A stretch of 64,000 bases of DNA from Candidatus Saccharimonadia bacterium (GTDB taxonomy: Bacteria > Patescibacteriota > Saccharimonadia > UBA4664), in NCBI GenBank assembly GCA_035544015.1, contig DATKIP010000076.1, positions 128,299 through 192,298 of the forward strand, read 5' to 3'. The position numbers and the translations under genes were made by a program. This document shows, piece after piece, positions 1 to 64,000 of the stretch. Under the pieces are notes generated by a model that made no database searches, was not told where the DNA came from, and saw only the letters and a program-made list of their open reading frames with translations. How positions within the stretch are numbered: the first letter of the stretch is position 1; every line of letters starts with the position of its first letter.

Positions 1-3000
1 ACTATCTCGATACCGCAGGCCACAGCTTCCCGACCCAAGACGACCCTCAAAAACTATTCCTTGCCCGAACCGACACCAGTTTGACCCAAAATTGGGGCAC
101 CGGCTCGCCGGTGCCGAACGGGCCCACCACTGGCTATATGGTCCGGTGGACGGGGTCGTATACGCCAACCCTTACCGGCGCATACAACTTCAAGGCTACT
201 GTCAGCGATGGCGTACGGGTGACCGTTGGCAGTACGGTCGTCCTCGACGCCTGGAGCGACCATGAGCCGGCCGCCACTGTGGGCCCCACAGTCCCCGTTA
301 ATCTAACAGGCGGCACTTCCGTGCCGATTACAATCGACTATTACCAAAATTCGGGAACGAGCCAAATCTCGCTGCTAGTCAACAAGCCCGACAGCACCGG
401 GGCGTATGTGCCCGTGGAAACGACGTCGCTCAGTCCCCAGGCTCAGGTGCTCCCGGAAGGCTGGGCTCTAGGCATTGATGCGGATGGCAATCTTAAATAC
501 GACTACGCCGTTATCGGGCTAAATAGTGTCACGCTGCGCGACTCTACCGGCCAAACCCACGAATATAAATTCATCAACAACGGATTTACGCCGCCGACCG
601 GTGAAATCGGCCATATGGTCCGCAACGGCGACAGCACCGTCACCTTCCAGGATGCTGACGGCCGCACCTACGTCTTTAACCCCAACGGCACGCTCGCATC
701 CACCACCACGCCAACGGATGATCTACATCCGACAGCCCTCAAATACACCTACGCAGGTTCGCCGGCTCGCCTTACCCAAATTACTGATGGCGTAACTTCA
801 AATCGCTGGGCCAAGATATATTATGCGGGCGATACCACGAACTGCCCGAGCCTTACAGCAGGATACACGGCCTATACTGACGCGAGAGTTGTCGGTATGA
901 TCTGCGCTATTGCCACCTCCGATGGTACCCAGTCCACGCCAGTAAACGTGCTTAATGGGAATGTAACGCGCCTCTCCTACCAAATAACCACGCATCCCGA
1001 CAGCACGACCGCTCCGAATCTAGCTCGTATCGAAAAGCCCGGAACCGACTATACCGACTACGGCTATGACTCACTTGGCCGCGTCCTAAGTGTTCGCGAC
1101 AGACTAGCTAGTGATGCCGTTTACGCAACCCCCCAAGTGCGCCTGCCGGACGGCACCGAATTGACAACGATACAGTACGACGCTCTAGGGCGTGTATCGA
1201 ACGCCACATTGCCTGCCGCCACAGCTGGCGCAGTGAGGATCGCTCATACCTACAACTATTACACCGGCCAAACCCAAATGCATCTTACGGGCGCCACGGA
1301 GCCAAACGGCTTTAGCCGTAAAATCCTCTATGACGCGACCCTTCGAACTACCAACGATTACGATGTAGCAAACCTCAACACTCAGAGCGAATGGCACGGC
1401 AGCAAGGATCTTGTGCTCTCAACAACCACGCCCGCCGGGCTTAAATCCACAACGCTCTACGATTACGCCGACCGGCCAATTGACCAATACGGACCAGCAC
1501 CCAGCGCCTGGTTCGGTTCCGACCGTAAACCGCTGCCAGGAAACGAACCCGTTTCGGGACAGCCATACGTGAATCTTATTGCACATAAGCAAACTGGATA
1601 TGACGAGTCGACAGTAGCGGGAAATAGTGCGCTCAAGAGCCTAGCTGCCACATATTACAATGTCGATACATACACTAATGGCACCGGGCAGCCCGCCAAA
1701 GCACTCTTTGGCACTCCCAAGCTGCACACGACAGGTATAGGCGGCGCAAACGGTGACATCAATAAGACGTGGGCAGGTACGCCGCCGTTTACACCCGACG
1801 CCGCACCGGGTGGCGGCACCTACGGCTGGGGTACCCGGCTTAGCGGATATGTACACTTCACGGCGGCCGGCAACTACACCTTCCGAATCCAATCAGACGA
1901 TGGGGTGCGGCTCTGGCTTGATGACACCCTAATCATTGACGACTGGACCGATGGCAGCTCGCGCTCGCATGGAATGGTGGCTGGATACACAGGCTTTAAC
2001 AATACAGCCGACTCCTACCACCGTATCCGGCTCGATTACTACAACAAGGCCGTGGGCGGAGTCCTTAATACCGATGCCGCACTAACGCTCTACATGACCC
2101 CGCCCGCGGGCGGCGAAACGAGCGCTCTCGGCACCCTGCTAAACCCCGGATATGGTCTAGCTACAACGAATACCGTCTATGACTCCAACGCCAACGTTGG
2201 CAATAGAACGACAACAACCGGCTACGGCCCGAACCCCGAGCTTGGTTTGGCCCAAACCTCCATTGTTGACCCCACGGGACTAGCCCTCACTACAAACTAC
2301 ACCTACGAAGCCCAAGGGGCGGCTGGCAGCTTCTTGCGGCAGCTTACCAAAACGTTGCCAGGAGGCAATACAACCAACTACGCCCACTACGCAGCCACTG
2401 ATCCGCCGCGCGATAACCCATGTACGGTACCGGTTGAGTCCTACAACCAGGCGGGACTGCAAAAATTAATCACGCAGCCTGACCCTGACGGTGCCGGCCC
2501 ACAAACGCCAGTTACCACAGAGACGATTTACGACAATACCGGACATGTAGTAGCTTCCCGCTACAATACCGAGGCATGGAAATGCACCACCTACGACGCG
2601 CGCGGACGCGTCACCCAAGTTGCCACTCCCAGCCAGCCGAACACTCCGCACGTCACTCGTTCCGCGCGCACCGTCACCAACAACTGGTCTGTCGGCGGCA
2701 ATCCTTTGGTGACAAGTGTCGCCGACTCCACTGGAACGATTACCACTACCGTTGACCTACTGGGCCGCATAACGAGCTACACTGACGCCAAGAGCAACAC
2801 AACGACATACGGCTATGACATATTCGGCCGCCTGACCTCGAAGACGACCCCTTACGGCACCGAAAATTACGTTTACGATAACAATAACCGCCTCACCGCG
2901 CAGAAACTGGGCACAACCACGCTCGCAACCCCAAGCTACGACGCCTTCGGTCGCTTGACCGGCGTGACCTATCCCACGGTCGTGTCCTCGTTCCCGGTCA

Positions 3001-4526
3001 GCACCATGACCATGGCCGTTTCTCGCGACAATCTTGGAAGGGTCAATAATTACGATTACACTGTCGTGGACCCCGCCACATTCACAGTTAAGCACGTTAT
3101 CGACAACATCGCATTCAGCCAGTCGAGCCAAGCCGTCTCGGGCACCGAAGCGGGGGCCGCAAAGACCTATACCTACGACAAAGCCGACCGGCTCACCACC
3201 GCCACGCTTGGCACCCACAGCTTTAGCTACAGCTTCGGGGCTCCGACAGCCTGCACGGGAACCTATAACGCCAACGCCGGCAAGAACGCCAATCGCACGA
3301 GCCAGGTACAAGATGGCGTCACCACCACCTATTGTTACGACAATGCCGACCGCTTAATTTCCAACACAGCAAATGGTGGCGCCAGTGTATCCGCCCACAC
3401 CTATGACGCACACGGGAACTTCGCGACACATGGGATCGATGGCTCTAGCGGCGGCGGCAATACAAAGATTGAATACGACTCGTCGGACCGCGCCGTCTAC
3501 ACATCCGATCCGGGCACAAACACTACCAATATCCGGGATGCACAGGATCGCCTGCTTACGATGGATGATTTCTGGCACAGTGATTACGGCTACTCTGATC
3601 CGGGCGATACACCTGATTTTACCCGCGGAACAGCCGGCTACGTACAAGAGGCATACATCCGGCTTATCGGCGGCGTGCTCTTAACTAATCGCTTGGGCGG
3701 AAGCGGGCAGCTCGACGGCCAAAATGTTTCGATGCCTAATCTGCATGGTGATGTTTTCGCTATAGCCAACGGCACCGGATTGCTCAGACAGGGGAAGTAC
3801 CCCAACTATGGCATTTTCCAATACACACCATTCGGAAGGGACCTCACGGGCGTTGATGGCTCCGAAGCCCCCGACAATGCTATGGGAACAAATAAATTCA
3901 CCACGGTGGGTGGGTTTGGTAAGTTAACCGAGACGGGCAACACATCACAGTTTGTCTTCATGGGCGCCCGCCTCTACGACGCTTCCCTCGGTCGCTTTGC
4001 TCAGGTCGATCCGATAGACGGCGGAACCGAAAACAATTACGTCTATCCGCCGGACCCAGTCAACAACTTCGACCTGAGCGGTACAAACGCATGGGATACA
4101 GCAGGCACAGTTGTAGGAGTTGGCGCGCTCGCGGTCTGCGTCGTAGCAAGCGCAGGAGCCTGCGGAGTCGCGCTGGGCGCCGCTACGGTAGCGGGTGCAG
4201 CGATCGCAGGCATGGCTACCTGGCAAGACACCCATAATTTCTGGCTTTCTGCAGGCATAGGGGTAGCATCCGGCGTTGCTGACCGGCTAAGTGGAGGCCT
4301 CTGGAAAACAAGCTCAGTCTTTAGGGCCGGCGTATTAAGGCTCGGGGCGAAATATCAAAGCAAGGTAGTAACAAACATGAGAGCCGCTAAACTCGGTGCG
4401 AGCTACATTGGCGGGTTGATCGTAAACAAAGCTGCAACCTCGACAATAAGAGGCGTCTATGACGACTGGTGGCTATGGAGCAGGAGTAGGCGGCCCGATT
4501 ACGTTGGGCTTACAATGATAGCATGA
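1..4526 (+). CDS. Rhs/YD-repeat polymorphic toxin, 5'-truncated at window edge; two PA14 domains, YD repeats, RHS core ending RxYDxxxGRFxxxDP...PVNNFDLSG, then ~147-aa Gly/Ala-rich hydrophobic C-terminal tip
   Basis: Frame is open back to nt 3, so the gene starts upstream of the window. PA14 signatures: GYMVRWTG...DDGVRV and GYVHFTAAGNYTFRIQSDDGVRLWLDD. YD-repeat motifs: YTYDKADRL, YCYDNADRL, YTYDAHGN. RHS core motif: RLYDASLGRFAQVDPIDGG. TGA stop at 4524-4526. Confidence 0.85.
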   Translation, partial: YLDTAGHSFPTQDDPQKLFLARTDTSLTQNWGTGSPVPNGPTTGYMVRWTGSYTPTLTGAYNFKATVSDGVRVTVGSTVVLDAWSDHEPAATVGPTVPVNLTGGTSVPITIDYYQNSGTSQISLLVNKPDSTGAYVPVETTSLSPQAQVLPEGWALGIDADGNLKYDYAVIGLNSVTLRDSTGQTHEYKFINNGFTPPTGEIGHMVRNGDSTVTFQDADGRTYVFNPNGTLASTTTPTDDLHPTALKYTYAGSPARLTQITDGVTSNRWAKIYYAGDTTNCPSLTAGYTAYTDARVVGMICAIATSDGTQSTPVNVLNGNVTRLSYQITTHPDSTTAPNLARIEKPGTDYTDYGYDSLGRVLSVRDRLASDAVYATPQVRLPDGTELTTIQYDALGRVSNATLPAATAGAVRIAHTYNYYTGQTQMHLTGATEPNGFSRKILYDATLRTTNDYDVANLNTQSEWHGSKDLVLSTTTPAGLKSTTLYDYADRPIDQYGPAPSAWFGSDRKPLPGNEPVSGQPYVNLIAHKQTGYDESTVAGNSALKSLAATYYNVDTYTNGTGQPAKALFGTPKLHTTGIGGANGDINKTWAGTPPFTPDAAPGGGTYGWGTRLSGYVHFTAAGNYTFRIQSDDGVRLWLDDTLIIDDWTDGSSRSHGMVAGYTGFNNTADSYHRIRLDYYNKAVGGVLNTDAALTLYMTPPAGGETSALGTLLNPGYGLATTNTVYDSNANVGNRTTTTGYGPNPELGLAQTSIVDPTGLALTTNYTYEAQGAAGSFLRQLTKTLPGGNTTNYAHYAATDPPRDNPCTVPVESYNQAGLQKLITQPDPDGAGPQTPVTTETIYDNTGHVVASRYNTEAWKCTTYDARGRVTQVATPSQPNTPHVTRSARTVTNNWSVGGNPLVTSVADSTGTITTTVDLLGRITSYTDAKSNTTTYGYDIFGRLTSKTTPYGTENYVYDNNNRLTAQKLGTTTLATPSYDAFGRLTGVTYPTVVSSFPVSTMTMAVSRDNLGRVNNYDYTVVDPATFTVKHVIDNIAFSQSSQAVSGTEAGAAKTYTYDKADRLTTATLGTHSFSYSFGAPTACTGTYNANAGKNANRTSQVQDGVTTTYCYDNADRLISNTANGGASVSAHTYDAHGNFATHGIDGSSGGGNTKIEYDSSDRAVYTSDPGTNTTNIRDAQDRLLTMDDFWHSDYGYSDPGDTPDFTRGTAGYVQEAYIRLIGGVLLTNRLGGSGQLDGQNVSMPNLHGDVFAIANGTGLLRQGKYPNYGIFQYTPFGRDLTGVDGSEAPDNAMGTNKFTTVGGFGKLTETGNTSQFVFMGARLYDASLGRFAQVDPIDGGTENNYVYPPDPVNNFDLSGTNAWDTAGTVVGVGALAVCVVASAGACGVALGAATVAGAAIAGMATWQDTHNFWLSAGIGVASGVADRLSGGLWKTSSVFRAGVLRLGAKYQSKVVTNMRAAKLGASYIGGLIVNKAATSTIRGVYDDWWLWSRSRRPDYVGLTMIA

Positions 4527-4792
4527 GCAAAAGAACGACATGCTACTGCGGAAAACCATACGCCCCTCTGGACGGCAGATTCTTCAAACTAGGAGGTCTT
4601 GTGATAATCGCTGCAATCGCACAATGGATAATCACCGGTCCGGACATAGCCCATTACAGGGCCTTCGGTGGATTCCTTGCGGTCCTCGTAATAATGCTGG
4701 GATTTCTCGTCGTGGCAACTGTGGTAAGGCTGCGTCAGGGGCATACCATTTTCTGTGCGATATGGGATGGAATTCGGTCAACGGTTCTGTAG
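4523..4792 (+). CDS. small 2-TM membrane protein, putative immunity protein for the Rhs C-terminal toxin
   Basis: ATGA overlap with the Rhs stop suggests translational coupling. Hydrophobic segments GGLVIIAAIAQWII and FLAVLVIMLGFLVVATVV. Immediately 3' of the toxin tip. Confidence 0.5.
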   Translation: MSKRTTCYCGKPYAPLDGRFFKLGGLVIIAAIAQWIITGPDIAHYRAFGGFLAVLVIMLGFLVVATVVRLRQGHTIFCAIWDGIRSTVL

Positions 4793-4820
4793 GGATTAAG
4801 AGTATTTAAGGAGAGTCTGA

Positions 4821-5090
4821 ATGCAAAACCCATTGGCGCATGTCCCCGAAGAGAAGGCACAGAAGGAGCTGGTTCGGTTCCTGATCATAGGCTGGATAGC
4901 TGCGGTCGTAGCATTTGCTGTGTTCGGCTGGGCGTTCATTGTCGCGCTCGGTTGCGCCAGCCGATGCTTAATATTGAGTTGGCATACCGGTAATAAGGAA
5001 CGCTCAAAAGCTTGGCTTTATAAGCTGGCCAGCATATTGCTGCTAATCGTATCCATCTACGAGCTCTACCTGGTGGTCCACCAGCCCTAG
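4821..5090 (+). CDS. small 3-TM membrane protein (second immunity candidate)
   Basis: Strong SD (taaggagag) 8 nt upstream of the ATG. Hydrophobic helices. AT-richer than the flanking sequence. Confidence 0.5.
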   Translation: MQNPLAHVPEEKAQKELVRFLIIGWIAAVVAFAVFGWAFIVALGCASRCLILSWHTGNKERSKAWLYKLASILLLIVSIYELYLVVHQP

Positions 5091-5091
5091 C

Positions 5092-5691
5092 ATGATAAAA
5101 GCTCCCGAATTCTACCAAATCTTCAAGCAGCACGACGAGCCACTAAAGCAGGCCGGCTTTGCCCGGCAAGGCCGTCACAAATATAGCCGCAACGGCAATA
5201 CGCTCCAAATAATCCTCGGCAAATGGAGTTGGACCGAAGACGAGGGCTGGGATTTCTTCATCCGCATCACAGACCTAGCCTACCCGGCCGAAGGACACCC
5301 TCATCAACCATCCACAGACGTGACTCCCGCAACGCTCGTCTCGCAAAAGCTAATCGACCCAAGAGCGATTGATGCCGCATACAAGGCATATGCCGCCGAA
5401 CACAAAAATCTGTACGGGAATATCCCAAACAGAGCGTTCGTCTTCTACGACGCCGAGCATCTCGGTAAAATTCTGGACCTGTTCCTATCCGCTATCGTTC
5501 AGGCAGCCCACAACTGGGATACCTTCCGCAACGAGGAACGAAAGAAGCCCCGCGCCCCCTTCCGTAAGCACACGGCCGAGGAGCTCCAAGCTATTGAAGA
5601 CCGGATCGAGCGCGACCTGCGGTCGGCTGGCCTCCAAATGGAGTTGGTCACTCCGCCTAAAAAGACCAAGTCGGCCAACCCACCGGGTTGA
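5092..5691 (+). CDS. hypothetical protein in toxin-immunity operon (possible immunity/orphan module)
   Basis: ATG is 1 nt after the preceding stop. 199-aa ORF with protein-like composition. No motif recognised with confidence. Confidence 0.45.
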   Translation: MIKAPEFYQIFKQHDEPLKQAGFARQGRHKYSRNGNTLQIILGKWSWTEDEGWDFFIRITDLAYPAEGHPHQPSTDVTPATLVSQKLIDPRAIDAAYKAYAAEHKNLYGNIPNRAFVFYDAEHLGKILDLFLSAIVQAAHNWDTFRNEERKKPRAPFRKHTAEELQAIEDRIERDLRSAGLQMELVTPPKKTKSANPPG

Positions 5692-5787
5692 TTCCAGATG
5701 CCGCTAATGGTAAAACCAAACCAGATAGTTGTGAGCGTGGAGACCTTTTTGAGTACTTGCAGGTACGAAGCGAGGTGCAAACACTAT

Positions 5788-5822
5788 CAATAGAAAACGG
5801 GCTGAAGCCCGTTTTCTATTGT
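5788..5822. terminator. perfect 15-bp stem hairpin (caatagaaaacgggc-tgaa-gcccgttttctattg) between convergent genes
   Basis: Perfect inverted repeat seen directly in sequence. No strong U-tract on either side, so function as a terminator is inferred. Confidence 0.4.
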
Positions 5823-5841
5823 GACGGCATCAGAGCCCTAT

Positions 5842-6279
5842 CTAGATCAAATGGTTGTGCCGAAAGCTGTAGCACCCTTTCGCCGTCACAATAATATGAT
5901 CCCGCACGGGCATGCCAAGCAAGAGACCCGCCGCTACGAGCTGCTGGGTGGCCGATATGTCTGGCTGGCTCGGGCTGCACTCGCCAGAAGGGTGATTATG
6001 GGCCACGATTATAGATGCCGCCCGGTCAATAATTGGACCGGCAAATACTTCACGGGGGTGCGTGAGGGCCACATCAAGTAGCCCTATCGTAACAACGCGC
6101 CGGGCAATAAGGCGCATCGCACTGTCCAACGAAAGGCATACGAAGTACTCCTGCTTCTTGTCTCGAAAATAATCCAAGTACGGAAGTACATCCTGGGCAG
6201 CGTGCATCGGCCTGGCACTTTGCTCATGAGGTATAGTTTGACAGAACGGACAGGGAATCCCATCGGCGGTTTTCAGCAT
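5842..6279 (-). CDS. radC: RadC-like JAB/MPN domain protein
   Basis: JAMM motif HNHPSG followed by PSxxD and DHIIV. HPREVF motif. Typical RadC C-terminal domain. Confidence 0.8.
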   Translation of the reverse strand: MLKTADGIPCPFCQTIPHEQSARPMHAAQDVLPYLDYFRDKKQEYFVCLSLDSAMRLIARRVVTIGLLDVALTHPREVFAGPIIDRAASIIVAHNHPSGECSPSQPDISATQQLVAAGLLLGMPVRDHIIVTAKGCYSFRHNHLI

Positions 6280-6286
6280 AGCATTT

Positions 6287-6376
6287 TATAAACAAACTGT
6301 TTATACGGCATTGTTTTGAATGTATATGCAATCCCAAATATAAACAAGTCGTTTATATAACGATCTGTTTATATTT
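6287..6376. promoter_or_regulatory. operator-like palindromes TATAAACA-N3-TGTTTATA and TATAAACA-N4-GTTTATA plus a third half-site TGTTTATA, in the divergent radC/xre promoter region
   Basis: Read directly: tataaacaaactgtttata at 6287-6305, tataaacaagtcgtttata at 6340-6358, and tgtttata at 6366-6373. Confidence 0.45.
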
Positions 6377-6390
6377 CCTACGCTACAGGC

Positions 6391-6618
6391 ATGAGTAACA
6401 CACAAGAATCCAAGCAACTTATGGCCTTTGGCCGCAGACTAGCTGATGTACGGAAAAGCCGCGGGCTAACCCAGCAGCAGTTAGCAGAAAAGCTAAGTAT
6501 AAGCCTCGTATCCATCGGCTACATCGAAACAGGCAAACGCTGGCCGCGACTGGTAACCCTGCACCGGATTAGCGCTGCATTAGGCGTACGCCTCGAAGAA
6601 CTCTTTAAGGGGCTGTAG
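6391..6618 (+). CDS. XRE-family helix-turn-helix transcriptional regulator
   Basis: HTH signature RKSRGLTQQQLAEKLSISLVSIGYIETGKRWP. 75 aa. Confidence 0.8.
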   Translation: MSNTQESKQLMAFGRRLADVRKSRGLTQQQLAEKLSISLVSIGYIETGKRWPRLVTLHRISAALGVRLEELFKGL

Positions 6619-6818
6619 CCGACAAGCAACGTGCCAAGCGGCCATTTGGGAACACTTCCCTGCCGGCGCTCCATAGGGGATAATAGCAACAATACATTAG
6701 GAATCGTCATGAGTATCATGCCCTCTCACATCCAGTGACTGCCCGGCCGTAATGGCTAATCCTTCAGCATATTTCTGCTGTAAATAATTAGCAGCCATGA
6801 GCTGCTGAAGGATATAAC

Positions 6819-7724
6819 ATGTCAACACGATATTTCAATCACCGAGTCCAAAAAGCCCGACAATTCCTTGCTCAACGCATGTCCGGCGACACGCCAGAAC
6901 ATCCCGGGCTAACAACCTCATTTTGGAATTTACTCGAAAAAATTAAGCAGGATAGGGAAGCAGCGCTTGCCTTAGCCTACTCGCTCCTGGATACTTCGGC
7001 ACCATCCGAGCGCTTCTTTGCCGTTGTTTTGCTGGGTAAAATCTTCAACCCCACCGAGCGGCATCAGCGCGCCGAAGCCCGCCATATGATCGCAGTCTTG
7101 GCGGCCAGGGCCGCCCGCGAACGACACCCAGCTATCCTCACGCAAATCGGTTACGCCCTCGGCAAGCCGTATCTTCGTGAAGCCGTCCGGCCGCTCGTCA
7201 AACTGTCCCGCCATCCACACGAAGACGTTCGGTATGCCGCCACAGGTTCAATCGTGTCGGGTATTCATGAGCGGGCGCCAAAATATGCCCTAGATCGGCT
7301 ATTTGAGCTCATGCGCGATCCCGACCCAGACGTGCGCAATTGGGCCACTTTTGCCGTCGGGACACAGTTGGACATCGAAGCTAACAATAGTGACGCCATC
7401 CGCCAAGCGTTGCTCGACCGAACTCGCGACCGTCATTTTGAAACCCGCGCCGAAGCCTTTCGCGGCTTGGCTAGGCGAGGCGATCGCCGCGGAGTGCTAC
7501 CCTTAAAGCACTGGCTGGAACGCCAAGACCAGCAGGGCAAAACGATTTGGACTTGGGAGATCGAAGCCGCCGGCATATATGGCGATCCGATCTTTTATCC
7601 CGCGCTAACGAGCGTTGCCGAGTGGTGGAGGACAGACCAGCCAGTCATGAGCTGGGCACTGGCTCGCTGCCATCCCGATATGGAGATTCGGGACAGAACA
7701 TTGCTCGAAGACCAACTGTACTAA
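6819..7724 (+). CDS. HEAT/PBS-lyase-like repeat protein
   Basis: Repeated DP(D/N)xxVRxxAxxALG-type units (DPDPDVRNWATFAVG, HEDVRYAATGSI). SD aagga 7 nt upstream. Confidence 0.65.
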   Translation: MSTRYFNHRVQKARQFLAQRMSGDTPEHPGLTTSFWNLLEKIKQDREAALALAYSLLDTSAPSERFFAVVLLGKIFNPTERHQRAEARHMIAVLAARAARERHPAILTQIGYALGKPYLREAVRPLVKLSRHPHEDVRYAATGSIVSGIHERAPKYALDRLFELMRDPDPDVRNWATFAVGTQLDIEANNSDAIRQALLDRTRDRHFETRAEAFRGLARRGDRRGVLPLKHWLERQDQQGKTIWTWEIEAAGIYGDPIFYPALTSVAEWWRTDQPVMSWALARCHPDMEIRDRTLLEDQLY

Positions 7725-7840
7725 GCTTGCATTAATGTACTACTAATACTACAATAAATACCAAGAACATGAGTACGTTAACAGTTCGGCTAAGCACAAA
7801 ACACAAGCCCAAATTGCAGTACTCATAGTACAATAAAGTC

Positions 7841-8050
7841 ATGACACCAGTGCGACCAAGATTCCAAATCAACGCGGCTCCTGAAATACTCAACGAGGCC
7901 AAGGCCATTGCCTATAGTCGCGGGCTAAGTCTGACGGAATTTGTACTGCAAGCGCTCGCTAAAGACGGGAATGACAAGCTTAAAAAGCTCGTCGAAAAGG
8001 ACCTGGCTAACCGCACCCGGCCGGGCAATCCCTCTAAACCCAAATTCTGA
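7841..8050 (+). CDS. ribbon-helix-helix DNA-binding protein, DinJ/RelB-antitoxin-like (no cognate toxin seen)
   Basis: RFQINAAPEILNEAKAIAYSRGLSLTEFVLQAL matches the beta-strand plus two-helix RHH pattern of DinJ/RelB. Confidence 0.45.
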   Translation: MTPVRPRFQINAAPEILNEAKAIAYSRGLSLTEFVLQALAKDGNDKLKKLVEKDLANRTRPGNPSKPKF

Positions 8051-8138
8051 AAAAGCCATAACTTAGCCGAATTGCTACATTTCGCGAATGTTCGCTGAAA
8101 CTTGTTTTGATGGCAAATTACGGTAAGCGAGGGTAGAA

Positions 8139-8312
8139 ATGGGCAGAGTTAAAGGCGCAAAGAACAAAGAGAAGTCCCCTGAAATCTTCAGCATGACGAC
8201 AGACGATCGCATCACTCTCCTAGCCAACATTATCGTCGACGCCATCGCTGATAAGGAAACTCGAGAAGCCATTGACGCGGCCATGGCTAAAGAAGCCCAA
8301 GAGAAGCAATAG
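8139..8312 (+). CDS. 57-aa hypothetical protein immediately upstream of the recombinase (possible RDF/accessory)
   Basis: ATG preceded by gcgagggtagaa. Ends 11 nt before the recombinase start. Below the 60-aa cutoff of the ORF track. Confidence 0.3.
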   Translation: MGRVKGAKNKEKSPEIFSMTTDDRITLLANIIVDAIADKETREAIDAAMAKEAQEKQ

Positions 8313-8323
8313 GGGAGGGGAAT

Positions 8324-10033
8324 ATGCCGTCATTAGCCAACAAGAATGCCGTAGCCGCAATCCGAGTATCCACCGAGAAACAAGGCCGAGACGGCGATTC
8401 GCCCGAAGCTCAAAAAGAACAAATCGAACGCTATGCCGCCACCCAAGGCATCACAATCAAACAATACTTCGTATTTCTGGAATCTGCTTCCAAAGACCAG
8501 CAGCCAGTCCAGCCGGCCATCGACTACTGTAAGAATCCCAGGAACGACATCCAGCTCTTTATCATCAAATCCATCGATCGCTTCACGCGCGGTGGCTCAC
8601 ATGCCTATGGCGAGCTAACCGCCCAGCTCGACCATTGCCGGGTCAAACTCGTGGACATCTACGGTGTCATTAGCGGCCAAGAAATTAACACCCTCGATCA
8701 CCTCGGCTTCGAATACAAATGGAGCAAATACTCACCCAGCAAAAAATCGGAAATCCTCGAAGCCGAACGCGCCAAAGATGAACTCCGCGACATCATGAGC
8801 CGCATCATCGGCGCCGAAATCCGCTACACCCAAATGGGCTACTGGATGCGCCGTGCACCGTACGGCCTCATCAGCGAAAAAGCCGAAACCAAGCATGGCA
8901 AACGATGTGTGCTCAAGGCTCATCCCACCGAATCCAAGTACATCCTCCAGATGTTTGAGCTAAGCGCTAAGGGCACCCTCCATGACGAAGAAATCGTAGA
9001 CAAGCTCAACGAACTTGGCTTCAGAACCAGAGTGAAGTATATTCGCGACCAAAATGATAGGACTAAGGTCATTGCCAAAAGCGGGGGCAACCCGCTAACG
9101 GTGAAGGCAATGCACAAGTTACTTCGCAACCCCATCTACGCCGGCATCAACGCCGAGAAGTGGACAGGGGACAAGCCCATTAAGTGCGCCTTCCAAGGCC
9201 TCATCTCCGTCGATCTCTTCAATCGCGCCAACAAAGGCAAGAAGGTAATCGTTGAGAGCGCCAATGGCGAAATAGCCATTAGTACCAAACGACCACCCGA
9301 GCATCTGATTAACAAGGGTAAGCGTTATCCTGACTTTGCTTTCCGTTATCTACTTTGCCCCGATTGCCGTAAGCCACTCGTCGGCAGTGCTTCCCGTGGC
9401 AAATCCGGGAAGTACTATCCCGCCTACCATTGCGCACATCGTGGGCACTACTACCGTATACCTAAGCAGGAGCTGGAGGATCGAGTCGCCGAGTTTATCG
9501 GCAACCTTACCGTCTCTAGCGATCACCTCGATGCCGTCATGAATGCCGTCTCTGCTGAGTGGCATCTGCGCAACCAAAGCCAGCTCCAAGAGCTGGAGGG
9601 CATCGAGGAGCGCATTGCAGAGCTAAGAAAAGATGCTGTCGCCACCATGGACAAGATTCGCGTATTGAACTCACCAACCGCCCTTAAATTTATGGAGGAA
9701 GACCTCGTGAGAATAGAACAGCAAATCGAAGCCCTTACCGACGAGAAGGCCAAGAAAGAAGCCGAGAAACCGCACGAAATTAGCAAAGTCTTGGGAAGGG
9801 TCCGATATTTCGTGGAACACCTCGATAAATTGATCCTCCAACAGATAGACCCGATCAAAAAAGCCCAGCTTTTCGGCGTCATTTTCGACCAAATCCCAAC
9901 TGTCGATGAAATAAAATGTGGAACACCAAAAACACCCCTGTTTCCAGGAGTGAATGGCATCTTTGCGCTCGCAAATATGAATAAAGACTCTATGGTAGTC
10001 CCACGGGGAATCGAACCCCGGTTGCCAGGATGA
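8324..10033 (+). CDS. large serine recombinase (resolvase-type catalytic domain + recombinase domain + zinc ribbon + coiled coil)
   Basis: Catalytic motif AAIRVSTEKQ. Zinc ribbon CPDCRKP...YHCAHRGH. Long C-terminal coiled coil. SD gggagggga upstream. The last ~13 codons are the reverse complement of tRNA-Glu. Confidence 0.85.
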   Translation: MPSLANKNAVAAIRVSTEKQGRDGDSPEAQKEQIERYAATQGITIKQYFVFLESASKDQQPVQPAIDYCKNPRNDIQLFIIKSIDRFTRGGSHAYGELTAQLDHCRVKLVDIYGVISGQEINTLDHLGFEYKWSKYSPSKKSEILEAERAKDELRDIMSRIIGAEIRYTQMGYWMRRAPYGLISEKAETKHGKRCVLKAHPTESKYILQMFELSAKGTLHDEEIVDKLNELGFRTRVKYIRDQNDRTKVIAKSGGNPLTVKAMHKLLRNPIYAGINAEKWTGDKPIKCAFQGLISVDLFNRANKGKKVIVESANGEIAISTKRPPEHLINKGKRYPDFAFRYLLCPDCRKPLVGSASRGKSGKYYPAYHCAHRGHYYRIPKQELEDRVAEFIGNLTVSSDHLDAVMNAVSAEWHLRNQSQLQELEGIEERIAELRKDAVATMDKIRVLNSPTALKFMEEDLVRIEQQIEALTDEKAKKEAEKPHEISKVLGRVRYFVEHLDKLILQQIDPIKKAQLFGVIFDQIPTVDEIKCGTPKTPLFPGVNGIFALANMNKDSMVVPRGIEPRLPG

Positions 10034-10068
10034 AAACCTGGTGTCCTAACCGTTAGACGATGGGACCA
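9994..10068 (-). tRNA. tRNA-Glu (anticodon UUC)
   Basis: Reverse complement folds as a cloverleaf. Acceptor stem GGTCCCA/TGGGACT. D-arm GTCT-AACGGTTA-GGAC. Anticodon stem CCAGG/CCTGG with loop TTTTCAT (UUC). T-arm CGGGG-TTCGATT-CCCCG. Encoded CCA at the 3' end. Confidence 0.8.
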
Positions 10069-10122
10069 TATCATTTTTTGAACTGGTAAATACTACCATA
10101 TTGTGTACCCTCTAGTATAGAC

Positions 10123-11400
10123 ATGACGACGCTTTCTCCCATCCTTGCTCGTGCTCGCGGCAGTCAGTTCCTGCGGCACAATGCCATCTTCTTCTCCGGG
10201 TCGCTCGTGGTGAGCGTGCTCAATTACCTGTATTACCCCATCCTGGGTCGCCTGCTGCCGGCCACGAGCTTTGGCGAAATTCAGGCTGTGGTGTCGTTGT
10301 TTTTGCAGGCCACCATTTTCCTCGGGGTGGTCGGCAACGTAGCCGTCAACGTGGTGGCCAACGAGCCAGACGCCGCCCGCCGCAGCCGCACCGTCGGCGA
10401 GCTGGAGCGGTTGGCCGGCCTGGTAGTTCTGATCGGCCTCGTCGCCGGGCTGCTCGCCCTGCCGGCCATCCAGCGGTACCTACATTTCAATGATCCGCTG
10501 CCATTCATTATTCTTGGCATCTCGCTCTTCATAAGTGTGCCGCTGTCACTGCGCCAGGCCTACTTGCGCGGTGTCAATGCCTTCGGCCGACTCTCCATGA
10601 GCAACATTCTCTCCGCCGCCGCCAAATTGCTCGCCTCGGTCGCCTTTGTCCTCGGGGGCTTCGGTACCGCCGGTGCTATCGGCGGCCTGGTGGCGGCCCA
10701 GCTCATCGCGCTCATCTACACCGCCCGCTACGCCCGTCGCCTCGGCCTGCACCCCTTAGCCGGCCGCTGGCGCTGGCCCGATCTCGCAGTCATCCGGCCG
10801 CAGCTGGCGTATGCCGGCCTCGTGCTCATCATATCGCTCGTGACGACGGTTCAATTTAGCTTCGACATCCTCGTGGTCAAGCACTACTTCTCGGCCGAAA
10901 TCGCCGGCGCCTACGCCGGTATCGCCACCATCGCTCGCATCATTTACTTTCTCACGGGCTCAGTAGCGGGCGTATTGCTTTCGACGGTCAAACTCGGCGA
11001 GCCAGCGGCCGCCACGCGCGGACTGTTGTGGCGCTCGGTGGTCTTGCAGACAGTCCTCGGTGGCGCCGCGCTCACGGCCTTCGCGCTGTTCCCCAGCTTC
11101 TTCACCCGCCTGCTGCTGGGGCCGCGGTATCTGGAGCTGTCCTCGCTGCTCCCAGAACTTAGCCTCGCACTTTTCGTGATTGCGTTCATCAACCTGCTGC
11201 TCACCTACGACCTGGCGCTGCGCCGGTACTCCAGTGCCGTCATCGCCGTGGCCGGCGCCGCCCTCACCTTTGGAGCCGTCGCGCTCCACCACGGCACCCC
11301 TGCCGCGGTCGTGCGTGCGCTGCTGATCGGCTCGGTCCTCATGCTCGGCCTGCGCCTGCTCGACACCGTCCGCCGCCGCCTCTGGCCGCATCGAGGATAG
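10123..11400 (+). CDS. polysaccharide biosynthesis flippase-like membrane protein (Wzx/MOP superfamily)
   Basis: 425 aa with about 12 predicted TM helices. N-terminal LxxSxxNxLYYPILGRLLP motif is typical of this family. Confidence 0.65.
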   Translation: MTTLSPILARARGSQFLRHNAIFFSGSLVVSVLNYLYYPILGRLLPATSFGEIQAVVSLFLQATIFLGVVGNVAVNVVANEPDAARRSRTVGELERLAGLVVLIGLVAGLLALPAIQRYLHFNDPLPFIILGISLFISVPLSLRQAYLRGVNAFGRLSMSNILSAAAKLLASVAFVLGGFGTAGAIGGLVAAQLIALIYTARYARRLGLHPLAGRWRWPDLAVIRPQLAYAGLVLIISLVTTVQFSFDILVVKHYFSAEIAGAYAGIATIARIIYFLTGSVAGVLLSTVKLGEPAAATRGLLWRSVVLQTVLGGAALTAFALFPSFFTRLLLGPRYLELSSLLPELSLALFVIAFINLLLTYDLALRRYSSAVIAVAGAALTFGAVALHHGTPAAVVRALLIGSVLMLGLRLLDTVRRRLWPHRG

Positions 11401-11534
11401 TCGAATTCTCCCGAAACGCGTCATTCCTTAGAAAGTTTAAGGATTTTTTAATATTTTAGGGGAATCAAATTGGGGGATAGCACAAACATATAGGAGCCCT
11501 CTATCGGTAAAATATGCCACGGGAAACCTAAAAA

Positions 11535-11557
11535 CATCATACCGAACAAATTCCGAA
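11535..11557 (+). promoter_or_regulatory. conserved motif CATCATACCGAACAAATTCCGAA (copy 1 of 3)
   Basis: Near-identical 23-mer also found at 13998-14020 and, reverse-complemented, at 50021-50040. Lies 22 nt upstream of the GT2 start. Confidence 0.35.
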
Positions 11558-11578
11558 TATGCAATAATACTCAGGCAC

Positions 11579-12550
11579 ATGACCAAATCTACCCTCATCT
11601 CCATCATTATCCCGTGCCACAACGAAGTCGCCAACCTAGGGGCGCTGCACACTGCGCTCGATACCGCTACCAAACCGCTGGCTGACCAGTTTGAGTTTAT
11701 CTTCGTCGACGACGGCTCCACCGACACCACCCTCCCCGTGCTCCGCCAGCTCTGCCTGGGCGACCCGCGCGTCCGCACCATCGAGCTGGTACGCAACTTC
11801 GGCAAAGAAATCGCCGTGAGTGCCGGCCTGCACGCCGCCCGCGGTCAGGCCGGCATCACCATCGACGCCGATCTCCAGCATCCGCCGGCGCTCATCCCCG
11901 AGCTCATCGCCGCCTGGCGCGCCGGTGCCGAGGTCGCCATCGGCGTTCGGCGCCGGGGTCACGACCACGCGCCCGTGCTCAAGCGCGCCGGCAGCAGCCT
12001 GTTTTATCGCCTCATCAACGCCATCTCCGGCGTCGAAATCCGGGCCGGCGCCTCCGATTACCGCTTGCTCGACCGTATCGTCATCGACGAGTTCAACCGC
12101 TTCACCGAGCGGGGTCGCCTCACTCGTGGCCTCGTCGATTGGCTCGGGTTTCGACGTGCCTACGTAGAGTTCGTTCCCGCTAAGCGCCATGCCGGCATCG
12201 CCGCCTATTCGTACCAAAAGCTCTTCGGGCTCGCCGTCACCAGTGTCGTCTCCATGAGCTTTTTCCCTTTGCGCCTTGCCGGCTACCTCGGTCTCCTCAT
12301 CACCCTCATCTCCGGCCCACTTGGCATCTTCATTTTCGTCGAGAAGTACCTCCTGCGCGATCCGTGGGGGCTGAGCTTCTCTGGCCCCGCCATTCTGGCC
12401 GTGATCCTGCTGTTTCTGGTGGGCATCATCCTGATTTGCCTCGGCCTCATCGCTATGTATATTGCCAATATTCACACTGAAGTCATGAACCGTCCGCTCT
12501 ACGTAGCCCGGCCCGAAAACCACCTTCACGCCGGGAAAGCTGCCGAGTGA
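11579..12550 (+). CDS. GT2 family polyprenyl-phosphate glycosyltransferase (ArnC/GtrB/DPM1-like) with C-terminal TM anchor
   Basis: ISIIIPCHNE start and DDGSTD motif. Catalytic DxD-like motifs IDADLQHPP. Two C-terminal TM helices. Confidence 0.8.
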   Translation: MTKSTLISIIIPCHNEVANLGALHTALDTATKPLADQFEFIFVDDGSTDTTLPVLRQLCLGDPRVRTIELVRNFGKEIAVSAGLHAARGQAGITIDADLQHPPALIPELIAAWRAGAEVAIGVRRRGHDHAPVLKRAGSSLFYRLINAISGVEIRAGASDYRLLDRIVIDEFNRFTERGRLTRGLVDWLGFRRAYVEFVPAKRHAGIAAYSYQKLFGLAVTSVVSMSFFPLRLAGYLGLLITLISGPLGIFIFVEKYLLRDPWGLSFSGPAILAVILLFLVGIILICLGLIAMYIANIHTEVMNRPLYVARPENHLHAGKAAE

Positions 12551-13653
12551 ATATCGTCTGGTTCAACTGGAAAGACCTCGACAACCCCCAGGCTGGGGGA
12601 GCCGAGGTAGTAAACGAGGAGCTGGCCGCTCGCCTCGCCGCCGCCGGTCATACCGTCACCTTCATCACCGCCGGCTATCCCGGAGCGTCCGCCACCGCCG
12701 TGCGCCGCGGCTTTAGCGTCGTGCGCGTCGGCAGCCGCTTCACCGTTTACCTCGCCGCCGCGCGTTATTTCCGTGCCCACCGCGCGCAGCTGCGCCCCGA
12801 TCTCGTCATCGATGAGTGCAACACCATGCCGTTTTTTGCCGGCCGCTACACCGGCGTCCGCACCGTTTTGTTCTTTCACATGCTCTGTCGCGAAATTTGG
12901 TTCTACGAATTCCCGCAGCCGCTCAGCACACTTGGCTACCTGCTCGAACCACTCTATTTACGCCTCCTCAAGCCAAAATCAGCCGTCATCGCCGTTTCCG
13001 CCTCCACCAAGCTCGACCTTGTGCGGCACGGCTTCACCGCGCGGTCCATCCGCGTCATCGCCGAGGCCACGCAGCTCACTCCCGTGCCAGAGCTGCGGGC
13101 CATCGCCAAATACCCCGACCCCACGCTGCTGTCGCTCGGCGCCATGCGCTCCATGAAGCGCACGCTCCACCAAATCGCCGCTTTCGAGCTCGCCAAGGCC
13201 CAGCTGCCCCGCCTCAAATTCATCGTAGCCGGCGACCTCAGCGGCCCCTACGGCGCGCGCGTCCAGGCGGCCATCGCCGCCAGCCCCCACCACCACGACA
13301 TCACCGTCCTCGGCCGTGTCACCCCCGCGCGCAAAGCCCAGCTCATGCAAAAATCCCATCTGCTCCTCGTCACGAGCGTCAAAGAAGGCTGGGGCCTCGT
13401 GGTCACCGAAGCTGCCACCCAGGGCACCCCGGCCGTCGTCTACGACGTCGACGGCCTGCGCGACAGCGTGCGCCACGGCCGCACTGGCCTCGTCACCGCC
13501 CCGAGCCCTCAGGCCCTCGCCACCGCCACCGCCAGCCTGCTCCAAGACCCCGCCCGCTACGAGCAACTCCGCACCGCCGCCTACACCTGGGCCAGCACCC
13601 TCACCTTCGATCGCGCCTACGCCGACTTCGCCGCCGCGCTGAAGCTCAGTTAA
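12547..13653 (+). CDS. glycosyltransferase family 4 (GT-B, GT1-type)
   Basis: EGWGLVVTEAATQGTPAVVYDVDGLRDSV motif. ATGA overlap with the upstream gene. Confidence 0.8.
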   Translation: MNIVWFNWKDLDNPQAGGAEVVNEELAARLAAAGHTVTFITAGYPGASATAVRRGFSVVRVGSRFTVYLAAARYFRAHRAQLRPDLVIDECNTMPFFAGRYTGVRTVLFFHMLCREIWFYEFPQPLSTLGYLLEPLYLRLLKPKSAVIAVSASTKLDLVRHGFTARSIRVIAEATQLTPVPELRAIAKYPDPTLLSLGAMRSMKRTLHQIAAFELAKAQLPRLKFIVAGDLSGPYGARVQAAIAASPHHHDITVLGRVTPARKAQLMQKSHLLLVTSVKEGWGLVVTEAATQGTPAVVYDVDGLRDSVRHGRTGLVTAPSPQALATATASLLQDPARYEQLRTAAYTWASTLTFDRAYADFAAALKLS

Positions 13654-13958
13654 GCCCCCGTCCGCTCAAGGTTCTCCACCCGCCGCTCCAGCTCGGTGTA
13701 CATCGAGCCGATAATGGTATGCCCATCACGAATCACGGTAGAAAGCTGGCTCACCGTGCGGGCTAACAGCGCGTCCAACTGTGCTTCCGCTGCGTCAAAC
13801 CGCCGGTCTACCTGCTCAAATTTGCGCTCCACTTCATCAAATCGTCGGTCCACCAAATCAAGCCGCCGATCGATATCATCGAACCGCGGATGATGCGCAA
13901 TCGCCTCGTCCATCACTACTCGCATCAAGCGAAAATCTTCAGTCGTCAGTGCCATCAA
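13650..13958 (-). CDS. hypothetical coiled-coil protein with heptad repeats DRRFDEV/ERKFEQV
   Basis: 7-aa periodic repeat encoded by a 21-nt DNA tandem repeat. Convergent 4-nt overlap with the GT4 stop. Confidence 0.5.
   Translation of the reverse strand: MMALTTEDFRLMRVVMDEAIAHHPRFDDIDRRLDLVDRRFDEVERKFEQVDRRFDAAEAQLDALLARTVSQLSTVIRDGHTIIGSMYTELERRVENLERTGA
13795..13899. repeat. ~5 tandem copies of a 21-nt unit (TCAAAyCGNCGGTC...)
   Basis: Direct reading of 13795-13899. The repeat is in frame with the heptad repeats of the minus-strand ORF. Confidence 0.5.
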
Positions 13959-13997
13959 TCTCGTCCATTATTCAGTCATTTTATCCTCACACGCCGG

Positions 13998-14020
13998 CAT
14001 CATACCGAACATATTCCGAA
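13998..14020 (+). promoter_or_regulatory. conserved motif CATCATACCGAACATATTCCGAA (copy 2 of 3)
   Basis: Matches 22 of 23 positions of copy 1. Lies in the divergent intergenic region between 13958 (minus) and the GT2 gene. Confidence 0.35.
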
Positions 14021-14166
14021 GATTCAAGCCCAGCGGTAAACTACCGGATTCCTATCATACCGCCCACACTGCATCCCGCATCAAGTCTTGAAATTCTCCC
14101 TCCCAACCCATCTCCCTACATTCCCGACCACCCCGCCCTGTAATTTTGCACAAAAGACCTCGCAGT

Positions 14167-15033
14167 ATGACTCTGGTAACATACGTACCCATGAGCACCC
14201 CCCTTGTATCTGTTGTTATCCCAACAAAAAACAGCATCCGTTTCCTCAAGGCCTGTCTGGCGTCCGTGAAAGAGCAGTCCTATAAAAACGTCGAGACGAT
14301 CGTCGTTGATGGTCAATCCACAGACGGAACCATTGAGCTCTGCAATAAAATGGGCGCTAAAGTTTTACAATATGATCCCAAAGTCAAAAAAGGATTTTTT
14401 GACGCCCCCTTCCGCAGAAACTATGGAGTCGAAAACGCTGGCGGCGAGTTAGTCTATTATGTAGACGCGGATATGGAATTAACAAAGAATGTTATCCGTG
14501 ACGCCGTAGAGCTTTGCACTGAATCCGGCAGTGATGCTGTAATAATTCCAGAAGACTCATTCGGCATTGGGGTATGGGCCCAAGCCAAAAACCTAGAAAG
14601 AAGATGCTACTGGGGCGACGACTCGGTCGAGGCGCCTCGTTTTCTAAAGCGCAGCGTATGGGTGCAACTGGGAGGCCTCGATACGAGCCTGGGAGGGGGA
14701 GGAGACGACTGGGATTTATACCAGAAGTTGAGAGATCACGGCTACACTGTCTCCAGAATCAAATCGCTAGTCATGCACAATGAGGGGCACTTGAGCCTCC
14801 GAAAACTTATGCGAAAGAGATTTATGTACGGGCGGGATTCAGCTCGGTACATTTCCAAACGGCCGGCCGCCGGTGTAAAAAGCTACTTTCCCATACGAAT
14901 GGCATATTTGAGAAATTGGAAGCTGTTCGCCCGTCGTCCCGTCGACGCCGCAGCCTTTATGGTTATGAGACTGGCCGAATATTCAGCAGGGTTTGTCGGG
15001 ATACTTTACTCGGTACTAAAGGGGAATGCATGA
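14167..15033 (+). CDS. GT2 family glycosyltransferase (start uncertain: TTG 14146, ATG 14167 or ATG 14191)
   Basis: VSVVIPTKN start and DGQSTDGT motif. YVDADMEL DxD motif. Confidence 0.75.
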   Translation: MTLVTYVPMSTPLVSVVIPTKNSIRFLKACLASVKEQSYKNVETIVVDGQSTDGTIELCNKMGAKVLQYDPKVKKGFFDAPFRRNYGVENAGGELVYYVDADMELTKNVIRDAVELCTESGSDAVIIPEDSFGIGVWAQAKNLERRCYWGDDSVEAPRFLKRSVWVQLGGLDTSLGGGGDDWDLYQKLRDHGYTVSRIKSLVMHNEGHLSLRKLMRKRFMYGRDSARYISKRPAAGVKSYFPIRMAYLRNWKLFARRPVDAAAFMVMRLAEYSAGFVGILYSVLKGNA

Positions 15034-15995
15034 AAGCTACGCAATTTTGGAAGAATAAAACTGTTTTAGTTGCCGGCGGCTTAGGATTCGTGGGTGCCCA
15101 TGTCATAGAGGAGCTCCTGCGGCAAGACGCAAAAGTAATCTGTCTCTACCGCGGGGGGGATACGAAATTTTTCCACAAACGCGGGCTAGACGTATCGAAT
15201 CTTACTTTCCAAAAGATAGATTTGCTTGATTCGCACGGGGTTAATTTAGTCACCCAAAATGCTGACGTTTTAATTAATTGTGCCGCCCTCGATGGAAACG
15301 CAGAATTTAAGCGAAAAAATGCCGCCAAGATACTCGATTCCAATTTAAGAATCGTCTCCAATCTTTTAAACGCCGCGGTCGAAAACTCCATCAGTGACGT
15401 GGTCCTCTTAAGTTCGGCGGAGGTGTACCCGGGACAAGTTAGTAATCCTATTCGCGAAAGTGATGACTATAGAAAAAATTGGGACTATACCGATAATGGC
15501 TATGTCTTATCCAAGAGGTTTTCAGAGATCATGGGAGAGGCCTTCCGATCTCAATACGGCATAAAAATCTATCATCCCCGTCCCGCAAATATTTATGGCC
15601 CCCGAGATCATTTTGGCTCTGCGATGAATCGCGTGATCCCCAGCATGATTAAAAAAATAGCCGACGATCAAGACGTCGAAATTTGGGGTGACGGCAGTCA
15701 AGTCAGGAGCTTCGTATACGTCACTGATGCCGCAAAAGGCATCTTGGGAATGGTCGAAAATGAATTTGACGATTATTTAAATATCGGGTCCCCCGAAGCG
15801 ATTTCGGTACTTGAGTTGGCAAACCGGATAGGTGATCTTCAGGGAAAAAAAGTCAAAGCAAACCTGGACACGAGCAAGCCTGGCGGGTCGGCGCGGCGAG
15901 TCCTAGACGTAGCAAATCATCTGAGGATGACCGGCGGAGAATATACGGATCTCAATAGCGGCATCGATCAAACCATTCAATGGTATCTTGCCTAG
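15030..15995 (+). CDS. NAD-dependent epimerase/dehydratase (extended SDR)
   Basis: Rossmann motif TVLVAGGLGFVGAHV. Catalytic YVLSK motif. SD aagggg upstream. ATGA overlap with the GT2 stop. Confidence 0.8.
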   Translation: MKATQFWKNKTVLVAGGLGFVGAHVIEELLRQDAKVICLYRGGDTKFFHKRGLDVSNLTFQKIDLLDSHGVNLVTQNADVLINCAALDGNAEFKRKNAAKILDSNLRIVSNLLNAAVENSISDVVLLSSAEVYPGQVSNPIRESDDYRKNWDYTDNGYVLSKRFSEIMGEAFRSQYGIKIYHPRPANIYGPRDHFGSAMNRVIPSMIKKIADDQDVEIWGDGSQVRSFVYVTDAAKGILGMVENEFDDYLNIGSPEAISVLELANRIGDLQGKKVKANLDTSKPGGSARRVLDVANHLRMTGGEYTDLNSGIDQTIQWYLA

Positions 15996-15996
15996 T

Positions 15997-17178
15997 ATGC
16001 GGGTAATTTTTTTCTCGTTTGGAATTTTAGAATACGGCGGAGGGTTAGAGAATTACCTCATTGCCACCGCGCCGGATTTAATACGTGGTCGGTATGTTGA
16101 CGAAGCCTCGATCATTACGGCTACACCTCGGCTAAATGAGGCCCTTCAACATCTGCTAACGTTGTATTACTTTAGGAAGCATTCAACCTCGACGATATAT
16201 CGAGAGAGCGCTAAAGACATCAAAATAAGGTTAGGAGCAGTCAAATATTTGCAGGCAGATTCCCTTCGGGATTTGCGGGAAAGACTGCAAAAGTACGACG
16301 TCGTATATACAAAAAATGAGATCATCGAACTGGCTATATTAAAACTCATTGGCTACAAGAACCTACCCCCGGTGGTGGTCGGGGCACACACCCCCGTCTA
16401 CTTTACGAACGCCCCCTCTGTGTCCGCAAAGCTTCATAATTTGATCTACGGCGGGTTTATTTATCGGTACCTGCTAAAAGGATCTGCCTACATCAAATGT
16501 AATAATCAAGAAGATATGGCCTTTGTTCAAAAAAAATTAAAATACAAAAACGCGGTGGTGATACATCATGGATTCGATATTACGGAGGGCTCGGTGCGAC
16601 GCAATCAAACTGATTCTCTCAATATTCTATTCGCCGGACGTCTTAGCGAGGCCAAAGGGGTCGATACGCTCGAAACTATAATTCAAACGCTCAGCAAGCA
16701 TGAACGATTCGAAGCATACAGATTCCGGATAGCAGGGAGCGGCGACGAAAATCTAGAATCCATAGCCGAATCGCTCGCAAGAAACTATCCCAACGTAGAA
16801 TATCTCGGACATGTCCCCGTCGCAGATATGCGGACATTATACGAATGGGCCGATATCTCCCTCATCCCGTCTCGATATGAGACGCTAAACAAGATAGCAG
16901 TTGAAACGGGCTTGGCATCCAAGATAGCTATAGCCTCGGATATATCGGGCCCTAGGGAAGTGATCGAAAATGAGAAAACGGGTTTTCTCGTCAGTCCAGA
17001 ACCAAAAGAATTCGCCGAGAAGATAATTGCATTGGACACTTTACGAAAGACGAATCGTGCAAAATTCAACTCGATTGGTCAAGCGGCAAGAGAAAAAATA
17101 AGCCGAGAATTTAACAAAAATCGCTCGTATATAGAATTGTCTGAGTTGCTTGAGAAGGCACGAGCTAATAGGCGATGA
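15997..17178 (+). CDS. glycosyltransferase family 4
   Basis: C-terminal GT-B motifs EAKGVDTL, RIAGSGDE, ETLNKIAVETGL...GFLV. Starts 2 nt after the epimerase stop. Confidence 0.75.
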   Translation: MRVIFFSFGILEYGGGLENYLIATAPDLIRGRYVDEASIITATPRLNEALQHLLTLYYFRKHSTSTIYRESAKDIKIRLGAVKYLQADSLRDLRERLQKYDVVYTKNEIIELAILKLIGYKNLPPVVVGAHTPVYFTNAPSVSAKLHNLIYGGFIYRYLLKGSAYIKCNNQEDMAFVQKKLKYKNAVVIHHGFDITEGSVRRNQTDSLNILFAGRLSEAKGVDTLETIIQTLSKHERFEAYRFRIAGSGDENLESIAESLARNYPNVEYLGHVPVADMRTLYEWADISLIPSRYETLNKIAVETGLASKIAIASDISGPREVIENEKTGFLVSPEPKEFAEKIIALDTLRKTNRAKFNSIGQAAREKISREFNKNRSYIELSELLEKARANRR

Positions 17179-20100
17179 ATAAGAAGAATTTATACCTGGT
17201 CGGCTTCATCATACTTCTGAACATCCTGGTTTATCGAGTGTGGTTTCTTGGGTTCGGGATAATGACTCATGGGGATTGGAGCTATGTCTCTCGCGTAAGC
17301 GCCGATACGCTGAGAATCCATTATTTTTCACTTTGGCTGTCAGACTATTCGTTTGGGCGCATTCTCGTCGACGTTGGGCAGGCCCCCACCTATGCATTTT
17401 ATGGGTTCTTGTCAGCTGCCCTGCAGATCGATTTTGCCCTGGCCGAAAGGCTCGTGCACCTCTGGCCAGCAGTGCTCCTCACTCCGCTCGGGGCCTTTTT
17501 TCTGGTATGGAAGATTTTTAAAAACCGAATCGCAGCCATACTGGGCGCCATCATATATTCCTGTAATACCTATTTTTTAATCCTACTGACCGGGCATCTA
17601 ACGCTCGCGGGCGCATATGCGCTTGCCCCGTGGGTGCTGCTCGCATATTTAGAGTTCTTAGAGAAGGAGAGCCTTCGTTATGGCATCTGGGCTGGCCTCC
17701 TGCTCTCGGCGTCGTCGGCCTATGAACCCCGAGCCGCATACATAATTGCCTGGATCCTCGTCTTCGCCGCCGCCGGCCAGGGCGTCGCAAAAATCATTGA
17801 TCATAAAAAAATTAACGAGATCATAAGCTATACGCTGCGCTCAATTATTCCGTTTGCCATATTCGGGCTGCTCAATTTCTTTTGGATTTTTGCTTTCACC
17901 AAAATCAACGGTGCAATTGGCGCGGATATTCTGTCGCGAGGGTTATTCGGAAATGCGTTTTACGACATTAATGAAGCCCTAACCCTGTTTCACCCCTTCT
18001 GGAACGGTGGACGACCAATACCATTTATTATTAACCACATCCCATTGTATTTCTGGCTGCTTCCCGTCGCCGCAACTCTCGGGATATTCTTGAATAAATC
18101 CAGAAGAACGATAATTTTCTTTGCCACACTTGGCATTCTGGGAATATTTCTAACAAAACAGGTAGACACTCCCTTTCCGCAGGCGTATCAATGGCTCTAC
18201 GCGCACTTTCCCGGCTTCGGTGCGTATAGAGAGGCGAGCAAATTCTACCTACTAATCGCGTTATCGTATACGGTTCTCATCCCCGGCGCATATATTGCGT
18301 TGAAGAAAATCGGCCATAAGTACCTCTCCCTAGGCTTTGCGGCAGCTCTCGCGAGCATTATGGTAGTAAACTTAGCTCCCATCATAAGCGGTACGATCCA
18401 GACCACGTTCGCAAGTCGTACAATCCCAGAGTCTTATACGGCTCTCAACAAATTGTTGGACGAATCGTCTTTTTCCAGGACGCTGTGGGCCCCCAAGGAC
18501 TCGCGATGGGCGCTAGACTCCGACATGCACCCGAAAGTAGGGGCAATCGATATAGCGCAATCCTCGTGGGTCGATTTCATCAAACGCACCGTGGATGGTA
18601 GCTACCTGACCACCGAGGAGCAGGCCATGGAGGTTTTCCAGAATCCGTTTGCACCCGAGCTTCTAGCGGACGGAGTCATTAAATATGTCGTAGTCCCGTT
18701 AAGGGATACTAAAAATGACGATGATTTCTTCATTAATTACGGCGATATCCGAAGCAACTACACCGATTTGCTCGATAAAATGCCGTTCTTAAAACGGGTT
18801 AATACTGGCATCAACGACATCGCACTCTACCAAAACACGAATGTTAAGCCCTATGTCTCAACCTTCAGCAATCTATATTCAATCCCGGGCATGCCAGCAC
18901 TCCAGGGATCGCTCAACTTTGCGAAACAGGCCCTAGGAGAGAAAGATTTCAACTTTGTGAGTGGCGAAGAGAAGACTTATGCTCGAAAGATAACGGACTT
19001 ATTTGGCACTTTCGAAGACATGCAACCAACTCGGGACCGCGAGCTTGCTAGCAAGGAGGACCTGAGGGGGTCAACGATTTATCGGCCAGCCAGATTTAGC
19101 GAGTACGAATATCGCGTGGCGGGGAATGAACTACAGATTTTGTCGCGAGATCTCAGAAAAAACCTAGGTGCAACCAGGGGAGTAGCCAACGCGGCTAGTT
19201 TTTCAATTATAAAACGGATAAATGTTGCACGAGAGCCCGACATATATCTGGATATTGACGGAAAAATTACAAAACTTAACGCGAGCGACAACCAGGAGCA
19301 TTATCTTGGGTCTAACGTTGAAAAAATTGGAGTCTACTCTGCCACGACAGGCAATAACGTCATCAACGGATCGTTCGAAAGCGGTTTATGGCAGGACAAA
19401 GTACAAGATTGCAATAATTACGACGGTAGTCCCTCGATATCCGTGAGACAAAGTTCGGTGGCTTCCGATGGAAAATACTCTCTAAATATGACGGCACAGA
19501 AACACATGGCCTGTACCGCCTCAGCGCCCTTACCAATTCGAGCAGATTTTTATCTCACAGCCATGGATTACAAAATACACAATGGTACCTACGCTGCGTA
19601 CCAGATCAGCAACTCGGAAACAAAGGAAGTCTTGGGAAAATATAACCTGCGAGCGCCCGATGATGCGTGGCGCACGTATGCCACGATTCAGGCTCGTCCC
19701 TCTGGGGCTACCAATCTCGGCGTTACTCTCATGGCAAGACCATCTGAGCAGCAGAGTAAGCTCGCGGAAACAAATTACGACAATGTAAAAATCGTTGGCC
19801 TAAAAAAGCTCGATTCTCTGGATTTTGGACAGAACCAATTCGAGCCCTTCCAGAGTGGCCCGACGGCGTATCGAGATCAGGCCTATACGTACGAGAACAT
19901 CGTTCCGAATGGTTCGTTCGAAAATGGGCTTTGGGAAAAAAATGTTGGCGATTGCGGCGCGTATGACGACAAGCCCAAGATAGGGATGAATATAAGTACA
20001 AAAGCGAGCGATGGTAGGCGATCCCTCGAGCTCCATGCTTCGCGGCACATTGCCTGCACCAGCGCCAATAATATCCCCATTGAGCCAAATGGGACTTACC

Positions 20101-20837
20101 AAATTACTTTTGACTACACCACGAACGGCACGCAGAGTGCCGGATATTCCGTAATTTTAGACGATCCTCAGAAGACGAAAATCACAGAGCGTATATCCAT
20201 CGCCTCAACGATATGGAAGAAATACCAGTCGACGTTTGTAATTCCTCCCGGCGCGAAAATTGCGAACATTACCTTATACGCATATTCAGAAGATGATGGC
20301 GCAGAGTCAGTCGTACGTTATGACGACCTTCGAGTGATAAAGACCCCTGATATCACCGGCAAATATTTCGCCCTGACAAACGCGAACATTACAGTGAAGC
20401 CACCAAAAGACATTAGCTTTAAGGCTCCAAGTCAAACAGCGAGAACGATCTCAATACGGGCTGCCACCACCCCGTTCTACCTCGCAATGGCCGAGGCTTA
20501 CCATCCGGATTGGCGTCTCGAAATCAACAACGGCAAGGTGAAGGGGCTGGGATCGTGGCTGCCGTGGGCCAAGCCCGATGCAGTCGCTGCGGGGGATCAC
20601 TTCAAGCTCAATGATTTCGAAAACGGCTGGTACGTGGATGTCGATAAACTCTGCGGACAGCAGAAGCTCTGCACTCAAAATGCCGATGGTTCATACGATC
20701 TCGAGATGGTAGCCGAATTTACGCCGCAGCGATGGTTCTACATCGGGCTCATCGTGAGCGGCGGCACCCTCGTGGCGTGCATCGGATTCCTGGCTTGGGA
20801 CTGGCGCCGACGACGACATGGGCAGGATAGAGGCTAG
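17175..20837 (+). CDS. large polytopic membrane protein (GT-C/YfhO-like N-terminal domain) with two tandem CBM-like/galactose-binding-like modules and a C-terminal TM anchor
   Basis: About 14 TM helices in the first 420 aa. Duplicated module NGSFE(S/N)GLW..DC..YD..P.I.....AS DG(K/R)(Y/R)SL......H(M/I)ACT(A/S). Final TM helix FYIGLIVSGGTLVACIGFLAW. ATGA overlap with the upstream gene. Confidence 0.7.
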   Translation: MNKKNLYLVGFIILLNILVYRVWFLGFGIMTHGDWSYVSRVSADTLRIHYFSLWLSDYSFGRILVDVGQAPTYAFYGFLSAALQIDFALAERLVHLWPAVLLTPLGAFFLVWKIFKNRIAAILGAIIYSCNTYFLILLTGHLTLAGAYALAPWVLLAYLEFLEKESLRYGIWAGLLLSASSAYEPRAAYIIAWILVFAAAGQGVAKIIDHKKINEIISYTLRSIIPFAIFGLLNFFWIFAFTKINGAIGADILSRGLFGNAFYDINEALTLFHPFWNGGRPIPFIINHIPLYFWLLPVAATLGIFLNKSRRTIIFFATLGILGIFLTKQVDTPFPQAYQWLYAHFPGFGAYREASKFYLLIALSYTVLIPGAYIALKKIGHKYLSLGFAAALASIMVVNLAPIISGTIQTTFASRTIPESYTALNKLLDESSFSRTLWAPKDSRWALDSDMHPKVGAIDIAQSSWVDFIKRTVDGSYLTTEEQAMEVFQNPFAPELLADGVIKYVVVPLRDTKNDDDFFINYGDIRSNYTDLLDKMPFLKRVNTGINDIALYQNTNVKPYVSTFSNLYSIPGMPALQGSLNFAKQALGEKDFNFVSGEEKTYARKITDLFGTFEDMQPTRDRELASKEDLRGSTIYRPARFSEYEYRVAGNELQILSRDLRKNLGATRGVANAASFSIIKRINVAREPDIYLDIDGKITKLNASDNQEHYLGSNVEKIGVYSATTGNNVINGSFESGLWQDKVQDCNNYDGSPSISVRQSSVASDGKYSLNMTAQKHMACTASAPLPIRADFYLTAMDYKIHNGTYAAYQISNSETKEVLGKYNLRAPDDAWRTYATIQARPSGATNLGVTLMARPSEQQSKLAETNYDNVKIVGLKKLDSLDFGQNQFEPFQSGPTAYRDQAYTYENIVPNGSFENGLWEKNVGDCGAYDDKPKIGMNISTKASDGRRSLELHASRHIACTSANNIPIEPNGTYQITFDYTTNGTQSAGYSVILDDPQKTKITERISIASTIWKKYQSTFVIPPGAKIANITLYAYSEDDGAESVVRYDDLRVIKTPDITGKYFALTNANITVKPPKDISFKAPSQTARTISIRAATTPFYLAMAEAYHPDWRLEINNGKVKGLGSWLPWAKPDAVAAGDHFKLNDFENGWYVDVDKLCGQQKLCTQNADGSYDLEMVAEFTPQRWFYIGLIVSGGTLVACIGFLAWDWRRRRHGQDRG

Positions 20838-20843
20838 CTACCC

Positions 20844-20900
20844 TAATGTCTTCGGCCGCATTGCACACGGATGGCGAGCAAGATCGGCCGACATTAGCAT
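20844..20900 (+). terminator. hairpin (ctaatgtc..ggccg / cggccgacattag) followed by CATTTTTAC
   Basis: Inverted repeat with a T-run 7 nt after the membrane-protein stop. The loop is long at 26 nt, so the call is tentative. Confidence 0.35.
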
Positions 20901-20936
20901 TTTTACAGATGGCGCCGCGCCCCCGTACGGTGTAAA

Positions 20937-22244
20937 ATGCACTTCGTGAAATCTTCTGTTAATGTTGCTGTGATTGGAACCGGATATGTTGGCCTCACCA
21001 CGGGGGCGTGCTTGGCGAGCCTGGGGCACGATGTGGTGTGCGTGGATGTGGACGAGCGCAAAATTGAACAATTGCGGGCTGGGCACATGCCTATCATGGA
21101 GGCCGGCCTCGAGGAATTAGTGCAGGCCGGCGTGGCGGCTGGCCGGCTGCGGTTTGTGGTGGGCGCGGCCGGAGTGGTAGGGGACCGGCGCGTGGTGATG
21201 ATGTGTGTACCCACCCCGCAGGCCGCCGACGGCTCGGCCAACCTCAGCTACCTCATGGCGGCTACGGCCGAAATCAAGGATCACCTCGCCCCCGGCGCCG
21301 TGGTGGTCAACAAATCCACCGTGCCGGTGGGCACCGCCGAGCGGGTGGCGCAGGCACTGGGCCGCGCCGACGTGGCCGTGGCGTCCAATCCCGAATTTTT
21401 GCGCGAAGGCACTGCCGTGGCCGACTTTTTGGGCCCCGACCGCATCGTGATCGGCTCGGCCGACCCGGCAGCGGCTCGGGTGGTGGCTGGGCTGTATGGC
21501 GGCGTCGAGGCCCCCGTGATGCTCGTAGACGCGCGCACTGCCGAACTCATTAAGTATGCCTCAAATGCCTTTCTAGCGACCAAAATATCGTTTGCCAACT
21601 CCATCAGCGCCATCAGCGAGGAGCTCGGCGCCAACGCCCACGATGTGCTGGCCGGGGTGGGCGCCGATAGCCGCATTGGGCCGCAGTTTTTGCAGCCCGG
21701 ACCCGGCTGGGGCGGATCGTGTTTTCCCAAGGACACGCAGGCACTCATGGGGCTGGCGGCCTCGGTGGGGTACGAATTTGAACTGATGCAGGCCGTGGTG
21801 CGCGCCAACGCCGCCCAAACCGAGCGCATGGTAGAGCTGGTGCGGCGGCTCGCCGGCGGCCGGCTGGCCGGTGCCCGCGTGGCGGTGTGGGGCCTGAGCT
21901 TCAAGGCCGGCACCGACGACACCCGCGAGTCGCCGGCGCTGCGCGTCATCGCCGCGCTGCTGGCAGCCGGCGCCACCGTGGCCGCCTACGACCCCGCCGC
22001 CTCGGCGCCCGCCGGCGTGATCGCGGCTGCTAGCGCCCTCGAGGCGGCCGACGGCGCCGACGTGCTGGCGGTGCTCACCGAGTGGCCCGAGTTTGCCGCC
22101 GTGAGCCCCGCCGAGGTGGCGCAGCGCCTGGCGCACCGGCGCGTGCTCGACACCCGCCGGCTCCTCGACGCCGAGGCCTACACCGGTTTTGGCTTTACCA
22201 TGCACATTGTGGGCGTCGGCCACCTTGACCATAAGCGGTCTTAA
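20937..22244 (+). CDS. ugd: UDP-glucose 6-dehydrogenase (nucleotide-sugar dehydrogenase)
   Basis: N-terminal VAVIGTGYVGLTTGACLA Rossmann motif. Catalytic GGSCFPKDT motif. An alternative GTG start at 20946 is possible. Confidence 0.85.
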   Translation: MHFVKSSVNVAVIGTGYVGLTTGACLASLGHDVVCVDVDERKIEQLRAGHMPIMEAGLEELVQAGVAAGRLRFVVGAAGVVGDRRVVMMCVPTPQAADGSANLSYLMAATAEIKDHLAPGAVVVNKSTVPVGTAERVAQALGRADVAVASNPEFLREGTAVADFLGPDRIVIGSADPAAARVVAGLYGGVEAPVMLVDARTAELIKYASNAFLATKISFANSISAISEELGANAHDVLAGVGADSRIGPQFLQPGPGWGGSCFPKDTQALMGLAASVGYEFELMQAVVRANAAQTERMVELVRRLAGGRLAGARVAVWGLSFKAGTDDTRESPALRVIAALLAAGATVAAYDPAASAPAGVIAAASALEAADGADVLAVLTEWPEFAAVSPAEVAQRLAHRRVLDTRRLLDAEAYTGFGFTMHIVGVGHLDHKRS

Positions 22245-22247
22245 TGT
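22219..22247 (+). promoter_or_regulatory. sigma70-like promoter TTGACC-N17-CATAAT
   Basis: Read directly. Overlaps the ugd stop. About 55 nt upstream of the ATG at 22305. Confidence 0.35.
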
Positions 22248-22304
22248 CATAATGAAATAACGCAGCGTCCCGCTGCTTGTACATTCGTCAGATTGGAGAC
22301 GGCC

Positions 22305-22715
22305 ATGCCGTATAGTCTCGTACCCGAGTTGGTGCCCTCAGAGGCGCCGGTGCACGGCGCCTACGTCGGCGTGCTCAGGCCCAGTTCGGTGTGGGGCCAG
22401 CCCACGATCGAGGCATTGGAGTGGTTCCTGGGCCACGACTGCCACGCTGTGGTCGTCGACTTCGACGTCAACCCCAACAGCCTCAGGTACACCCTCCGGG
22501 GCGCGCAGGGGGAGCGATTGGCCCCCAGGGTTGTGCAGCTCCTGGCTAGCGGCGGCATCCGGTCGTCCACCATGGGCCGCTTTGAGGCCCTCCACCTGGC
22601 GGCCGTCGTGAATCTGGGGGTCCGGACTCTGCTCTGCGACCGCAAGCGCGAGGCCCCCGACGGCTTCCCGGTGCTGGTGAGCCCCATCGAGCCGATTACC
22701 GCCCGCCCCCGCTGA
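22305..22715 (+). CDS. hypothetical protein (first of four small genes each followed by a related hairpin)
   Basis: GGAG 7 nt upstream of the ATG at 22305. The ORF track shows a TTG start at 22293. Confidence 0.45.
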   Translation: MPYSLVPELVPSEAPVHGAYVGVLRPSSVWGQPTIEALEWFLGHDCHAVVVDFDVNPNSLRYTLRGAQGERLAPRVVQLLASGGIRSSTMGRFEALHLAAVVNLGVRTLLCDRKREAPDGFPVLVSPIEPITARPR

Positions 22716-22730
22716 CCCCTCCAACCAGAT

Positions 22731-22770
22731 CTGGCGAATGCCCCCGGCGCACATGTTGCGCCGGGGGCTA
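22731..22770 (+). terminator. GC hairpin cccccggcgca-catgt-tgcgccggggg followed by CTACGCTGTTTTG (REP-like family copy 1)
   Basis: Perfect 11-bp stem followed by a T-run. Confidence 0.5.
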
Positions 22771-22867
22771 CGCTGTTTTGCGGCTTGACAAAAGCCAAAA
22801 ATAGTACAATGCTGAGTCAGCAGCGGCCGTCTGGCCGCTCATTCCGCTAGATACCCGCTTGGAGGGG

Positions 22868-23368
22868 ATGCACATGTTTGCCAGCCCCAACGGCGAGCCC
22901 CGGTTCGCCTGCACGCTGGGAGAGACCGTTGCTCCATTTCTCCCCCGCACGCACCTCGACCAACCCCTACCCTCGTGCGGGCCAGATGACGACCCCGTGG
23001 TCATCACCGCCGCCTACGAGGTGATCGGCGAGCCCCTCACGCCGGCGCTCGCCAGCCGCGTCGCCGCCGTGCTCGAGGCCCACCCCGCCGCCTGCCTCGT
23101 CGCGGTGTCGGCCGAAGCATTCAGCTTCCAGTTGCCGGGCCCCGTGGGCGAGCCCCTGCCGGCGCCGGTCCCCGAGCTGTTGGGCTGGCCGGCCGGCACT
23201 GTGTTGGATTGGTCTCGCGCCGATTCGATGCTGGAATCGGTGAAAGCTGCCGTGGCGGCTGCGCTGCTCAACGACGACTTGCCCGACCACATCGTCAACC
23301 TCACCCTCCGCACGTACGCGGCACCCGGTAGCGACGCCGTCGCCGGCGTACAGAGGACGCGACGGTAG
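22868..23368 (+). CDS. hypothetical protein
   Basis: SD ggagggg upstream of the ATG at 22868. Pro/Ala-rich. ORF track start is 22859. Confidence 0.4.
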   Translation: MHMFASPNGEPRFACTLGETVAPFLPRTHLDQPLPSCGPDDDPVVITAAYEVIGEPLTPALASRVAAVLEAHPAACLVAVSAEAFSFQLPGPVGEPLPAPVPELLGWPAGTVLDWSRADSMLESVKAAVAAALLNDDLPDHIVNLTLRTYAAPGSDAVAGVQRTRR

Positions 23369-23430
23369 TTTGAGCTTCGCCACATCGCTCGGCCCTAACC
23401 CTGCCGACCCCTTGTCCCTCAATCTAGCGA

Positions 23431-23461
23431 TGATCCCCGGCGCGCATCGTGCGCCGGGGAT
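23431..23461 (+). repeat. GC hairpin gatccccggcgcgca-tcg-tgcgccggggatc (REP-like family copy 2)
   Basis: Near-perfect inverted repeat. Sequence is related to copies 1 and 3. Confidence 0.45.
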
Positions 23462-23575
23462 CCGTCATGTTGGGGGCAGCGCTCTGGACCCATTGACCGC
23501 CGGCATATTAAATGCCATAATGGTCGTCCGCAGCAACCGCTGTGCATCTGTCGGATCACAGAAGTGAGGGGTTCG

Positions 23576-23992
23576 TTGACGCCACTCGTCGGCCTTCACC
23601 AGATGTGGGGCGGAGACACCGGCCCGCACGGTGGCAGGTTCACGTTTTTCCTCGCCGACTCCACCGGGCAACAGCCCGCTCAACCGGTCGAGGCGTACAA
23701 AATTCCTGATCCCACCGCCGCCGCGTTAGGAGGGTATCTCAACGCTCTGGCCGGAGTTACCGCCAATCTCGGCCAGCTCACGGTCGTATATTTCCTGCGT
23801 CCGGAAGAGTGGCCCCCCGACCGCCGCCTGAGGCCCGAAACCGTCCGCAAGAAAATGCGTGACGCCATCACCGGCGTCGCCATTCGGGCATTCAACCACA
23901 ACCGGCTCGTTGAGCCCGCCAGGATCGGCCCAATCTACACGGCCGTCACCCCGCCGCCGTCCCCACCGCTCCCGCCCCCCGACCAAACCTGA
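23576..23992 (+). CDS. hypothetical protein (start uncertain: GTG 23564 or TTG 23576)
   Basis: ORF with GAGGGG upstream. C-terminal Pro-rich tail. Confidence 0.35.
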   Translation: MTPLVGLHQMWGGDTGPHGGRFTFFLADSTGQQPAQPVEAYKIPDPTAAALGGYLNALAGVTANLGQLTVVYFLRPEEWPPDRRLRPETVRKKMRDAITGVAIRAFNHNRLVEPARIGPIYTAVTPPPSPPLPPPDQT

Positions 23993-24001
23993 TCCGACCC
24001 G

Positions 24002-24028
24002 CCCCCGGCGCGCACGTTGCGCCGGGGG
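24002..24028 (+). repeat. GC hairpin cccccggcgcgca-cg-ttgcgccggggg (REP-like family copy 3)
   Basis: Follows the 23992 stop by 10 nt. Shares an ATCnrGCGA..CCCCGGCGC leader with copies 1 and 2. Confidence 0.45.
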
Positions 24029-24048
24029 TTGAGTCTGTTAAGCCAAAG

Positions 24049-24077
24049 TTGATTCCAGGAAGCATTAGTAGTATAAT
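24049..24077 (+). promoter_or_regulatory. sigma70-like promoter TTGATT-N17-TATAAT
   Basis: Read directly. About 60 nt upstream of the ATG at 24137, which has an AAGGAG SD. Confidence 0.45.
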
Positions 24078-24136
24078 AACCAAATGGCGAAACTACCTTC
24101 GCCGTCGTCAGAACGAGTGCAAAGGAGCACAGGCTC

Positions 24137-24484
24137 ATGACTACCCTGGAAAGAGGGACCGAACATGTCGAAACCGAGCCGGTCGAGATCGAGCTAGAGC
24201 CTTCCACCGACGGTGGGACACTCCGCGCTACTGTCGGATTGACGGTAGCCGACATCCACGCCGCAATCCTCGTGCAGCTCCATCGACAGCCTGCGGGCCT
24301 AGCGGCCGTAATGAGGCTCAACGTGGTGAATAACCGGACGTTCGAGTTCACCGTGCTCTACGGTGCTGATGTCGGAGCCGTCACGGGACGGCTCCTCCAG
24401 GCGGTCTCGACCGTCTTCGCGAGTGCCCTGGGCACCCCGGTCAGCCTTGGCCCTCGGGCTTACCGGCTGGCCCCGCGAGCCTGA
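24137..24484 (+). CDS. small protein, possibly Asp23/Gls24 (DUF322) family
   Basis: Promoter and AAGGAG SD upstream. Pattern FEFTVLYGADVGAVTGRLLQAVSTVFASALGTPV resembles the Asp23 core. Family assignment is tentative. Confidence 0.45.
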   Translation: MTTLERGTEHVETEPVEIELEPSTDGGTLRATVGLTVADIHAAILVQLHRQPAGLAAVMRLNVVNNRTFEFTVLYGADVGAVTGRLLQAVSTVFASALGTPVSLGPRAYRLAPRA

Positions 24485-24606
24485 GTCCACGCAACAAACC
24501 CACGCGTCCGCTCAATGTTCACGCCACAAGCACAACACCCTGACGGTAAGCCCCTGGTATCCGCAACCGCGGAGGCCGGGGGCTACGTCTTTGGTACACT
24601 GTCTGC

Positions 24607-26238
24607 ATGCATCATTCCTCTCAAATTATTCGCGCACGGCCGTGGCTAGTGTTTCTGGGACTCGCCCTGATCGTACTCGGTCCGCTGCTGCTGCCGGGGT
24701 ATGTGCTCACGGTTGATCTGAGCTGGGGTCCGCACATGGCTGCTTCCGATATGCTCAGCAACACCGCCCCGCTGTGGTGGCTCATTCGAGCGCTCAGTGT
24801 GGTGCTGCCGGGCTGGGTGGTCGAGAAGCTCGTGCTCGTGGGGTTGCCGGTGCTAACGGGGGTGGGCATGTGGCGATTGGCGGCGCGTCGGTCGCCGGGC
24901 TGGTCGGCCTACGCGGCCGGCCTCATGTACGTGGTCAACCCCTTCACCTACGAACGGCTCATGGCCGGCCAATGGCTCGTGCTGGCCGGCTACGCGTTGT
25001 TGCCCTGGCTGGTGGATGCCCTGCTGCGGCTCCTTGAGCGTCCCGGCGCGCGGCGGGCGCTGGTGCTCGGGGCCTGGGCGGTCGGCCTGGGCATGGCGTC
25101 GCTGCACCTGCTGCCCATGGCCGCGCTACTGCTCGCCGCCGTCATCGCCGCCAGCGCCTGGGGCCGAGGGTGGCGGCCGCACACCGGACGCTGGCTGGCA
25201 CTGGCCACGGCCCTGTGGCTGGCGGCCGCCAGCGCCTGGCTCGTGCCCTGGCTGCTGCACCGTTCGGCGGCAGCCCGCGCCGTGGCCGGCTTCGACGCCG
25301 GGCAGTTCGAGGCCTTCCGCACCACCGCCGGCCCCCTCGGCGCGCCGGCCGCCGTGGCCGCGCTCCAGGGCTTTTGGGGCGAGCGCACCGGCCTGGTGGT
25401 GCCCGGCTCGAGCACGGGCGCATGGTTTTGGCTTGCTGCAGCCACAATACTCATCTTAGCCATCATCGGCCTCGTGCTAGCAGTGCGCCGGCGCGATCGG
25501 CTCGGGCTGGCACTGGCCGTCGCGGCTAGCCTGGCCTGGCTGCTCGCCATTGGTGTCGCTTGGCCGCCCACCGCGGCGCTCACGCACCTTCTCGTCGATC
25601 ACCTGCCGTTTTATCGCGGCTACCGTGAGCCCCAAAAGTGGGCGGCGCTCATCGCGCTGGCCTATGCCTACTTGGCGTCCGGTGCGCTGGCCGCTGCCGG
25701 CACTCGGCTCCAGCCCTTCTGGCGGCGCGGCCTCCTGGCAGCTACGGCCGTGCTGGTGTTTGCCTGGGCGCCGCTGCTGCCGTGGGGAGCGGCCGGCCAG
25801 CTCACCGCCACGGCCTATCCCGCCGGCTGGTCCGATCTCAATGCGCGGCTGAACGCTCTGCCGGCAGCCCCGCCCGGACATCCCGACACACTTATGTTGC
25901 CATGGCATCAATATATCTACCTCGATTTCGCCCATCGTCCCGTTGCCAACCCCTCAGCGCAGTTTTTTGACCGTCCAGGTATTGTCTCGAACGACCCCGA
26001 GCTGCCCGGTGTACCTCCCGATTCAGATTTAGGCATTGTCAATAAAATACAAAATGATGTCATAGATCGCCGATTTTTTGAGCATAATGCCGGTTCTAGA
26101 TTACGGGCCCTCGGGGTACACTACGTTGTGCTCATAAAGGTGTCGGACTGGCAAAACTACGGTTGGCTCCGCGCTCAGAGCGATCTTACCTTAGTCGCGG
26201 AGACCCCCGATTGGCAGCTATACCAGGCCATCCCATGA
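24607..26238 (+). CDS. polytopic membrane protein, GT-C/YfhO-like (paralogous to the N-terminal domain of the 17175 protein)
   Basis: 543 aa with more than 12 TM helices. Shares the motif pattern (D/V)(W/L)SWGPH...L(W/S)... with the 17175..20837 N-terminus. Confidence 0.6.
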   Translation: MHHSSQIIRARPWLVFLGLALIVLGPLLLPGYVLTVDLSWGPHMAASDMLSNTAPLWWLIRALSVVLPGWVVEKLVLVGLPVLTGVGMWRLAARRSPGWSAYAAGLMYVVNPFTYERLMAGQWLVLAGYALLPWLVDALLRLLERPGARRALVLGAWAVGLGMASLHLLPMAALLLAAVIAASAWGRGWRPHTGRWLALATALWLAAASAWLVPWLLHRSAAARAVAGFDAGQFEAFRTTAGPLGAPAAVAALQGFWGERTGLVVPGSSTGAWFWLAAATILILAIIGLVLAVRRRDRLGLALAVAASLAWLLAIGVAWPPTAALTHLLVDHLPFYRGYREPQKWAALIALAYAYLASGALAAAGTRLQPFWRRGLLAATAVLVFAWAPLLPWGAAGQLTATAYPAGWSDLNARLNALPAAPPGHPDTLMLPWHQYIYLDFAHRPVANPSAQFFDRPGIVSNDPELPGVPPDSDLGIVNKIQNDVIDRRFFEHNAGSRLRALGVHYVVLIKVSDWQNYGWLRAQSDLTLVAETPDWQLYQAIP

Positions 26239-26717
26239 CTGCACCGCCCGGCATTTCCGGAGACATTTACCGTCCGGTACGCCCCGCGCCGGTGCGTCGA
26301 GGTCAGCTGCCGGTGCCTGCGGGGATGCCACGGCGTGTTCATCAAGCGTCCCCCGTCCAGCCCCGGCCACGCACCAGACGATCACAGAGATGGTTATGGA
26401 ATCTGGCCCAGTACCCGCTCATCGCCGCGCTGGCCTTCGGCGCCGCCGCCAGCTCCATGTTTGGGCAGGCAGCCATCGCGGTATATGCATTAGCGGTAGT
26501 CGTCAGCCGCCGGATCCCCAGCAGCACAAGTTTCGTTCTTGCTCTGGTTATCCTAGTCTCCATCCCCGTGTTTAGCGCACTCGGGCAGTCCGGCCTCGCA
26601 CACAACGCCGCCATTTACGTCTTTGAGCTGTTGGTGGTTGGCACGATCCAGGCTATAGTAGAATTAAAGCATACAGATATTGAGAGGGGGTCCGCCTCCT
26701 CGCAGGCAAGGAGGTGA
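26235..26717 (+). CDS. membrane protein with Arg/Pro-rich N-terminal tail (start uncertain)
   Basis: ATGA overlap with the upstream gene. Three hydrophobic helices in the C-terminal half. Confidence 0.35.
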   Translation: MTAPPGISGDIYRPVRPAPVRRGQLPVPAGMPRRVHQASPVQPRPRTRRSQRWLWNLAQYPLIAALAFGAAASSMFGQAAIAVYALAVVVSRRIPSSTSFVLALVILVSIPVFSALGQSGLAHNAAIYVFELLVVGTIQAIVELKHTDIERGSASSQARR

Positions 26718-26723
26718 TCCAAT

Positions 26724-27311
26724 ATGGCCAACACTAATCGTCCCAGCATCAACCGACAAATAATCGCCAAGGCGGTGTTCGCCATCAGCTTGGTGGCCGT
26801 CACTGCCACCGTGGGCGTAGTAGGCTTCGCGCAGGCCGACCGGAGCACCACGCCCGTCGCTGCCCGCGACGGCTACGGCGGCATAGCCGAGCAAATCCGG
26901 GCGGCCGTTGATGCCCTCAATCAAGCCCTCGCTGCTGCCAATGACAAATTCCAGACCGACATCCAGAAGTGTGTCGACGATCACCTAGGCGGCCAGTCCA
27001 CCGTCGTGTCCAACTTCCGCTCATCCTCCACGAGCGCTATAGGTGATCTCAGCGCCAAAGCCGCCAGTCCCGCTGCGCTCAGTTCCGACGCCAAACTCGA
27101 TACCACGTTCAAGGCCGCCAATGCCCAGCTCCAATCGCGTCTCGACGGCGATGAAGCGCTCATGGTCGCGCAAGCTACCGCTTCTGGTCGCCTGTCCAAT
27201 CAAAACACCTTCCGCGCCTGCATCCGAACCGCCCGCAACACCTACCGCGATGCCATTAATGACGCGCTCAGGACCTTCCGCAAGGCTATCCACGATATCC
27301 TGCACCCCTAG
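26724..27311 (+). CDS. secreted/membrane-anchored hypothetical protein
   Basis: Perfect SD AAGGAGGTGATC upstream. N-terminal TM/signal segment AVFAISLVAVTATVGVVGFA. Confidence 0.6.
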   Translation: MANTNRPSINRQIIAKAVFAISLVAVTATVGVVGFAQADRSTTPVAARDGYGGIAEQIRAAVDALNQALAAANDKFQTDIQKCVDDHLGGQSTVVSNFRSSSTSAIGDLSAKAASPAALSSDAKLDTTFKAANAQLQSRLDGDEALMVAQATASGRLSNQNTFRACIRTARNTYRDAINDALRTFRKAIHDILHP

Positions 27312-27340
27312 TCGGTCTCAAATGGTGCTACACTAAAGAA

Positions 27341-28753
27341 ATGTTAGCTGCATCATTCAAACGCACCAAAATTATCGCCACCATTGGCCCCGCCTCTAAC
27401 TCCCCGCAAGTACTGGAACAACTCATGCTTGCGGGGGTTAATGCGTTCCGCCTTAACTTTTCGCATGGCACCCAAGAGGAGCACGGCGAAGTCCTCAAGA
27501 TTGCCCGCAAACTCAGTGCCAAGCATGAGCGCCCCGTCGCCGTCATCGCCGACCTTCAGGGCCCCAAGATCCGCGTCGGCACTTTGCCGGCCGACGGCCT
27601 GCCGTTCGTCCGCGATAATTTGGTGCGGTTCCAATATGGAGCCACGTTTGACTCCACTGGCATCATTCCCGTGCAACATGATATTTCGCGCTACCTCAAA
27701 AAAGGCGAGCGCATTTTTCTGCGCGATGGCATGATCCAGATTGAAGTTCACAAAATCGAAAAAGGCCTTATCACCGGCCAAGTTCTCACGCCCGGCCTCC
27801 TCTACTCCAACCAAGGCATGAACCTACCCGACTCTGATCTTGGCGGCGACATCCTCACCTCCAAGGACATATCCGACATTGAATTCGCGGTGAAGGCCAA
27901 GGCCGATTACATCGCCCTCTCCTTTGTTCAGACGGCCCAAGATATCCTGAGTCTCAAGGAGCGGCTAGCCAAATTCGGCTCCGATCTGCGCGTGATTGCC
28001 AAGGTCGAAACCGCCGCCGCCGTCGCCAACCTCGAAGAGATCGTGATCGCTAGCGACGCTCTCATGGTGGCCCGCGGCGACCTGGCCGTCGAAACCATGC
28101 CCGAGGCCGTACCCGCTGTGCAGCGTCGCATGATCGAGCTGGCGAAGCATCATCGCAAGACCGTCATCGTGGCCACTCAAATGCTCGAGAGCATGATTCA
28201 ATCCCCGCAACCCACCCGCGCCGAAGTGTCAGACGTGGCCACCGCTGTCATGGAGGGCACCGACGCCGTGATGCTCTCCGGCGAAACCGCCATGGGCCTC
28301 TTCCCGGTCGAAACCGTGCGCATGATGAAGCGCGTCATCCTTTATGCCGAGCGCGAAGAAAACCACGTCCACATGGGCGATCACGTGGAGTTTGTGGGCG
28401 GAGAACCCGCCAACGCCATCTCCGCCGCCGCCGTGGTACTGGCCCATCAGCTGCCCGCCAAAGTCATCGTGGCCGAAACCAGCTCTGGCCAAACCGCCCG
28501 CAACATTTCCGCCCTGCGTCCCAACGTGCCCATCATCATGGTGACCGATCACGAGCGGGTCTACTACCAAATGGCTATCGTCTGGGGCGGCAAATCCTAT
28601 CTCGCCGAATCCATGGAAGACGCCACCGACCACGTCCTGCGCCTGCTCAAATCCGCCGGCAACATTCACAAAGGCGACAACGCCGTCGTAGCTTCTGGCA
28701 ATCAGCCAGGACTCATCGGCGGCACCGACAAGGTTGTCATCAAGGTCGCCTAG
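27341..28753 (+). CDS. pyk: pyruvate kinase
   Basis: TKIIATIGPAS start. NFSHG motif. DLQGPKIR motif. Full-length 470 aa. Confidence 0.9.
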   Translation: MLAASFKRTKIIATIGPASNSPQVLEQLMLAGVNAFRLNFSHGTQEEHGEVLKIARKLSAKHERPVAVIADLQGPKIRVGTLPADGLPFVRDNLVRFQYGATFDSTGIIPVQHDISRYLKKGERIFLRDGMIQIEVHKIEKGLITGQVLTPGLLYSNQGMNLPDSDLGGDILTSKDISDIEFAVKAKADYIALSFVQTAQDILSLKERLAKFGSDLRVIAKVETAAAVANLEEIVIASDALMVARGDLAVETMPEAVPAVQRRMIELAKHHRKTVIVATQMLESMIQSPQPTRAEVSDVATAVMEGTDAVMLSGETAMGLFPVETVRMMKRVILYAEREENHVHMGDHVEFVGGEPANAISAAAVVLAHQLPAKVIVAETSSGQTARNISALRPNVPIIMVTDHERVYYQMAIVWGGKSYLAESMEDATDHVLRLLKSAGNIHKGDNAVVASGNQPGLIGGTDKVVIKVA

Positions 28754-29037
28754 CGCCAACCCAGCCGAGCCCGGCTCAATTCCACAGCTCGCCCCAACGT
28801 GCGCGCTTCCAGCTCCAACCGCCGCCGGCCTTTGTCGGTGAGCCGGTAAGTTGTGTCCGTTCGCTCGAGCAGCCCTGTTCGGACCAAGCTAGCCAAACTT
28901 TCATACAACGTCCCGTCTGCCAAATACATTCCAACCGTGTCCTCCAAAATTTGTCGGCGCACACTCGCACCCCGCAAGGGTCCCTCTGCCAAGGCCAATA
29001 ATAGATAAAACTTTGTCGACTCCAGTGGACCTGTCAT
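28750..29037 (-). CDS. PadR-family transcriptional regulator
   Basis: YLLLALAEGPLRGASV...GTLYESLASLVRTGLLER winged-helix pattern. Confidence 0.8.
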   Translation of the reverse strand: MTGPLESTKFYLLLALAEGPLRGASVRRQILEDTVGMYLADGTLYESLASLVRTGLLERTDTTYRLTDKGRRRLELEARTLGRAVELSRARLGWR

Positions 29038-29066
29038 GACGCTCCTTCCGACTCACGCATCGTGCC

Positions 29067-29148
29067 ATTGTAACGGAATCCGAGGGTTTCTCAATTACTT
29101 ACGCTCACACTCGCCAGAAATCCTCGGATTCCGTTACACCCTATCCAT
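29067..29148. promoter_or_regulatory. 16-bp perfect inverted repeat GTAACGGAATCCGAGG / CCTCGGATTCCGTTAC in the padR-pgk divergent region (candidate PadR operator or hairpin)
   Basis: Read directly. The arms are at 29071-29086 and 29131-29146. Confidence 0.45.
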
Positions 29149-29198
29149 GAGCGTGCTTCGAAACAGACAGTAGTCAAAAAATCCACTACACTAACCAT

Positions 29199-30404
29199 AT
29201 GAACAAGCAAACCATCCGCGACATTGATGTCCAAAATAAAACCATTTTCGCTCGCCTCGATTGGAACGTCCCGGTCGAAAACGGCGCCGTCACCGACGCC
29301 TTTCGCATCGAAGCCACCCGCTCCACCCTGGAGTACCTCTGGAGTAAAAACTGCAAAATAGTCATCGCGAGCCACCTCGGCCGCCCCGATGGTAAGCCTG
29401 ATCCCAAATTTAGCCTCGAACCAGTAGCCCAAAAAGCTGCCGAAGTATTGGGCCGGCCAGTGAAATTCGTGTCCGATTGCGTCGGCCCCGAAGCCGAAGC
29501 AGCCGTGGCCGCCCTCCAGCTCGGCGGCATGCTGTGCCTCGAAAACGTGCGCTTCCATCGCGAAGAAGAAGCCAACGACCCCGCCTTCGCCAAGCAGCTG
29601 GCCGCTTTCGGCGACATCTTCGTCTACGACGCCTTTGCTTCCTATCGCCCGCACGCCTCCACCGAAGGCATTTCGCACTACCTGCCCGCCGTGGCCGGCC
29701 TGCTGGTGGAGCGCGAAGTCGACACCATTACCGGGGCCGTCGAGCATCCCAACCGCCCGCTCGTGGCCGTGATCGGCGGCGCCAAAGTCTCCACCAAGCT
29801 CGAGATTCTCACCAACCTCATTCCCAAAGTCGACGCCATGCTGCTCACCGGCCCCATCGCCAACACGTTTGCGCTCGTGCAGGGTACCAATATCGGCCTC
29901 AGCGTAGCCGAGCGCGACGCCGAAGCCGACGTCAAAAAGCTCCTGGCCATAGCCGAGAGCGAAAACACCCACCTCGTGCTCCCGGCCGACGTCATGGTCT
30001 CAGAAAGCCTTACCGAAGCCAAAAACCTGCACCAAACGCCCCTAGCCGGCGTAGGCGCCAAAGAGTATATCGTGGATGCCGCCCCAAACTACGGCGCCCG
30101 CCTCAAGTCCGAAATCTACGATTTCCTCGATTTTGACGGCAAATCCACCGTCATCTGGAACGGACCGCTCGGCATCACCGAGGTCAAAGAATTTCGCGCC
30201 GGCTCCCGCGCCATGGCCGACGCCATCATCGCGTCCAAGGCCGTCTCGATCATCGGCGGCGGCGACACCGCCGATTTCATCGACGGCGAAGGCCTGCACG
30301 ACCAATTCACCTGGGTCTCCACCGGCGGCGGCGCCAGCCTCGAGCTCATGAGCGGCAAAGGCCTGGCCTGCGTCGACGCCCTGCTCGACAAACAATTGGC
30401 ATAA
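29199..30404 (+). CDS. pgk: phosphoglycerate kinase
   Basis: Full-length 401 aa with conserved PGK N- and C-terminal motifs (RxDxNVP, GGGA...G). Confidence 0.9.
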   Translation: MNKQTIRDIDVQNKTIFARLDWNVPVENGAVTDAFRIEATRSTLEYLWSKNCKIVIASHLGRPDGKPDPKFSLEPVAQKAAEVLGRPVKFVSDCVGPEAEAAVAALQLGGMLCLENVRFHREEEANDPAFAKQLAAFGDIFVYDAFASYRPHASTEGISHYLPAVAGLLVEREVDTITGAVEHPNRPLVAVIGGAKVSTKLEILTNLIPKVDAMLLTGPIANTFALVQGTNIGLSVAERDAEADVKKLLAIAESENTHLVLPADVMVSESLTEAKNLHQTPLAGVGAKEYIVDAAPNYGARLKSEIYDFLDFDGKSTVIWNGPLGITEVKEFRAGSRAMADAIIASKAVSIIGGGDTADFIDGEGLHDQFTWVSTGGGASLELMSGKGLACVDALLDKQLA

Positions 30405-30424
30405 GCGTTACTATAGCGAAGAAG

Positions 30425-31192
30425 ATGAAGCGCCTCATAGTTGCCAACTGGAAGATGAACCTGGGCCCGGGCGAGGCCAGCTTGCTCATGCGCCGGCTCG
30501 ATGAGCACATTGAAGCCAAATCCAGCACCGAAATCGTCATTTGCCCGCCGGCTATCGATCTCTACCCGCTGGCCAAAGACCTCGACCGCAAGAAATTTAA
30601 GCTCGGCGCTCAAAACGTCCATTACCTCGATTCCGGCCCCTACACCGGCGAAATCTCTCCCGCCATGCTCGCCGGCCTAGCCGATTACGTCATTGTCGGA
30701 CACTCCGAGCGCCGGGCGATGGGGGAGGATGACTCGCTCATCGCCGCCAAGCTGTCCGCTGCGGTGCGCAACAACCTCACGCCCGTGCTGTGCATCGGCG
30801 AAAATCTCCACGACCACCAGCACAACCTCGCCGAGCGTGTCGTGGTCGATCAACTCACGGCCGCGCTCGCCAACCTCACGGCCGACGATATTGCCGGCCT
30901 GGTCATCGCCTACGAGCCGGTGTGGGCCATCAATCACCACGACGGCCATCCGCCGCGCCCCGCCACCCCCGACGATATCCGTTTTGCTTACCGCGCCATC
31001 CGCACCACCCTCGAGGAACTCTACGGCGAAGGCGGCCTCGCGGGCGTCCGGCTGCTCTACGGCGGCAGTGTCGACCCCGACCACTGCCGGGCCTACCTAG
31101 AAATGGATCACGTCGACGGCCTCTTGCCCGGCACCTCCAGCCTCAACTACGAATCGTTCGCCAAAATCGTCAAAACCGTCCAAAGCCTGTAA
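30425..31192 (+). CDS. tpiA: triosephosphate isomerase (atypical loop 6)
   Basis: Motifs ANWKMN, VGHSERR, AYEPVWAI and LYGGSV are present. The canonical lid GTGK is replaced by NHHDGHPPRP. Confidence 0.85.
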   Translation: MKRLIVANWKMNLGPGEASLLMRRLDEHIEAKSSTEIVICPPAIDLYPLAKDLDRKKFKLGAQNVHYLDSGPYTGEISPAMLAGLADYVIVGHSERRAMGEDDSLIAAKLSAAVRNNLTPVLCIGENLHDHQHNLAERVVVDQLTAALANLTADDIAGLVIAYEPVWAINHHDGHPPRPATPDDIRFAYRAIRTTLEELYGEGGLAGVRLLYGGSVDPDHCRAYLEMDHVDGLLPGTSSLNYESFAKIVKTVQSL

Positions 31193-31204
31193 AATAGTTC
31201 CATT

Positions 31205-31639
31205 GTGGTAAAACCCGAGCTAACAGTTAAAGATTTTCGCAAGCTCATCGAGCTCGCCTACCTGGGCGAATGGATGATTAATGCCCAGCACGACCCCGAC
31301 TTTCAAGACGAAGCCGCCTCGAGCGTTGTGGAAAAACTGCTAGCCGCGCACAAGTTTCCCGACATCGGGCTTGATGCCGAAACCGGCGAACACTTCATCG
31401 AAGCCGAATGGACCCAGCGCCTCTACGACCAATATATTCTCGATTACGACGATCATGTTTTCTGGGATGAACTCACTGAGCGGCTGGCGCAGCGAGATCT
31501 AGCCCGCGAACGCGGCGTGGAAGTCGAACAGCTCAATCGCGACGACGATCTGGGTGAGCTGCGCCCGCTCGAGGAACATTACCGCACCGAGCTCGAAGAA
31601 CACGGCCTCGACCGCCTCGAAATTAGCCCTCGTTTTTAA
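31205..31639 (+). CDS. acidic hypothetical protein (GTG start; alternative ATG at 31274)
   Basis: ORF with protein-like composition. No SD. Confidence 0.4.
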   Translation: MVKPELTVKDFRKLIELAYLGEWMINAQHDPDFQDEAASSVVEKLLAAHKFPDIGLDAETGEHFIEAEWTQRLYDQYILDYDDHVFWDELTERLAQRDLARERGVEVEQLNRDDDLGELRPLEEHYRTELEEHGLDRLEISPRF

Positions 31640-31688
31640 AAATTAGCCCATTCGTACCTAGCATAAGTGGTATGGTATGCTGGTTAGT

Positions 31689-32996
31689 ATGAAATGCTCA
31701 AATTGCGGCAACGACATGGTGCAATCCAAGGCCGGCTGGCTCTGCCCCGAATGCGGGCATATGGAAACGCTGACCGACGCCGATAAAGCCCAGACCGAAG
31801 CCAAACTGCCCGAGGTTTTGGGGCGCCCGGCCCCCGCAGCCGCACCGGCCGCCAGCCCCCGGGCCAAATCTGACGATATCGAGGAGACCAAAACCATGCC
31901 GGATGCCACCACAGACGCCGCCAAGCCAAAGCCCGAAGACGCCCCACAAATCGAAAACCACGACAAGCCCACCGACGACCCCACGCCCGAGGCGGAGGAC
32001 CCTAAGCTCGCGGTGGCCGAAGTTTCGGGAGGCGAGGCAGTCGAGGAGGTCCTGCAGAAATCCATTGCCGAAATCGAAAATAATCCCAAACCAGAGCCGC
32101 AAACGGCTTTATCATCGAGCCCCGCAGTGGCCACCGCGCTGAGCGGCGCCACGCCGGAGCCCCAGCCGGCAGATGAACCAGCCGCCGACGAGGGCGACCA
32201 GACCGCCGACACCGAGCCCGCACCCGAGCCCGACCCAGCGCCCGAGCCCGAACCAGCCCCGGAACCCGAGCCAGCCCCCGAACCACCCGCCCAACCCATG
32301 CCCCCGCCGGCGCCCGCGCCCGTACCCACGCCGCCGCCCGCCGCCGTTGCCGAGCCGGTCCCGGTGGTCGCCGACACCGCGCCGACCCCTGCGCCTCCGC
32401 CTCCCGCGGCGCCCGCACCGGCCGGCGGCGCGCCAGTCCAGCCCGCTACGCACCCCCAGCCTCTCTCGAAAGGCCGCACAGTCGCCCTCATTATCACGTT
32501 TGTCGTGCTGCTCGTGATCGGCGGTGCCGCGGCGTACGCCGTCATCGCCAAGCCCACCCTGCCTTCGTGGGTGCCGGGTACCAAAGCCAGCCCCACACCG
32601 ACCCCCGCGCCCAAAACCAGCTCGGCCGATTCGTCGGTGCTCGACGCCACTGCTACCCCCGCGCCGACCGCTCTGCCCACGCCCGATCCTGCCGCCGCCA
32701 ACGCTCAGCGCCAATCCGACCTCGCCGCCTACGCCGCCGCTTACAAAGCCACTGCCGCCGGCGGCTTCTACGCCGTAACCCCGCCGGCCGTTTCCGTCAG
32801 CGCCGCCGACCCCACCACCGGCCAGCCTTACGTCATTACCAAAGATGCCGCCATCACCGTGGGTCAAATCCGCTACTGGCCCGGTGGCGCTTGCTCCGGC
32901 CCTGGCGTTACCCCCGGCGCCACCGGTACTCGCAAACTCGCGCTGCAAACCCTGCTCGAAGGCACCTCGGTTCCCACTTGCCTCGACGTTAAATAA
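31689..32996 (+). CDS. zinc-ribbon (CxxC..CxxC) membrane protein with PEPEPA low-complexity linker and extracellular C-terminal domain
   Basis: Zinc-ribbon motif MKCSNCGNDM...CPECGH. TM helice ALIITFVVLLVIGGAAAYAVIA. Alternative start at 31677. Confidence 0.6.
   Translation: MKCSNCGNDMVQSKAGWLCPECGHMETLTDADKAQTEAKLPEVLGRPAPAAAPAASPRAKSDDIEETKTMPDATTDAAKPKPEDAPQIENHDKPTDDPTPEAEDPKLAVAEVSGGEAVEEVLQKSIAEIENNPKPEPQTALSSSPAVATALSGATPEPQPADEPAADEGDQTADTEPAPEPDPAPEPEPAPEPEPAPEPPAQPMPPPAPAPVPTPPPAAVAEPVPVVADTAPTPAPPPPAAPAPAGGAPVQPATHPQPLSKGRTVALIITFVVLLVIGGAAAYAVIAKPTLPSWVPGTKASPTPTPAPKTSSADSSVLDATATPAPTALPTPDPAAANAQRQSDLAAYAAAYKATAAGGFYAVTPPAVSVSAADPTTGQPYVITKDAAITVGQIRYWPGGACSGPGVTPGATGTRKLALQTLLEGTSVPTCLDVK
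32211..32286. repeat. tandem 12-nt repeats (CCCGAGCCCGAN) encoding PEPEPAPEPEPAPEPEPAPEP
   Basis: Read directly. Confidence 0.5.
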
Positions 32997-33093
32997 TAAT
33001 CCCGCCCATGACGAAGGCTCCGGACCTCCGTCTACGACAACGAGTCATAAACGAAGGCCGGAGCCTGTGACGCTCTCGCGGTAGCGAGAACGT

Positions 33094-33459
33094 CTACTGG
33101 GTGATAATGAGCACCAACCCGATTGCCATGCAGACCAGCCCGGCGGCGATCCACCGTAGTGACGGCCGCCGCGGTGGATTCGCTGGCTGCCACCCGGGCA
33201 GGATCGGCTCGAAGATGCCCGAGCCAAGCAGTAGGACCAAGCCGCCGAAGACGAGGGCACAGCCCCAGGCGGCCCAGTCGGAATTCCCCGCCACGAGGCG
33301 CATGATGCCAGCCGCGATAGCCGTGAGGATGCCGACCAGGATCAGCCAGGCACCGCCGCGGGCATTCCGGCCCGGTGTGAGGGCGAACGTTGCGCCTCCA
33401 CCGATTAGCAGCGGAAGCGCCGCGTAGGCAAGAATCTCGGGCAGACTGATGGGAACCAC
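33094..33459 (-). CDS. 4-TM membrane protein
   Basis: Hydrophobic helices throughout a 121-aa ORF. Confidence 0.5.
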   Translation of the reverse strand: MVPISLPEILAYAALPLLIGGGATFALTPGRNARGGAWLILVGILTAIAAGIMRLVAGNSDWAAWGCALVFGGLVLLLGSGIFEPILPGWQPANPPRRPSLRWIAAGLVCMAIGLVLIITQ

Positions 33460-33548
33460 CTCCAGGAACGATCGGCCGCAGCCGAATATCGAACTATCAG
33501 ACTAAAATATAATACAACAAAACCAAAATAAGTCAATGTGGCAGAGCC

Positions 33549-33590
33549 CCACGAGGGGGATGCCATGCAACCGCCTCGTGGGGCTTATCG
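33549..33590 (-). terminator. hairpin agccccacgagg...cctcgtggggct followed on the minus strand by a T-rich tract
   Basis: 12-bp stem. The reverse complement gives the hairpin followed by ctgccacattgacttattttggttttg. Confidence 0.4.
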
Positions 33591-33836
33591 GTTCGGCGCC
33601 GAGCTCGCCACCAATAGGACCAACCAGAAAAGGCCAGCGAAGACACAAAACAACAGCAGCCTCCATATGGTGCGCACCCCTCGTTGACTATGGGGGGCGC
33701 CCCGACCTCTTCTTCCTCGCCAACTCATGATCTTGTAGAGTATGACTACCGCGGCAGCCAAAACCCAGATTCCGCCAGGCACGTACGGTCCCCTTCTGGT
33801 CGACTGGATCCGAACATTCTCTGATGCACTAGACAA
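33585..33836 (-). CDS. small 2-TM membrane protein
   Basis: ORF ends at the minus-strand terminator. Hydrophobic segments. Confidence 0.4.
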   Translation of the reverse strand: MSSASENVRIQSTRRGPYVPGGIWVLAAAVVILYKIMSWRGRRGRGAPHSQRGVRTIWRLLLFCVFAGLFWLVLLVASSAPNR

Positions 33837-33977
33837 TTACGCTTATGGTCCAGCGGCACCGTTGGACATCATGCTTCTCCCAAGCTCAAAAGTCAACGCC
33901 CACCCGCCCAAAAAATTAACCCCGACAACGCACGAAACCCGCGAAGGGTTCCGGCAAGCAGCCTCCTTCACGGGTGG

Positions 33978-34232
33978 TTATTCTTCGGCGAGGAAGCGGT
34001 CAAACATCTCGCCGACGTATCTGAGCTGGACCTTGACGTCTGTTCCATCGACGGTGCCGGTGTACGCCACCGTCGTCATGGGTTCATCGGCCTGGTCCTC
34101 GCCGCCGGGGACATCCGCCACCGGAATGACGTCGGTGACCATGAGGTTCACGAACCACATTCCATTGCACTCGTACGAGTGTGGCGGCAGAGCGTCGGCC
34201 TCGAGCTCGAACATGGCTGCCGCGTGCCTCAC
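33978..34232 (-). CDS. small acidic hypothetical protein
   Basis: Protein-like composition. Lies downstream of the 34309..34734 gene on the same strand. Confidence 0.35.
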   Translation of the reverse strand: MRHAAAMFELEADALPPHSYECNGMWFVNLMVTDVIPVADVPGGEDQADEPMTTVAYTGTVDGTDVKVQLRYVGEMFDRFLAEE

Positions 34233-34308
34233 ACCATGTCTTTATCGACTGCGCCACGCGACATGATGCCGGCGACCGGGATTTCTCTCCATCCCATCCG
34301 GGACTCCT

Positions 34309-34734
34309 CTAGGAGAAAGTCAGTCTCGCCATAATGAAACTGCCGTCGTCCCGCTGGCGGTACTCCAACCTTACCTCCACCGCGCCAACCCGGTCTGAGT
34401 GGAGCGAGCAGATGATCACGTGCGACCCCGCCTCGACGTCTTCACCGTACGACCGTGGGTGCAGCCGGTACTGACGGGTGTAATTGTGCCCGCCTCCGTA
34501 CACAGTGTGCTCCGCGACCGGCGCACCCATCGAGTTTGAGCCGTGGCCCTGGTACGCCAATCGGTAAAACAGCGCCCAGAACCCCGATGTGTCTCCCGGC
34601 CCATCGGGCCAGACGAATCGCAACAACTCCCTCCCGTTCGCCGCCGCCTCTCGCGTCTCGTGGATGAACTGCTCGGCAGTGGCCGGTGAGTCGGCGGACG
34701 GTATGGTGAAGTGAGAAACCGGCTTAGACAGCAT
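34309..34734 (-). CDS. hypothetical protein (start trimmed to MLSKPVS)
   Basis: AGGAGG SD 6 nt upstream of the ATG at 34734. The ORF track extends it to 34854. Confidence 0.5.
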   Translation of the reverse strand: MLSKPVSHFTIPSADSPATAEQFIHETREAAANGRELLRFVWPDGPGDTSGFWALFYRLAYQGHGSNSMGAPVAEHTVYGGGHNYTRQYRLHPRSYGEDVEAGSHVIICSLHSDRVGAVEVRLEYRQRDDGSFIMARLTFS

Positions 34735-35178
34735 GGGACTCCTCCTGAAACAGTTGACGATTTTTGCCGGAGCTACCGGCCGGGGCTCCGAGACGACGAA
34801 GCCAGCCACCAGATGAGGCAGATAACGAGAACCACGACGATCGCCCTCGTCCATCCGGACAGGCGCCCACCCGGACGGGTTGTCTCCTCGGCCGAGACTC
34901 CCCTACTACTGCCTACATTTGCCAGTATCAAAAGCGCGGTCAGGGCCACGATGATCCCGGACAAAGGCGAGAACGGGCGGCCGGTATGCTGAAGGTTGTA
35001 TTTATATCGAGATACATCGCCACAGCGCCGGCCAAAATGGTGACTACCATCCTTGTGCCTCCTCCGTCTCGTCGGCCGCTACCGGCCCGGTACGATTCGA
35101 TGTCGAATCTCGCTCATAATGCTAATATCCGATGCAAAAGTCAACCTAGTTCGGTCGCGTTCGGTACGCTAAAATCAG

Positions 35179-37512
35179 ATGGTGCATCCATTACTCACCG
35201 AACTCAACGACCAGCAGCGCGTCGCCGCCCAGACCACCGAGGGGCCGGTGCTCATCCTGGCCGGCGCCGGCTCAGGCAAAACCAAAGCCCTCACCCACCG
35301 CGTCGCCTACCTCGTGGCCGAAAAGCACGAGTCGCCGCAAAGCATTCTGGCCGTCACCTTCACCAACAAAGCCGCCGGCGAAATGCGCGGCCGCGTGCTC
35401 ACCCTGCTCGGCCAAAACCCCCAAAACCGCGGCTATTTCCCCTTCATCGGCACCTTCCACTCCATCTGCCTGCGCCTGCTGCGCCGCGAAGCTGTCGAAA
35501 TCGGCCTGGCCTCCAACTTCCTGGTATTCGACTCCGCCGATTCGCAATCCGCCATCAAGCGGGCCATGCGCAACCTCGGCATCGACGACAAGCAGCTCAC
35601 CCCCGGCCTCATCCACGGCCTCATTTCGTCGGCCAAAAACGAACTCATCAGCCCGGCGCAATACACCAAACTCGCCAGCGGCCGGGCCCAAGCCGCCGCC
35701 GCGCAGGTTTACCCCGCCTACCAGGCACTCCTCAAAGAAGCCGGCGCCCTCGACTTCGACGATCTCATTTACCGCACGGTCAGCATGTTCAAAGACTACC
35801 CCCCCATCCTCGCCAAATATCAGCAGCAGTTCAAATACATCCTGGTCGACGAATACCAAGACACCAACCACGCGCAGTATCAAATCACCAAACTCCTGGC
35901 CAGCGCCCACCATAATATCTGCGTTATCGGCGACGACGACCAGGCAATTTACTCCTGGCGCGGCGCCAACTTCCAAAATATTCTTGATTTCGAAAAAGAT
36001 TACCCCACCGCCACCGTCATTAAGCTCGAGCAAAATTATCGCTCCACCAAGCGCATTCTCGACGCCGCCCACGCCGTAATCGCCAAAAACCGCGTCCGCT
36101 CAGACAAAAAACTCTGGACCGATCGCGGCGACGGCGTCGGCATCGGCATCGTCAACGTCTACAACGAAATCCAAGAAGCCGAAACCATCGTGGCGCGCGT
36201 CCAAGACCTGCGCGCCTCCGAGAAGCGCGAGCTCTCCGATTTTGCTGTGCTCTACCGCACCAACGCCCAGTCGCGCTCGCTCGAAGAAGGCTTTTTGCGC
36301 GCCGGCCTACCCTACAAAATCGTCGGCGGCACGCGCTTTTACGAGCGCAAAGAAATCAAAGACGCTATCGCCTACCTGCGCTACATTTACCAGCCCGACG
36401 ACTCCGTGAGCTTCGGCCGCATCATCAACCTGCCGGCGCGAGGATTGGGCGACGTGTCGTTGCAACGTCTGGAAGCGTGGAGAAGGAGACAATTTGTAAG
36501 GCAGGCGGGTAGTGCGGAGGGAGAATCACCCGAGCACGGAGGCGCCGGTCCTGATATCGGTCCCGCCGAAGAGACGGACCGCGTTCGCCGACGCGAGGGT
36601 GATTCTCCCGCAGCAACAACCCTGAGCCTCCTCGAAGCCTGCCGCCGCGCCGACCAAGTCCCCGGCCTCCAAGCCAAAGCCGTGAATTCGCTCCAGGCCT
36701 TTGCGCTCCTCATCGACGGTCTGCGCGACGAAGCCCAAAAGCTGGCCGTAGGACCGCTACTAAACTTGGTACTAAAGCGATCAGGCTACCTCACCTTCCT
36801 CGACGACAACTCCATCCAGGCCGCCGACCGCATCGAAAACGTCAAAGAATTACTCAGTGTAGCCGAAACCTGGGGCGAACTCTCGCTCGAAGGCTTTCTC
36901 GAAGAAATCGCCCTCATCGCCGACATCGACAATTATTCCCAGGACACCAACGCCGTCACCCTCATGACGCTCCATGCCGCCAAAGGTCTCGAATTTCCCG
37001 TAGTATTCATTCCCGGCGCCGAAGAGGGGATATTCCCGCACTCGAGGGCTTTATTCGACGCCGATCAAATGGAGGAAGAGCGCCGCTTATGCTACGTCGG
37101 CATGACGCGCGCCCGCGAGCGCTTGTATCTGCTCTATGCCAACTCGCGTCTGCTCTACGGAGCCACCAACCACAATCCGCCGTCGCGCTTTTTGCTCGAA
37201 ATCCCGGCCGAGCTCCAAGACAGCGGCTCCGAGTGGGCCGGCGCCGCGCTCACCGCGGCCGCGGCCGGGCATGCCACGGGCGCCGGCAGCTGGAGCGCGC
37301 AGCCCATGTACGCCACCACCGAGGCCCAGGCCGCGACGCATCGCGAGGCCATGCTCGGCCTCGACCTCGCCCCCGGCGACCGCATCCGCCACGCCAAATT
37401 TGGCGACGGCATCGTAGCGGCCGTTTCCGGCGACGAAGTCACCGCCGCCTTCGAAGGCATCGGCACCAAGCGGCTATCGCTGAGCTTCGCCCCCATCGAG
37501 AAAATCAGCTAG
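35179..37512 (+). CDS. pcrA: ATP-dependent DNA helicase PcrA/UvrD
   Basis: Walker A GAGSGKT. UvrD motifs throughout. 777 aa. Confidence 0.9.
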   Translation: MVHPLLTELNDQQRVAAQTTEGPVLILAGAGSGKTKALTHRVAYLVAEKHESPQSILAVTFTNKAAGEMRGRVLTLLGQNPQNRGYFPFIGTFHSICLRLLRREAVEIGLASNFLVFDSADSQSAIKRAMRNLGIDDKQLTPGLIHGLISSAKNELISPAQYTKLASGRAQAAAAQVYPAYQALLKEAGALDFDDLIYRTVSMFKDYPPILAKYQQQFKYILVDEYQDTNHAQYQITKLLASAHHNICVIGDDDQAIYSWRGANFQNILDFEKDYPTATVIKLEQNYRSTKRILDAAHAVIAKNRVRSDKKLWTDRGDGVGIGIVNVYNEIQEAETIVARVQDLRASEKRELSDFAVLYRTNAQSRSLEEGFLRAGLPYKIVGGTRFYERKEIKDAIAYLRYIYQPDDSVSFGRIINLPARGLGDVSLQRLEAWRRRQFVRQAGSAEGESPEHGGAGPDIGPAEETDRVRRREGDSPAATTLSLLEACRRADQVPGLQAKAVNSLQAFALLIDGLRDEAQKLAVGPLLNLVLKRSGYLTFLDDNSIQAADRIENVKELLSVAETWGELSLEGFLEEIALIADIDNYSQDTNAVTLMTLHAAKGLEFPVVFIPGAEEGIFPHSRALFDADQMEEERRLCYVGMTRARERLYLLYANSRLLYGATNHNPPSRFLLEIPAELQDSGSEWAGAALTAAAAGHATGAGSWSAQPMYATTEAQAATHREAMLGLDLAPGDRIRHAKFGDGIVAAVSGDEVTAAFEGIGTKRLSLSFAPIEKIS

Positions 37513-37833
37513 TTCCAAAATCCTAACCGCGTGCCGAAGTCGCTTGCCCTCTTCTTGCAGCCGGACCTTTCCGTGCTCGGTGAGAGCATAAAACGCCCGT
37601 TCCTTTCCAGACTTCCCGGCCGGGCCATAAGCCTCTAATTCGATCAAGCCTTCCTCATCGAGACACGCCACCAATGGATAGAGCTGGCCATCCTTCAGAT
37701 CCACGCTTCCCAGTGAGGCTTTATGGGCAGCACTTTTAATCGAATATACATGCCGGGATTGATGAACGAGGCCTAAAAGTACGTAGAATTCGGCGGTCTT
37801 AAGCGGCTTAGGCAAATAAGAAAAAGGATACAT
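37474..37833 (-). CDS. PadR-family transcriptional regulator
   Basis: FYVLLGLV...GQLYPLVACLDEEGLIE pattern. 39-nt convergent overlap with pcrA. Confidence 0.7.
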   Translation of the reverse strand: MYPFSYLPKPLKTAEFYVLLGLVHQSRHVYSIKSAAHKASLGSVDLKDGQLYPLVACLDEEGLIELEAYGPAGKSGKERAFYALTEHGKVRLQEEGKRLRHAVRILELADFLDGGEAQR

Positions 37834-37949
37834 ATCATCCGATTTTACATAAATTTTTTATGCATACAAATTTTAAGTAAAAAGCACCTGACCACCAGCC
37901 CCATCTCGCTCGCGGGCAAAATCCCGGCTTTCGGCCTATAATAAGCACC

Positions 37950-38354
37950 ATGTCACCCGAACCCTATCAGAACCTTCTCGCCGCGGCCCAGGCCGAGCAC
38001 GATCACGGCCACTATAAAGAAGCGGTGATCCTCGCGCAAACCGCGGTCGAGATTTTTACCGAAAAGGCTCTGCGCCAGCTGTACCAAGCGCGCCGCCTCG
38101 AATATCTCAAAGCCACCTTCGAACACCTGCTCATCAATTACAACATCGGCAACACCAAGGTCTCCCAGCTCTACATCGCGCTCTCAAACGACGACATCAA
38201 GCAGGCACCGTTTTGGTCGCGGTTCATCGCCCACACCGAGCTGCGCAACGAGCTCGTGCATGAGGGCAAGGACGCTACCGAGGCTCAGTCACGCGCCTCG
38301 CTCGAAGCCGTCAAGGCCTTGATCGACCACGTCGCCGAGGCTATCGCACGATGA
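37950..38354 (+). CDS. hypothetical protein
   Basis: TATAAT 10 nt upstream of the ATG, suggesting a short or leaderless transcript. 134 aa. Confidence 0.5.
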   Translation: MSPEPYQNLLAAAQAEHDHGHYKEAVILAQTAVEIFTEKALRQLYQARRLEYLKATFEHLLINYNIGNTKVSQLYIALSNDDIKQAPFWSRFIAHTELRNELVHEGKDATEAQSRASLEAVKALIDHVAEAIAR

Positions 38355-39268
38355 AGCTGCTCGTCACCGGCGGCGCCGGCTTCATCGGCGCGCGGATCGT
38401 GACGCTGCTGCTCGAGGCCGGGCATGTGGTTGCCGTTTTCGATAACCTCTCCACCGGCAGGCGGACTGCGGTGCCCGCCGGCGCGCAGCTCGTGGAGGGC
38501 GACCTGCGCGACGTCGCCGCCATTCGCGCCGCCGTGGGGGGCCGCGACGCCGTCATTCACCTTGCTGCCCAAGCCCTCGTGCCCGAGTCCGTGGCCGAAC
38601 CCCAAAAAGCCTTCGACATCAATCTCGCCGGCGGCCAGAACCTGCTCGAGGCCATGCGTGCCGCCGGCGTCACTCGCCTGGTGTATTCCTCCACGGCCGC
38701 CGTCTACGGCACCCCCGCCAAAGTCCCGATCGCCGAAGACGACCCCAAGCTACCGATCAATCCCTATGGCGCTACCAAATACGCCTTTGAACAATTGCTC
38801 CACGCCTACCATGCCGCCTACGGGTTTAATGTCGTCATGTTTCGCTATTTCAACCCTTACGGTCCCACCGAAGCTCACGATCCCGAAACCCACGCCGTGC
38901 CCAATTTCATTCGCGCCACGCTCACCGGCCAGCCCATTCCCTTGTACTGGAACGGCGACCAAATCCGTGACTTTTTCTATGTCGACGACATCGCCCGTGC
39001 GCACGTGATGGGCCTGGGTCGCGACGGCTTCGAGATCTACAACCTCGGCTCCGGTTCCGGCGCCAAGGTGCGCGATGTCGTACAAAAAATCTTCGACCTC
39101 ACCGGCCGCACTACTACCATCAATGACCTCGGCGAACGCCCCGGCGACCCGCCGCAGCTCCTCGCCGACATTACCAAAGCTCGCCGCCAACTCGGCTGGC
39201 AGCCCCAAATCTCGCTCGACGACGGCCTCGCCCGCACCATCGCCGCCTTTCGAGAACGCACACATTAA
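38351..39268 (+). CDS. galE: UDP-glucose 4-epimerase / NAD-dependent epimerase
   Basis: Rossmann motif LLVTGGAGFIGAR. Catalytic YGATK motif. ATGA overlap with the upstream gene. Confidence 0.85.
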   Translation: MKLLVTGGAGFIGARIVTLLLEAGHVVAVFDNLSTGRRTAVPAGAQLVEGDLRDVAAIRAAVGGRDAVIHLAAQALVPESVAEPQKAFDINLAGGQNLLEAMRAAGVTRLVYSSTAAVYGTPAKVPIAEDDPKLPINPYGATKYAFEQLLHAYHAAYGFNVVMFRYFNPYGPTEAHDPETHAVPNFIRATLTGQPIPLYWNGDQIRDFFYVDDIARAHVMGLGRDGFEIYNLGSGSGAKVRDVVQKIFDLTGRTTTINDLGERPGDPPQLLADITKARRQLGWQPQISLDDGLARTIAAFRERTH

Positions 39269-39283
39269 GGTATCATTATCCCG

Positions 39284-40006
39284 ATGAAACCCACCCAACC
39301 CTACCAGCGCGTTCTCCTCAAACTCTCCGGCGAGCAATTTGCCGGCGACCGCGAGTATGGCGTCGACCCCGTATTTGTGAACCGCCTCGCCAAAGAGCTC
39401 GCCGAAACCATCGAAGCCACGCACGTGCAGCTCGCCATCATCGTCGGCGGCGGCAACATTATGCGCGGCGCCAGCGTCGCCAAATCCGGCATTGAGCGCG
39501 CCACCGGCGACTACATGGGCATGCTCGCTACGCTCATCAACGGCATGGCGCTCGTCGACATCCTCGAGGCCAACGGCGTACCGGCCCGCCTCACCACCCG
39601 CCTCCGCGCCGACCAAGTCGCCGAGCCCTTCGTGCGCCGCCGCGCCCTTCGCCATCTGGAAAAGGGGAGAGTGGTAGTTGTGGCCGGCGGCACGGGCAAC
39701 CCGTACGTCACCACCGACACCGCCGCCGTCACTACCGCTCTGGAGCTCGAGGGCGACCTTGTGCTCAAAGCCACCAAAGTCGATGGCGTCTACGACAAAG
39801 ACCCCAGCAAGCACGCCGACGCCCAGAAGCACACCGAGCTCAGCTTCGGCAAAGTCCTCACCGACCCGCACATCAACGTTATGGACAACGCCGCCATCTC
39901 GCTCGCCATGGACAACTCGCTGCCTATCGTCGTCTTCGACCTCCTCACGCACGGCAACATCCGCCGCGTCATCGAAGGCCAAAATATCGGCACCAAGGTT
40001 AGCTAA
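39284..40006 (+). CDS. pyrH: UMP kinase
   Basis: LLKLSGE and VGGGNIMRG motifs. 240 aa. Confidence 0.9.
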   Translation: MKPTQPYQRVLLKLSGEQFAGDREYGVDPVFVNRLAKELAETIEATHVQLAIIVGGGNIMRGASVAKSGIERATGDYMGMLATLINGMALVDILEANGVPARLTTRLRADQVAEPFVRRRALRHLEKGRVVVVAGGTGNPYVTTDTAAVTTALELEGDLVLKATKVDGVYDKDPSKHADAQKHTELSFGKVLTDPHINVMDNAAISLAMDNSLPIVVFDLLTHGNIRRVIEGQNIGTKVS

Positions 40007-40016
40007 TAAGCTCCGA

Positions 40017-40107
40017 AACGGGCCAATTTACGTCACCACGAACTCGTTCTCATTGCTAATTATGGGTCCGTGGTCTTGTCTGGCGTGGTGACGTAAATTG
40101 GCCCGTT
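40017..40107. repeat. palindromic element L: perfect 24-bp inverted repeat (aacgggccaatttacgtcaccacg / cgtggtgacgtaaattggcccgtt) around a 43-nt loop
   Basis: Read directly. The loop sequence is homologous, in opposite orientation, to that of element R at 40568-40659. Confidence 0.6.
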
Positions 40108-40132
40108 CCTGCGCCCTTCGTGCCTAGCATCC

Positions 40133-40190
40133 CCTAAAAACACAGCGAGCCTGCCCGAGGTGCAGCGCATGGCCGCACCTCGGGCAGGCG
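40133..40190 (-). terminator. rho-independent terminator for the minus-strand small gene (hairpin cctgcccgaggtgc...gcacctcgggcagg + TGTGTTTTTAG)
   Basis: 14-bp perfect stem. A U-tract follows on the minus strand. Confidence 0.5.
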
Positions 40191-40213
40191 TGACCCCGTC
40201 TCCCGCCGCGCCG

Positions 40214-40426
40214 CTAGCGGTGGGCGGACGGAGTGGGGGTCGGACGCGCCGGCGCGTGCGTAACCGCCGGGCGCACCGCCGGTGAGCTGGTGTCCCCGCC
40301 GTGCTGTAGCGCGAGGGCGATCCCAATGACAAGCAGGGCGAGGAAGGCAATGAGCCTGAGCCATCCTCTCCCCGAACCGTCATTCGTGCGCCTGTTGCCA
40401 CCCCCGGGAAAGAAGCTGTAATTCAC
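40214..40426 (-). CDS. 70-aa single-TM small protein
   Basis: GTG start preceded by GAGAGGAG with 6-nt spacing. A terminator lies downstream. TM helix LRLIAFLALLVIGIALAL. Confidence 0.45.
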   Translation of the reverse strand: MNYSFFPGGGNRRTNDGSGRGWLRLIAFLALLVIGIALALQHGGDTSSPAVRPAVTHAPARPTPTPSAHR

Positions 40427-40567
40427 GAACTACTCCTCTCATTCCGCTTCTGCAGCCTGCGAGTACGCTAGCCGGACCATCCGGCCGAGCAAGCGCCACT
40501 ATACACCTCCCCAGAGCCTTTTGACAACGCTCACCTAGCGCCCAGATAGTGCGCCGGCTAGAGCGGA

Positions 40568-40659
40568 GAAGAACAAACAATTACTTCACCACGCCAGACA
40601 ACACTACGCACTGCCAAGCAAAGAGGAGGAGTTCGTGCTGAAGTAATTGTTTGTTCTTC
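40568..40659. repeat. palindromic element R: perfect 21-bp inverted repeat (gaagaacaaacaattacttca / tgaagtaattgtttgttcttc) around a 50-nt loop
   Basis: Read directly. The reverse complement of its loop shares cacgaactc..ctc and ttgtctggcgtggtga with the loop of element L. Confidence 0.6.
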
Positions 40660-40767
40660 GCAGCCCCATTTGACTCCCACCAGATATCGCGGTACCATAA
40701 GCATGTTCTTAAAACCAAAAAACGAGAAATAAAAGTCCCTTCGTAGTAACGAAAGAGACGTTTTATT

Positions 40768-41979
40768 TTGCGTCACGGTATTAGCCACATTATCGCCACC
40801 TACCAGAAGCTCCGGGCCCAACCGCGTAACCTCCTGGCGATCGGCCTCCTCCTCGCGATTGTTAGCCTCGGACCTTCATCGGGCCGGCTGCCGGTAACTC
40901 CGGCAGCTGCGGCCGATTCGCAGGCCCTCATCTCGCTGTATGCCGACGGCCAGCAGCGCCTGTTTAGCGCCGACGACAAAACCGTCGGCGACGTATTGCG
41001 CCGTGCCAACCTGAAGCTTGGACCCCACGACCTCGTGGAGCCGTCCGCCGCCTCGCCGGTGCCGCATGGCCAATTCAACATCAATGTCTATCGCGCTCGC
41101 CCCGTCCTCGTCGAAGACGGCCTCCAGACCTACCGGCTCAAAAGCGCCTACCAAAGCCCCCGCCTCCTAGCTCTGGCCGCCGGGCTGGTGGTGTACCCCG
41201 AAGATCGCTTCCACACCGAAATAATCACCGATTTTGTCGATGATGGCTCGGTCGGCGAAAAAGTCACCGTCACCCGGGCCAAGCCGGTGAACGTTAAAGT
41301 CGACGGCCAGCAGCGGATTATTCGCACCCAAGCCGGCACTGCCGTCGATGCGCTCAAAGGCGCCGGCGTGGCACTGGGGGTCAACGACACCGTCTCGGTC
41401 AATCTGGCCGCCCCGGTGACCTCCGGCATGACGGTGAGTATCACGCGGGTCACTGAGGCCGTCGTCAACCTCACCCAAACCCTACCCAAGCCCGTCAAAG
41501 TCATCACCGATCCCACCGTACTCAAGGGCCAAACCAGCATCAAAGATCCCGGCGCCGACGGCCAAAAAACCGTCACCTACCGCATTCATTACCACGATGG
41601 CGTCGAAACCGTTCGCGAGGCCATCCAAACCGTTAGCCAGACCGCTCCCGTCGCCAAAGTGGTCGTGCAGGGCAGCAAGGTCTTCTTCGCCGGCTCGGTC
41701 GAATATTGGCGCTCTCAAGCTGAAGCCGCCGCCACCGCCAACGGCATCGATCCCAATATGCTGCTCCGGATCATGAACTGCGAATCGCGCGGCAACGCTA
41801 CATCGGTGAGCGCCTTCACTATCGGTGGTGAGCACCCCACCGGCCTCTTCCAATTTTTGCCCTCCACCTGGAGAGCAGCCGGCGGCACCAACGACAACAT
41901 CTTCGACGGCTCGCTTCAAATTCAGATCGCCGCCAAAAAAATGGCTCGCGAAGGCACCAAAGCCTGGCAGTGTAAGTAA
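40768..41979 (+). CDS. DUF348 (x3)-G5-transglycosylase-like secreted protein (Rpf/YabE-type cell-wall hydrolase); TTG start
   Basis: N-terminal TM helix. Repeated ubiquitin-like DUF348 units (V.V.DG....). G5-like region. C-terminal NCESRGN...GLFQFLPSTW resembles the Rpf transglycosylase-like domain. Confidence 0.7.
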   Translation: MRHGISHIIATYQKLRAQPRNLLAIGLLLAIVSLGPSSGRLPVTPAAAADSQALISLYADGQQRLFSADDKTVGDVLRRANLKLGPHDLVEPSAASPVPHGQFNINVYRARPVLVEDGLQTYRLKSAYQSPRLLALAAGLVVYPEDRFHTEIITDFVDDGSVGEKVTVTRAKPVNVKVDGQQRIIRTQAGTAVDALKGAGVALGVNDTVSVNLAAPVTSGMTVSITRVTEAVVNLTQTLPKPVKVITDPTVLKGQTSIKDPGADGQKTVTYRIHYHDGVETVREAIQTVSQTAPVAKVVVQGSKVFFAGSVEYWRSQAEAAATANGIDPNMLLRIMNCESRGNATSVSAFTIGGEHPTGLFQFLPSTWRAAGGTNDNIFDGSLQIQIAAKKMAREGTKAWQCK

Positions 41980-42013
41980 ATCCTCAACGGCGGGTCGATA
42001 GTATAGTAAAACG

Positions 42014-43183
42014 GTGAATCTGCTCGACTTCTTCATTATCTTCGTGGCTCTGGCCGCGGCCGCCCGCGGGGTAGCCTCGGGCTTCCTGCGTCAAGTCGGT
42101 TCGCTGGGAGGATTTGTGCTAGGCCTGCTGCTAGGTGCGTGGCTGACGCCGATAATGACGCAGGCGCTCCCGGCCAGCGCTGCACGGCCGGTCTTGGCGC
42201 TCATCTTTTTCTTTGCGGTGGCCTTTACGCTCAGCGGCGTGGGCGAGATCATCGGCGTGCACCTCGCCGGCCTCATGAAGCGCGTCGGCCTCGATGCCGT
42301 CGACGGCGTCCTTGGCGCCGTTCTTGGCTTTGGAGGAGCATTACTGGCCCTATGGCTGTTGGCCAGCACCTTTGCCGGTTCAGTCGGCCCAGTGCTAGCG
42401 GCCGACATCGGCAACTCCAGCATCCTGCGATTGCTCGATCGCCACCTGCCGCCCGCCCCCGAGGTCACCGCCCGCCTCGAGCACGCCATCGGTGCCTCGC
42501 GCTTCCCGCGGGTGTTTGCCGGCCTCGAGCCCACGCCGGCCCCGCCGGTCACCGGGCCAAACGCCGCCGTCGTGAACGCCGCCGCCGCCGCCGCGCACGC
42601 CGCCACTGTCAAGATCGAGGGCTCTGGCTGCGGCGGCGTACTCGAGGGCTCCGGCTTCGTGGCCGCGCCGGGCCTCGTGGCCACCAACGCGCACGTCGTC
42701 GCTGGCATTGCTCGCCCCGTGGTCACCGACGCGGCCGGACCACACGTGGCGACCGTGGTGCTGTTTGACCCCGATCTCGATTTCGCCGTGCTGCGCACCT
42801 CCGGCCTGGTCGCCGCCCCGCTGGCCATCGAGCCTACCAGCCAGCCCCGCGGCACCGTCGCTGCTGCTCTCGGCTATCCCGGCGGCGGAGGCTTTACCGC
42901 CGGCGCCGCCGCCATTCTGGGCCAGCAACCCGCCGTTGGCCGCAATATCTACGACGCCGGCCTCATCCGCCGCGACATTTACACGCTTCAGGCCATAGTG
43001 CGCCCTGGCAACTCCGGCGGTCCGCTCGTTGCCGAAGACGGCACCGTCATTGGCGTAATCTTCGCTACCTCCACCACCAATTCAAACGTCGGCTATGCCC
43101 TCACCTCCCCCGAAATCCTGCCCGATCTCGCCCGCGCCGCCCACTCCGGCGCCGTTTCCACCGGCGCTTGCGTAGCCGATTAG
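42014..43183 (+). CDS. CvpA-family membrane domain fused to trypsin-like serine protease (MarP/Rv3671c-like)
   Basis: Four N-terminal TM helices. S1 protease motifs TNAHVV, D..DFAVL and GNSGGPL. Confidence 0.75.
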   Translation: MNLLDFFIIFVALAAAARGVASGFLRQVGSLGGFVLGLLLGAWLTPIMTQALPASAARPVLALIFFFAVAFTLSGVGEIIGVHLAGLMKRVGLDAVDGVLGAVLGFGGALLALWLLASTFAGSVGPVLAADIGNSSILRLLDRHLPPAPEVTARLEHAIGASRFPRVFAGLEPTPAPPVTGPNAAVVNAAAAAAHAATVKIEGSGCGGVLEGSGFVAAPGLVATNAHVVAGIARPVVTDAAGPHVATVVLFDPDLDFAVLRTSGLVAAPLAIEPTSQPRGTVAAALGYPGGGGFTAGAAAILGQQPAVGRNIYDAGLIRRDIYTLQAIVRPGNSGGPLVAEDGTVIGVIFATSTTNSNVGYALTSPEILPDLARAAHSGAVSTGACVAD

Positions 43184-43248
43184 GGCATAGGGTATACTGG
43201 GCGGCGGGAGCAACTCGGCTTCCCGCAGCAGCTCCAGGAGGGTGTCCG

Positions 43249-43842
43249 ATGAGTCGGGCAGTTACCGCAACGCTGGCCTCAGCCGTGGTGGCTGGCCTAG
43301 CAATCAGTGCAGCCGTCGTTTGGCGGATGGGCGAAGACCACCTGCCTGATTCCGTTCTCCATCCCGACGTCCCCACCTCGTCCGCTTCCCCCAACCAGCC
43401 GCCGGTGACTCGCCCCACGCCGCATCCCGCGGCCACCGGACCCACGGAAGGACCGGCTTCCCCTGATCTTTCCCCCTCGTGGGCCCTGGTGGGGGTTACG
43501 GTCGAGCCGCACGCCGGATTCGACCGGATCGCCTTCGCCTTCACCGACGGCACTCCGGCCTATGAGGTGAAGTATGTGAGTTCCGAGGGCCTTGACTCCA
43601 GTACCTTCCTGCTCGTCACCTTCAACCCCGACGTCACGCAGGAACGCCCCGATCGACGCGATGCCGCAGGGGCGCCCGTAGGCCGTACCGACGTGGGCCT
43701 TCCCTTCCTGAAGGCCTACTTCACCGGCGCCGACGGCGTCGGCCGGGTCATATATGTACTCGGTCTGAACGGCCCGGTACCCGTGCCTTTTCGGATGGTG
43801 GCGGGCAAGAACCTACTCTACCTCAATATAGGGGGCGCATAA
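43249..43842 (+). CDS. membrane-anchored/secreted hypothetical protein
   Basis: AGGAGGG SD 8 nt upstream of the ATG at 43249. TM helix ATLASAVVAGLAISAAVVW. The ORF track extends it to 43168. Confidence 0.5.
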   Translation: MSRAVTATLASAVVAGLAISAAVVWRMGEDHLPDSVLHPDVPTSSASPNQPPVTRPTPHPAATGPTEGPASPDLSPSWALVGVTVEPHAGFDRIAFAFTDGTPAYEVKYVSSEGLDSSTFLLVTFNPDVTQERPDRRDAAGAPVGRTDVGLPFLKAYFTGADGVGRVIYVLGLNGPVPVPFRMVAGKNLLYLNIGGA

Positions 43843-43844
43843 CC

Positions 43845-44585
43845 ATGAGGATGCAGCGGATAACACTCGCCTTCGAGGTGCCCGCCGCCGCCGGCCCCGT
43901 ACTCGTCGCCCGCGCCCGTCTCCTGGCCAACCGCCTGGAAGGCAGCATTCCCGAAGCGGCAAATGCGGTCACGTTCTCCCGCGAGCTCCGGGAACTCGGG
44001 CTCGAACTCGAGCTCAATGTCCTGCTCGTCGCGGCTGGTATCGAAACCATCGATCAGCTCTGCGGCCACACCGAAGAGAGCCTCCGGGCCACCGACCTGC
44101 GGCATGCCGAGCTCCGAGAAGTCATGCGCAAACTCGCAGCCCAGGACAAAGTCCTGGCTGGCTGCCAGGTTGCACCCGACGATCTCATCGAGCTCCTCGA
44201 TCTGAGCGAGCTCTTCTACTGCGGGCTCAAGAAGAGTGGGTACCACGCGCTCAGCCAGCTGACGGTTTTCGAACCGGTCGCGATGATAGCCACCATCGGG
44301 TCGATGGCGGTCTATGTGATCGCCGCGCTCAAGCAGCTCAATCGGCCGTCCACACCGCTCAACCTCGACCGCCCGCTCACCGACCTGCGGCCACCGAGCC
44401 CCACTACGTGGGACGTGCTGACCGCCGCCGGGATCGACATCGCCGGTCGCATCGGCAACCTCACCGCCACCGGTCTCCTGGCCGCGCTGCAAACGCATCC
44501 GGACCTGGACGACACCGCCGCCAGGGAGGGGGTCGACGCCCTCCGCCAGACCCTCGACCTCTACGGCTACCACCTCCCCAACTAA
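43845..44585 (+). CDS. protein of three RpoA alpha-CTD-like helix-hairpin-helix repeats (copy 1, intact)
   Basis: LIELLDLSELFYCGLKKSGYHALSQL resembles the alpha-CTD ELLxLSVRSxNCLKRAGIxTVGxL pattern, and two further similar units are present. GGGGG SD upstream. Confidence 0.55.
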   Translation: MRMQRITLAFEVPAAAGPVLVARARLLANRLEGSIPEAANAVTFSRELRELGLELELNVLLVAAGIETIDQLCGHTEESLRATDLRHAELREVMRKLAAQDKVLAGCQVAPDDLIELLDLSELFYCGLKKSGYHALSQLTVFEPVAMIATIGSMAVYVIAALKQLNRPSTPLNLDRPLTDLRPPSPTTWDVLTAAGIDIAGRIGNLTATGLLAALQTHPDLDDTAAREGVDALRQTLDLYGYHLPN

Positions 44586-44601
44586 CGAAAGGGGAATACC
44601 C

Positions 44602-44647
44602 GGGCGGGGCGGCCACAATGGCTGCCCCGCCCCAGAGCGTTTTTATT
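44602..44647 (+). terminator. rho-independent terminator (gggcggggcggcc-acaat-ggctgccccgcccc + GCGTTTTTATTG)
   Basis: GC stem followed by a T-run, 17 nt after the copy-1 stop. Confidence 0.5.
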
Positions 44648-44719
44648 GCAAATTACAAGAATTTATTTTATAATATAGCAGGCGTATTACCCGTCCCCGA
44701 CCGAGAGAAGGGCGTACCC

Positions 44720-45457
44720 ATGAAGATGACCCGCTTCACGTCCACCATCGAGGTACCGACCGCCAACAGGCCGGCCTTCGCGGCGGCCTTGAGCGATCTG
44801 CTGAGCCGCTTCGACGGCAAAACCACAAGGAGTGCCCAGTTCGATTTCTCCCCGGAGTTCGTCGAACTCGAGCTCGGCACCCAGACCAACATCGCCCTGG
44901 TCGCCAACAACATCGAAACCGTCGACTAGCTCCGTGCCTACACCGAGGCCAAACTGGTCGCGCTGTCCGGCATCGGTTACCCCATGCTCAAAGAAATCGT
45001 CGTCGCGCTGGCCAAGTGCAGCCACACCCTGGCGGGCTGCACGATCGCCATCGACGACCAGATCGAGCTGCTCGAGCTGCAAGATGTCGCCTACCGAATT
45101 CTCAAGAAGAAAGGTTTCAACGCCATCTCGCAGCTGGTGGCTCTCGATGCGGTCGATCTCGAACTCGCTCTGGGTCGGCTGGTCACCGGGGTCACACGGG
45201 CGCTCGTCCAGATCAACCGCCCTCCGGCTCCGCTCAACCCCGACCGGCCGCTCGGCGCGGTCGTCGAGGGCGAGCATCTGGCGAGGCTACTCACCGAGGC
45301 AGGAGTCGACATCACGGCTGCCGTGGGGACCTTCACGGCGAGCGGCCTCCAGGCCGCACTGAGCGAGCACCCCCGCGTGTCCGACCCCTCCGCCCACGAA
45401 TGGGTGAGCCACATCCGGCTGCTCCTCGACCGGTGCGGCTACCAACTCCCGGACTAA
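44720..45457 (+). pseudogene. tandem paralog (copy 2) of the alpha-CTD-like HhH protein, interrupted by an in-frame TAG at 44927-44929 where copy 1 has CAG
   Basis: Collinear protein similarity to copy 1 across both halves, in the same reading frame. A single C-to-T change gives Q to stop. Downstream re-initiation is possible at ATG 44984. Confidence 0.55.
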
Positions 45458-45471
45458 CCAGGTAATACCCG

Positions 45472-45519
45472 CGGGGCGGGGCGGCCACAATGGCTGCCCC
45501 GCCCCGAAGCGTTTCTGCT
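45472..45519 (+). terminator. duplicated copy of the terminator hairpin after paralog copy 2 (weaker T-tract)
   Basis: cgcggggcggggcggccacaatggctgccccgcccc followed by gaagcgtttctgct. Confidence 0.35.
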
Positions 45520-45533
45520 AAAATATACCCACC

Positions 45534-46364
45534 ATGGATTTATCACGCGTCGAAGACGTCCGTACCGCCCTGCGCCTCGCGGGCATCAGACCCAACAAAG
45601 GTCTCGGCCAACATTTCCTGGTCGACCGCAGCAGCCTCGAGGCCATCGTGGACGCGGCGGCCGTCACGCGGTCCGACACCGTGCTCGAGATCGGGCCGGG
45701 GCTGGGCGTGATGACCCGCCCCCTCGCCGCCCAAGCCGGCCGCCTCATCGCCGTCGAGACCGACCATGTGCTGGCTGGCCTGCTGCGCCGCGACGCCCCC
45801 GAAAACCTCGAGGTGGTCGAGCAAGATTTTCTCACCTACAACCTCCGCACCCTGTCGCCACGCTACAAAGTGATTGCCAACATTCCCTACTACCTCACGT
45901 CCAAAATCTTCCGGCTGCTCATCGAAAGCCCCAACCCCCCGGCGCTCATGTCGGTCCTCATTCAAAAAGAAGTCGCCGAGCGCATCACGGCCCGCCCCGG
46001 TCAGCTCTCCATCCTGGCGTTATCAGTCCAGTATTACGGCCACGCCGAAATCGTGCGGATCGTTGAGCGGCACAAATTTTGGCCCGCGCCGGCCGTCGAC
46101 TCGGCCGTGTTGCGTGTCACCCTCACCGGCCCCGCCTTCCCCGCCGACCCCGCCAAATTATTTCGCCTCATCAAGGCCGGCTTTGGTGAAAAGCGCAAAT
46201 TGCTCAAAAACGCCCTCTCCGGCGGCCTCAACCTTTCATCCGACCTCGCTGTCGAACTCATCGCCCACGCCAAATTACCCCCTACCGCGCGCGCCCAGGA
46301 GCTCGACCTGCCGGCCTGGCGGCGCCTCTACAACGTAACCGAAACAAGGAGTCTGCTCGGATGA
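45534..46364 (+). CDS. rsmA: 16S rRNA (adenine1518/1519-N6)-dimethyltransferase
   Basis: LGQHFL, VLEIGPG.G and NIPY motifs. Confidence 0.85.
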   Translation: MDLSRVEDVRTALRLAGIRPNKGLGQHFLVDRSSLEAIVDAAAVTRSDTVLEIGPGLGVMTRPLAAQAGRLIAVETDHVLAGLLRRDAPENLEVVEQDFLTYNLRTLSPRYKVIANIPYYLTSKIFRLLIESPNPPALMSVLIQKEVAERITARPGQLSILALSVQYYGHAEIVRIVERHKFWPAPAVDSAVLRVTLTGPAFPADPAKLFRLIKAGFGEKRKLLKNALSGGLNLSSDLAVELIAHAKLPPTARAQELDLPAWRRLYNVTETRSLLG

Positions 46365-47101
46365 TGAAGTTTCTCGGCCATGTCCTCGCGTTATTGCTCG
46401 CTACCACGATTGTCGTGGCGGTTTGGGGTTTTGTGCTCGGCCGCACGCTGGGGAGCGCTAGCTATCTCGAGCATCAGGCCAGCCAGGCCCAGCTCTACGA
46501 GCGGCTCGGCACCGCAGTCCCCGAAGCTGCGATTGATCCCGCCGATCTCGCCAACCGTGTCAACGCCGTTTTGCCAGGATTCATCGACCACCTCACCAAA
46601 GGCACACCGGCCCCCACCTTCGCGCTGCCCGGCGGCGACTCCCAGACCCTCACCCTCGGCGGCGCCGACGAACAAGTCACCGACGCCTTTGCCGTCCTGC
46701 GCCCGGCCGCCATGAGCGCGCCCTTCGTCGCCCTGGCGCTCGTATTGCTAATCATCGGCGTGATGCGCGCCCGGCGCTTGCTAGTGCTCAGCCGGGCCGG
46801 CCTCCAGGCCGCCATCAGTCTCGCCGCCTCCGCCGCGCTGCTGTGGTTTGCGCCGAGCCTCATTCTATCGCTCCTCGACAAACCCGACACCGCCGCCATC
46901 CGGCCCGTCATCGCGCCGTTCCTCGAATCGGTGCTGCACGGCATAGCCACCCAGCTGGCCGCTGCCGCCCTCGCCCTGCTCATTATCACCATCGCCCTGC
47001 GGCTCGTCCACAGCGCCGGACTCCTCAAAAACCGCTTCATCAAGCCAAAACCGCCCGCCAAGCCTCAAATCCCACCCGCCCCCGGATCGGTCCGAAACTA
47101 A
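46361..47101 (+). CDS. membrane protein, hypothetical
   Basis: ATGA overlap with rsmA. Several TM helices. Confidence 0.55.
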   Translation: MMKFLGHVLALLLATTIVVAVWGFVLGRTLGSASYLEHQASQAQLYERLGTAVPEAAIDPADLANRVNAVLPGFIDHLTKGTPAPTFALPGGDSQTLTLGGADEQVTDAFAVLRPAAMSAPFVALALVLLIIGVMRARRLLVLSRAGLQAAISLAASAALLWFAPSLILSLLDKPDTAAIRPVIAPFLESVLHGIATQLAAAALALLIITIALRLVHSAGLLKNRFIKPKPPAKPQIPPAPGSVRN

Positions 47102-47661
47102 TGGATGCTCAACACGAGCAACATCTCGACCATATGGGGCCTAAGTTCGACGAAGCCAAGCGTACAGCCCGCGAGCTCGAGTTGGGAAGATTCGCCCAGG
47201 AACAAGGCCTCAGCTCCGAAGATCCGCAGTCGCTGCTCGACCTCCTCGTGGAGTCTGGTCGCACCGCCAGAGCAGACTACATTGCCATTTTCGATAAAGC
47301 TCACGAAGCCGGCCTGCTCAGCGACGGAGTCTCGAGCCACCTCGCTACGTCACTGCGCTATCTTCTCGAAATTGCCGACCGGTCAACGCCGATTTTTGAG
47401 GTTGCCAGGAGTAGCCCAGACGACGTCTGCGAGCAAGAAGTTCTCGACCAGTGGAACGATTTAGAAATGCTCTATGGTATCGACAAGACCACCTCAAAAG
47501 GCACCTTGGCGGCCGATGAGGCTGAGCCCGACATCGCAAAACGAAGCATCCGGTACGCTGATAGAATTAAGTCCGGCATGGTTATATTTGAAGCCAACGA
47601 CGGCGCCACGATAACCTGGGGAGCGGGCGCCACCTGGCCCCGACCAAGTCTGAACGCATAG
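47101..47661 (+). CDS. hypothetical protein
   Basis: TAATG overlap with the upstream gene. 186 aa. Confidence 0.5.
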   Translation: MDAQHEQHLDHMGPKFDEAKRTARELELGRFAQEQGLSSEDPQSLLDLLVESGRTARADYIAIFDKAHEAGLLSDGVSSHLATSLRYLLEIADRSTPIFEVARSSPDDVCEQEVLDQWNDLEMLYGIDKTTSKGTLAADEAEPDIAKRSIRYADRIKSGMVIFEANDGATITWGAGATWPRPSLNA

Positions 47662-47805
47662 CGTTTTTTATATCACATATGGTATCCCCTGAACCCATAT
47701 ATGATATAAAATCGCCCATGCATGCTACAAACCCCGTCCCGAAAAAGCGCCACCCAGCCGCCACCCCTTATAAGCGACCCCGCCATATGATACGATAACC
47801 GCCAT

Positions 47806-49242
47806 ATGGCCAAATTTTACGTCACCACCGCCTCCGCCTACACCAACGGCCCGCCGCACATCGGCTACGCCATGGAGCTCATCCAGGGCGACGTCCTGGC
47901 GCGCTACCACCGCCAAAAAGGCGACGAAGTCTGGTACGTCACCGGCACCGACGAGCACGGCACCAAGATCAAGCGCGCTGCCGACGAGGCCGGGAAAACT
48001 CCCCAAGCTTACACCGACGAGATCAGCCAACTCTTCCGCGATCTCGCCCCGGCCCTGGGCGTCGCCACCGACCAATTTGTGCGCTCCACCGACCCGGCTC
48101 ACGAGAAAGTCGCGCAGGCACTGTGGAAAGCCTGCGAAAAAGATATTTACAAAGCCAAATACCAGGGCTGGTACTGTGTCGGCTGCGAAACGTTTTACAC
48201 CGAAATCGACGTCCCCGACCATATCTGCCCCATCCACAAAAAGCCCATCGAGCACATTGCTGAGGAAAATTATTTCTTCAAGCTCAGCGCCTACACTGAT
48301 CGCATTAAAGAACTCATCACTTCCGACCAGCTGCTCATCCGCCCTGCCTCACGCAAGAACGAAATTATGGCCCTACTCGAGCGCGGCCTCGAAGACATCA
48401 GTATTAGCCGCGACAAAAAACAGCTTACCTGGGGCGTACCGGTGCCGGGCGACCCCGAGCAGGTAATGTACGTATGGTTCGATGCGCTCGGTTTCTACAT
48501 CTCTGCCCTCGGCTACCCCGACGCCGACAAGTTCAAGCAATTTTGGCCCGCCGACGTCCAAATCGTCGGCAAAGACATCCTCCGCCACCATGCCGCCATT
48601 TGGCCCGCCATGCTGCTGTCCGCCGGCCTGCCGCCCGAGCGCAGCCTCTACGCCCACGGCTTTATCTCGAGCGAAGGCCACAAAATGAGCAAATCCCTCG
48701 GCAACGTCGTTAGCCCCGGCGACGTCATCGCCAAATACGGCGTCGACGCCCTGCGCTACTACCTGTTGCGCGAAATCCCCTCCGACGGCGACGGCGATTT
48801 CTCGTGGGCGCGCATGGAATCCGTCTACAACGCCGACCTCGCCAATGACCTCGGCAACCTCGTACAGCGCGTGCAGGTCATGATCGGCAAGTACCAAAAA
48901 GGCGTCATCGGCGAACTGCCGCCGCACTCCCACGACATCCAGCCGTTCGAAGAAGCCATGAGCGACCTGCGCTTCGACCGCGCGCTGGCCGAGGTATGGC
49001 TGCTCATCCGCGGCCTCAACCAACTCATCGAAGAAGAAAAGCCCTGGGAGCTGGCCGACGGCGGCAAGCGGGCCGATCCCAGTCACCTCGCCGAAGTCCT
49101 GCACCACGCCGTCACCGACCTCATCCAGATAGCCACGCTGCTGATGCCGTTTATGCCCGCTACAGCGCAAAAAATCGCCGCTACCTTCGCCGGCGGCGCC
49201 GTCCATCCCGAGATCGGCGTGCTGTTCCCCAAGGACAAATAA
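47806..49242 (+). CDS. metG: methionyl-tRNA synthetase (short form, no C-terminal appended domain)
   Basis: HIGYAM (HIGH) motif. KMSKS motif. CxxC knuckle CVGCE..CPIH. Confidence 0.9.
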   Translation: MAKFYVTTASAYTNGPPHIGYAMELIQGDVLARYHRQKGDEVWYVTGTDEHGTKIKRAADEAGKTPQAYTDEISQLFRDLAPALGVATDQFVRSTDPAHEKVAQALWKACEKDIYKAKYQGWYCVGCETFYTEIDVPDHICPIHKKPIEHIAEENYFFKLSAYTDRIKELITSDQLLIRPASRKNEIMALLERGLEDISISRDKKQLTWGVPVPGDPEQVMYVWFDALGFYISALGYPDADKFKQFWPADVQIVGKDILRHHAAIWPAMLLSAGLPPERSLYAHGFISSEGHKMSKSLGNVVSPGDVIAKYGVDALRYYLLREIPSDGDGDFSWARMESVYNADLANDLGNLVQRVQVMIGKYQKGVIGELPPHSHDIQPFEEAMSDLRFDRALAEVWLLIRGLNQLIEEEKPWELADGGKRADPSHLAEVLHHAVTDLIQIATLLMPFMPATAQKIAATFAGGAVHPEIGVLFPKDK

Positions 49243-49244
49243 TT

Positions 49245-50006
49245 GTGCTCATCGACACCCACTCCCACGTCCACTTCCAAGAATTCCGCCCCGAGCTCGA
49301 CACGATCCTCGACCACGCCCACGCTGCCGGGGTCGAAAAAATCCTCACTGTCGGCTGCAACGACACCGATTCGGCCGAAGCCGTAGCCGTCGCGCGCGCC
49401 CACCAAAACCTCTGGGCCACCGTCGGCCTCCATCCCCACGACGCCGACCGCGGCTACGAGGCGCTCGAAGAAATCGCTCGTCTGGCCGAATTCGACAAAG
49501 TCGTGGCGATAGGGGAGTGCGGCCTCGACAACTTCCGCTCCCAAACCACCCCCGAAGACCAGGAGCGCGCCTTGCGGTTTCAGATCGAGCTCGGCCTCGA
49601 GCGCGATTTGCCCATGATCTTCCACGTTCGCGACGCCTTTCCGCAATTTTTCGCCATCCTCGACGAATACCGCGGCGACGGCGTGCGCGGCCTCGTGCAT
49701 TGCTTCACCGCCGGCATGCCTGAGCTCGAGGGCTCATTAGAGCGCGGTCTCTCCATCGCGCTTAACGGCATCATGACCTTCACCAAAGACCCGGCCCAGC
49801 TCGACGCCGCGAAGGCCGTCCCGCTGGATCGGCTCGTGCTCGAAACCGACTGCCCCTTCCTGGCGCCCGTGCCCCTGCGCGGCAAACGCAACGAGCCGGC
49901 CAACATCGTCCACACCGCCAAATTCCTGGCCCAGCTTCGCGGCGAAGCGCTCGAAGACCTCGAAACCGCCACCACTCAAAATGCCGAAAAACTGTTCCAA
50001 ATTTAG
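49245..50006 (+). CDS. tatD: TatD-family metal-dependent DNase/hydrolase (GTG start)
   Basis: LIDTHSHVHF start. GLHPH, GECGLD and HCF motifs. Confidence 0.85.
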   Translation: MLIDTHSHVHFQEFRPELDTILDHAHAAGVEKILTVGCNDTDSAEAVAVARAHQNLWATVGLHPHDADRGYEALEEIARLAEFDKVVAIGECGLDNFRSQTTPEDQERALRFQIELGLERDLPMIFHVRDAFPQFFAILDEYRGDGVRGLVHCFTAGMPELEGSLERGLSIALNGIMTFTKDPAQLDAAKAVPLDRLVLETDCPFLAPVPLRGKRNEPANIVHTAKFLAQLRGEALEDLETATTQNAEKLFQI

Positions 50007-50020
50007 CCTTGCATGTTCGC

Positions 50021-50040
50021 CATATGTTCGGTATGATGAA
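50021..50040 (-). promoter_or_regulatory. conserved motif (copy 3, reverse orientation): TCATCATACCGAACATATGG
   Basis: The reverse complement of 50021-50040 matches copies at 11535 and 13998 over CATCATACCGAACATAT. Confidence 0.35.
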
Positions 50041-50275
50041 TACATCATATCTTATTAATGAGGCATACTTATGGTTGAAGCCCAATCGATGGTGCATTAT
50101 CATAGCACTATGAAACGCGCTACGTTTGCCAACATCGCAAAGCAATCCTGGAATAATCTCCTCGATTCCCTGGATATGCGTCAACGCAGGGAAGTACGTC
50201 CACTGCGTGCCGGAGAAACCGTCGAGCGCGCCTGGCTCAATACCGGAAGACACCTCCGCAGAGCAATGGACAATT

Positions 50276-50665
50276 ATGACAAAACCACGCCGCAATCCCG
50301 CTCCGCCCGCCCATCTCGCTAATTCTTCACTCATTGGTATTAAGCTCCATGAGGGACCCTTGCCTACGCCGGCCGATTTTGCAGCCTACGAACAGGCGCA
50401 GCCCGGGGCCGCCGATCGGTTGCTGAAGATGGCAGAACTCGATCAGAAAGCCGGGGTAGCGGATATGCGCGTACAAAGACTCACAAACTTTGTTCTCGAT
50501 CTCCTATCCCAAGCTTTTTTATACTGTCTCGTGCTAGCTGCAGTATACTTAGCTCTCCACGACAAACCGCTCGAGGCCTTTTTTGCCGGCCTCGCCCCCA
50601 TTGTAATCGCCATCTATGCCAATACCCGGAAAAAGACTACCCAATCCACCGATGAAGACCAATAA
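50276..50665 (+). CDS. DUF2335-like predicted membrane protein (start uncertain)
   Basis: HEGPLPTPADFAAYEQAQPGAADRLLKMAELDQ followed by a TM helix. The ORF track starts at 50126. Confidence 0.45.
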   Translation: MTKPRRNPAPPAHLANSSLIGIKLHEGPLPTPADFAAYEQAQPGAADRLLKMAELDQKAGVADMRVQRLTNFVLDLLSQAFLYCLVLAAVYLALHDKPLEAFFAGLAPIVIAIYANTRKKTTQSTDEDQ

Positions 50666-51836
50666 ATCCATCTACCTCGATCACGCCGCCGCCACACCGC
50701 TCAACCCCGCGGTGCTTACGGCTATGCAGCCGTACCTGGGCGCGGAGTTCGCCAACCCATCGAGCCTCTACGCCGCCGCCCGTGAGACGCGGCTGGCCGT
50801 CGAAGCCTCACGGGCCGATATTGCCAATGTGCTCGGCGCCAAGCCTACCGAAATCATCTTCACGAGCGGCGGCACCGAGGGCAACAATCTGGCCATCCAG
50901 GGAGTTTTGCGAGCCCATCCCGGCGCGCACTGGATCACCAGCGCTATCGAGCATGACGCAGTTCTTGGCTGTGTGGAGGCACTAAAGCGCGAGGGTCATG
51001 CCGCCACCATAGTGCCCGTACAGCCATCCGGAACCGTCGCGCTCCAAGCCATTGGCACCGCCATCACCGATACCACCGTGCTTGTGAGTGTCATGCTGGC
51101 CAACAACGAAATCGGCACCATCCAGCCCGTGGCCGACGTCGCCAAATTGCTTGCCGTCGTGCGCGCCGACCGCGCCAAGCGCGGCGTCACGCTTCCGCTC
51201 TACCTCCAGACCGACGCCGTGCAGGCCGCCAACTACCTCGATCTGCACGTCGCTCGCCTCGGCGTCGACCTCCTCACACTAAACGGCTCCAAAATCTATG
51301 GCCCCAAAGGCACCGGCGCGCTCTACGTGCGCCATGGCACCGTGCTCGAGCCGCTGATGTACGGCGGCGGCCAAGAGCGCGGCCGGCGCAGTGGCACCGA
51401 AAACGTGGCCGGCATCGTGGGCCTCGCCGCCGCCCTCAAGCTCGCGGCCACTACCCGCGACGCCGAGTCACACCGTCTGACACTGCTGCGCGACCAGCTG
51501 GCGGCCGAGCTCACCGCCACCATTCCTGGTGTCATCCTCAACGGTCATCCTCGCCATCGCCTACCCAATAATCTCAACCTCACCATCCCTGGCGCCGAAG
51601 GCGAGGCCCTGGTGCTGTATCTGGACAACGCTGGCATACAGGCCTCCACTGGCTCGGCGTGTTCCACTGGCAATCTCGACCCGTCGCACGTGCTGCTCGC
51701 GCTCGGCCGCACCCCTGCCGAGGCCAACGCCAGCCTGCGCCTCACGCTCGGCCGCTCCACCGACGCCAATGCCGTCGCCGTGGTGGCCGAAAAACTTCCC
51801 CCAATTGTCGCACGCCTGCGCGAACTTCAACTCTAA
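50652..51836 (+). CDS. cysteine desulfurase (IscS/NifS family)
   Basis: IYLDHAATTP-like start. FTSGGTEGNN motif. PLP-lysine region SGSKIYGPKG. Catalytic-cysteine loop STGSACS. Confidence 0.85.
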   Translation: MKTNKSIYLDHAAATPLNPAVLTAMQPYLGAEFANPSSLYAAARETRLAVEASRADIANVLGAKPTEIIFTSGGTEGNNLAIQGVLRAHPGAHWITSAIEHDAVLGCVEALKREGHAATIVPVQPSGTVALQAIGTAITDTTVLVSVMLANNEIGTIQPVADVAKLLAVVRADRAKRGVTLPLYLQTDAVQAANYLDLHVARLGVDLLTLNGSKIYGPKGTGALYVRHGTVLEPLMYGGGQERGRRSGTENVAGIVGLAAALKLAATTRDAESHRLTLLRDQLAAELTATIPGVILNGHPRHRLPNNLNLTIPGAEGEALVLYLDNAGIQASTGSACSTGNLDPSHVLLALGRTPAEANASLRLTLGRSTDANAVAVVAEKLPPIVARLRELQL

Positions 51837-51920
51837 AGTCGGCCTATAATTCCTAGGTTTTACGTTGCCCTAGGCATATGATGATCCTGCATGTATACAA
51901 GCCACCAGGAGGTGATCTAC

Positions 51921-52586
51921 ATGCGCAGAACCACCCTTGCGGCCGCCATATGCGCGGTCGCAGCGCTCCCTCTCGCCGGTTGTCAAGCCGGTAGTGGCGG
52001 TCCCACCGTCACTACCGCTAATCCCACCGTCCCGGCTCCCGCGACCACCGGCACCGTCCAGCCGCCGGTTGCCACCACGTCCCCGCGCAGCACGCCCGTG
52101 CCGCCCCGACCCTCCGCCGTCAAGCGCGTTTGCGGCGACACTAGCCGGTGGAATACCGCACCGCAAGGTGAGGACGTCCTGCCGGTCCGGGAAGCGCTAC
52201 TCGGCCCCACTCCCGGCAGCCACGACACCTGCGATCGCGTGCGGTTCGACGTCAAAACCGCCGCCAAGGTGGGGTGGGATGTCCGGTACGTGCCCGAGCT
52301 CACGGCCGATGGCAGCGGCAAGCACCTTGATGTGGCCGGCGGCGCCGTGCTCCAGGTGACCATCCAGGCGCCCCTGCTCAGCCAGGTCACCACCCACGAG
52401 CCCGGCGACGTCCTGGCTGATCGCGCTGAGTGGCCAGCCATGGTGCAGATCGTGTTCGCGGGCTCTCACGAGAGCGTGTCCAGCTTCGGCCTCGGGGTCC
52501 GCAAAGGCCAGCGCCCCTTCCGCGTCTGGACCAAAGTAGCGGACGGAGTGCGCAGCATCATCGTGGACATCGCCTACTCCGGGTAG
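51921..52586 (+). CDS. lipoprotein, hypothetical
   Basis: Perfect SD AGGAGGTGATC upstream. Lipobox LPLAGC. Architecture resembles the 43249 protein. Confidence 0.6.
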   Translation: MRRTTLAAAICAVAALPLAGCQAGSGGPTVTTANPTVPAPATTGTVQPPVATTSPRSTPVPPRPSAVKRVCGDTSRWNTAPQGEDVLPVREALLGPTPGSHDTCDRVRFDVKTAAKVGWDVRYVPELTADGSGKHLDVAGGAVLQVTIQAPLLSQVTTHEPGDVLADRAEWPAMVQIVFAGSHESVSSFGLGVRKGQRPFRVWTKVADGVRSIIVDIAYSG

Positions 52587-52695
52587 CCCGCCGCACCTCG
52601 CGGCATCATCCGCCCACCGATGGCGATGGAGAGTAGCCGGCTCTCCATCGCCATCCCGGCATCATTGCCGGGCCGTCGCCTGCTACAATAACACC

Positions 52696-53289
52696 ATGAA
52701 ACGGTTCTTTGTGGCGTTGGTGATTTTGGCAGGCGCAGTCGGCGCGCTGGCCGTCACTTTTTTCTTTGGCATCGGCTATTATCTTTCCCCACAAGACCCT
52801 CTCGCCAAGGCTGACGCCGTGGTCGCCATCTCCGGGGGCGAAACCAAAACCCGCACCGCCGAAGCTATCAAACTCTATCAGGACGGCTATGCCGCCCACC
52901 TCATCTTTTCTGGTGCCGCTCTCGATCCCAATAGCCCGTCCAACGCCAAAACCATGGGCGCGACGGCACGCGACGCCGGCGTGCCCAGCGCCGCCATTGC
53001 ACTCGATGAGCTCGCCAACAACACGCGCGAAAACGCCAATGGAGTCGCGGCCATTATTCGCGACAAACATCTGCACTCGATTATTCTCGTCACCTCGCCC
53101 TACCACCAGCGCCGGGCCTATCTGGAGTTTCGGCGGGCGCTCGGCCAAGATTTCGTCATTATCAACCACTCCTCGTATGACGGCGAGTGGCGCCGGTCGC
53201 ACTGGTGGGCCACGCCTACCAGCCGTTCGCTCACCTTCGCCGAGCTGCAAAAGGTGTTGTACGAGCTCGCCAGCGGGAACCCGCAATGA
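52696..53289 (+). CDS. DUF218 (YdcF/ElyC-like) domain protein
   Basis: N-terminal TM helix. AVVAISGGE..R and ILVTS.YHQRRA motifs. Confidence 0.7.
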   Translation: MKRFFVALVILAGAVGALAVTFFFGIGYYLSPQDPLAKADAVVAISGGETKTRTAEAIKLYQDGYAAHLIFSGAALDPNSPSNAKTMGATARDAGVPSAAIALDELANNTRENANGVAAIIRDKHLHSIILVTSPYHQRRAYLEFRRALGQDFVIINHSSYDGEWRRSHWWATPTSRSLTFAELQKVLYELASGNPQ

Positions 53290-54257
53290 TCAGCCTCCTC
53301 GTAGCGCTCGGTATCCTGGCGGCAGTTGGCTACGGCGCGTATCAGGGCACCCGTCGTGGGCTCATCATCATCGCGTTTGAGTTTGTGAGTTTTGCCCTGG
53401 CCACCCTCACGGCGATCGTGATCTACCACCCGCTGGGGACGGTCGTCAAAACCATTGCCGGCGTTAATATCGCGCTGGGCAACGTCGCCGCTTTTGTGAC
53501 CGTCTGGACCGTTTCGGAGGTGCTCTGCGCGCTGTTTGTGCACTTTGTGGTGCTCCGGCGCCTCCCTCCGCAAGTCCACTTTTCGAACCTCAACCGGGCC
53601 GGCGGAGGCCTCTTTGGCGCCTTCAAGACCGCCGCTATCATCACCCTCGCGCTCATCGTGTTTGACGGCCTGCCCATCGCCGCCTCCATCAAAAAACCCG
53701 TCATCACTGCGCCGGTGGCTGCCCAATTTATCGCGGCCAGCGGCGATTTGCAGCCCCGGCTTGCCGCGGGGCTCGGCCGCGACATCAACGACAGCTTCGA
53801 TTTTTTCACCATTACCGCCAGCCCCGAGAGCGAGGTCCATATCGATCTCGGCTTCACTACCACCAATTTTACCGTTGACTCCCATCTCGAGGCCGATATG
53901 CTGGGCCTCATTAACCACGAGCGCACCTTGCAAGGTCTGCCGTCGCTCACTCTCAACCTCAAGGCTCGCGCCGTCGCGCGCGCCTACTCCGCCGAAATGT
54001 TTACCCACGGCTATTTCTCGCACATCGACGCCGCCGGCAAATCACCGTTCGACCGCATGAAGACCGGCGGCGTTAGCTTTACCAGCGCCGGCGAAAACCT
54101 AGCCCTCGCCCCCACGCTCAGCCTCGCCCACGATGGCCTCATGAAATCGCCCGAGCACCGCGCCAACATCCTCTCGTCGGCGTATCGCACGGTGGGCATC
54201 GGTGTGGTTGACGGCGGGCCCTATGGGCTCATGATCACGCAGGACTTCACGGATTAG
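53286..54257 (+). CDS. CvpA-like membrane domain fused to CAP/SCP (YkwD-like) extracellular domain
   Basis: Four TM helices, then INHERTLQGLPSL...HGYFSH...GENLA...HRANIL, which is typical of the CAP domain. ATGA overlap with the upstream gene. Confidence 0.7.
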   Translation: MISLLVALGILAAVGYGAYQGTRRGLIIIAFEFVSFALATLTAIVIYHPLGTVVKTIAGVNIALGNVAAFVTVWTVSEVLCALFVHFVVLRRLPPQVHFSNLNRAGGGLFGAFKTAAIITLALIVFDGLPIAASIKKPVITAPVAAQFIAASGDLQPRLAAGLGRDINDSFDFFTITASPESEVHIDLGFTTTNFTVDSHLEADMLGLINHERTLQGLPSLTLNLKARAVARAYSAEMFTHGYFSHIDAAGKSPFDRMKTGGVSFTSAGENLALAPTLSLAHDGLMKSPEHRANILSSAYRTVGIGVVDGGPYGLMITQDFTD

Positions 54258-54712
54258 CTCGTTTCGGTGAGCCTTCAAACTTGCCGTATTTGAAATAGAT
54301 GTTAAAGTCGTATCACGTCTACTCCCTACCGGAAGGAACAGTCGTGAGCGTTTCTCCGTTATCCGACGGCCGGAGGCCCGGCGAAGTGCTGGAGGCCTGC
54401 GAAGACCCGAAGATGGACCTCATCTTCAACAGCCCGGCCTACCAGGATGGCATCGTCGACGGCCTGCATGAGGCAATCGCAACGGCCATCACTAGAGGAG
54501 GCGATCCCCTAGAGGACCCCCAGTGGGGCGGTCCCTCACCGTCTCGCCACAGTAGCGGAGTCTCCTACACCTACTAGGCCGCCGCACGGCACTATCCGGC
54601 GCCCGGGCATCAAGCTCGGGCGCCGGTCTCCTTTTAGGCGCCACACACCGCCATCCCCAGCCCAACCAAACTGATTGTCCAAATCTCCATATTTCGTTAA
54701 AATTGTCCAATT

Positions 54713-55753
54713 ATGAAAACCGTCTTTGTTGGCCTCAGCGGGGGAGTCGATTCCTCGGTATCTGCTGCCCTGCTTCAGCAGCAAGGGTATAACGTCGTGG
54801 GCGTCTACATGAAGAATTGGACCGCCGACGTTGCCGGCGTGGCCTGCCCCTGGAGGCAAGACCTGGCCGACGCCCGCGCGGCCGCGGCCAAGCTCGACAT
54901 CCCGTTCCAGGTGTTCGACTTCCAGGCCGAGTACCGGCAGCACGTTGTAGATGTAATGGTGGCCGAGTACCAAGCCGGCCGCACGCCCAACCCTGATATT
55001 CTCTGCAACCAGGAAATTAAGTTCAAACTCTTCCTCCAATCAGCCTTAGCCGCCGGCGCCGACCTCATCGCCACCGGCCACTACGCGCGCACCGAGGACG
55101 GCCGCCTGCTCACCGCCGCCGACACCGCCAAGGACCAAACCTACTTCCTCTACCGCGTCACTCCCGAGGCCCTCGAGCGCACTCTCTTTCCGCTGGCCGG
55201 CCTCGCCAAGCCCGAAGTACGTCGCCTGGCTACCAAATTTGGCCTACCTACAGCCAAAAAACCCGACTCCCAAGGCATCTGCTTCATCGGCGAGGTCGGC
55301 CTGCGCGAATTCCTCAGCCAATACATCACCGCTACCGCCGGCCCCATCGTTGACGCCGCCGGCCACGAACTCGGCCAGCACCAAGGCGCCGTGTTCTACA
55401 CTATCGGCCAGCGCCATGGCCTCGGCCTAGGCGGCGGCGAGCCGTACTACGTGACGGGCAAAGATATGGCCACCAACACCGTTTACGTTACCACCGACCC
55501 CGTCGACGCCGCCCTCGAAACCGACCACTGCACCATCACCGACGTCCATTGGATCGGCCCCGCCCCCCAAGCCGGTCGCACCTACCAACTCCGCAGCCGC
55601 CACCGCGCCGCGTTCATCGATTGCACGCTCGAGGCCGGCCACCGCGGCACCTACGCCATCAAGCTGGCCCACCCCGAGCGCGCCCTCACCCCCGGCCAAT
55701 CCGCCGTGATCTACGACGGCCAGCGAGTCCTCGGCGGCGGCATTGTCGCCTAA
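54713..55753 (+). CDS. mnmA: tRNA-specific 2-thiouridylase
   Basis: PP-loop VGLSGGVDSSVSA. Second motif CN.EIKF. 346 aa. Confidence 0.85.
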   Translation: MKTVFVGLSGGVDSSVSAALLQQQGYNVVGVYMKNWTADVAGVACPWRQDLADARAAAAKLDIPFQVFDFQAEYRQHVVDVMVAEYQAGRTPNPDILCNQEIKFKLFLQSALAAGADLIATGHYARTEDGRLLTAADTAKDQTYFLYRVTPEALERTLFPLAGLAKPEVRRLATKFGLPTAKKPDSQGICFIGEVGLREFLSQYITATAGPIVDAAGHELGQHQGAVFYTIGQRHGLGLGGGEPYYVTGKDMATNTVYVTTDPVDAALETDHCTITDVHWIGPAPQAGRTYQLRSRHRAAFIDCTLEAGHRGTYAIKLAHPERALTPGQSAVIYDGQRVLGGGIVA

Positions 55754-55820
55754 GCTGCCCATATATATCTGATCCGATCCCGCGTACAATGATCCCGTCC
55801 CAACTGCGAAGGGAGGTGAA

Positions 55821-55874
55821 ATGAACGTAGCCACCGCAGCGTGGTTGGGATTGGCGGGTGTTATAACCTCCTGA
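55821..55874 (+). CDS. 17-aa micro-ORF MNVATAAWLGLAGVITS with perfect SD, upstream of alaS (leader peptide or micro-protein; speculative)
   Basis: AAGGGAGGTGAAATG seen directly. TGA stop at 55872-55874. Confidence 0.25.
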   Translation: MNVATAAWLGLAGVITS

Positions 55875-55971
55875 GCCCCGGCTGACTGACAGTTTCGGGC
55901 CTGGTATCAAATAACGAGGGGCGCCCGCCTCTTCCTTGGGAATTATCGTAAATTAGGCTAAAATACCCCCC

Positions 55972-57855
55972 ATGAATACCAGCGAAATCCGCGCCGCCTA
56001 TCTCAAATTCTTCGCCGACCGTGGTCATGCGGTGATTCCGCGCGCCAACCTCGTGCCCAAAGAAGACGCCACCACCCTTTTCACCGGCTCCGGCATGCAG
56101 CCCATGATTCCGTATCTGCTGGGCGAAAAGCACCCCGATGGCGTTCGCCTGGCCGACTCCCAAGTCTGCTTCCGCGCCGAGGACATCGACGAAGTCGGGG
56201 ACAACCGCCACACCACGGCCTTCGAAATGCTCGGCAACTGGAGCCTGGGCGACTACTTCAAGGCCGAGCAAATCCCCTGGATGTGGGAGTTCCTGACCGA
56301 AGTCGTCGGCCTCAACCCCGCCAAGCTCTACGTCACCTGTTTCATCGGCGCCCCCGAGTACGGCATCCCCAAAGATACCGAAGCCGCCGAGATGTGGCAG
56401 AAATTATTCAAATCCAAAGCCCTTGAGGCCAAAGCCGCCGACATCGGCTCTGAAGCCGACGGCTACCAGCGCGGTATCAAACCCGGTGAGCGCATCTTCT
56501 ACTACGACGGCTCCAAAAACTGGTGGAGCCGCAACGGCGGCCCCGAAACGACGCCCGTCGGCGACCCCTGCGGACCCGATTCTGAGATGTTCTACGACTT
56601 TGGCACGCCCCACGATCCCAACTTCGGCGAGCACTGCCACCCCAACTGCGACTGTGGCCGTTTCATGGAGATCGGCAACAACGTCTTCATGGCCTACAAA
56701 AAGGTGGAGGATAGTAAGTTCGAACCCCTGACCCTCCCCAACATCGACCACGGCTCCGGCCTCGAGCGCATCGCCGCCGCGGCCATCGACGACCCCGACT
56801 TCTTCAAAATCAGCGTGCACTACCCGGTAATCCAAAAACTCGAGCAAATCTCCGGCTTCAGATACGATCAAAACCCGCAGGCCATGCGCATCATCACCGA
56901 CCACCTCAAGGGCGCCGTCTTCCTGGCTGCCGATGGGGTCGTGCCGTCCAACACCGCCCAGGGCTACGTGATGCGCCGCTTCCTGCGCCGCGCCATCCGC
57001 CAAGCCCTCGCCCTCGACCTGCGCCAAGACTTTCTCGAGCTCGTCGTCCCCGTCATCACCGAAGCTTATCGCGACGACTTCCCCGAAGTGGCGGCGCAGG
57101 AAGAGTCCATCATTCACCTGCTCGTGCAAGAAGAGCGCCAATTCCGCACCACACTCCTCAAGGGCGAACACGAATTCCGCAAACTCGCCGGCGATGAGCT
57201 CAGTGGCGCAACTATTTTTGTTCTATTCGACACCTACGGCTTTCCCGCCGAACTCTCGCTCGAATCAGCCCATGAACAAAAAATTCCCGTAAATTCGCAC
57301 TGGAAAGCCGAATTCGACGCCCTACTCCGCGAACAAAAAGACCGCTCCCGCACCGCCACCGTCGGCCAATTCAAGGGCGGCCTGGCCGACCACTCCGACA
57401 CGAGCGTCAAATACCACACTGCCACGCACCTCATGTACAAGGCGCTGCGGCTCGTGCTGGGCGACCATGTCATTCAGCGCGGGAGCAACATCACCCCCGA
57501 GCGCCTGCGCTTCGACTTTAGCCACCCCGACAAAATGACCCCGGAGCAAATCGCCGAAGTCGAGAAAATCGTCAACGACAACATCGCCAAAGACTGGCCC
57601 ATGGCATTCCGCGAAATCTCCACCGAGCAAGCCTTCAAAGAGGGCGCGCTCGGCGCCTTTGGCGACAAATACGGCGACACCGTCAAGGTCTACACCGCCG
57701 GCGACCCGATGGGGGAGTGGTACTCCAAAGAAATTTGCGGCGGTCCCCACGTAGAGCACACCGGCGCACTGGCCGACGGCGGCAAAAAGTTTAAGATCAA
57801 AAAAGAAGAATCCAGCTCCGCCGGCATCCGCCGCATCAAGGCCGTACTGGAATAA
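55972..57855 (+). CDS. alaS: alanyl-tRNA synthetase, short form lacking the C-terminal C-Ala/DHHA1 region
   Basis: Class II catalytic core. Editing-domain HxxxH (HTATHLM) and CGGPHV motifs. Ends at 627 aa. Confidence 0.85.
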   Translation: MNTSEIRAAYLKFFADRGHAVIPRANLVPKEDATTLFTGSGMQPMIPYLLGEKHPDGVRLADSQVCFRAEDIDEVGDNRHTTAFEMLGNWSLGDYFKAEQIPWMWEFLTEVVGLNPAKLYVTCFIGAPEYGIPKDTEAAEMWQKLFKSKALEAKAADIGSEADGYQRGIKPGERIFYYDGSKNWWSRNGGPETTPVGDPCGPDSEMFYDFGTPHDPNFGEHCHPNCDCGRFMEIGNNVFMAYKKVEDSKFEPLTLPNIDHGSGLERIAAAAIDDPDFFKISVHYPVIQKLEQISGFRYDQNPQAMRIITDHLKGAVFLAADGVVPSNTAQGYVMRRFLRRAIRQALALDLRQDFLELVVPVITEAYRDDFPEVAAQEESIIHLLVQEERQFRTTLLKGEHEFRKLAGDELSGATIFVLFDTYGFPAELSLESAHEQKIPVNSHWKAEFDALLREQKDRSRTATVGQFKGGLADHSDTSVKYHTATHLMYKALRLVLGDHVIQRGSNITPERLRFDFSHPDKMTPEQIAEVEKIVNDNIAKDWPMAFREISTEQAFKEGALGAFGDKYGDTVKVYTAGDPMGEWYSKEICGGPHVEHTGALADGGKKFKIKKEESSSAGIRRIKAVLE

Positions 57856-57860
57856 TGGAG

Positions 57861-57906
57861 TCTCAAAAAGCGGTTTCGGCCGGTTCCCCTGAGGAGAACC
57901 GGCCGT
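57861..57906 (-). terminator. rho-independent terminator on the minus strand (cggccggttc...gaaccggccg followed by GCTTTTTGAG)
   Basis: Hairpin followed by a U-tract, 12 nt after the stop of the 57919..58158 minus-strand gene. Confidence 0.45.
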
Positions 57907-57918
57907 TCCGAGACGCAT

Positions 57919-58158
57919 TCAGTTGCCGCTGCGGCGTTTGCCGAATCCCAGCACCACGACGAAAACACCGACTCCGGTCAGTATCGATATGTCCAGGATA
58001 TGTCCATGCGCCTGGGCCGAAAGCGCCTGACATGTCTCAACGAGCTCCTGGGTTGCCGGATGGGCGCAGTGGGGTAGGGTCGTATATTTGGAGATGATAA
58101 GCTGGTAGCTTCCTTCCGCGGAGACGACGCCTAGGACCAGCGCTATTATCACGAGCAT
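57919..58158 (-). CDS. small 2-TM membrane protein
   Basis: GGAGGT SD 8 nt upstream of the ATG. A terminator lies downstream. Confidence 0.45.
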   Translation of the reverse strand: MLVIIALVLGVVSAEGSYQLIISKYTTLPHCAHPATQELVETCQALSAQAHGHILDISILTGVGVFVVVLGFGKRRSGN

Positions 58159-58551
58159 CTCTTGAACCTCCGTAGTGCGTCAAGCCGTGGTGGCGCTGAG
58201 GCTAGGCGGACGAGCGTGCATCTCGAGCGGGATGGTGGCAGACCTACGATCCGCGGGTATGGGAAGCGATCCTGACATCCAGTCCGCCGCACCGTACTGA
58301 TGCGCCACTGATGGCTAGGGCAACCAATACTGCCGGCGTGAGCGACCTTGGGATGTGACCGACTCAGCGAACTCCCTGGGCAAAATGCAACCTGAACGCA
58401 AGAATTATAAAATATATACTAATAAAGTCAAGCAGCTTAATCATAAAACCCGCTTAGACAGCGAGAGCCGGCTCCCCCGCAGGGGAACCGGCTTCGTCCG
58501 TTGTACGTATCGGGCCGCCCGGTGGGAGCGGCGTGGGGTGAGATGTGGCGG

Positions 58552-58869
58552 TCAGGCGGTCGGCCGGCGATGGAACAGCCAGCAGTAAAGTCGGTAGGTC
58601 GCCCTCTCCACGGGTTGGGAGGTCCAGATCAGGAATACCCCGCCCTCCACACCGATTACAACCAGCGCGACGAGGATCACCCCCACCCTGTGCCAGAATG
58701 TGTAGTCGTCCTGGATGCAGCCCGCGAGGCCAAAACTGGCATCGGCCGGCGAGCATCCCGTCAGGGTGTCGAGGATGTGCGGGACGATCAGCAGGCCGGC
58801 CGCGATGCCTATGCCTATGACTACCACCCACCCGGCCACCCATCGGGCGTTCGAATTGCGGATTCTCAT
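58552..58869 (-). CDS. small membrane protein
   Basis: GGAG about 8 nt upstream. Hydrophobic helices. Confidence 0.4.
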   Translation of the reverse strand: MRIRNSNARWVAGWVVVIGIGIAAGLLIVPHILDTLTGCSPADASFGLAGCIQDDYTFWHRVGVILVALVVIGVEGGVFLIWTSQPVERATYRLYCWLFHRRPTA

Positions 58870-58908
58870 CCTTTGCTCCGTTTCTAGCGGTGGTTGGGTT
58901 GAGGTAAC

Positions 58909-59283
58909 TCAGGCGCTCACGGGCACCACGTGCCTGGACACGCCGGTTGTCGATTCGACGTGGGTGGCAGCGGGCCGGCGGGCAAACTCAAGGGCCAGCC
59001 AGCCGTAGCGCAGTCCCCCCGCCATCAGCACGGCGGCCGTTACGGGGAGCGTCCAGCCCCCGCCATACACGAACCCGATGGGCCATGCGAAAGCGGTGGG
59101 GCGGGCGAGGGTGGTCCGCGACAGCAGTTCGGTCGCCAGGGCGACCAGTAGAACGGTGGTGGCGACGGCGAAGTGGAAAACGGCGCGACGGGTCACGGGA
59201 CCGGCCTTTCTCGAAGTCTCGATGTAATGAGCGTACACGAACCTGCACATATTAACATAAATATCATAAAAAGTCAACGACAA
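58909..59283 (-). CDS. membrane protein, hypothetical (weak)
   Basis: ORF with hydrophobic segments. No clear SD. Confidence 0.3.
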   Translation of the reverse strand: MSLTFYDIYVNMCRFVYAHYIETSRKAGPVTRRAVFHFAVATTVLLVALATELLSRTTLARPTAFAWPIGFVYGGGWTLPVTAAVLMAGGLRYGWLALEFARRPAATHVESTTGVSRHVVPVSA

Positions 59284-59368
59284 GCCCCCGACGGGAACGC
59301 GGCCAGTGGCTGTCGTCCCGTCGGGGGCGGGGCTCGCGCGATCGTCGCGGAGCCGATGGATGTGGACA

Positions 59369-59968
59369 CTAGTGGTGGAAGCGGATGATCGCGAGCACGA
59401 TATCCGTGCCGATCACCACGCCCGCTGCAGTACCGGTCAGATACAGGCTGTATCGAGCCAGCATGGTCACCCTCGCGTTCCGAAGACGGCCCGTCTGGCG
59501 ACGCTCGTCAAAGAACGCGACGCGCTGGGCCAGCTGCTGGATATCCGCCTTCGTGAGGATCACCTTTGAGGCCTCGGCCAATGTGTCCTGCAGGGTCAAA
59601 AGCTCCCGCTTGAGCACCCGCCGGTGGTGGGCCAGGGCCCGGAAGCACAGCTCCATCGCCAGCCCGGCCATCAAAATGGCCAGCCCGAGCAGAATCTGCG
59701 CCGCCCACAGCGAGCCGACTGGTAGTGCAGGGCTCAGCCGCGAGAGCGCCTCGCTGTAGAAGAGCACCAGGGCTCCCATGGTGGGGAGTAGGATGCTGAA
59801 CCTCAGGTACAGGTTCTGCAGGTTACCCGCGATGTCCTTCAGCTTGGCCGACAGGTTGTCGACCTCCGCTTGCTGCTGCTTCGAGCGCTTGATCAGCGGC
59901 CAGATCAGCCGCTGCCAGAGGGCACGCAGAACGCTCCGCGTAACGGTGGTCCCGAAGTGCGTCGCCAC
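59369..59968 (-). CDS. membrane protein with coiled-coil segment (GTG start)
   Basis: AAGAGG 6 nt upstream of the GTG. 199 aa. Confidence 0.5.
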   Translation of the reverse strand: MATHFGTTVTRSVLRALWQRLIWPLIKRSKQQQAEVDNLSAKLKDIAGNLQNLYLRFSILLPTMGALVLFYSEALSRLSPALPVGSLWAAQILLGLAILMAGLAMELCFRALAHHRRVLKRELLTLQDTLAEASKVILTKADIQQLAQRVAFFDERRQTGRLRNARVTMLARYSLYLTGTAAGVVIGTDIVLAIIRFHH

Positions 59969-60600
59969 TATCTACCTCTTCTCGTGTCGGGGAGCTGACG
60001 AATGTCCGGGCAACATAATACCATGAAAGTCAAAATAAATCAAGAAAAAAGGAAAAGGGACCGCTCAACAAAGAGCGATCCCTGTCCGTGGCCGTGGAGG
60101 CAGTCGCTGGAGGCGACCACCGCTTGTGGACGATGGGGTGGGTTGTTGTTGCGACCGGAAATCGGCCTGGCGTAAGGGGCGGGCGGCGGAGGTTCGGTGA
60201 AGAACCACCAACAGGCGCAGATCGACGGTGCTTTAAACAAAGAGTTTTTAAAGTGGTTATCGCCGTGAACGCGCATGAGGGCTGCCGCCAGAAAAACTGG
60301 CCGGGGCCGCTGGTCACGCGCATCACGTGAGGAGACGGAAAGAGAATGGGGGAGTGGCTGGTTGGTGGGGTTGACGCAGGTATTACCCCGCGAAAACCGC
60401 CATCAGGCCGCTCTCATTCTCTCGGTCTCGCTCAGCGAGGCACAACACTTTTAACATTTTTGTCCACCCAAGGACATGCGTTCGCACCCACGGTGCACGA
60501 ACGGCTAAATTAAACCATATTTGTATACAATAAGCAACTCAAAAAAGCGCAAGCGTAAGTTTGATATACTTACCCCGAGGGCCTAAGGGGGAGCGCGATT

Positions 60601-61221
60601 ATGAGCCAACGGGGAGCGATAAATCTAGTCACCGTCATCGCGGTGGTACTGGGTTTGGGGTTGCTCGCGTCCATGTATCTCAATTACTCCCAGCATCAGA
60701 GTGCCCAGCAAGACCGCAAGCAGCTCCAGGGCGAAATCACCGACCTGCGCTACCAGGTCAAGCAAGATCAACAGGCAGCCGCCGGCCCCAGCCCCACGCC
60801 CTCGCCTCTAGCCACGCCCGAGCCCAGCCCCACCGCCACCCCGGCGGTGGCCGGCACAAGCTCCATCGCCATCAGCCAATATGGCGTAAAATTAACCGTG
60901 GCCGATCCCATCGCCGACCTCACCTACAACATGGTCAAAAACGGCCAATACACCGTGGCCGGGCTGTCGACTCGAGCGCTGCTAGCCAAATACCCCGCCT
61001 GCGCGCCCGCCGCCGCCAACAACGCGCTCGGCCAAATCGTGCAAAAACGCGCCGCCACCGGGGTCACCAGCACCGGCAAGCTCGTCAAGCAGATTGGCGT
61101 CTTCAATTACTATTACATCGAGCCCACCGGCTTTTGCACCGCCGACCCCGATGGCCGCAACGCGTTGGCCGCCGCCCGCGCCGCCTTCAAAAATGCCTCC
61201 CTGCCCACGTTATCGAATTAA
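60601..61221 (+). CDS. membrane-anchored protein (TM + coiled coil + Pro/Thr-rich linker + C-terminal domain)
   Basis: SD AAGGGGGAG upstream. TM helix LVTVIAVVLGLGLLASMYL. Confidence 0.55.
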   Translation: MSQRGAINLVTVIAVVLGLGLLASMYLNYSQHQSAQQDRKQLQGEITDLRYQVKQDQQAAAGPSPTPSPLATPEPSPTATPAVAGTSSIAISQYGVKLTVADPIADLTYNMVKNGQYTVAGLSTRALLAKYPACAPAAANNALGQIVQKRAATGVTSTGKLVKQIGVFNYYYIEPTGFCTADPDGRNALAAARAAFKNASLPTLSN

Positions 61222-61242
61222 CCCACCCGAAAGGATTCCCCC

Positions 61243-61542
61243 ATGCGAGATTCCAGTCACAAACTAATCTACCTGCTGTGGACGGTGATTGCCGTGCTCA
61301 TCATCGGCGCGGGCATCGGCGCATTCTTGCTGCTGCGCCACGCGAGCGACCTCGACAACACCAACGCCGAGCTTTCGGGCAGCAACGACAGCCTCCGTCG
61401 CCAGCTCGAGCAAGCCAAAGCCAGCCCCACGCCCACCGCCACACCCGAGGCTACCGCCACCCCGTCGCCAAGCCCCAGCCCCACCGCCACGCCCGTACCC
61501 ACCGCCACTCCCAAGCCCACCGCCAGCCCCAAAGCCCAGTAG
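61243..61542 (+). CDS. small membrane-anchored protein, TM + coiled coil + PT-rich tail (N-terminal architecture like the 60601 protein)
   Basis: SD aaagga upstream. TM helix LIYLLWTVIAVLIIGAGIGAFLLL. Confidence 0.5.
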   Translation: MRDSSHKLIYLLWTVIAVLIIGAGIGAFLLLRHASDLDNTNAELSGSNDSLRRQLEQAKASPTPTATPEATATPSPSPSPTATPVPTATPKPTASPKAQ

Positions 61543-61756
61543 CGCCGAGCGGCCGGTCCCGCGGGAGCGAGGGCGGATTCCGCAAAGAGCGAAGGCAAAA
61601 ACGTTTGGCCCCGCGCGCGCCAGACCACACCACAGATAGAAATTAGCAATAAGGCCGAGTTCGCAAGCAAGCCAAACGTTTTCGCCGCAGCCTACCGGCA
61701 CGCCCCGTTTGGCGCCACCGACCATAAGCGCTACAATCATGGGGGATACATCAGCC

Positions 61757-63049
61757 ATGACGGCCAAACTTATCGAAAAATTCGTCAAACTCCGCAGCCG
61801 CCAAACCGGGCCGCGCTATCTGGTATCGCTCGATATCGGCACCGAATTCGTGAAAGCGCTGATCGGTGAAGTCGTCGTCGATCCGGCCTCGGGCGCGCCG
61901 TCGCGGGTCGAAATTCTCGGCGTTGGCCGCCAGCGCCAGCGCCTCACCGACATGGCCGGCGGCGCCGTCACCGACATCACCGGCGTGGTCGAAAACTGCG
62001 ACGCCGCGCTCAAAATGGCTGAAAAAATGGCCGGCGTGGTGGCCAAAGACGTCGTCATCGGCATCGCCGGCGAGCTCGTCAAAGGCGCCAGCACTATCGT
62101 GCGCTACAAGCGCGCCACCCCCAGCGACCCCATCGACATGGCCGAGCTGCGCAAAATCCTCGACCGCGTCCAATACCGCGCCTTCGAGCGCGCCCGTGAG
62201 CAGCTCACCTGGGAAACCGGCTACAAAGAGCTCGAGGTCAAACTCGTCAACACCGCCATCGTCGACGTCCAGATCGACGGTTATCGGGTGACCAACCCCA
62301 TCGGCTTCCAGGGCAAAGACGTCAGCATCCAGCTCTTCAATGCCTTCGCCCCCATGGTCCACCTCGGCGCCCTCCAGTCCGTGGCCCAAGATCTCGATCT
62401 CAATCTCGTCAACATCGCCGCCGAGCCCTTCGCCGTGGCCAAATCCGTGGGCGGCCAAGATTCCGGCGAATTTTCCGCTATCTTCATCGACATCGGCGGC
62501 GGCACCACCGACATCGCGCTTGTCAACAATGGCGGCGTCGAAGGCACCAAAATGTTCGCCATCGGCGGCCGCGCCTTCACCAAACGCATCGCCCAGGTCG
62601 CCAACACCAGTTTTGAAAAAGCCGAAGAAATGAAAATCGCCTACTCCGCCGGCAAACTCGGCCCCAAATCGACCAAAGTCGTAGAAGAGGCCGTGAACGC
62701 CGACATTCAAGTGTGGCTCTCTGGTGTCGAACTCAGCCTGGCCGAATTCGACCGCGTCGACCACCTGCCGGCCAAAATCCTGCTGTGCGGCGGCGGCACC
62801 GGCCTCCCCCAGATCATGGACGCGCTCAAAGGCCGCACCTGGTACAAAAACCTCGCCTTCGCCCGCAAACCGGTAGTCAACCACATCAGTCCCAGCGAAG
62901 TCAGCCGCGTAATCGACAAAACCGGCAAACTTACCAGCTTCGCCGACATCACCCCCATGGGCCTCGCCAACCTCGGCCTCGACCAAGTCGGCGGCGAAAC
63001 CGCCACCGACTCCCTGGCCCGCAAACTCGCCCGCGCTATTTCAGCCTAA
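61757..63049 (+). CDS. ftsA: cell division protein FtsA (actin-like ATPase)
   Basis: LVSLDIGTEFVKALIGEV phosphate-1 motif. DIGGGTTD motif. GGGGGA SD upstream. ORF track start is 61709. Confidence 0.85.
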   Translation: MTAKLIEKFVKLRSRQTGPRYLVSLDIGTEFVKALIGEVVVDPASGAPSRVEILGVGRQRQRLTDMAGGAVTDITGVVENCDAALKMAEKMAGVVAKDVVIGIAGELVKGASTIVRYKRATPSDPIDMAELRKILDRVQYRAFERAREQLTWETGYKELEVKLVNTAIVDVQIDGYRVTNPIGFQGKDVSIQLFNAFAPMVHLGALQSVAQDLDLNLVNIAAEPFAVAKSVGGQDSGEFSAIFIDIGGGTTDIALVNNGGVEGTKMFAIGGRAFTKRIAQVANTSFEKAEEMKIAYSAGKLGPKSTKVVEEAVNADIQVWLSGVELSLAEFDRVDHLPAKILLCGGGTGLPQIMDALKGRTWYKNLAFARKPVVNHISPSEVSRVIDKTGKLTSFADITPMGLANLGLDQVGGETATDSLARKLARAISA

Positions 63050-63641
63050 TCCTAGAAAAATAATTGCGTGTACCCCCGCGCGACACGAGCTGTGTCGCTG
63101 CGAGGGGGAATGCCCTGTCGGCCGAGGCCAACAAAACATGAACGACACCCGGTGGGGCGCGCGAGGAGTGAGCAATGGGGAAGTCTCACACCGTTGCGCC
63201 CCACCGGGGCCGGCTCCTGAAGATAGTTGCGCGAACGGGGGGTTGTTCGTGCGTCCGCTTCAGGATAGCCGCAGAGGCGATAGACCGAGGGGGGTAGCTC
63301 GGGTTTTGCGCCTTGCGGCAGCTAATGTCCGGTTGCCCCGGACGGAATCGCGCGCGCCGTCCGCCGGGAGCGCAGCCACGATTCCGCCCGGGGGCCGGTG
63401 GATCCCCTGCGGGGTGGGGACCCATTGCAGCTCCGAATAGCGTTTGACGACGGCTAAATGCATGACCCCAAGCCATCGAAACGCTACTCGAAGCAAGCTT
63501 GTCCACCGAGAGTGCAGTGGACGCGGCTTTCACCAGATGGGTGAGTGAATATGCGTGGGCAAAGCCCAAAATTCCCATCGGGATAGTAGATTATCGCACC
63601 CAACCAGGGAAGTCAATCATCAAAATGGCGATGCCTGATAA

Positions 63642-63929
63642 TTACAGCAGACCGTTGGCGGCGCCCAGGTTAAAGGCCACCAGTGCACCGAGCATGATCA
63701 ACACCAGCGTCGCCAGCAGCCGGAACTGTCGCGACGGGTTGGTATTGAGCGCCCGAAACGACCACACGATGCCAAGCACGATCGCGGCTGCTTCAAAAAA
63801 GGTCGAAGCCATCGTCCCTCGAATGATGTAGCTCGTAGCCGCACACAGCATCCCGACCAAGAGGATGCGGTCGACTACCAGCTCCTTACTGACGTATTTT
63901 GCCTTCTTCGCCATGATATCCGCGCTCAC
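63642..63929 (-). CDS. small 3-TM membrane protein
   Basis: Hydrophobic 95-aa ORF at the window edge. Weak SD. Confidence 0.35.
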   Translation of the reverse strand: MSADIMAKKAKYVSKELVVDRILLVGMLCAATSYIIRGTMASTFFEAAAIVLGIVWSFRALNTNPSRQFRLLATLVLIMLGALVAFNLGAANGLL

Positions 63930-64000
63930 CGTTTAGTTGGCCCTACTATAACGCAACCGTAACAATTATGGTAGTCTTATACCTATGAAAGAAGGCGCCC

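Follow-up and report, generated by a model that had tools for sequence, protein, structure and literature searches.

Hairpin elements of a new family in Candidatus Saccharimonadia, with two inverted copies downstream of pyrH

In the genome studied here the gene pyrH is followed by two long palindromes in opposite orientation, which enclose a segment of about 640 bp with a small gene. The question raised by this locus is whether the two palindromes are the ends of a single unit which carries the gene, or separate copies of a repeat. We have studied them in a window of 64 kb, the whole stretch of DNA analysed, which forms part of a 320-kb contig.

The two hairpins downstream of pyrH

The left neighbour of the palindromes is pyrH (39284–40006, + strand), which has the Pfam domain AA_kinase; an identical protein is the UMP kinase of a Candidatus Saccharimonadia MAG. 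On the right there is an RpfB-like gene (40768–41979, + strand) with DUF348-G5-SLT domains, the usual right neighbour of pyrH in this clade. Its promoter TTGACT-17-TACCAT and a leader of about 70 nt (40670–40767, + strand) are kept in all relatives and form the right edge of a variable spacer.

Element L is found at positions 40007–40114 on the − strand. Its hairpin (40017–40107) begins 10 nt past the stop codon of pyrH; the arms 40017–40040 and 40084–40107 form 24 perfect base pairs, with 43 nt between them. Element R is found at 40563–40667 on the + strand, and its hairpin (40566–40661) stops 10 nt short of the −35 box of the rpf-like gene. The arms of R (40568–40593 and 40634–40659) form 26 bp with one mismatch; the perfect part has 21 bp, with 50 nt in between. 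These stem and loop sizes are the same as given in the first-pass annotation. L and R fold with a higher stability than dinucleotide shuffles (z from −6.2 to −8.7); none out of 200 shuffles was as stable. When L is reverse-complemented, it aligns with R with 82% column identity and both have the exact 16-mer TCACCACGCCAGACAA in common. The arms, the shuffles and the alignment confirm L and R as two long hairpins with almost perfect stems, whose loops are homologous and oppositely oriented. The region is not an assembly artefact, since positions 39601–41400 are 100% identical in an independent Logan assembly (SRR8863102); the segment from L to R has the same orientation in both assemblies.

A family of related hairpins

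With covariance models we have found four full copies in the window: L, R, 61589–61694 and 36512–36620. In the 64 kb covered this amounts to about one copy per 16 kb. L scores 45 bits and R 43.8 bits; with the second model they reach 78.3 and 81.5 bits. The third copy (C3, 61589–61694, + strand) lies between a gene for a transmembrane, PT-rich protein of 99 aa and ftsA. Its stem of 12 bp, AAAACGTTTGGC/GCCAAACGTTTT, is perfect; the copy has an nhmmer E value of 3.4e-5, scores of 48.5 and 79.4 bits with the covariance models and a fold z of −3.0.

The fourth copy (36512–36620, + strand) is found inside a gene. It lies in frame in the pcrA/uvrD ORF (35179–37512), has a perfect 13-bp stem, GGGAGAATCACCC/GGGTGATTCTCCC, and is translated as ...ESPEHGGAGPDIGPAEETDRVRRREGDSPAATT... 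Its score is 26.6 bits with the first covariance model (E 2.7e-5) and its fold z is −5.3; the second model, whose training set included this same copy, gives it 73.5 bits. The PcrA proteins of L089, L090 and L091 are without this stretch and show a gap of 32 aa. Because of the divergence between the window and L089, the insertion boundaries cannot be placed to the exact nucleotide. At this site the whole hairpin is the inserted unit, because both arms are missing from L089. A related copy in UBA6017 (L004, 378–489) occupies this same linker of pcrA on the other strand; as the two intragenic copies lie on opposite strands, their peptides are unrelated. The pcrA linker is so far the one site where intragenic copies have been seen.

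About ten more copies are present in three or four other Candidatus Saccharimonadia MAGs, with at least three or four copies per genome in three other MAGs. In total about 15 copies have been seen, several of which are mutual orthologues. A search with an exact pattern in 185,579 species genomes gave 12 matches; 8 of the 12 are hairpins and all 8 belong to Saccharimonadia MAGs. Additional copies are found in L107 (two) and L108. A strict pattern, CACCACGCCAGACAAN{20,50}AGTTCGTG, had no match in collections of genomes, viruses and metagenomes because it is too specific to the L/R subtype. No copies were found in viral contigs, nor in the 21–30 kb from each of two other relatives. A metagenome search with pyrH gave only distant pyrH genes, with 50–63% identity.

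The comparison with Rfam proposed at first pass gave no family: in Rfam 15 none reaches the gathering threshold for the elements, which have just sub-threshold matches to hairpins similar to microRNA precursors, and the sole threshold match in the window is a tRNA elsewhere. Literature searches found no report of an element of this kind from Saccharibacteria or Patescibacteria. The family is undescribed so far and its host is one clade of Candidatus Saccharimonadia (Patescibacteria/CPR). We are inclined to consider L and R as independent copies of a new family of structured hairpin repeats, of the REP/MITE/RPE kind, and not as parts of a composite element.

Common structure of the copies

The elements have a length of about 95–115 nt, typically about 105 nt. 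Their outermost part is formed by a 2-bp GC clamp and a purine-rich internal loop. Stem P1 has 12–19 bp; its base is often RAAC/GTTY, and its middle is unique in each copy, yet paired. The RAAC box keeps a fixed distance, 10–14 nt before the inner helix P2. The latter has 7 bp which covary: three different Watson-Crick solutions and one version with tandem G.A are found. The apical loop has 40–47 nt and contains the invariant CGCC.GAC...AGCAA..AG...GAGTTCG, the sole strongly conserved sequence of the family; about 25 nt of the loop are invariant across four or five genomes. Below the variable part of the stem the copies are still alike in the GC clamp, in the GCGnAG/CGCAGC flanks and in the RAAC box. 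The recurrent flanking strings GCGnAG and CGCAGC seem to belong to the element itself or to reflect a preference for certain sites; they do not have the appearance of a duplication. The flank motif GCAAGCAAAAGC is not enriched in the window.

Conservation falls sharply from the core to the middle of the stem, even in the L/R pair, which is otherwise about 80–90% identical. The two arms of a copy pair with −22 kcal/mol, whereas arms mixed between copies pair with only −6.5 kcal/mol. The similarity between arms of different copies is at the level of shuffled sequences (0.50 vs 0.46). In an alignment which was fitted to the structure, 88.5% of the pair cells are paired, against 63% in shuffles and 25–44% in slid controls, and 19 of its 23 pairs have changed on both sides.

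Similarities with the K-turn, T-loop, hammerhead and twister were considered by eye and with Rfam, and none holds. A small peptide starting from GAGG...GTG in the loop was also discarded: the GTG is missing in three copies and the frames have from 3 to over 18 codons, with no common sequence.

Presence and absence in related species

In the related genomes sampled pyrH is never followed by frr (0 of 8). The lack of frr next to pyrH, which the first-pass annotation had pointed out, is real; it is irrelevant for the elements, because pyrH-RpfB-like is the normal synteny of the clade. The spacer between pyrH and the RpfB-like gene has 122–134 bp and is free of elements in L006, L088 and L089; the whole segment of about 650 bp is missing from the closest relatives, including L088, the closest of them. 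L101 and L104 (UBA6017, La2) are lone R-type copies in the same place and orientation between pyrH and rpf. Half-copies are found upstream of L099, L101 and L104. L096 is the product of a recombinational deletion, with a half-copy on one side and a full copy on the other.

Other loci are more stable. At comEC a copy is kept in three genomes and at ftsK in two, with only 1–3 point changes in P1. L103 and L107a differ in P2 by G.U to G-C and C-G to U.G changes and have two G.U wobbles in P1. The apical loop is strongly conserved across genomes whose pyrH proteins are only about 86% identical, a conservation which fits an RNA functional for the host as well as a repeat element. The first-pass annotation had proposed to judge the elements by uniqueness, target duplication and position. 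The outcome is mixed: they are not unique, the search for target-site duplications at L, R, C3 and the pcrA copy found none, and the position is kept in some relatives and empty in others.

A different interpretation is that the family is formed by functional structured RNAs, either cis-acting in intergenic regions and 3'-UTRs or small RNAs, which would be gene-like, vertically inherited and not selfish. The apical and basal internal loops would bind a protein or a ligand, and P1 would be a spacer helix of fixed length and free sequence. We give this interpretation perhaps one chance in four; in its favour, the stems covary strongly, in all three helices. The invariant nucleotides of the apical loop, the fixed place of the RAAC box and the orthologous copies kept with wobbles and compensatory changes (L103 vs L107a) point in the same direction. 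With the second model the sense strand scores 78–81 bits and the antisense strand 18–25 bits, and a promoter-like site is positioned for a transcript to start exactly at R. However, R is the only copy with such a site: upstream of the family copies we found no conserved promoter at a fixed distance. The orientation of the copies with respect to the neighbouring genes is mixed, three of them being antisense to both neighbours, and the two intragenic copies lie on opposite strands. Half-copies and relics exist, several relatives with the same synteny are without the element, and the flanking genes have no common functional theme. A strand asymmetry of G.U vs A.C, which might have indicated selection at the RNA level, was initially 26:5 and vanished under a fair antisense control (26:19, not significant).

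There is a smaller chance that only the core (P2 and the apical loop) is mobile. It would insert into the loops of existing palindromes, such as bidirectional terminators, or it would seed a fold-back or template-switch copying of the flank; the outer stem would then be local sequence. This agrees with the sharp drop of conservation outside the core, also apparent in L and R, and with the orthologous L101 and L104, which have near-identical cores and stems that cannot be aligned. Furthermore, in many stems an A-tract on one arm faces a T-tract on the other, within 10–50 nt of a stop codon, and L002 has a native hairpin, CCGGCCGAAATTTTTGGCCGG, directly after pyrH, in the place where L sits. On the other hand, a homology of the arms with the spacers of empty sites or with the native pyrH terminator, proposed by eye, is not significant when they are aligned (p 0.2–0.98). 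The copies are also homologous below the variable part of the stem (GC clamp, GCGnAG/CGCAGC flanks, RAAC box), both arms are missing at the pcrA site of L089, and the stems exceed the length of ordinary terminators and run past the A/T tracts. We continue to prefer independent copies of a hairpin repeat family.

The spacer between pyrH and rpf

The small gene enclosed by L and R (40214–40426, − strand) is present as a gene call in the public record. It codes for 70 aa, with a basic N-terminal stretch, one transmembrane helix and a tail rich in Pro, Thr and Ala. It is an ORFan: its sole match among 5.8 billion proteins is itself, and it has no Pfam domain. A weak similarity to the gene of 99 aa which precedes the ftsA copy was noted (E 0.001 in a single comparison). 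The strong Shine-Dalgarno sequence reported at first pass is indeed present (GAGAGGAG, with a GTG start). As for the terminator, a hairpin of 18 bp with a 5-nt loop lies 24 nt past the stop codon (40149–40189, − strand) and is probably the terminator of this ORF; it fails the rule of the terminator scan because the T5 run comes only after 8 nt.

At 40419–40453 (− strand) there is a sequence, AATGAGAGGAGTAGTTCGTGAATTAC, which is probably what is left of the 3' half of an element core and agrees with AGAGGAGGAGTTCGTG of R in 15 of 16 positions. This agreement was noticed post hoc and has only local significance; the nhmmer match is weak. The relic is probably the source of the Shine-Dalgarno sequence and the GTG of the small ORF. 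Two overlapping divergent promoter-like sites follow (40498–40550), each with 10 of 12 consensus positions: TTGTCA-18-TATAGT on the − strand faces the ORF, and TTGACA-18-GATAGT on the + strand is placed to begin a transcript at R. The same region contains a 13-mer, CCAGATAGTGCGC, identical to the spacer of the rpf promoter in the relative L002. The interior of the segment has no match in the rest of the window, in phages or in the two-gene insert found at the same spot in L092.

A single composite cassette, MITE-bounded or invertible, with L and R as its ends and the 70-aa gene as its cargo, close to the terminal inverted structures proposed at first pass, is very improbable. In its favour, L and R are inverted and each other's closest relative (82%), all of the segment is missing from L088, and the gene comes with a promoter-like site, a Shine-Dalgarno sequence and a hairpin of its own. 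Against it, no direct repeats flank the pair, UBA6017 and La2 have only an R-type copy in this position, the other copies of the window (61589–61694, 36512–36620) are solitary, the interior is unique, the gene is an ORFan and a single orientation is found in two independent assemblies.

Comparison with known repeats

REPs have 20–40 nt and a stem conserved between hundreds of copies; they are linked to a RAYT transposase. REP/BIME and REPIN are short intergenic palindromes of proteobacteria, thought to be RNA hairpins which influence transcript ends or stability. The family described here is similar in having multiple intergenic palindromes in either orientation. It differs in that each copy has its own sequence in the middle of the stem, conservation is found in a loop of about 45 nt and not in the stem, and there is about one copy per 16 kb instead of hundreds.

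Bacterial MITEs (Correia, ERIC, RUP, BOX, Chunjie) are small, non-coding, hairpin-forming and dispersed, present or absent depending on the strain, as is the case here. They can be transcribed together with their neighbours and occasionally supply regulatory signals; in our case the relic would give a ribosome-binding site and a start codon. By definition MITEs have terminal inverted repeats common to all copies and target-site duplications (PMC10969869). The MITE-like character suggested at first pass stands as far as the elements are small (about 105 nt), non-coding, multi-copy (four in 64 kb), dispersed and variable in presence. It does not extend to the terminal inverted repeats, as just the RAAC/GTTY box and the GC clamp recur, nor to target duplications. 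A classical MITE mechanism is unsupported, because no terminal inverted repeats are conserved between copies.

Rickettsia palindromic elements (RPEs), whose properties are summarised in PMC10969869, are palindromic repeats of about 100–150 bp in a small reduced genome, as in our family. They are found both between genes and in frame in housekeeping genes, where they are translated as an extra peptide; the pcrA copies, that of the window at 36512–36620 among them, are a parallel. RPEs belong to another phylum and each of their families is described as encoding a conserved peptide, whereas the pcrA copies give unrelated peptides. The parallel, drawn from descriptions, is one of behaviour and not of family membership.

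Covarying RNA motifs of the Rfam type also have conserved loops and paired helices of fixed length and variable sequence. For riboswitches or single-copy RNA genes, however, multiple copies in mixed orientation, some truncated or inside an ORF, are atypical. The elements do not have the features of intrinsic terminators either, in which a short GC-rich stem with a loop of 3–8 nt precedes a U-tract: their loops have 40–50 nt, a T-run is missing after L, R, L101, L104 and L099, and neither L nor R is reported by the terminator scan. Integron attC sites and IS200-IS605 ends are imperfect hairpins with conserved boxes at their base, all in a single orientation and beside an integrase or TnpA gene; in the copies studied here conservation is apical, the orientation is mixed and the neighbours are housekeeping genes. 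No recombinase was seen next to any copy in the genomes, which were sampled locally.

Origin and possible role of the family

If L and R are independent copies of a repeat family, the family would have spread duplicatively into intergenic spacers in either orientation, and into at least one permissive coding linker, that of pcrA. Copies would persist for long at orthologous sites, so that the structure and the apical module would be under constraint. The pyrH/rpf spacer would be a hotspot of turnover: besides two full copies and the relic of a half-copy it contains two promoter-like sites and a lineage-specific ORFan, which may owe its ribosome-binding site and start codon to the relic. From the presence of all these parts it would follow that the 640-bp segment has accreted and is not the cargo of a composite element.

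We infer the function and the spreading mechanism of the family from these features. Transcribed with their neighbours, the elements may act as stable RNA hairpins, like REP, ERIC or Correia elements, either as punctuation for transcript ends, processing or stability or as a platform for protein binding. The perfection of the stem particular to each copy may be kept by selection for pairing or by templated correction from arm to arm.

More tentatively, these sequences could represent an unrecognised hairpin element of CPR bacteria with a conserved apical module and base, in which both arms change together in their middle part and which settles in intergenic DNA and, in frame, inside essential genes. 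It would imply an undescribed process of copying or insertion templated by the hairpin, or else a new multi-copy structured RNA with a protein partner. Such a rewriting of the mid-stem is suggested by the comparison of L with R and of L101 with L104.

Significance

Saccharimonadia and other CPR bacteria have genomes of about 1 Mb, which are generally considered to contain few repeats and little mobile DNA. The family described here reshapes an intergenic hotspot beside a conserved cell-wall gene, probably gives a new small ORF its ribosome-binding site and is found in frame inside the PcrA helicase. The covariance model R2 which we have built makes it directly searchable. If confirmed, the family would be a marker of genome dynamics in uncultured lineages, and it is a candidate for studies of RNA structure and of RNA-protein interaction. 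For the annotation of these genomes it means that 'unique' palindromes, small ORFans and odd insertions in proteins may have a single origin.

Hairpin elements L and R

The elements L (40007-40114, minus strand) and R (40563-40667, plus strand) lie in a 320-kb metagenomic contig of a Candidatus Saccharimonadia (Patescibacteria) MAG. They are found in the 761-bp spacer which separates pyrH (39284-40006) from an RpfB-like gene, rpf (DUF348-G5-SLT; 40768-41979). L has a perfect stem of 24 bp (arms 40017-40040 and 40084-40107) and a loop of 43 nt; the stem of R (arms 40568-40593 and 40634-40659) has 26 bp and contains one mismatch. Both fold far more stably than shuffled sequences (z from -6.2 to -8.7). 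The reverse complement of L aligns with R at 82% identity, and the exact 16-mer TCACCACGCCAGACAA is common to both. Over 39601-41400 a Logan assembly made independently from another run shows the identical sequence, with unchanged orientation. The paired palindromes noted in the first-pass annotation are therefore real. The missing frr, to which it also drew attention, is uninformative, since the RpfB-like gene follows pyrH in 8 of 8 relatives.

Upstream of the RpfB-like gene (40670-40767) there is a promoter, TTGACT-17-TACCAT, and a leader of about 70 nt with a small hairpin (CCCTTCGTAGTAACGAAAGAG). Both are kept in every relative (fetched loci L002, L004, L006, L088, L089, L092 and L104), while the remaining spacer is not. 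The leader may be a candidate for cis-regulation.

A family of hairpin repeats

A profile of the core shared by L and R detects one more copy in the window, the third (61589-61694). It sits upstream of ftsA, between that gene and one for a 99-aa transmembrane, PT-rich protein; about 25 nt after it a promoter-like site, TTGGCG-17-TACAAT, can be read by eye. A degenerate pattern of the conserved positions, CGCCMGAC N12-28 AGCAANNAGNNNGAGTTCG, has 12 matches in 185,579 species genomes. Long hairpins account for eight of these, all from the Saccharimonadia MAGs UBA6017, La2_metabat2.113 (La2) and SRP200132_co1_243; the other four are chance, non-hairpin matches from other phyla. Orthologous loci retrieved with ComEC contain three additional copies (L107a, L107b and L108). 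The covariance model R1, built from two orthologous copies, retrieves all copies at full length with 29-140 bits; without filters it also gives a fourth window copy, at 36512-36620. With a further model, R2, the four window copies score 73-81 bits and all other window matches 25 bits or less. A weak and short covariance-model match at 46418-46491 (74 nt, 18.5 bits, E 0.02) may be a degenerate copy or merely a hairpin. Two other relatives, each sampled over 21-30 kb, have no copy there, nor do the shorter loci of three more, and the viral contigs searched gave zero family matches.

The window has sharply contrasting base composition: 46-52% GC in 14000-21000, 63-71% in 21000-26000 and about 60% elsewhere. 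These two regions may be foreign or specialised DNA.

Structure and covariation

The outermost part of the repeat is a 2-bp GC clamp (G-C and C-G in 11-12 of 12 copies) around a purine-rich internal loop, in whose flanks GCGnAG recurs on the 5' side and CGCAGC or GCAAG on the 3' side. The outer stem, P1, has 12-19 bp; RAAC/GTTY is frequent at its start and the middle 6-10 bp are unlike in every copy. Through a junction (0-6 nt) P1 continues into P2, a 7-bp helix closed by the 40-47-nt apical loop, in which the positions CGCC-GAC ... AGCAA--AG---GAGTTCG are invariant. P2 appears as CACCACG/CGTGGTG, GCTCACG/CGTGAGC or GCGAGCG/CGCTCGC, with a further variant containing tandem G.A, G[CT]GAGCG/CGTGA[GA]C.

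The P1 arms are no more similar across copies than shuffled sequences; their mean pairing energy is -22 kcal/mol with their own partner versus -6.5 kcal/mol with the arms of other copies. Fourteen copies were aligned by fitting to the structure, which somewhat inflates the following figures: standard pairs occupy 88.5% of the pair cells (63% in shuffles, 25-44% with slid partners), 19 of the 23 pairs have two-sided changes, and the covariation score is 0.535 versus 0.153 when shuffled. The P1 pairing energies, an independent arm-swap control, agree in direction. The 5' arm of five copies holds AACTC, the complement of the invariant GAGTT in the loop, so that an alternative pairing could possibly form. 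A sense-strand excess of G.U, which would have been a sign of RNA, vanished under a fair control.

A copy inside pcrA

The copy at 36512-36620 is found within the pcrA/uvrD ORF (35179-37512), whose reading frame continues through it. Its stem is a perfect 13 bp, and its fold has a z of -5.3. PcrA of three relatives (L089, L090 and L091) is without exactly this stretch, a 32-aa gap versus the window: SAEGLKP-MSLLEACR in the relatives, SAEG-ESPEH...SPAATT-LSLLEACR in the window. In this empty allele both hairpin arms are absent. UBA6017 has a copy of the same subtype in the same PcrA linker (L004 378-489, 29.6 bits), at most about 30 nt away; this copy lies on the other strand and likewise keeps the frame. 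In L006 the linker carries an unrelated insert of about 30 aa.

Gain, loss and persistence

In L006, L089 and the closest relative, L088 (PyrH 90% identical), the pyrH/rpf spacer has only 122-134 bp and is free of the element. In L002 it measures about 300 bp and the core is absent. UBA6017 (L004 = L101) and La2 (L104) have one R-type copy each, which matches R in place and orientation, and a half-copy upstream. In L092-L094 two unrelated genes occupy the spacer, which is therefore a hotspot of variable content. These genes (3724-6300 in L092, likewise in L093 and L094) are on the minus strand, have unknown function and code for 180 aa and 470-486 aa; the longer protein has a PT linker and, by eye only, a dockerin-like N-terminus.

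Half-copies (GAAGTGAGCGCC[CA]GA[CT]) are found 51-63 nt upstream of three full copies; the positions of these pieces of 5' core are about 5290-5330 in L099, 5030-5060 in L101 and 4555-4580 in L104. In L096 (7600-7640) a 48-nt deletion has joined half-copy to full copy, destroying the 5' arm. Directly after a La2 copy in L107 (5423-5457), GCAAGCAAAAGC is present twice, spaced 23 nt. L103, L105 and L106 have similar strings 3' of their copies; within the window the motif shows no enrichment. The variable pyrH/rpf spacer, the half-copies and the pcrA site speak for a family that spreads and undergoes turnover.

Other copies are shared. Three genomes, UBA6017, La2 and one more, with ComEC proteins 85-87% identical, have the one at the comEC locus in common; its P1 differs by no more than 2-3 point changes, and in P2 the changes are wobble or compensatory. 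The one at the ftsK/rodZ locus is common to UBA6017 and La2. About 25 apical-loop positions are invariant, although the rest of the intergenic DNA can mostly not be aligned between these genomes. Judging from these comparisons, copies also last long and are under constraint.

Between L and R, identity is 80-90% in the apical part and about 70% in the basal flanks, yet 8-9 bp of the mid-stem are wholly different in both arms and perfectly paired in each element. The mid-stem differs likewise between the orthologous copies of L101 and L104; other orthologous pairs retain their stems. Such a difference requires coordinated replacement of both arms, which might occur by arm-to-arm templated correction, by conversion of the apical part between copies or by re-insertion. 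A new mechanism behind this stem behaviour is a real possibility, if the less likely one. That the core inserted into terminator hairpins already in place is an attractive idea, but the statistics do not support it and the empty pcrA site contradicts it.

The segment between L and R

The 640-bp segment had been viewed as a possible composite cassette with a small gene as cargo. This idea is not supported: no direct repeats flank the segment, its interior (40108-40565) matches neither the rest of the window nor the fetched loci, the L092 insert genes or phages, and its 70-aa ORF (40214-40426, minus strand) is an ORFan, the sole match among 5.8 billion proteins being itself. The ORF has no Pfam domain; its style is that of other small transmembrane and Pro/Thr-rich proteins of the window. 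It has a promoter-like site (TTGTCA-18-TATAGT, 10/12 matches), a strong Shine-Dalgarno sequence, a GTG start and an 18-bp hairpin on its 3' side. The Shine-Dalgarno and start overlap a stretch that is probably a remnant of a core's 3' half and matches R at 15/16 positions.

R is faced by a second promoter-like site, TTGACA-18-GATAGT, the only promoter seen in front of any copy. It includes the 13-mer CCAGATAGTGCGC (40541-40553; TTGACA lies 15 nt before it), which recurs exactly in the spacer of L002's rpf promoter. The stretch immediately left of R resembles a partly duplicated rpf promoter. In the simplest reading, copies of the element, relics and pieces of promoter accumulated in the spacer, and a lineage-specific small gene would have emerged from them.

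Relation to known elements and possible function

The nearest elements in behaviour are REP/MITE-type repeats and the Rickettsia palindromic elements, which are located between genes and in frame inside genes (PMC10969869). The earlier suggestion of a MITE-like element holds for a multi-copy dispersed repeat, but not for the shared terminal repeats and target duplications of classical MITEs, which are absent here; membership in the Rickettsia palindromic, REP or MITE families is thus unsupported. The family has the look of a covarying RNA motif, yet no Rfam family matches it, and we found no description of such an element in the literature. We rate it as a new family among small structured dispersed repeats.

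The genes beside the copies are unrelated housekeeping genes (pyrH, rpf, ftsA, ftsK, rodZ-like, secD, comEC, rpsP, rnpA/dnaA and yebC/ruvC), and the orientation of copies relative to them is mixed. REP, ERIC and Correia elements work as stable hairpins at the RNA level. By analogy we infer that the elements would be co-transcribed with their neighbours and act in the same way, in termination, processing, stability or protein binding; alternatively, they would be recognised as DNA hairpins. Apparently this is the first hairpin repeat family noted in Saccharimonadia: it is dispersed and covarying, it is gained or lost between relatives, it resides even in a coding linker and it persists at orthologous sites.

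Follow-up and report, generated by a model that had tools for sequence, protein, structure and literature searches.

An in-frame TAG codon in one of two tandem alpha-CTD-like paralogs beside ksgA in a Candidatus Saccharimonadia genome

A tandem pair of related genes in a metagenome-assembled Candidatus Saccharimonadia genome includes one member that is interrupted by a single in-frame TAG codon, raising the question of whether this gene is a nascent pseudogene, a split gene, the product of a sequencing error or a gene in which the TAG is read through, the four options listed in the original prediction for this locus. The genetic context of the pair was examined in the 64-kb stretch of DNA analysed here (the window). 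A variable slot is bounded on its left edge by a cvpA-protease gene (coordinates 42014..43183, plus strand; Pfam Colicin_V 3.8e-15 and, for the trypsin-like protease, Trypsin_2 4.6e-20) that is syntenic in relatives, and on its right edge by ksgA/rsmA (45534..46364, plus strand; Pfam RrnaAD 1e-46), encoding the 16S rRNA dimethyladenosine transferase. Between them lie the two paralogs, preceded by an AMIN-like gene (43168..43842, plus strand; Pfam AMIN-like, E 9.9e-5, under the cut-off) whose product has a membrane-anchored N-terminus. As the TAA of the AMIN-like gene is only 2 nt upstream of the ATG of the first paralog, these two genes are probably co-transcribed. A search for a phage or defence origin of the locus gave 0 PHROGs and 0 PADLOC matches, and the neighbouring genes are housekeeping genes, not phage genes.

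The first paralog, copy 1 (43845..44585, plus strand; NCBI VMT30_04610, hypothetical protein), is an intact open reading frame of 246 codons encoding 246 amino acids (aa). Copy 2 (44720..45457, plus strand), defined by protein alignment and the family HMM, spans 245 codons, is collinear with copy 1 and is interrupted once. The two proteins align end to end with 41% identity and 3 gaps (E 6e-53), and the coding DNA shares only ~58% identity. Between the copies, dS was ~0.76 and dN ~0.58, giving a dN/dS of ~0.77 compared with 0.13 for ksgA, although these dN/dS figures are rough as the NG86 dS is close to saturation and is affected by strong GC3 bias. Hairpin identity aside, the divergence of the two sequences indicates that the gene duplication is old rather than fresh. 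No closer relatives of copy 2 were found in scans of genomes and metagenomes.

The TAG (44927..44929, plus strand) is codon 70 of copy 2, inside the first of three modules in the encoded protein, and is opposite Gln70 (CAG) of copy 1 (ATCGATCAG in copy 1 versus GTCGACTAG in copy 2). The first ATG past it, at 44984 and 18 codons on, opens a 157-aa reading frame (44984..45457, plus strand; NCBI VMT30_04620) that would start in the final helix of module 1 and retain modules 2 and 3, and the 69-aa N-terminal fragment is annotated by NCBI as VMT30_04615. Every statement made about the sequence in the original prediction, namely the coordinates, the TAG, its alignment with Gln, the downstream ATG and the unchanged frame, was correct. 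The TAG is also present in the Logan assembly of SRR8863102, in which a 900 nt contig (L002) shares 100% identity with positions 44604–45503 of the window, so that this contig and the MEGAHIT k141 contig agree on the codon; as a single run is probably the origin of the two assemblies, a segregating variant or a systematic error retains some probability. No second population of the organism was found in genome and metagenome scans or in a search for exact matches to the DNA surrounding the TAG, for which the variable base was set to N.

No second lesion was detected in copy 2, where the family HMM matches positions 1–69 and 71–244 in one frame around the stop. The dN and GC3 values of copy 2 are similar upstream and downstream of the stop, and the most conserved residues of the family (L61, L72, E116 and Y125) are kept. 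As secondary decay in the form of frameshifts, further stops, loss of signals or relaxed constraint is absent, copy 2 is a "nascent" pseudogene at most. Sense codons are found at the position of the TAG in copy 1 and in ~40 relatives; this column is variable in the family (Q/E/K/L and others), and a stop occurs in no member of the HMMER family set.

The family was recovered by a HMMER search of 1.84 billion representative sequences, which gave 51 matches, ~40 of them collinear proteins of 236–270 aa. It comprises ~40 sequence clusters, is unannotated, and all members with an identifiable source are from Saccharimonadia. No Pfam or NCBIfam model covers the three-module family. Word-indexed protein searches returned essentially only the genome of the query, and the family surfaced only with the full HMMER scan. 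In a 30-member alignment, no stretch was conserved enough for a locus search.

When ksgA was used as bait, 47 Saccharimonadia loci were retrieved, and the slot between the cvpA-protease gene and ksgA was found to hold 0, 1 or 2 copies of the family gene. Two intact copies are present in L007 and L009, and one in L003, L008, L011, L090 and L092. A short form with the N-terminal unit and modules 1 and 2 is found in L016, and the gene is absent from L014 and L021, where cvpA abuts ksgA. Between the window and L007, identity is 75% for KsgA (dN 0.17) but 36% for the proteins of the family (dN 0.69), which shows that the family evolves far faster than ksgA. In a tree of the family, the pairs from the same genome group together in two of three genomes (bootstrap 67% and 69%). 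An ancient pair of A and B paralogs with positional orthology was considered, and is unsupported by the tree and by the pairwise identities.

Copies 1 and 2 are each followed by the same hairpin. Hairpin 1 (44602..44633, plus strand) forms a 14-bp GC stem that includes a single G-U pair when read on the plus strand and is followed by AGAGCGTTTTT, and hairpin 2 (45474..45505, plus strand) is followed by GAAGCGTTTCT. The window contains exactly two copies of the 32-nt sequence, GGGCGGGGCGGCCACAATGGCTGCCCCGCCCC, with 0 expected by chance, and the two are identical at 32/32 positions. Both hairpins lie directly 3' of the stop codons on the coding strand, with a stem of 14-16 bp (z-scores for the flanking RNA fold of -3.6 and -4.7), and the single G-U pair of the stem corresponds to a C-A mismatch on the opposite strand. 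A TTTTT and a TTT run start ~6 nt past the stems (after AGAGCG and GAAGCG, respectively), and because of this spacing neither hairpin was called by a consensus terminator scanner. Hairpin 1 is nevertheless the putative transcription terminator of copy 1, and both hairpins presumably terminate transcription.

A hairpin is found at the equivalent site in L003, L007, L008, L009, L011 and L016, though its sequence drifts. In L007 and L008, the hairpins located 3' of the family gene are orthologous to hairpin 2, and that in L008 includes one compensatory A-T to G-C change. However, only the second of the two tandem copies in L007 is followed by a hairpin, and three unrelated small genes elsewhere in the window bear near-identical hairpins, thus the identity of hairpins 1 and 2 need not mean that they were duplicated together with the genes. 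The original prediction of a tandem duplication with its terminator is therefore upheld insofar as the paralogs are tandem and collinear and have the hairpin downstream in common, but joint duplication of the terminator is not required by this identity, and the dS indicates that the pair is not recent. Two other roles considered for the hairpin were rejected. It is not a partner element conserved together with the protein, as its sequence occurs only in the closer relatives (L007, L008 and in part L009) and unrelated hairpins take its place in L003, L011 and L016; nor is it a dispersed repeat, as it has only two copies in 64 kb.

Candidate signals for expression of copy 2 were also identified. 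A promoter-like site (44646..44674, plus strand), consisting of TTGCAA and TATAAT separated by 17 nt, located within an AT-rich spacer and matching the consensus at 10/12 positions, is a candidate promoter on the basis of its sequence, and copy 2 has a Shine-Dalgarno-like motif. By contrast, no GGAG-like motif precedes the ATG at 44984, unlike the genuine start codons of family genes.

The repeats in the two proteins had been predicted to resemble the C-terminal domain of the RNA polymerase alpha subunit (alpha-CTD). Copy 1 consists of an N-terminal unit of about 43-45 residues and three alpha-CTD-like helix-hairpin-helix modules at residues ~44–106, 110–172 and 176–246, which were found by hhalign to be mutually homologous. 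A profile of 30 family members matched solved alpha-CTD structures with E 1.9e-8 for module 1 (1doq) and 8e-5 for module 2. The Pfam model RNA_pol_A_CTD (PF03118; cut-off 23.8 bits) matched copy 2 at 30.5 bits when the TAG was read as Q, and 13/30 family members at E<=0.01. Copy 1 itself scored only 18.0 bits (E 0.0023), which is under the cut-off. The AlphaFold model of copy 1 (pLDDT 95, pTM 0.85) was used to query the PDB with Foldseek, and the top 30 matches were all alpha-CTDs with probabilities up to 1.0, though with E-values of only 0.05–1; these matches cover 60–70 residues with a target TM of 0.7–0.82 and rmsd of 1.4–3.3 Å. The profile, Pfam, Foldseek and hhalign results together support the predicted resemblance.

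The family and alpha-CTD have in common a compact helical fold that contains two helix-hairpin-helix motifs, as well as detectable sequence similarity. However, it lacks the N-terminal dimerisation domain of RpoA, as the NCBIfam rpoA models match at the C-terminal 60 positions only and far under their cut-offs, and it has three modules per chain and an extra N-terminal unit. The DNA-binding 265 determinant of alpha-CTD (R265, N268, C269, G296, K298 and S299 in E. coli) is not retained either. In place of the DNA-contacting arginine R265, copy 1 has E, copy 2 has Q and the family as a whole has E/Q/S/G; K298 and S299 are replaced by A and E in copy 1 and by P and M in copy 2, and G296 is also not conserved. 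The only invariant residue in the family is E116, which belongs to the DDxIE motif of module 2 and is aligned to E261 in the DDLEL motif of the E. coli protein. Net charge varies widely, with pI values from 4.7 to 10.6 in the family, and copies 1 and 2 are both acidic. Unlike rpoA, the family is sporadic in its occurrence and very fast-evolving. A tentative guess is that the protein might be an adaptor that binds protein or nucleic acid via surfaces of the alpha-CTD type, non-canonical with respect to the minor groove.

Free-standing alpha-CTD-like proteins had been called poorly described in the original prediction, but such proteins are already annotated in phages. The best matches in a library of viral structures were "RNA polymerase alpha subunit C-terminal domain-containing" proteins of Rhodococcus phage Finch, Mycobacterium phage Mithril and uncultured Caudovirales, which are likewise small, located outside RpoA, uncharacterised and equipped with an alpha-CTD-like module. 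However, the match spans one module only (TMq ~0.24, E 0.07-4), and the locus in the window contains no PHROG. The family profile also matched five multi-repeat alpha-CTD-like proteins (P0011, P0024, P0025, P0034 and P0041; E 5e-18 to 5e-5) that are tandem arrays of the same type of module. These have 4 to >10 near-identical repeats, 320-900 aa and N-terminal hydrophobic segments, with no N-terminal unit and no collinearity with the Saccharimonadia family, whereas the family proteins are of ~245 residues, lack a hydrophobic signal-like N-terminus and have their modules packed in one compact body.

As the interruption of copy 2 depends on one base, it was considered whether the T could be a consensus error or a low-frequency variant, most cells carrying an intact copy 2 with CAG or another sense codon. 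The source is a metagenome-assembled genome from a single sample for which no other population was found, and copy 2 looks fully functional save for this base. However, the same base was obtained with two different assemblers and the Logan contig is unbroken across the site, which makes the sequencing error raised in the original prediction unlikely. Consensus substitution errors are rare at normal coverage, and as no other gene in the 64 kb is disrupted, the assembly is not generally error-prone; an artefact or minority allele is accordingly given a low probability. Use of both pieces of copy 2, namely a 69-residue peptide and, after a restart at the ATG at 44984, a protein of 157 residues, is similarly improbable. 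The frame past the stop is open, both pieces are genes in the NCBI annotation, and the short form in L016 shows that the architecture tolerates the loss of a module, but the break lies inside module 1 such that neither piece has this module whole. The restart, 54 nt past the stop, would also have to proceed without a Shine-Dalgarno motif, and none of the 51 family matches is a free-standing form of modules 2 and 3 starting at that point.

Production of a full-length copy 2 by programmed decoding of the TAG, whether through readthrough, tRNA suppression or codon reassignment, was judged very improbable. The TAG is opposite a Gln codon (CAG), the usual identity of a reassigned or suppressed TAG, the remainder of the gene is intact and the base after the TAG is C, which in E. 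coli makes for a comparatively weak termination context. However, TAG is the stop codon of 8/31 long plus-strand reading frames with high GC3 in the window, including the upstream cvpA-protease gene, indicating that the genome is not recoded, and that at 44927 is the sole stop in the window that has coding-like sequence on both sides and breaks a gene. No tRNA with a CUA anticodon and no Pyl- or Sec-type machinery was found in the 64 kb, where an Rfam scan of the whole window detected a tRNA-Glu as the sole tRNA and nothing else. Within the locus, nothing matched Rfam at E<=1, whether at the hairpins or at the TAG, and the TAG lies in no notable structure. Saccharimonadia are not known to reassign TAG. 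Its ordinary use as a terminator here and the lack of a stop at this column in other family members leave programmed readthrough without support, and the TAG in copy 2 is presumably not decoded.

Among the four options, a nascent pseudogene ranks clearly first and is the best reading, and the TAG in copy 2 is probably a recent nonsense mutation in a redundant and dispensable paralog. The slot in this lineage holds the AMIN-like gene and two paralogs of a fast-evolving, Saccharimonadia-restricted family. Copy 1 is intact, and under this explanation copy 2 has gained one nonsense codon while retaining its promoter-like site, Shine-Dalgarno-like motif, frame, conserved residues and terminator hairpin. 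As the TAG is at codon 70, translation of copy 2 should yield 69 residues and break off midway through module 1, and its loss probably represents birth-and-death turnover in a dispensable family. Against this, the lack of further decay and the kept expression signals would equally fit a functional gene, whether decoded or split. Copy 2 resembles ordinary bacterial nonsense-mutation pseudogenes of redundant paralogs in that it has one premature stop, which its intact neighbour and intact relatives lack, and in that the gene is dispensable in related genomes. It differs from them in showing no secondary decay, its inactivation being deduced from a single base in a single metagenome sample.

One nonsense codon in the redundant member of a dispensable gene pair, seen in a single metagenome-assembled genome, is an ordinary event that matters little in itself. 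For annotation, VMT30_04615 and VMT30_04620, which are listed as separate hypothetical proteins, should be treated as one disrupted gene. A more speculative and unlikely interpretation is that the family members are Saccharimonadia-specific mimics of alpha-CTD involved in genetic conflict, for example intercepting, in the role of decoys or adaptors, those phage or host factors that normally dock on the alpha-CTD of RNA polymerase. If true, this would account for a protein divergence 4-6x that of ksgA, the repeated tandem duplication, the patchy occurrence within a variable slot and the frequent loss; the TAG in copy 2 would then be a snapshot of loss and the identical hairpins would reflect ongoing gene conversion between the units. 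Beyond the single stop codon, the locus reveals an undescribed, compact and confidently foldable family with three alpha-CTD-like modules, which marks a variable, fast-evolving slot beside ksgA in Saccharimonadia and could be of interest for studies of transcription and genome plasticity in reduced episymbionts.

On the plus strand of the window, which comes from the 320-kb contig k141_318506 (ENA accession number ERZ27251635) of a metagenome-assembled genome labelled Candidatus Saccharimonadia bacterium by NCBI, copy 1 (43845–44585) is an intact ORF of 246 codons and copy 2 (44720–45457) has 245 codons with one in-frame TAG (44927–44929). The encoded proteins align end to end with 41% amino acid identity (E 6e-53) and only three single-residue gaps, in agreement with the original prediction of collinear tandem paralogs. 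The predicted CAG-to-TAG change was also found, the TAG lying opposite Gln70 (CAG) of copy 1, as were the first downstream ATG, 18 codons past the stop at 44984, and a shared 32-nt hairpin, GGGCGGGGCGGCCACAATGGCTGCCCCGCCCC, located 3' of both genes.

The further claim that the proteins consist of three alpha-CTD-like HhH modules was supported by Pfam, profile, structural and internal-repeat comparisons. Pfam RNA_pol_A_CTD matched residues 49–98 of copy 2 with 30.5 bits (cut-off 23.8) but copy 1 with only 18 bits (E 0.0023), under the cut-off, and HHH_5 fell slightly under its own. Word-indexed searches of 5.8 billion proteins returned essentially only entries from the same genome, and no family in NCBIfam, PHROGs or PADLOC covers either protein. 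When 1.84 billion cluster representatives were scanned in full using HMMER and a profile of both copies, 51 proteins were found at E<=1e-3, of which about 40 are collinear and 236–270 residues long. In an alignment of 30 members, E116 is invariant and L61, L72 and Y125 are nearly so, and copy 2 keeps all four; residues in the column at the TAG position vary (Q, E, K, L, M and others). The profile of this alignment matched solved alpha-CTDs at positions 47–105 (E 1.9e-8) and 114–171 (E 8e-5). An AlphaFold2 model of copy 1 built on the alignment was all-helical (pLDDT 95, pTM 0.85), and its best Foldseek matches in the PDB were all alpha-CTDs (probability up to 1.0; target-normalised TM 0.7–0.82; rmsd 1.4–3.3 Å over about 60–65 residues), followed by N-terminal HhH domains of RAD51 paralogs; the E-values are weak (0.05–1) because a single module aligns at a time. 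Using hhalign on sub-alignments, module 1 (residues 44–106) was related to module 2 (110–172; 95% probability, E 2.8e-8) and module 3 (176–246; 75%, E 2.6e-5), and the first 43 residues showed no relation to the modules.

Unlike in the alpha-CTD of RNA polymerase, the position of the minor-groove arginine is occupied by E, Q, S or G in this family, and G296, K298 and S299 (E. coli numbering) are not kept. As the family's pI is also variable (4.7–10.6) and the window copies are acidic (5.1 and 5.3), canonical UP-element-type DNA binding is unlikely. The proteins may tentatively be regarded as putative adaptors that would contact proteins, or nucleic acids in a non-canonical manner, through alpha-CTD-type surfaces. 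The scan also recovered proteins of 413–900 aa (P0011, P0024, P0025, P0034 and P0041) in which 4 to more than 10 alpha-CTD-like repeats are arrayed in tandem and the N-terminal segments are hydrophobic; this repeat architecture is distinct and has apparently not been described. P0027 (323 aa) lacks a hydrophobic N-terminal segment.

The family gene was located between the gene for a cvpA-plus-trypsin-like protease and ksgA in 8 of 9 retrieved contexts, counting those where a G5/SLT gene, upstream of the protease gene, forms the left border, with MetRS and TatD further downstream of ksgA as in the window. The exception, P0023 (L094, MAG JTS-RE368, the same genome as L022; coordinates 4001–4750), has a different genomic location, with neighbours that look like accessory genes (MPAB_Lcp_cat, cupredoxin-like, GNAT acetyltransferase and LIP lipase), so a survey centred on ksgA undercounts the family. 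Two intact tandem copies are present in L007 and L009, and one in L003–L006, L008, L011, L090 and L092. A shorter form in L016 (1271–1783) is limited to the N-terminal unit plus modules 1 and 2 (HMM positions 5–171); 3' of it are a separate, unrelated hairpin and then ksgA. Among 47 Saccharimonadia species representatives fetched using KsgA as query, a family gene was found within 4 kb of ksgA only in L011, L016 and, weakly, L021 (downstream of ksgA), and the protease gene of L014 and L021 is directly adjacent to ksgA. Thus the family gene can be dispensed with, and the slot is plastic.

Across L003, L007–L009, L011–L016, L020–L022, L026, L028, L090 and L092, the slot (window 43183–45534) varies between 30 nt without a gene and 2.3 kb containing an AMIN-like gene and two family genes; in L012, L020, L022 and L028 it measures 0.6–1.8 kb and holds no family gene. 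The L001 gene table lists, about 8–10 kb downstream, a second AMIN-like gene (about 51890–52590; first, 43168–43842) and a second cvpA-domain gene (about 53290–54260; first, 42014–43183) fused to a CAP domain rather than a protease. The second AMIN-like gene was not detected by tblastn with the first protein at E<=1e-3, thus any paralogy is distant. Upstream of ksgA, a conserved -10-like TAAAAT/TAAGAT lies about 8–10 nt before the ATG with no Shine-Dalgarno motif (window 45515–45536; L007 1765–1786; L008 1268–1283; L009 4905–4922; L016 1868–1884), suggesting that the mRNA may be leaderless or have a very short leader.

Rates were estimated using the NG86 method and are approximate, given a near-saturated dS and a GC3 of about 0.84. 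KsgA of the window and L007 share 75% identity (dN 0.17, dS 1.3, dN/dS about 0.13), whereas copy 2 and the L007 gene adjoining ksgA share 36% (dN 0.69, dS 1.4); in this comparison, copies 1 and 2 share 42% (dN 0.58, dS 0.76, dN/dS about 0.77). The contrast between the family genes and their housekeeping neighbour is large despite the rough values. In a neighbour-joining tree, the window copies were sisters (67% bootstrap), as were those of L009 (69%); the two L007 copies were not sisters. Either duplication in individual lineages or concerted evolution inside a genome fits better than an ancient A/B paralog pair.

The 32-nt sequence begins 16–17 nt past each stop codon and occurs twice in the window (zero expected by chance). 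Both hairpins are predicted to fold into a GC stem of 14–16 bp, and the lone G-U pair would be a C-A mismatch on the opposite strand, so it is the RNA of the plus strand that matters. A T-run begins 6 nt past the stem and neither hairpin was called by a consensus terminator scanner; by position and structure they are putative terminators. Orthologues of the hairpin that follows copy 2 are present in L007, with two differences, and in L008, where the loop is different and the closing pair has undergone a compensatory change from A-T to G-C. In L009, both copies have a related hairpin of the GGG(C/T)GGGG type on their 3' side, and L003, L011 and L016 have unrelated hairpins in the same position. 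A specific recognition element was rejected given this drift and replacement, and the pattern looks like terminator drift over time.

The two window hairpins are identical (32/32) versus about 58% identity for the coding DNA, synonymous divergence falls toward the 3' end, and identity is about 83% over the final 94 nt. Taken jointly, these features favour recent copying of the 3' end, or its gene conversion, over retention from the original duplication. No hairpin separates the two L007 copies. Three near-identical GC hairpins of another type (22740–22768, 23432–23462 and 24002–24028; core CCCCGGCGCGCA, loop, TGCGCCGGGG) each lie directly 3' of a small plus-strand ORF (22293–22715, 22859–23368 and 23564–23992). 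As the products have no detectable mutual similarity, local hairpin spread without gene duplication occurs in this genome. Two more long perfect hairpins with 15-bp stems are at 5788–5821 and 52619–52655, the latter within an ORF region or at its end.

That the T at 44927 is an artefact or belongs to a minority allele is unlikely, since a 900-nt Logan contig (L002; run SRR8863102) is 100% identical to window 44604–45503, TAG included, and two assemblers therefore agree on the base, though probably from the same reads. The contig ends within both hairpins, as expected where a repeat exceeds the assembler's k-mer. No second population of the organism was found by protein-based scans or by a search for the exact DNA in which the variable base was set to N. 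A scan of the window for stops with 60 stop-free, high-GC3 codons on both sides identified three sites, two of them ordinary gene ends, leaving 44927 as the sole interrupted coding frame in 64 kb, so the assembly is not generally error-ridden. Programmed decoding of the TAG has little in its favour and is highly improbable, as TAG ends 8 of 31 long plus-strand ORFs with high GC3 (the protease gene directly upstream among them), the window encodes no tRNA other than tRNA-Glu, and an Rfam search of the locus gave no match; nothing indicates reassignment or suppression.

The copy 1 ATG is 2 nt after the TAA of the AMIN-like gene, hence the two probably form one transcript. Beyond the first hairpin, an AT-rich spacer contains TTGCAA-17-TATAAT (10/12 match) and AAGGG precedes the copy 2 ATG, so copy 2 would still be equipped for expression. 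The product would be cut short at 69 residues, within module 1, where the model places helices at 55–63 and 69–73. That the two pieces form a functional split gene also has little in its favour and is very unlikely, as the ATG at 44984 lacks the GGAG-like motif of genuine family starts and a restart there would fall within the final helix of module 1.

The fast divergence, patchy distribution and duplication of the family hint that it might be an alpha-CTD mimic caught in genetic conflict, though this is doubtful. For copy 2, the most economical reading, and a fairly likely one, is a recent nonsense mutation in a redundant copy of a dispensable, fast-turning-over gene, and its halves, which are two separate hypothetical proteins in NCBI entries, should count as one disrupted gene.
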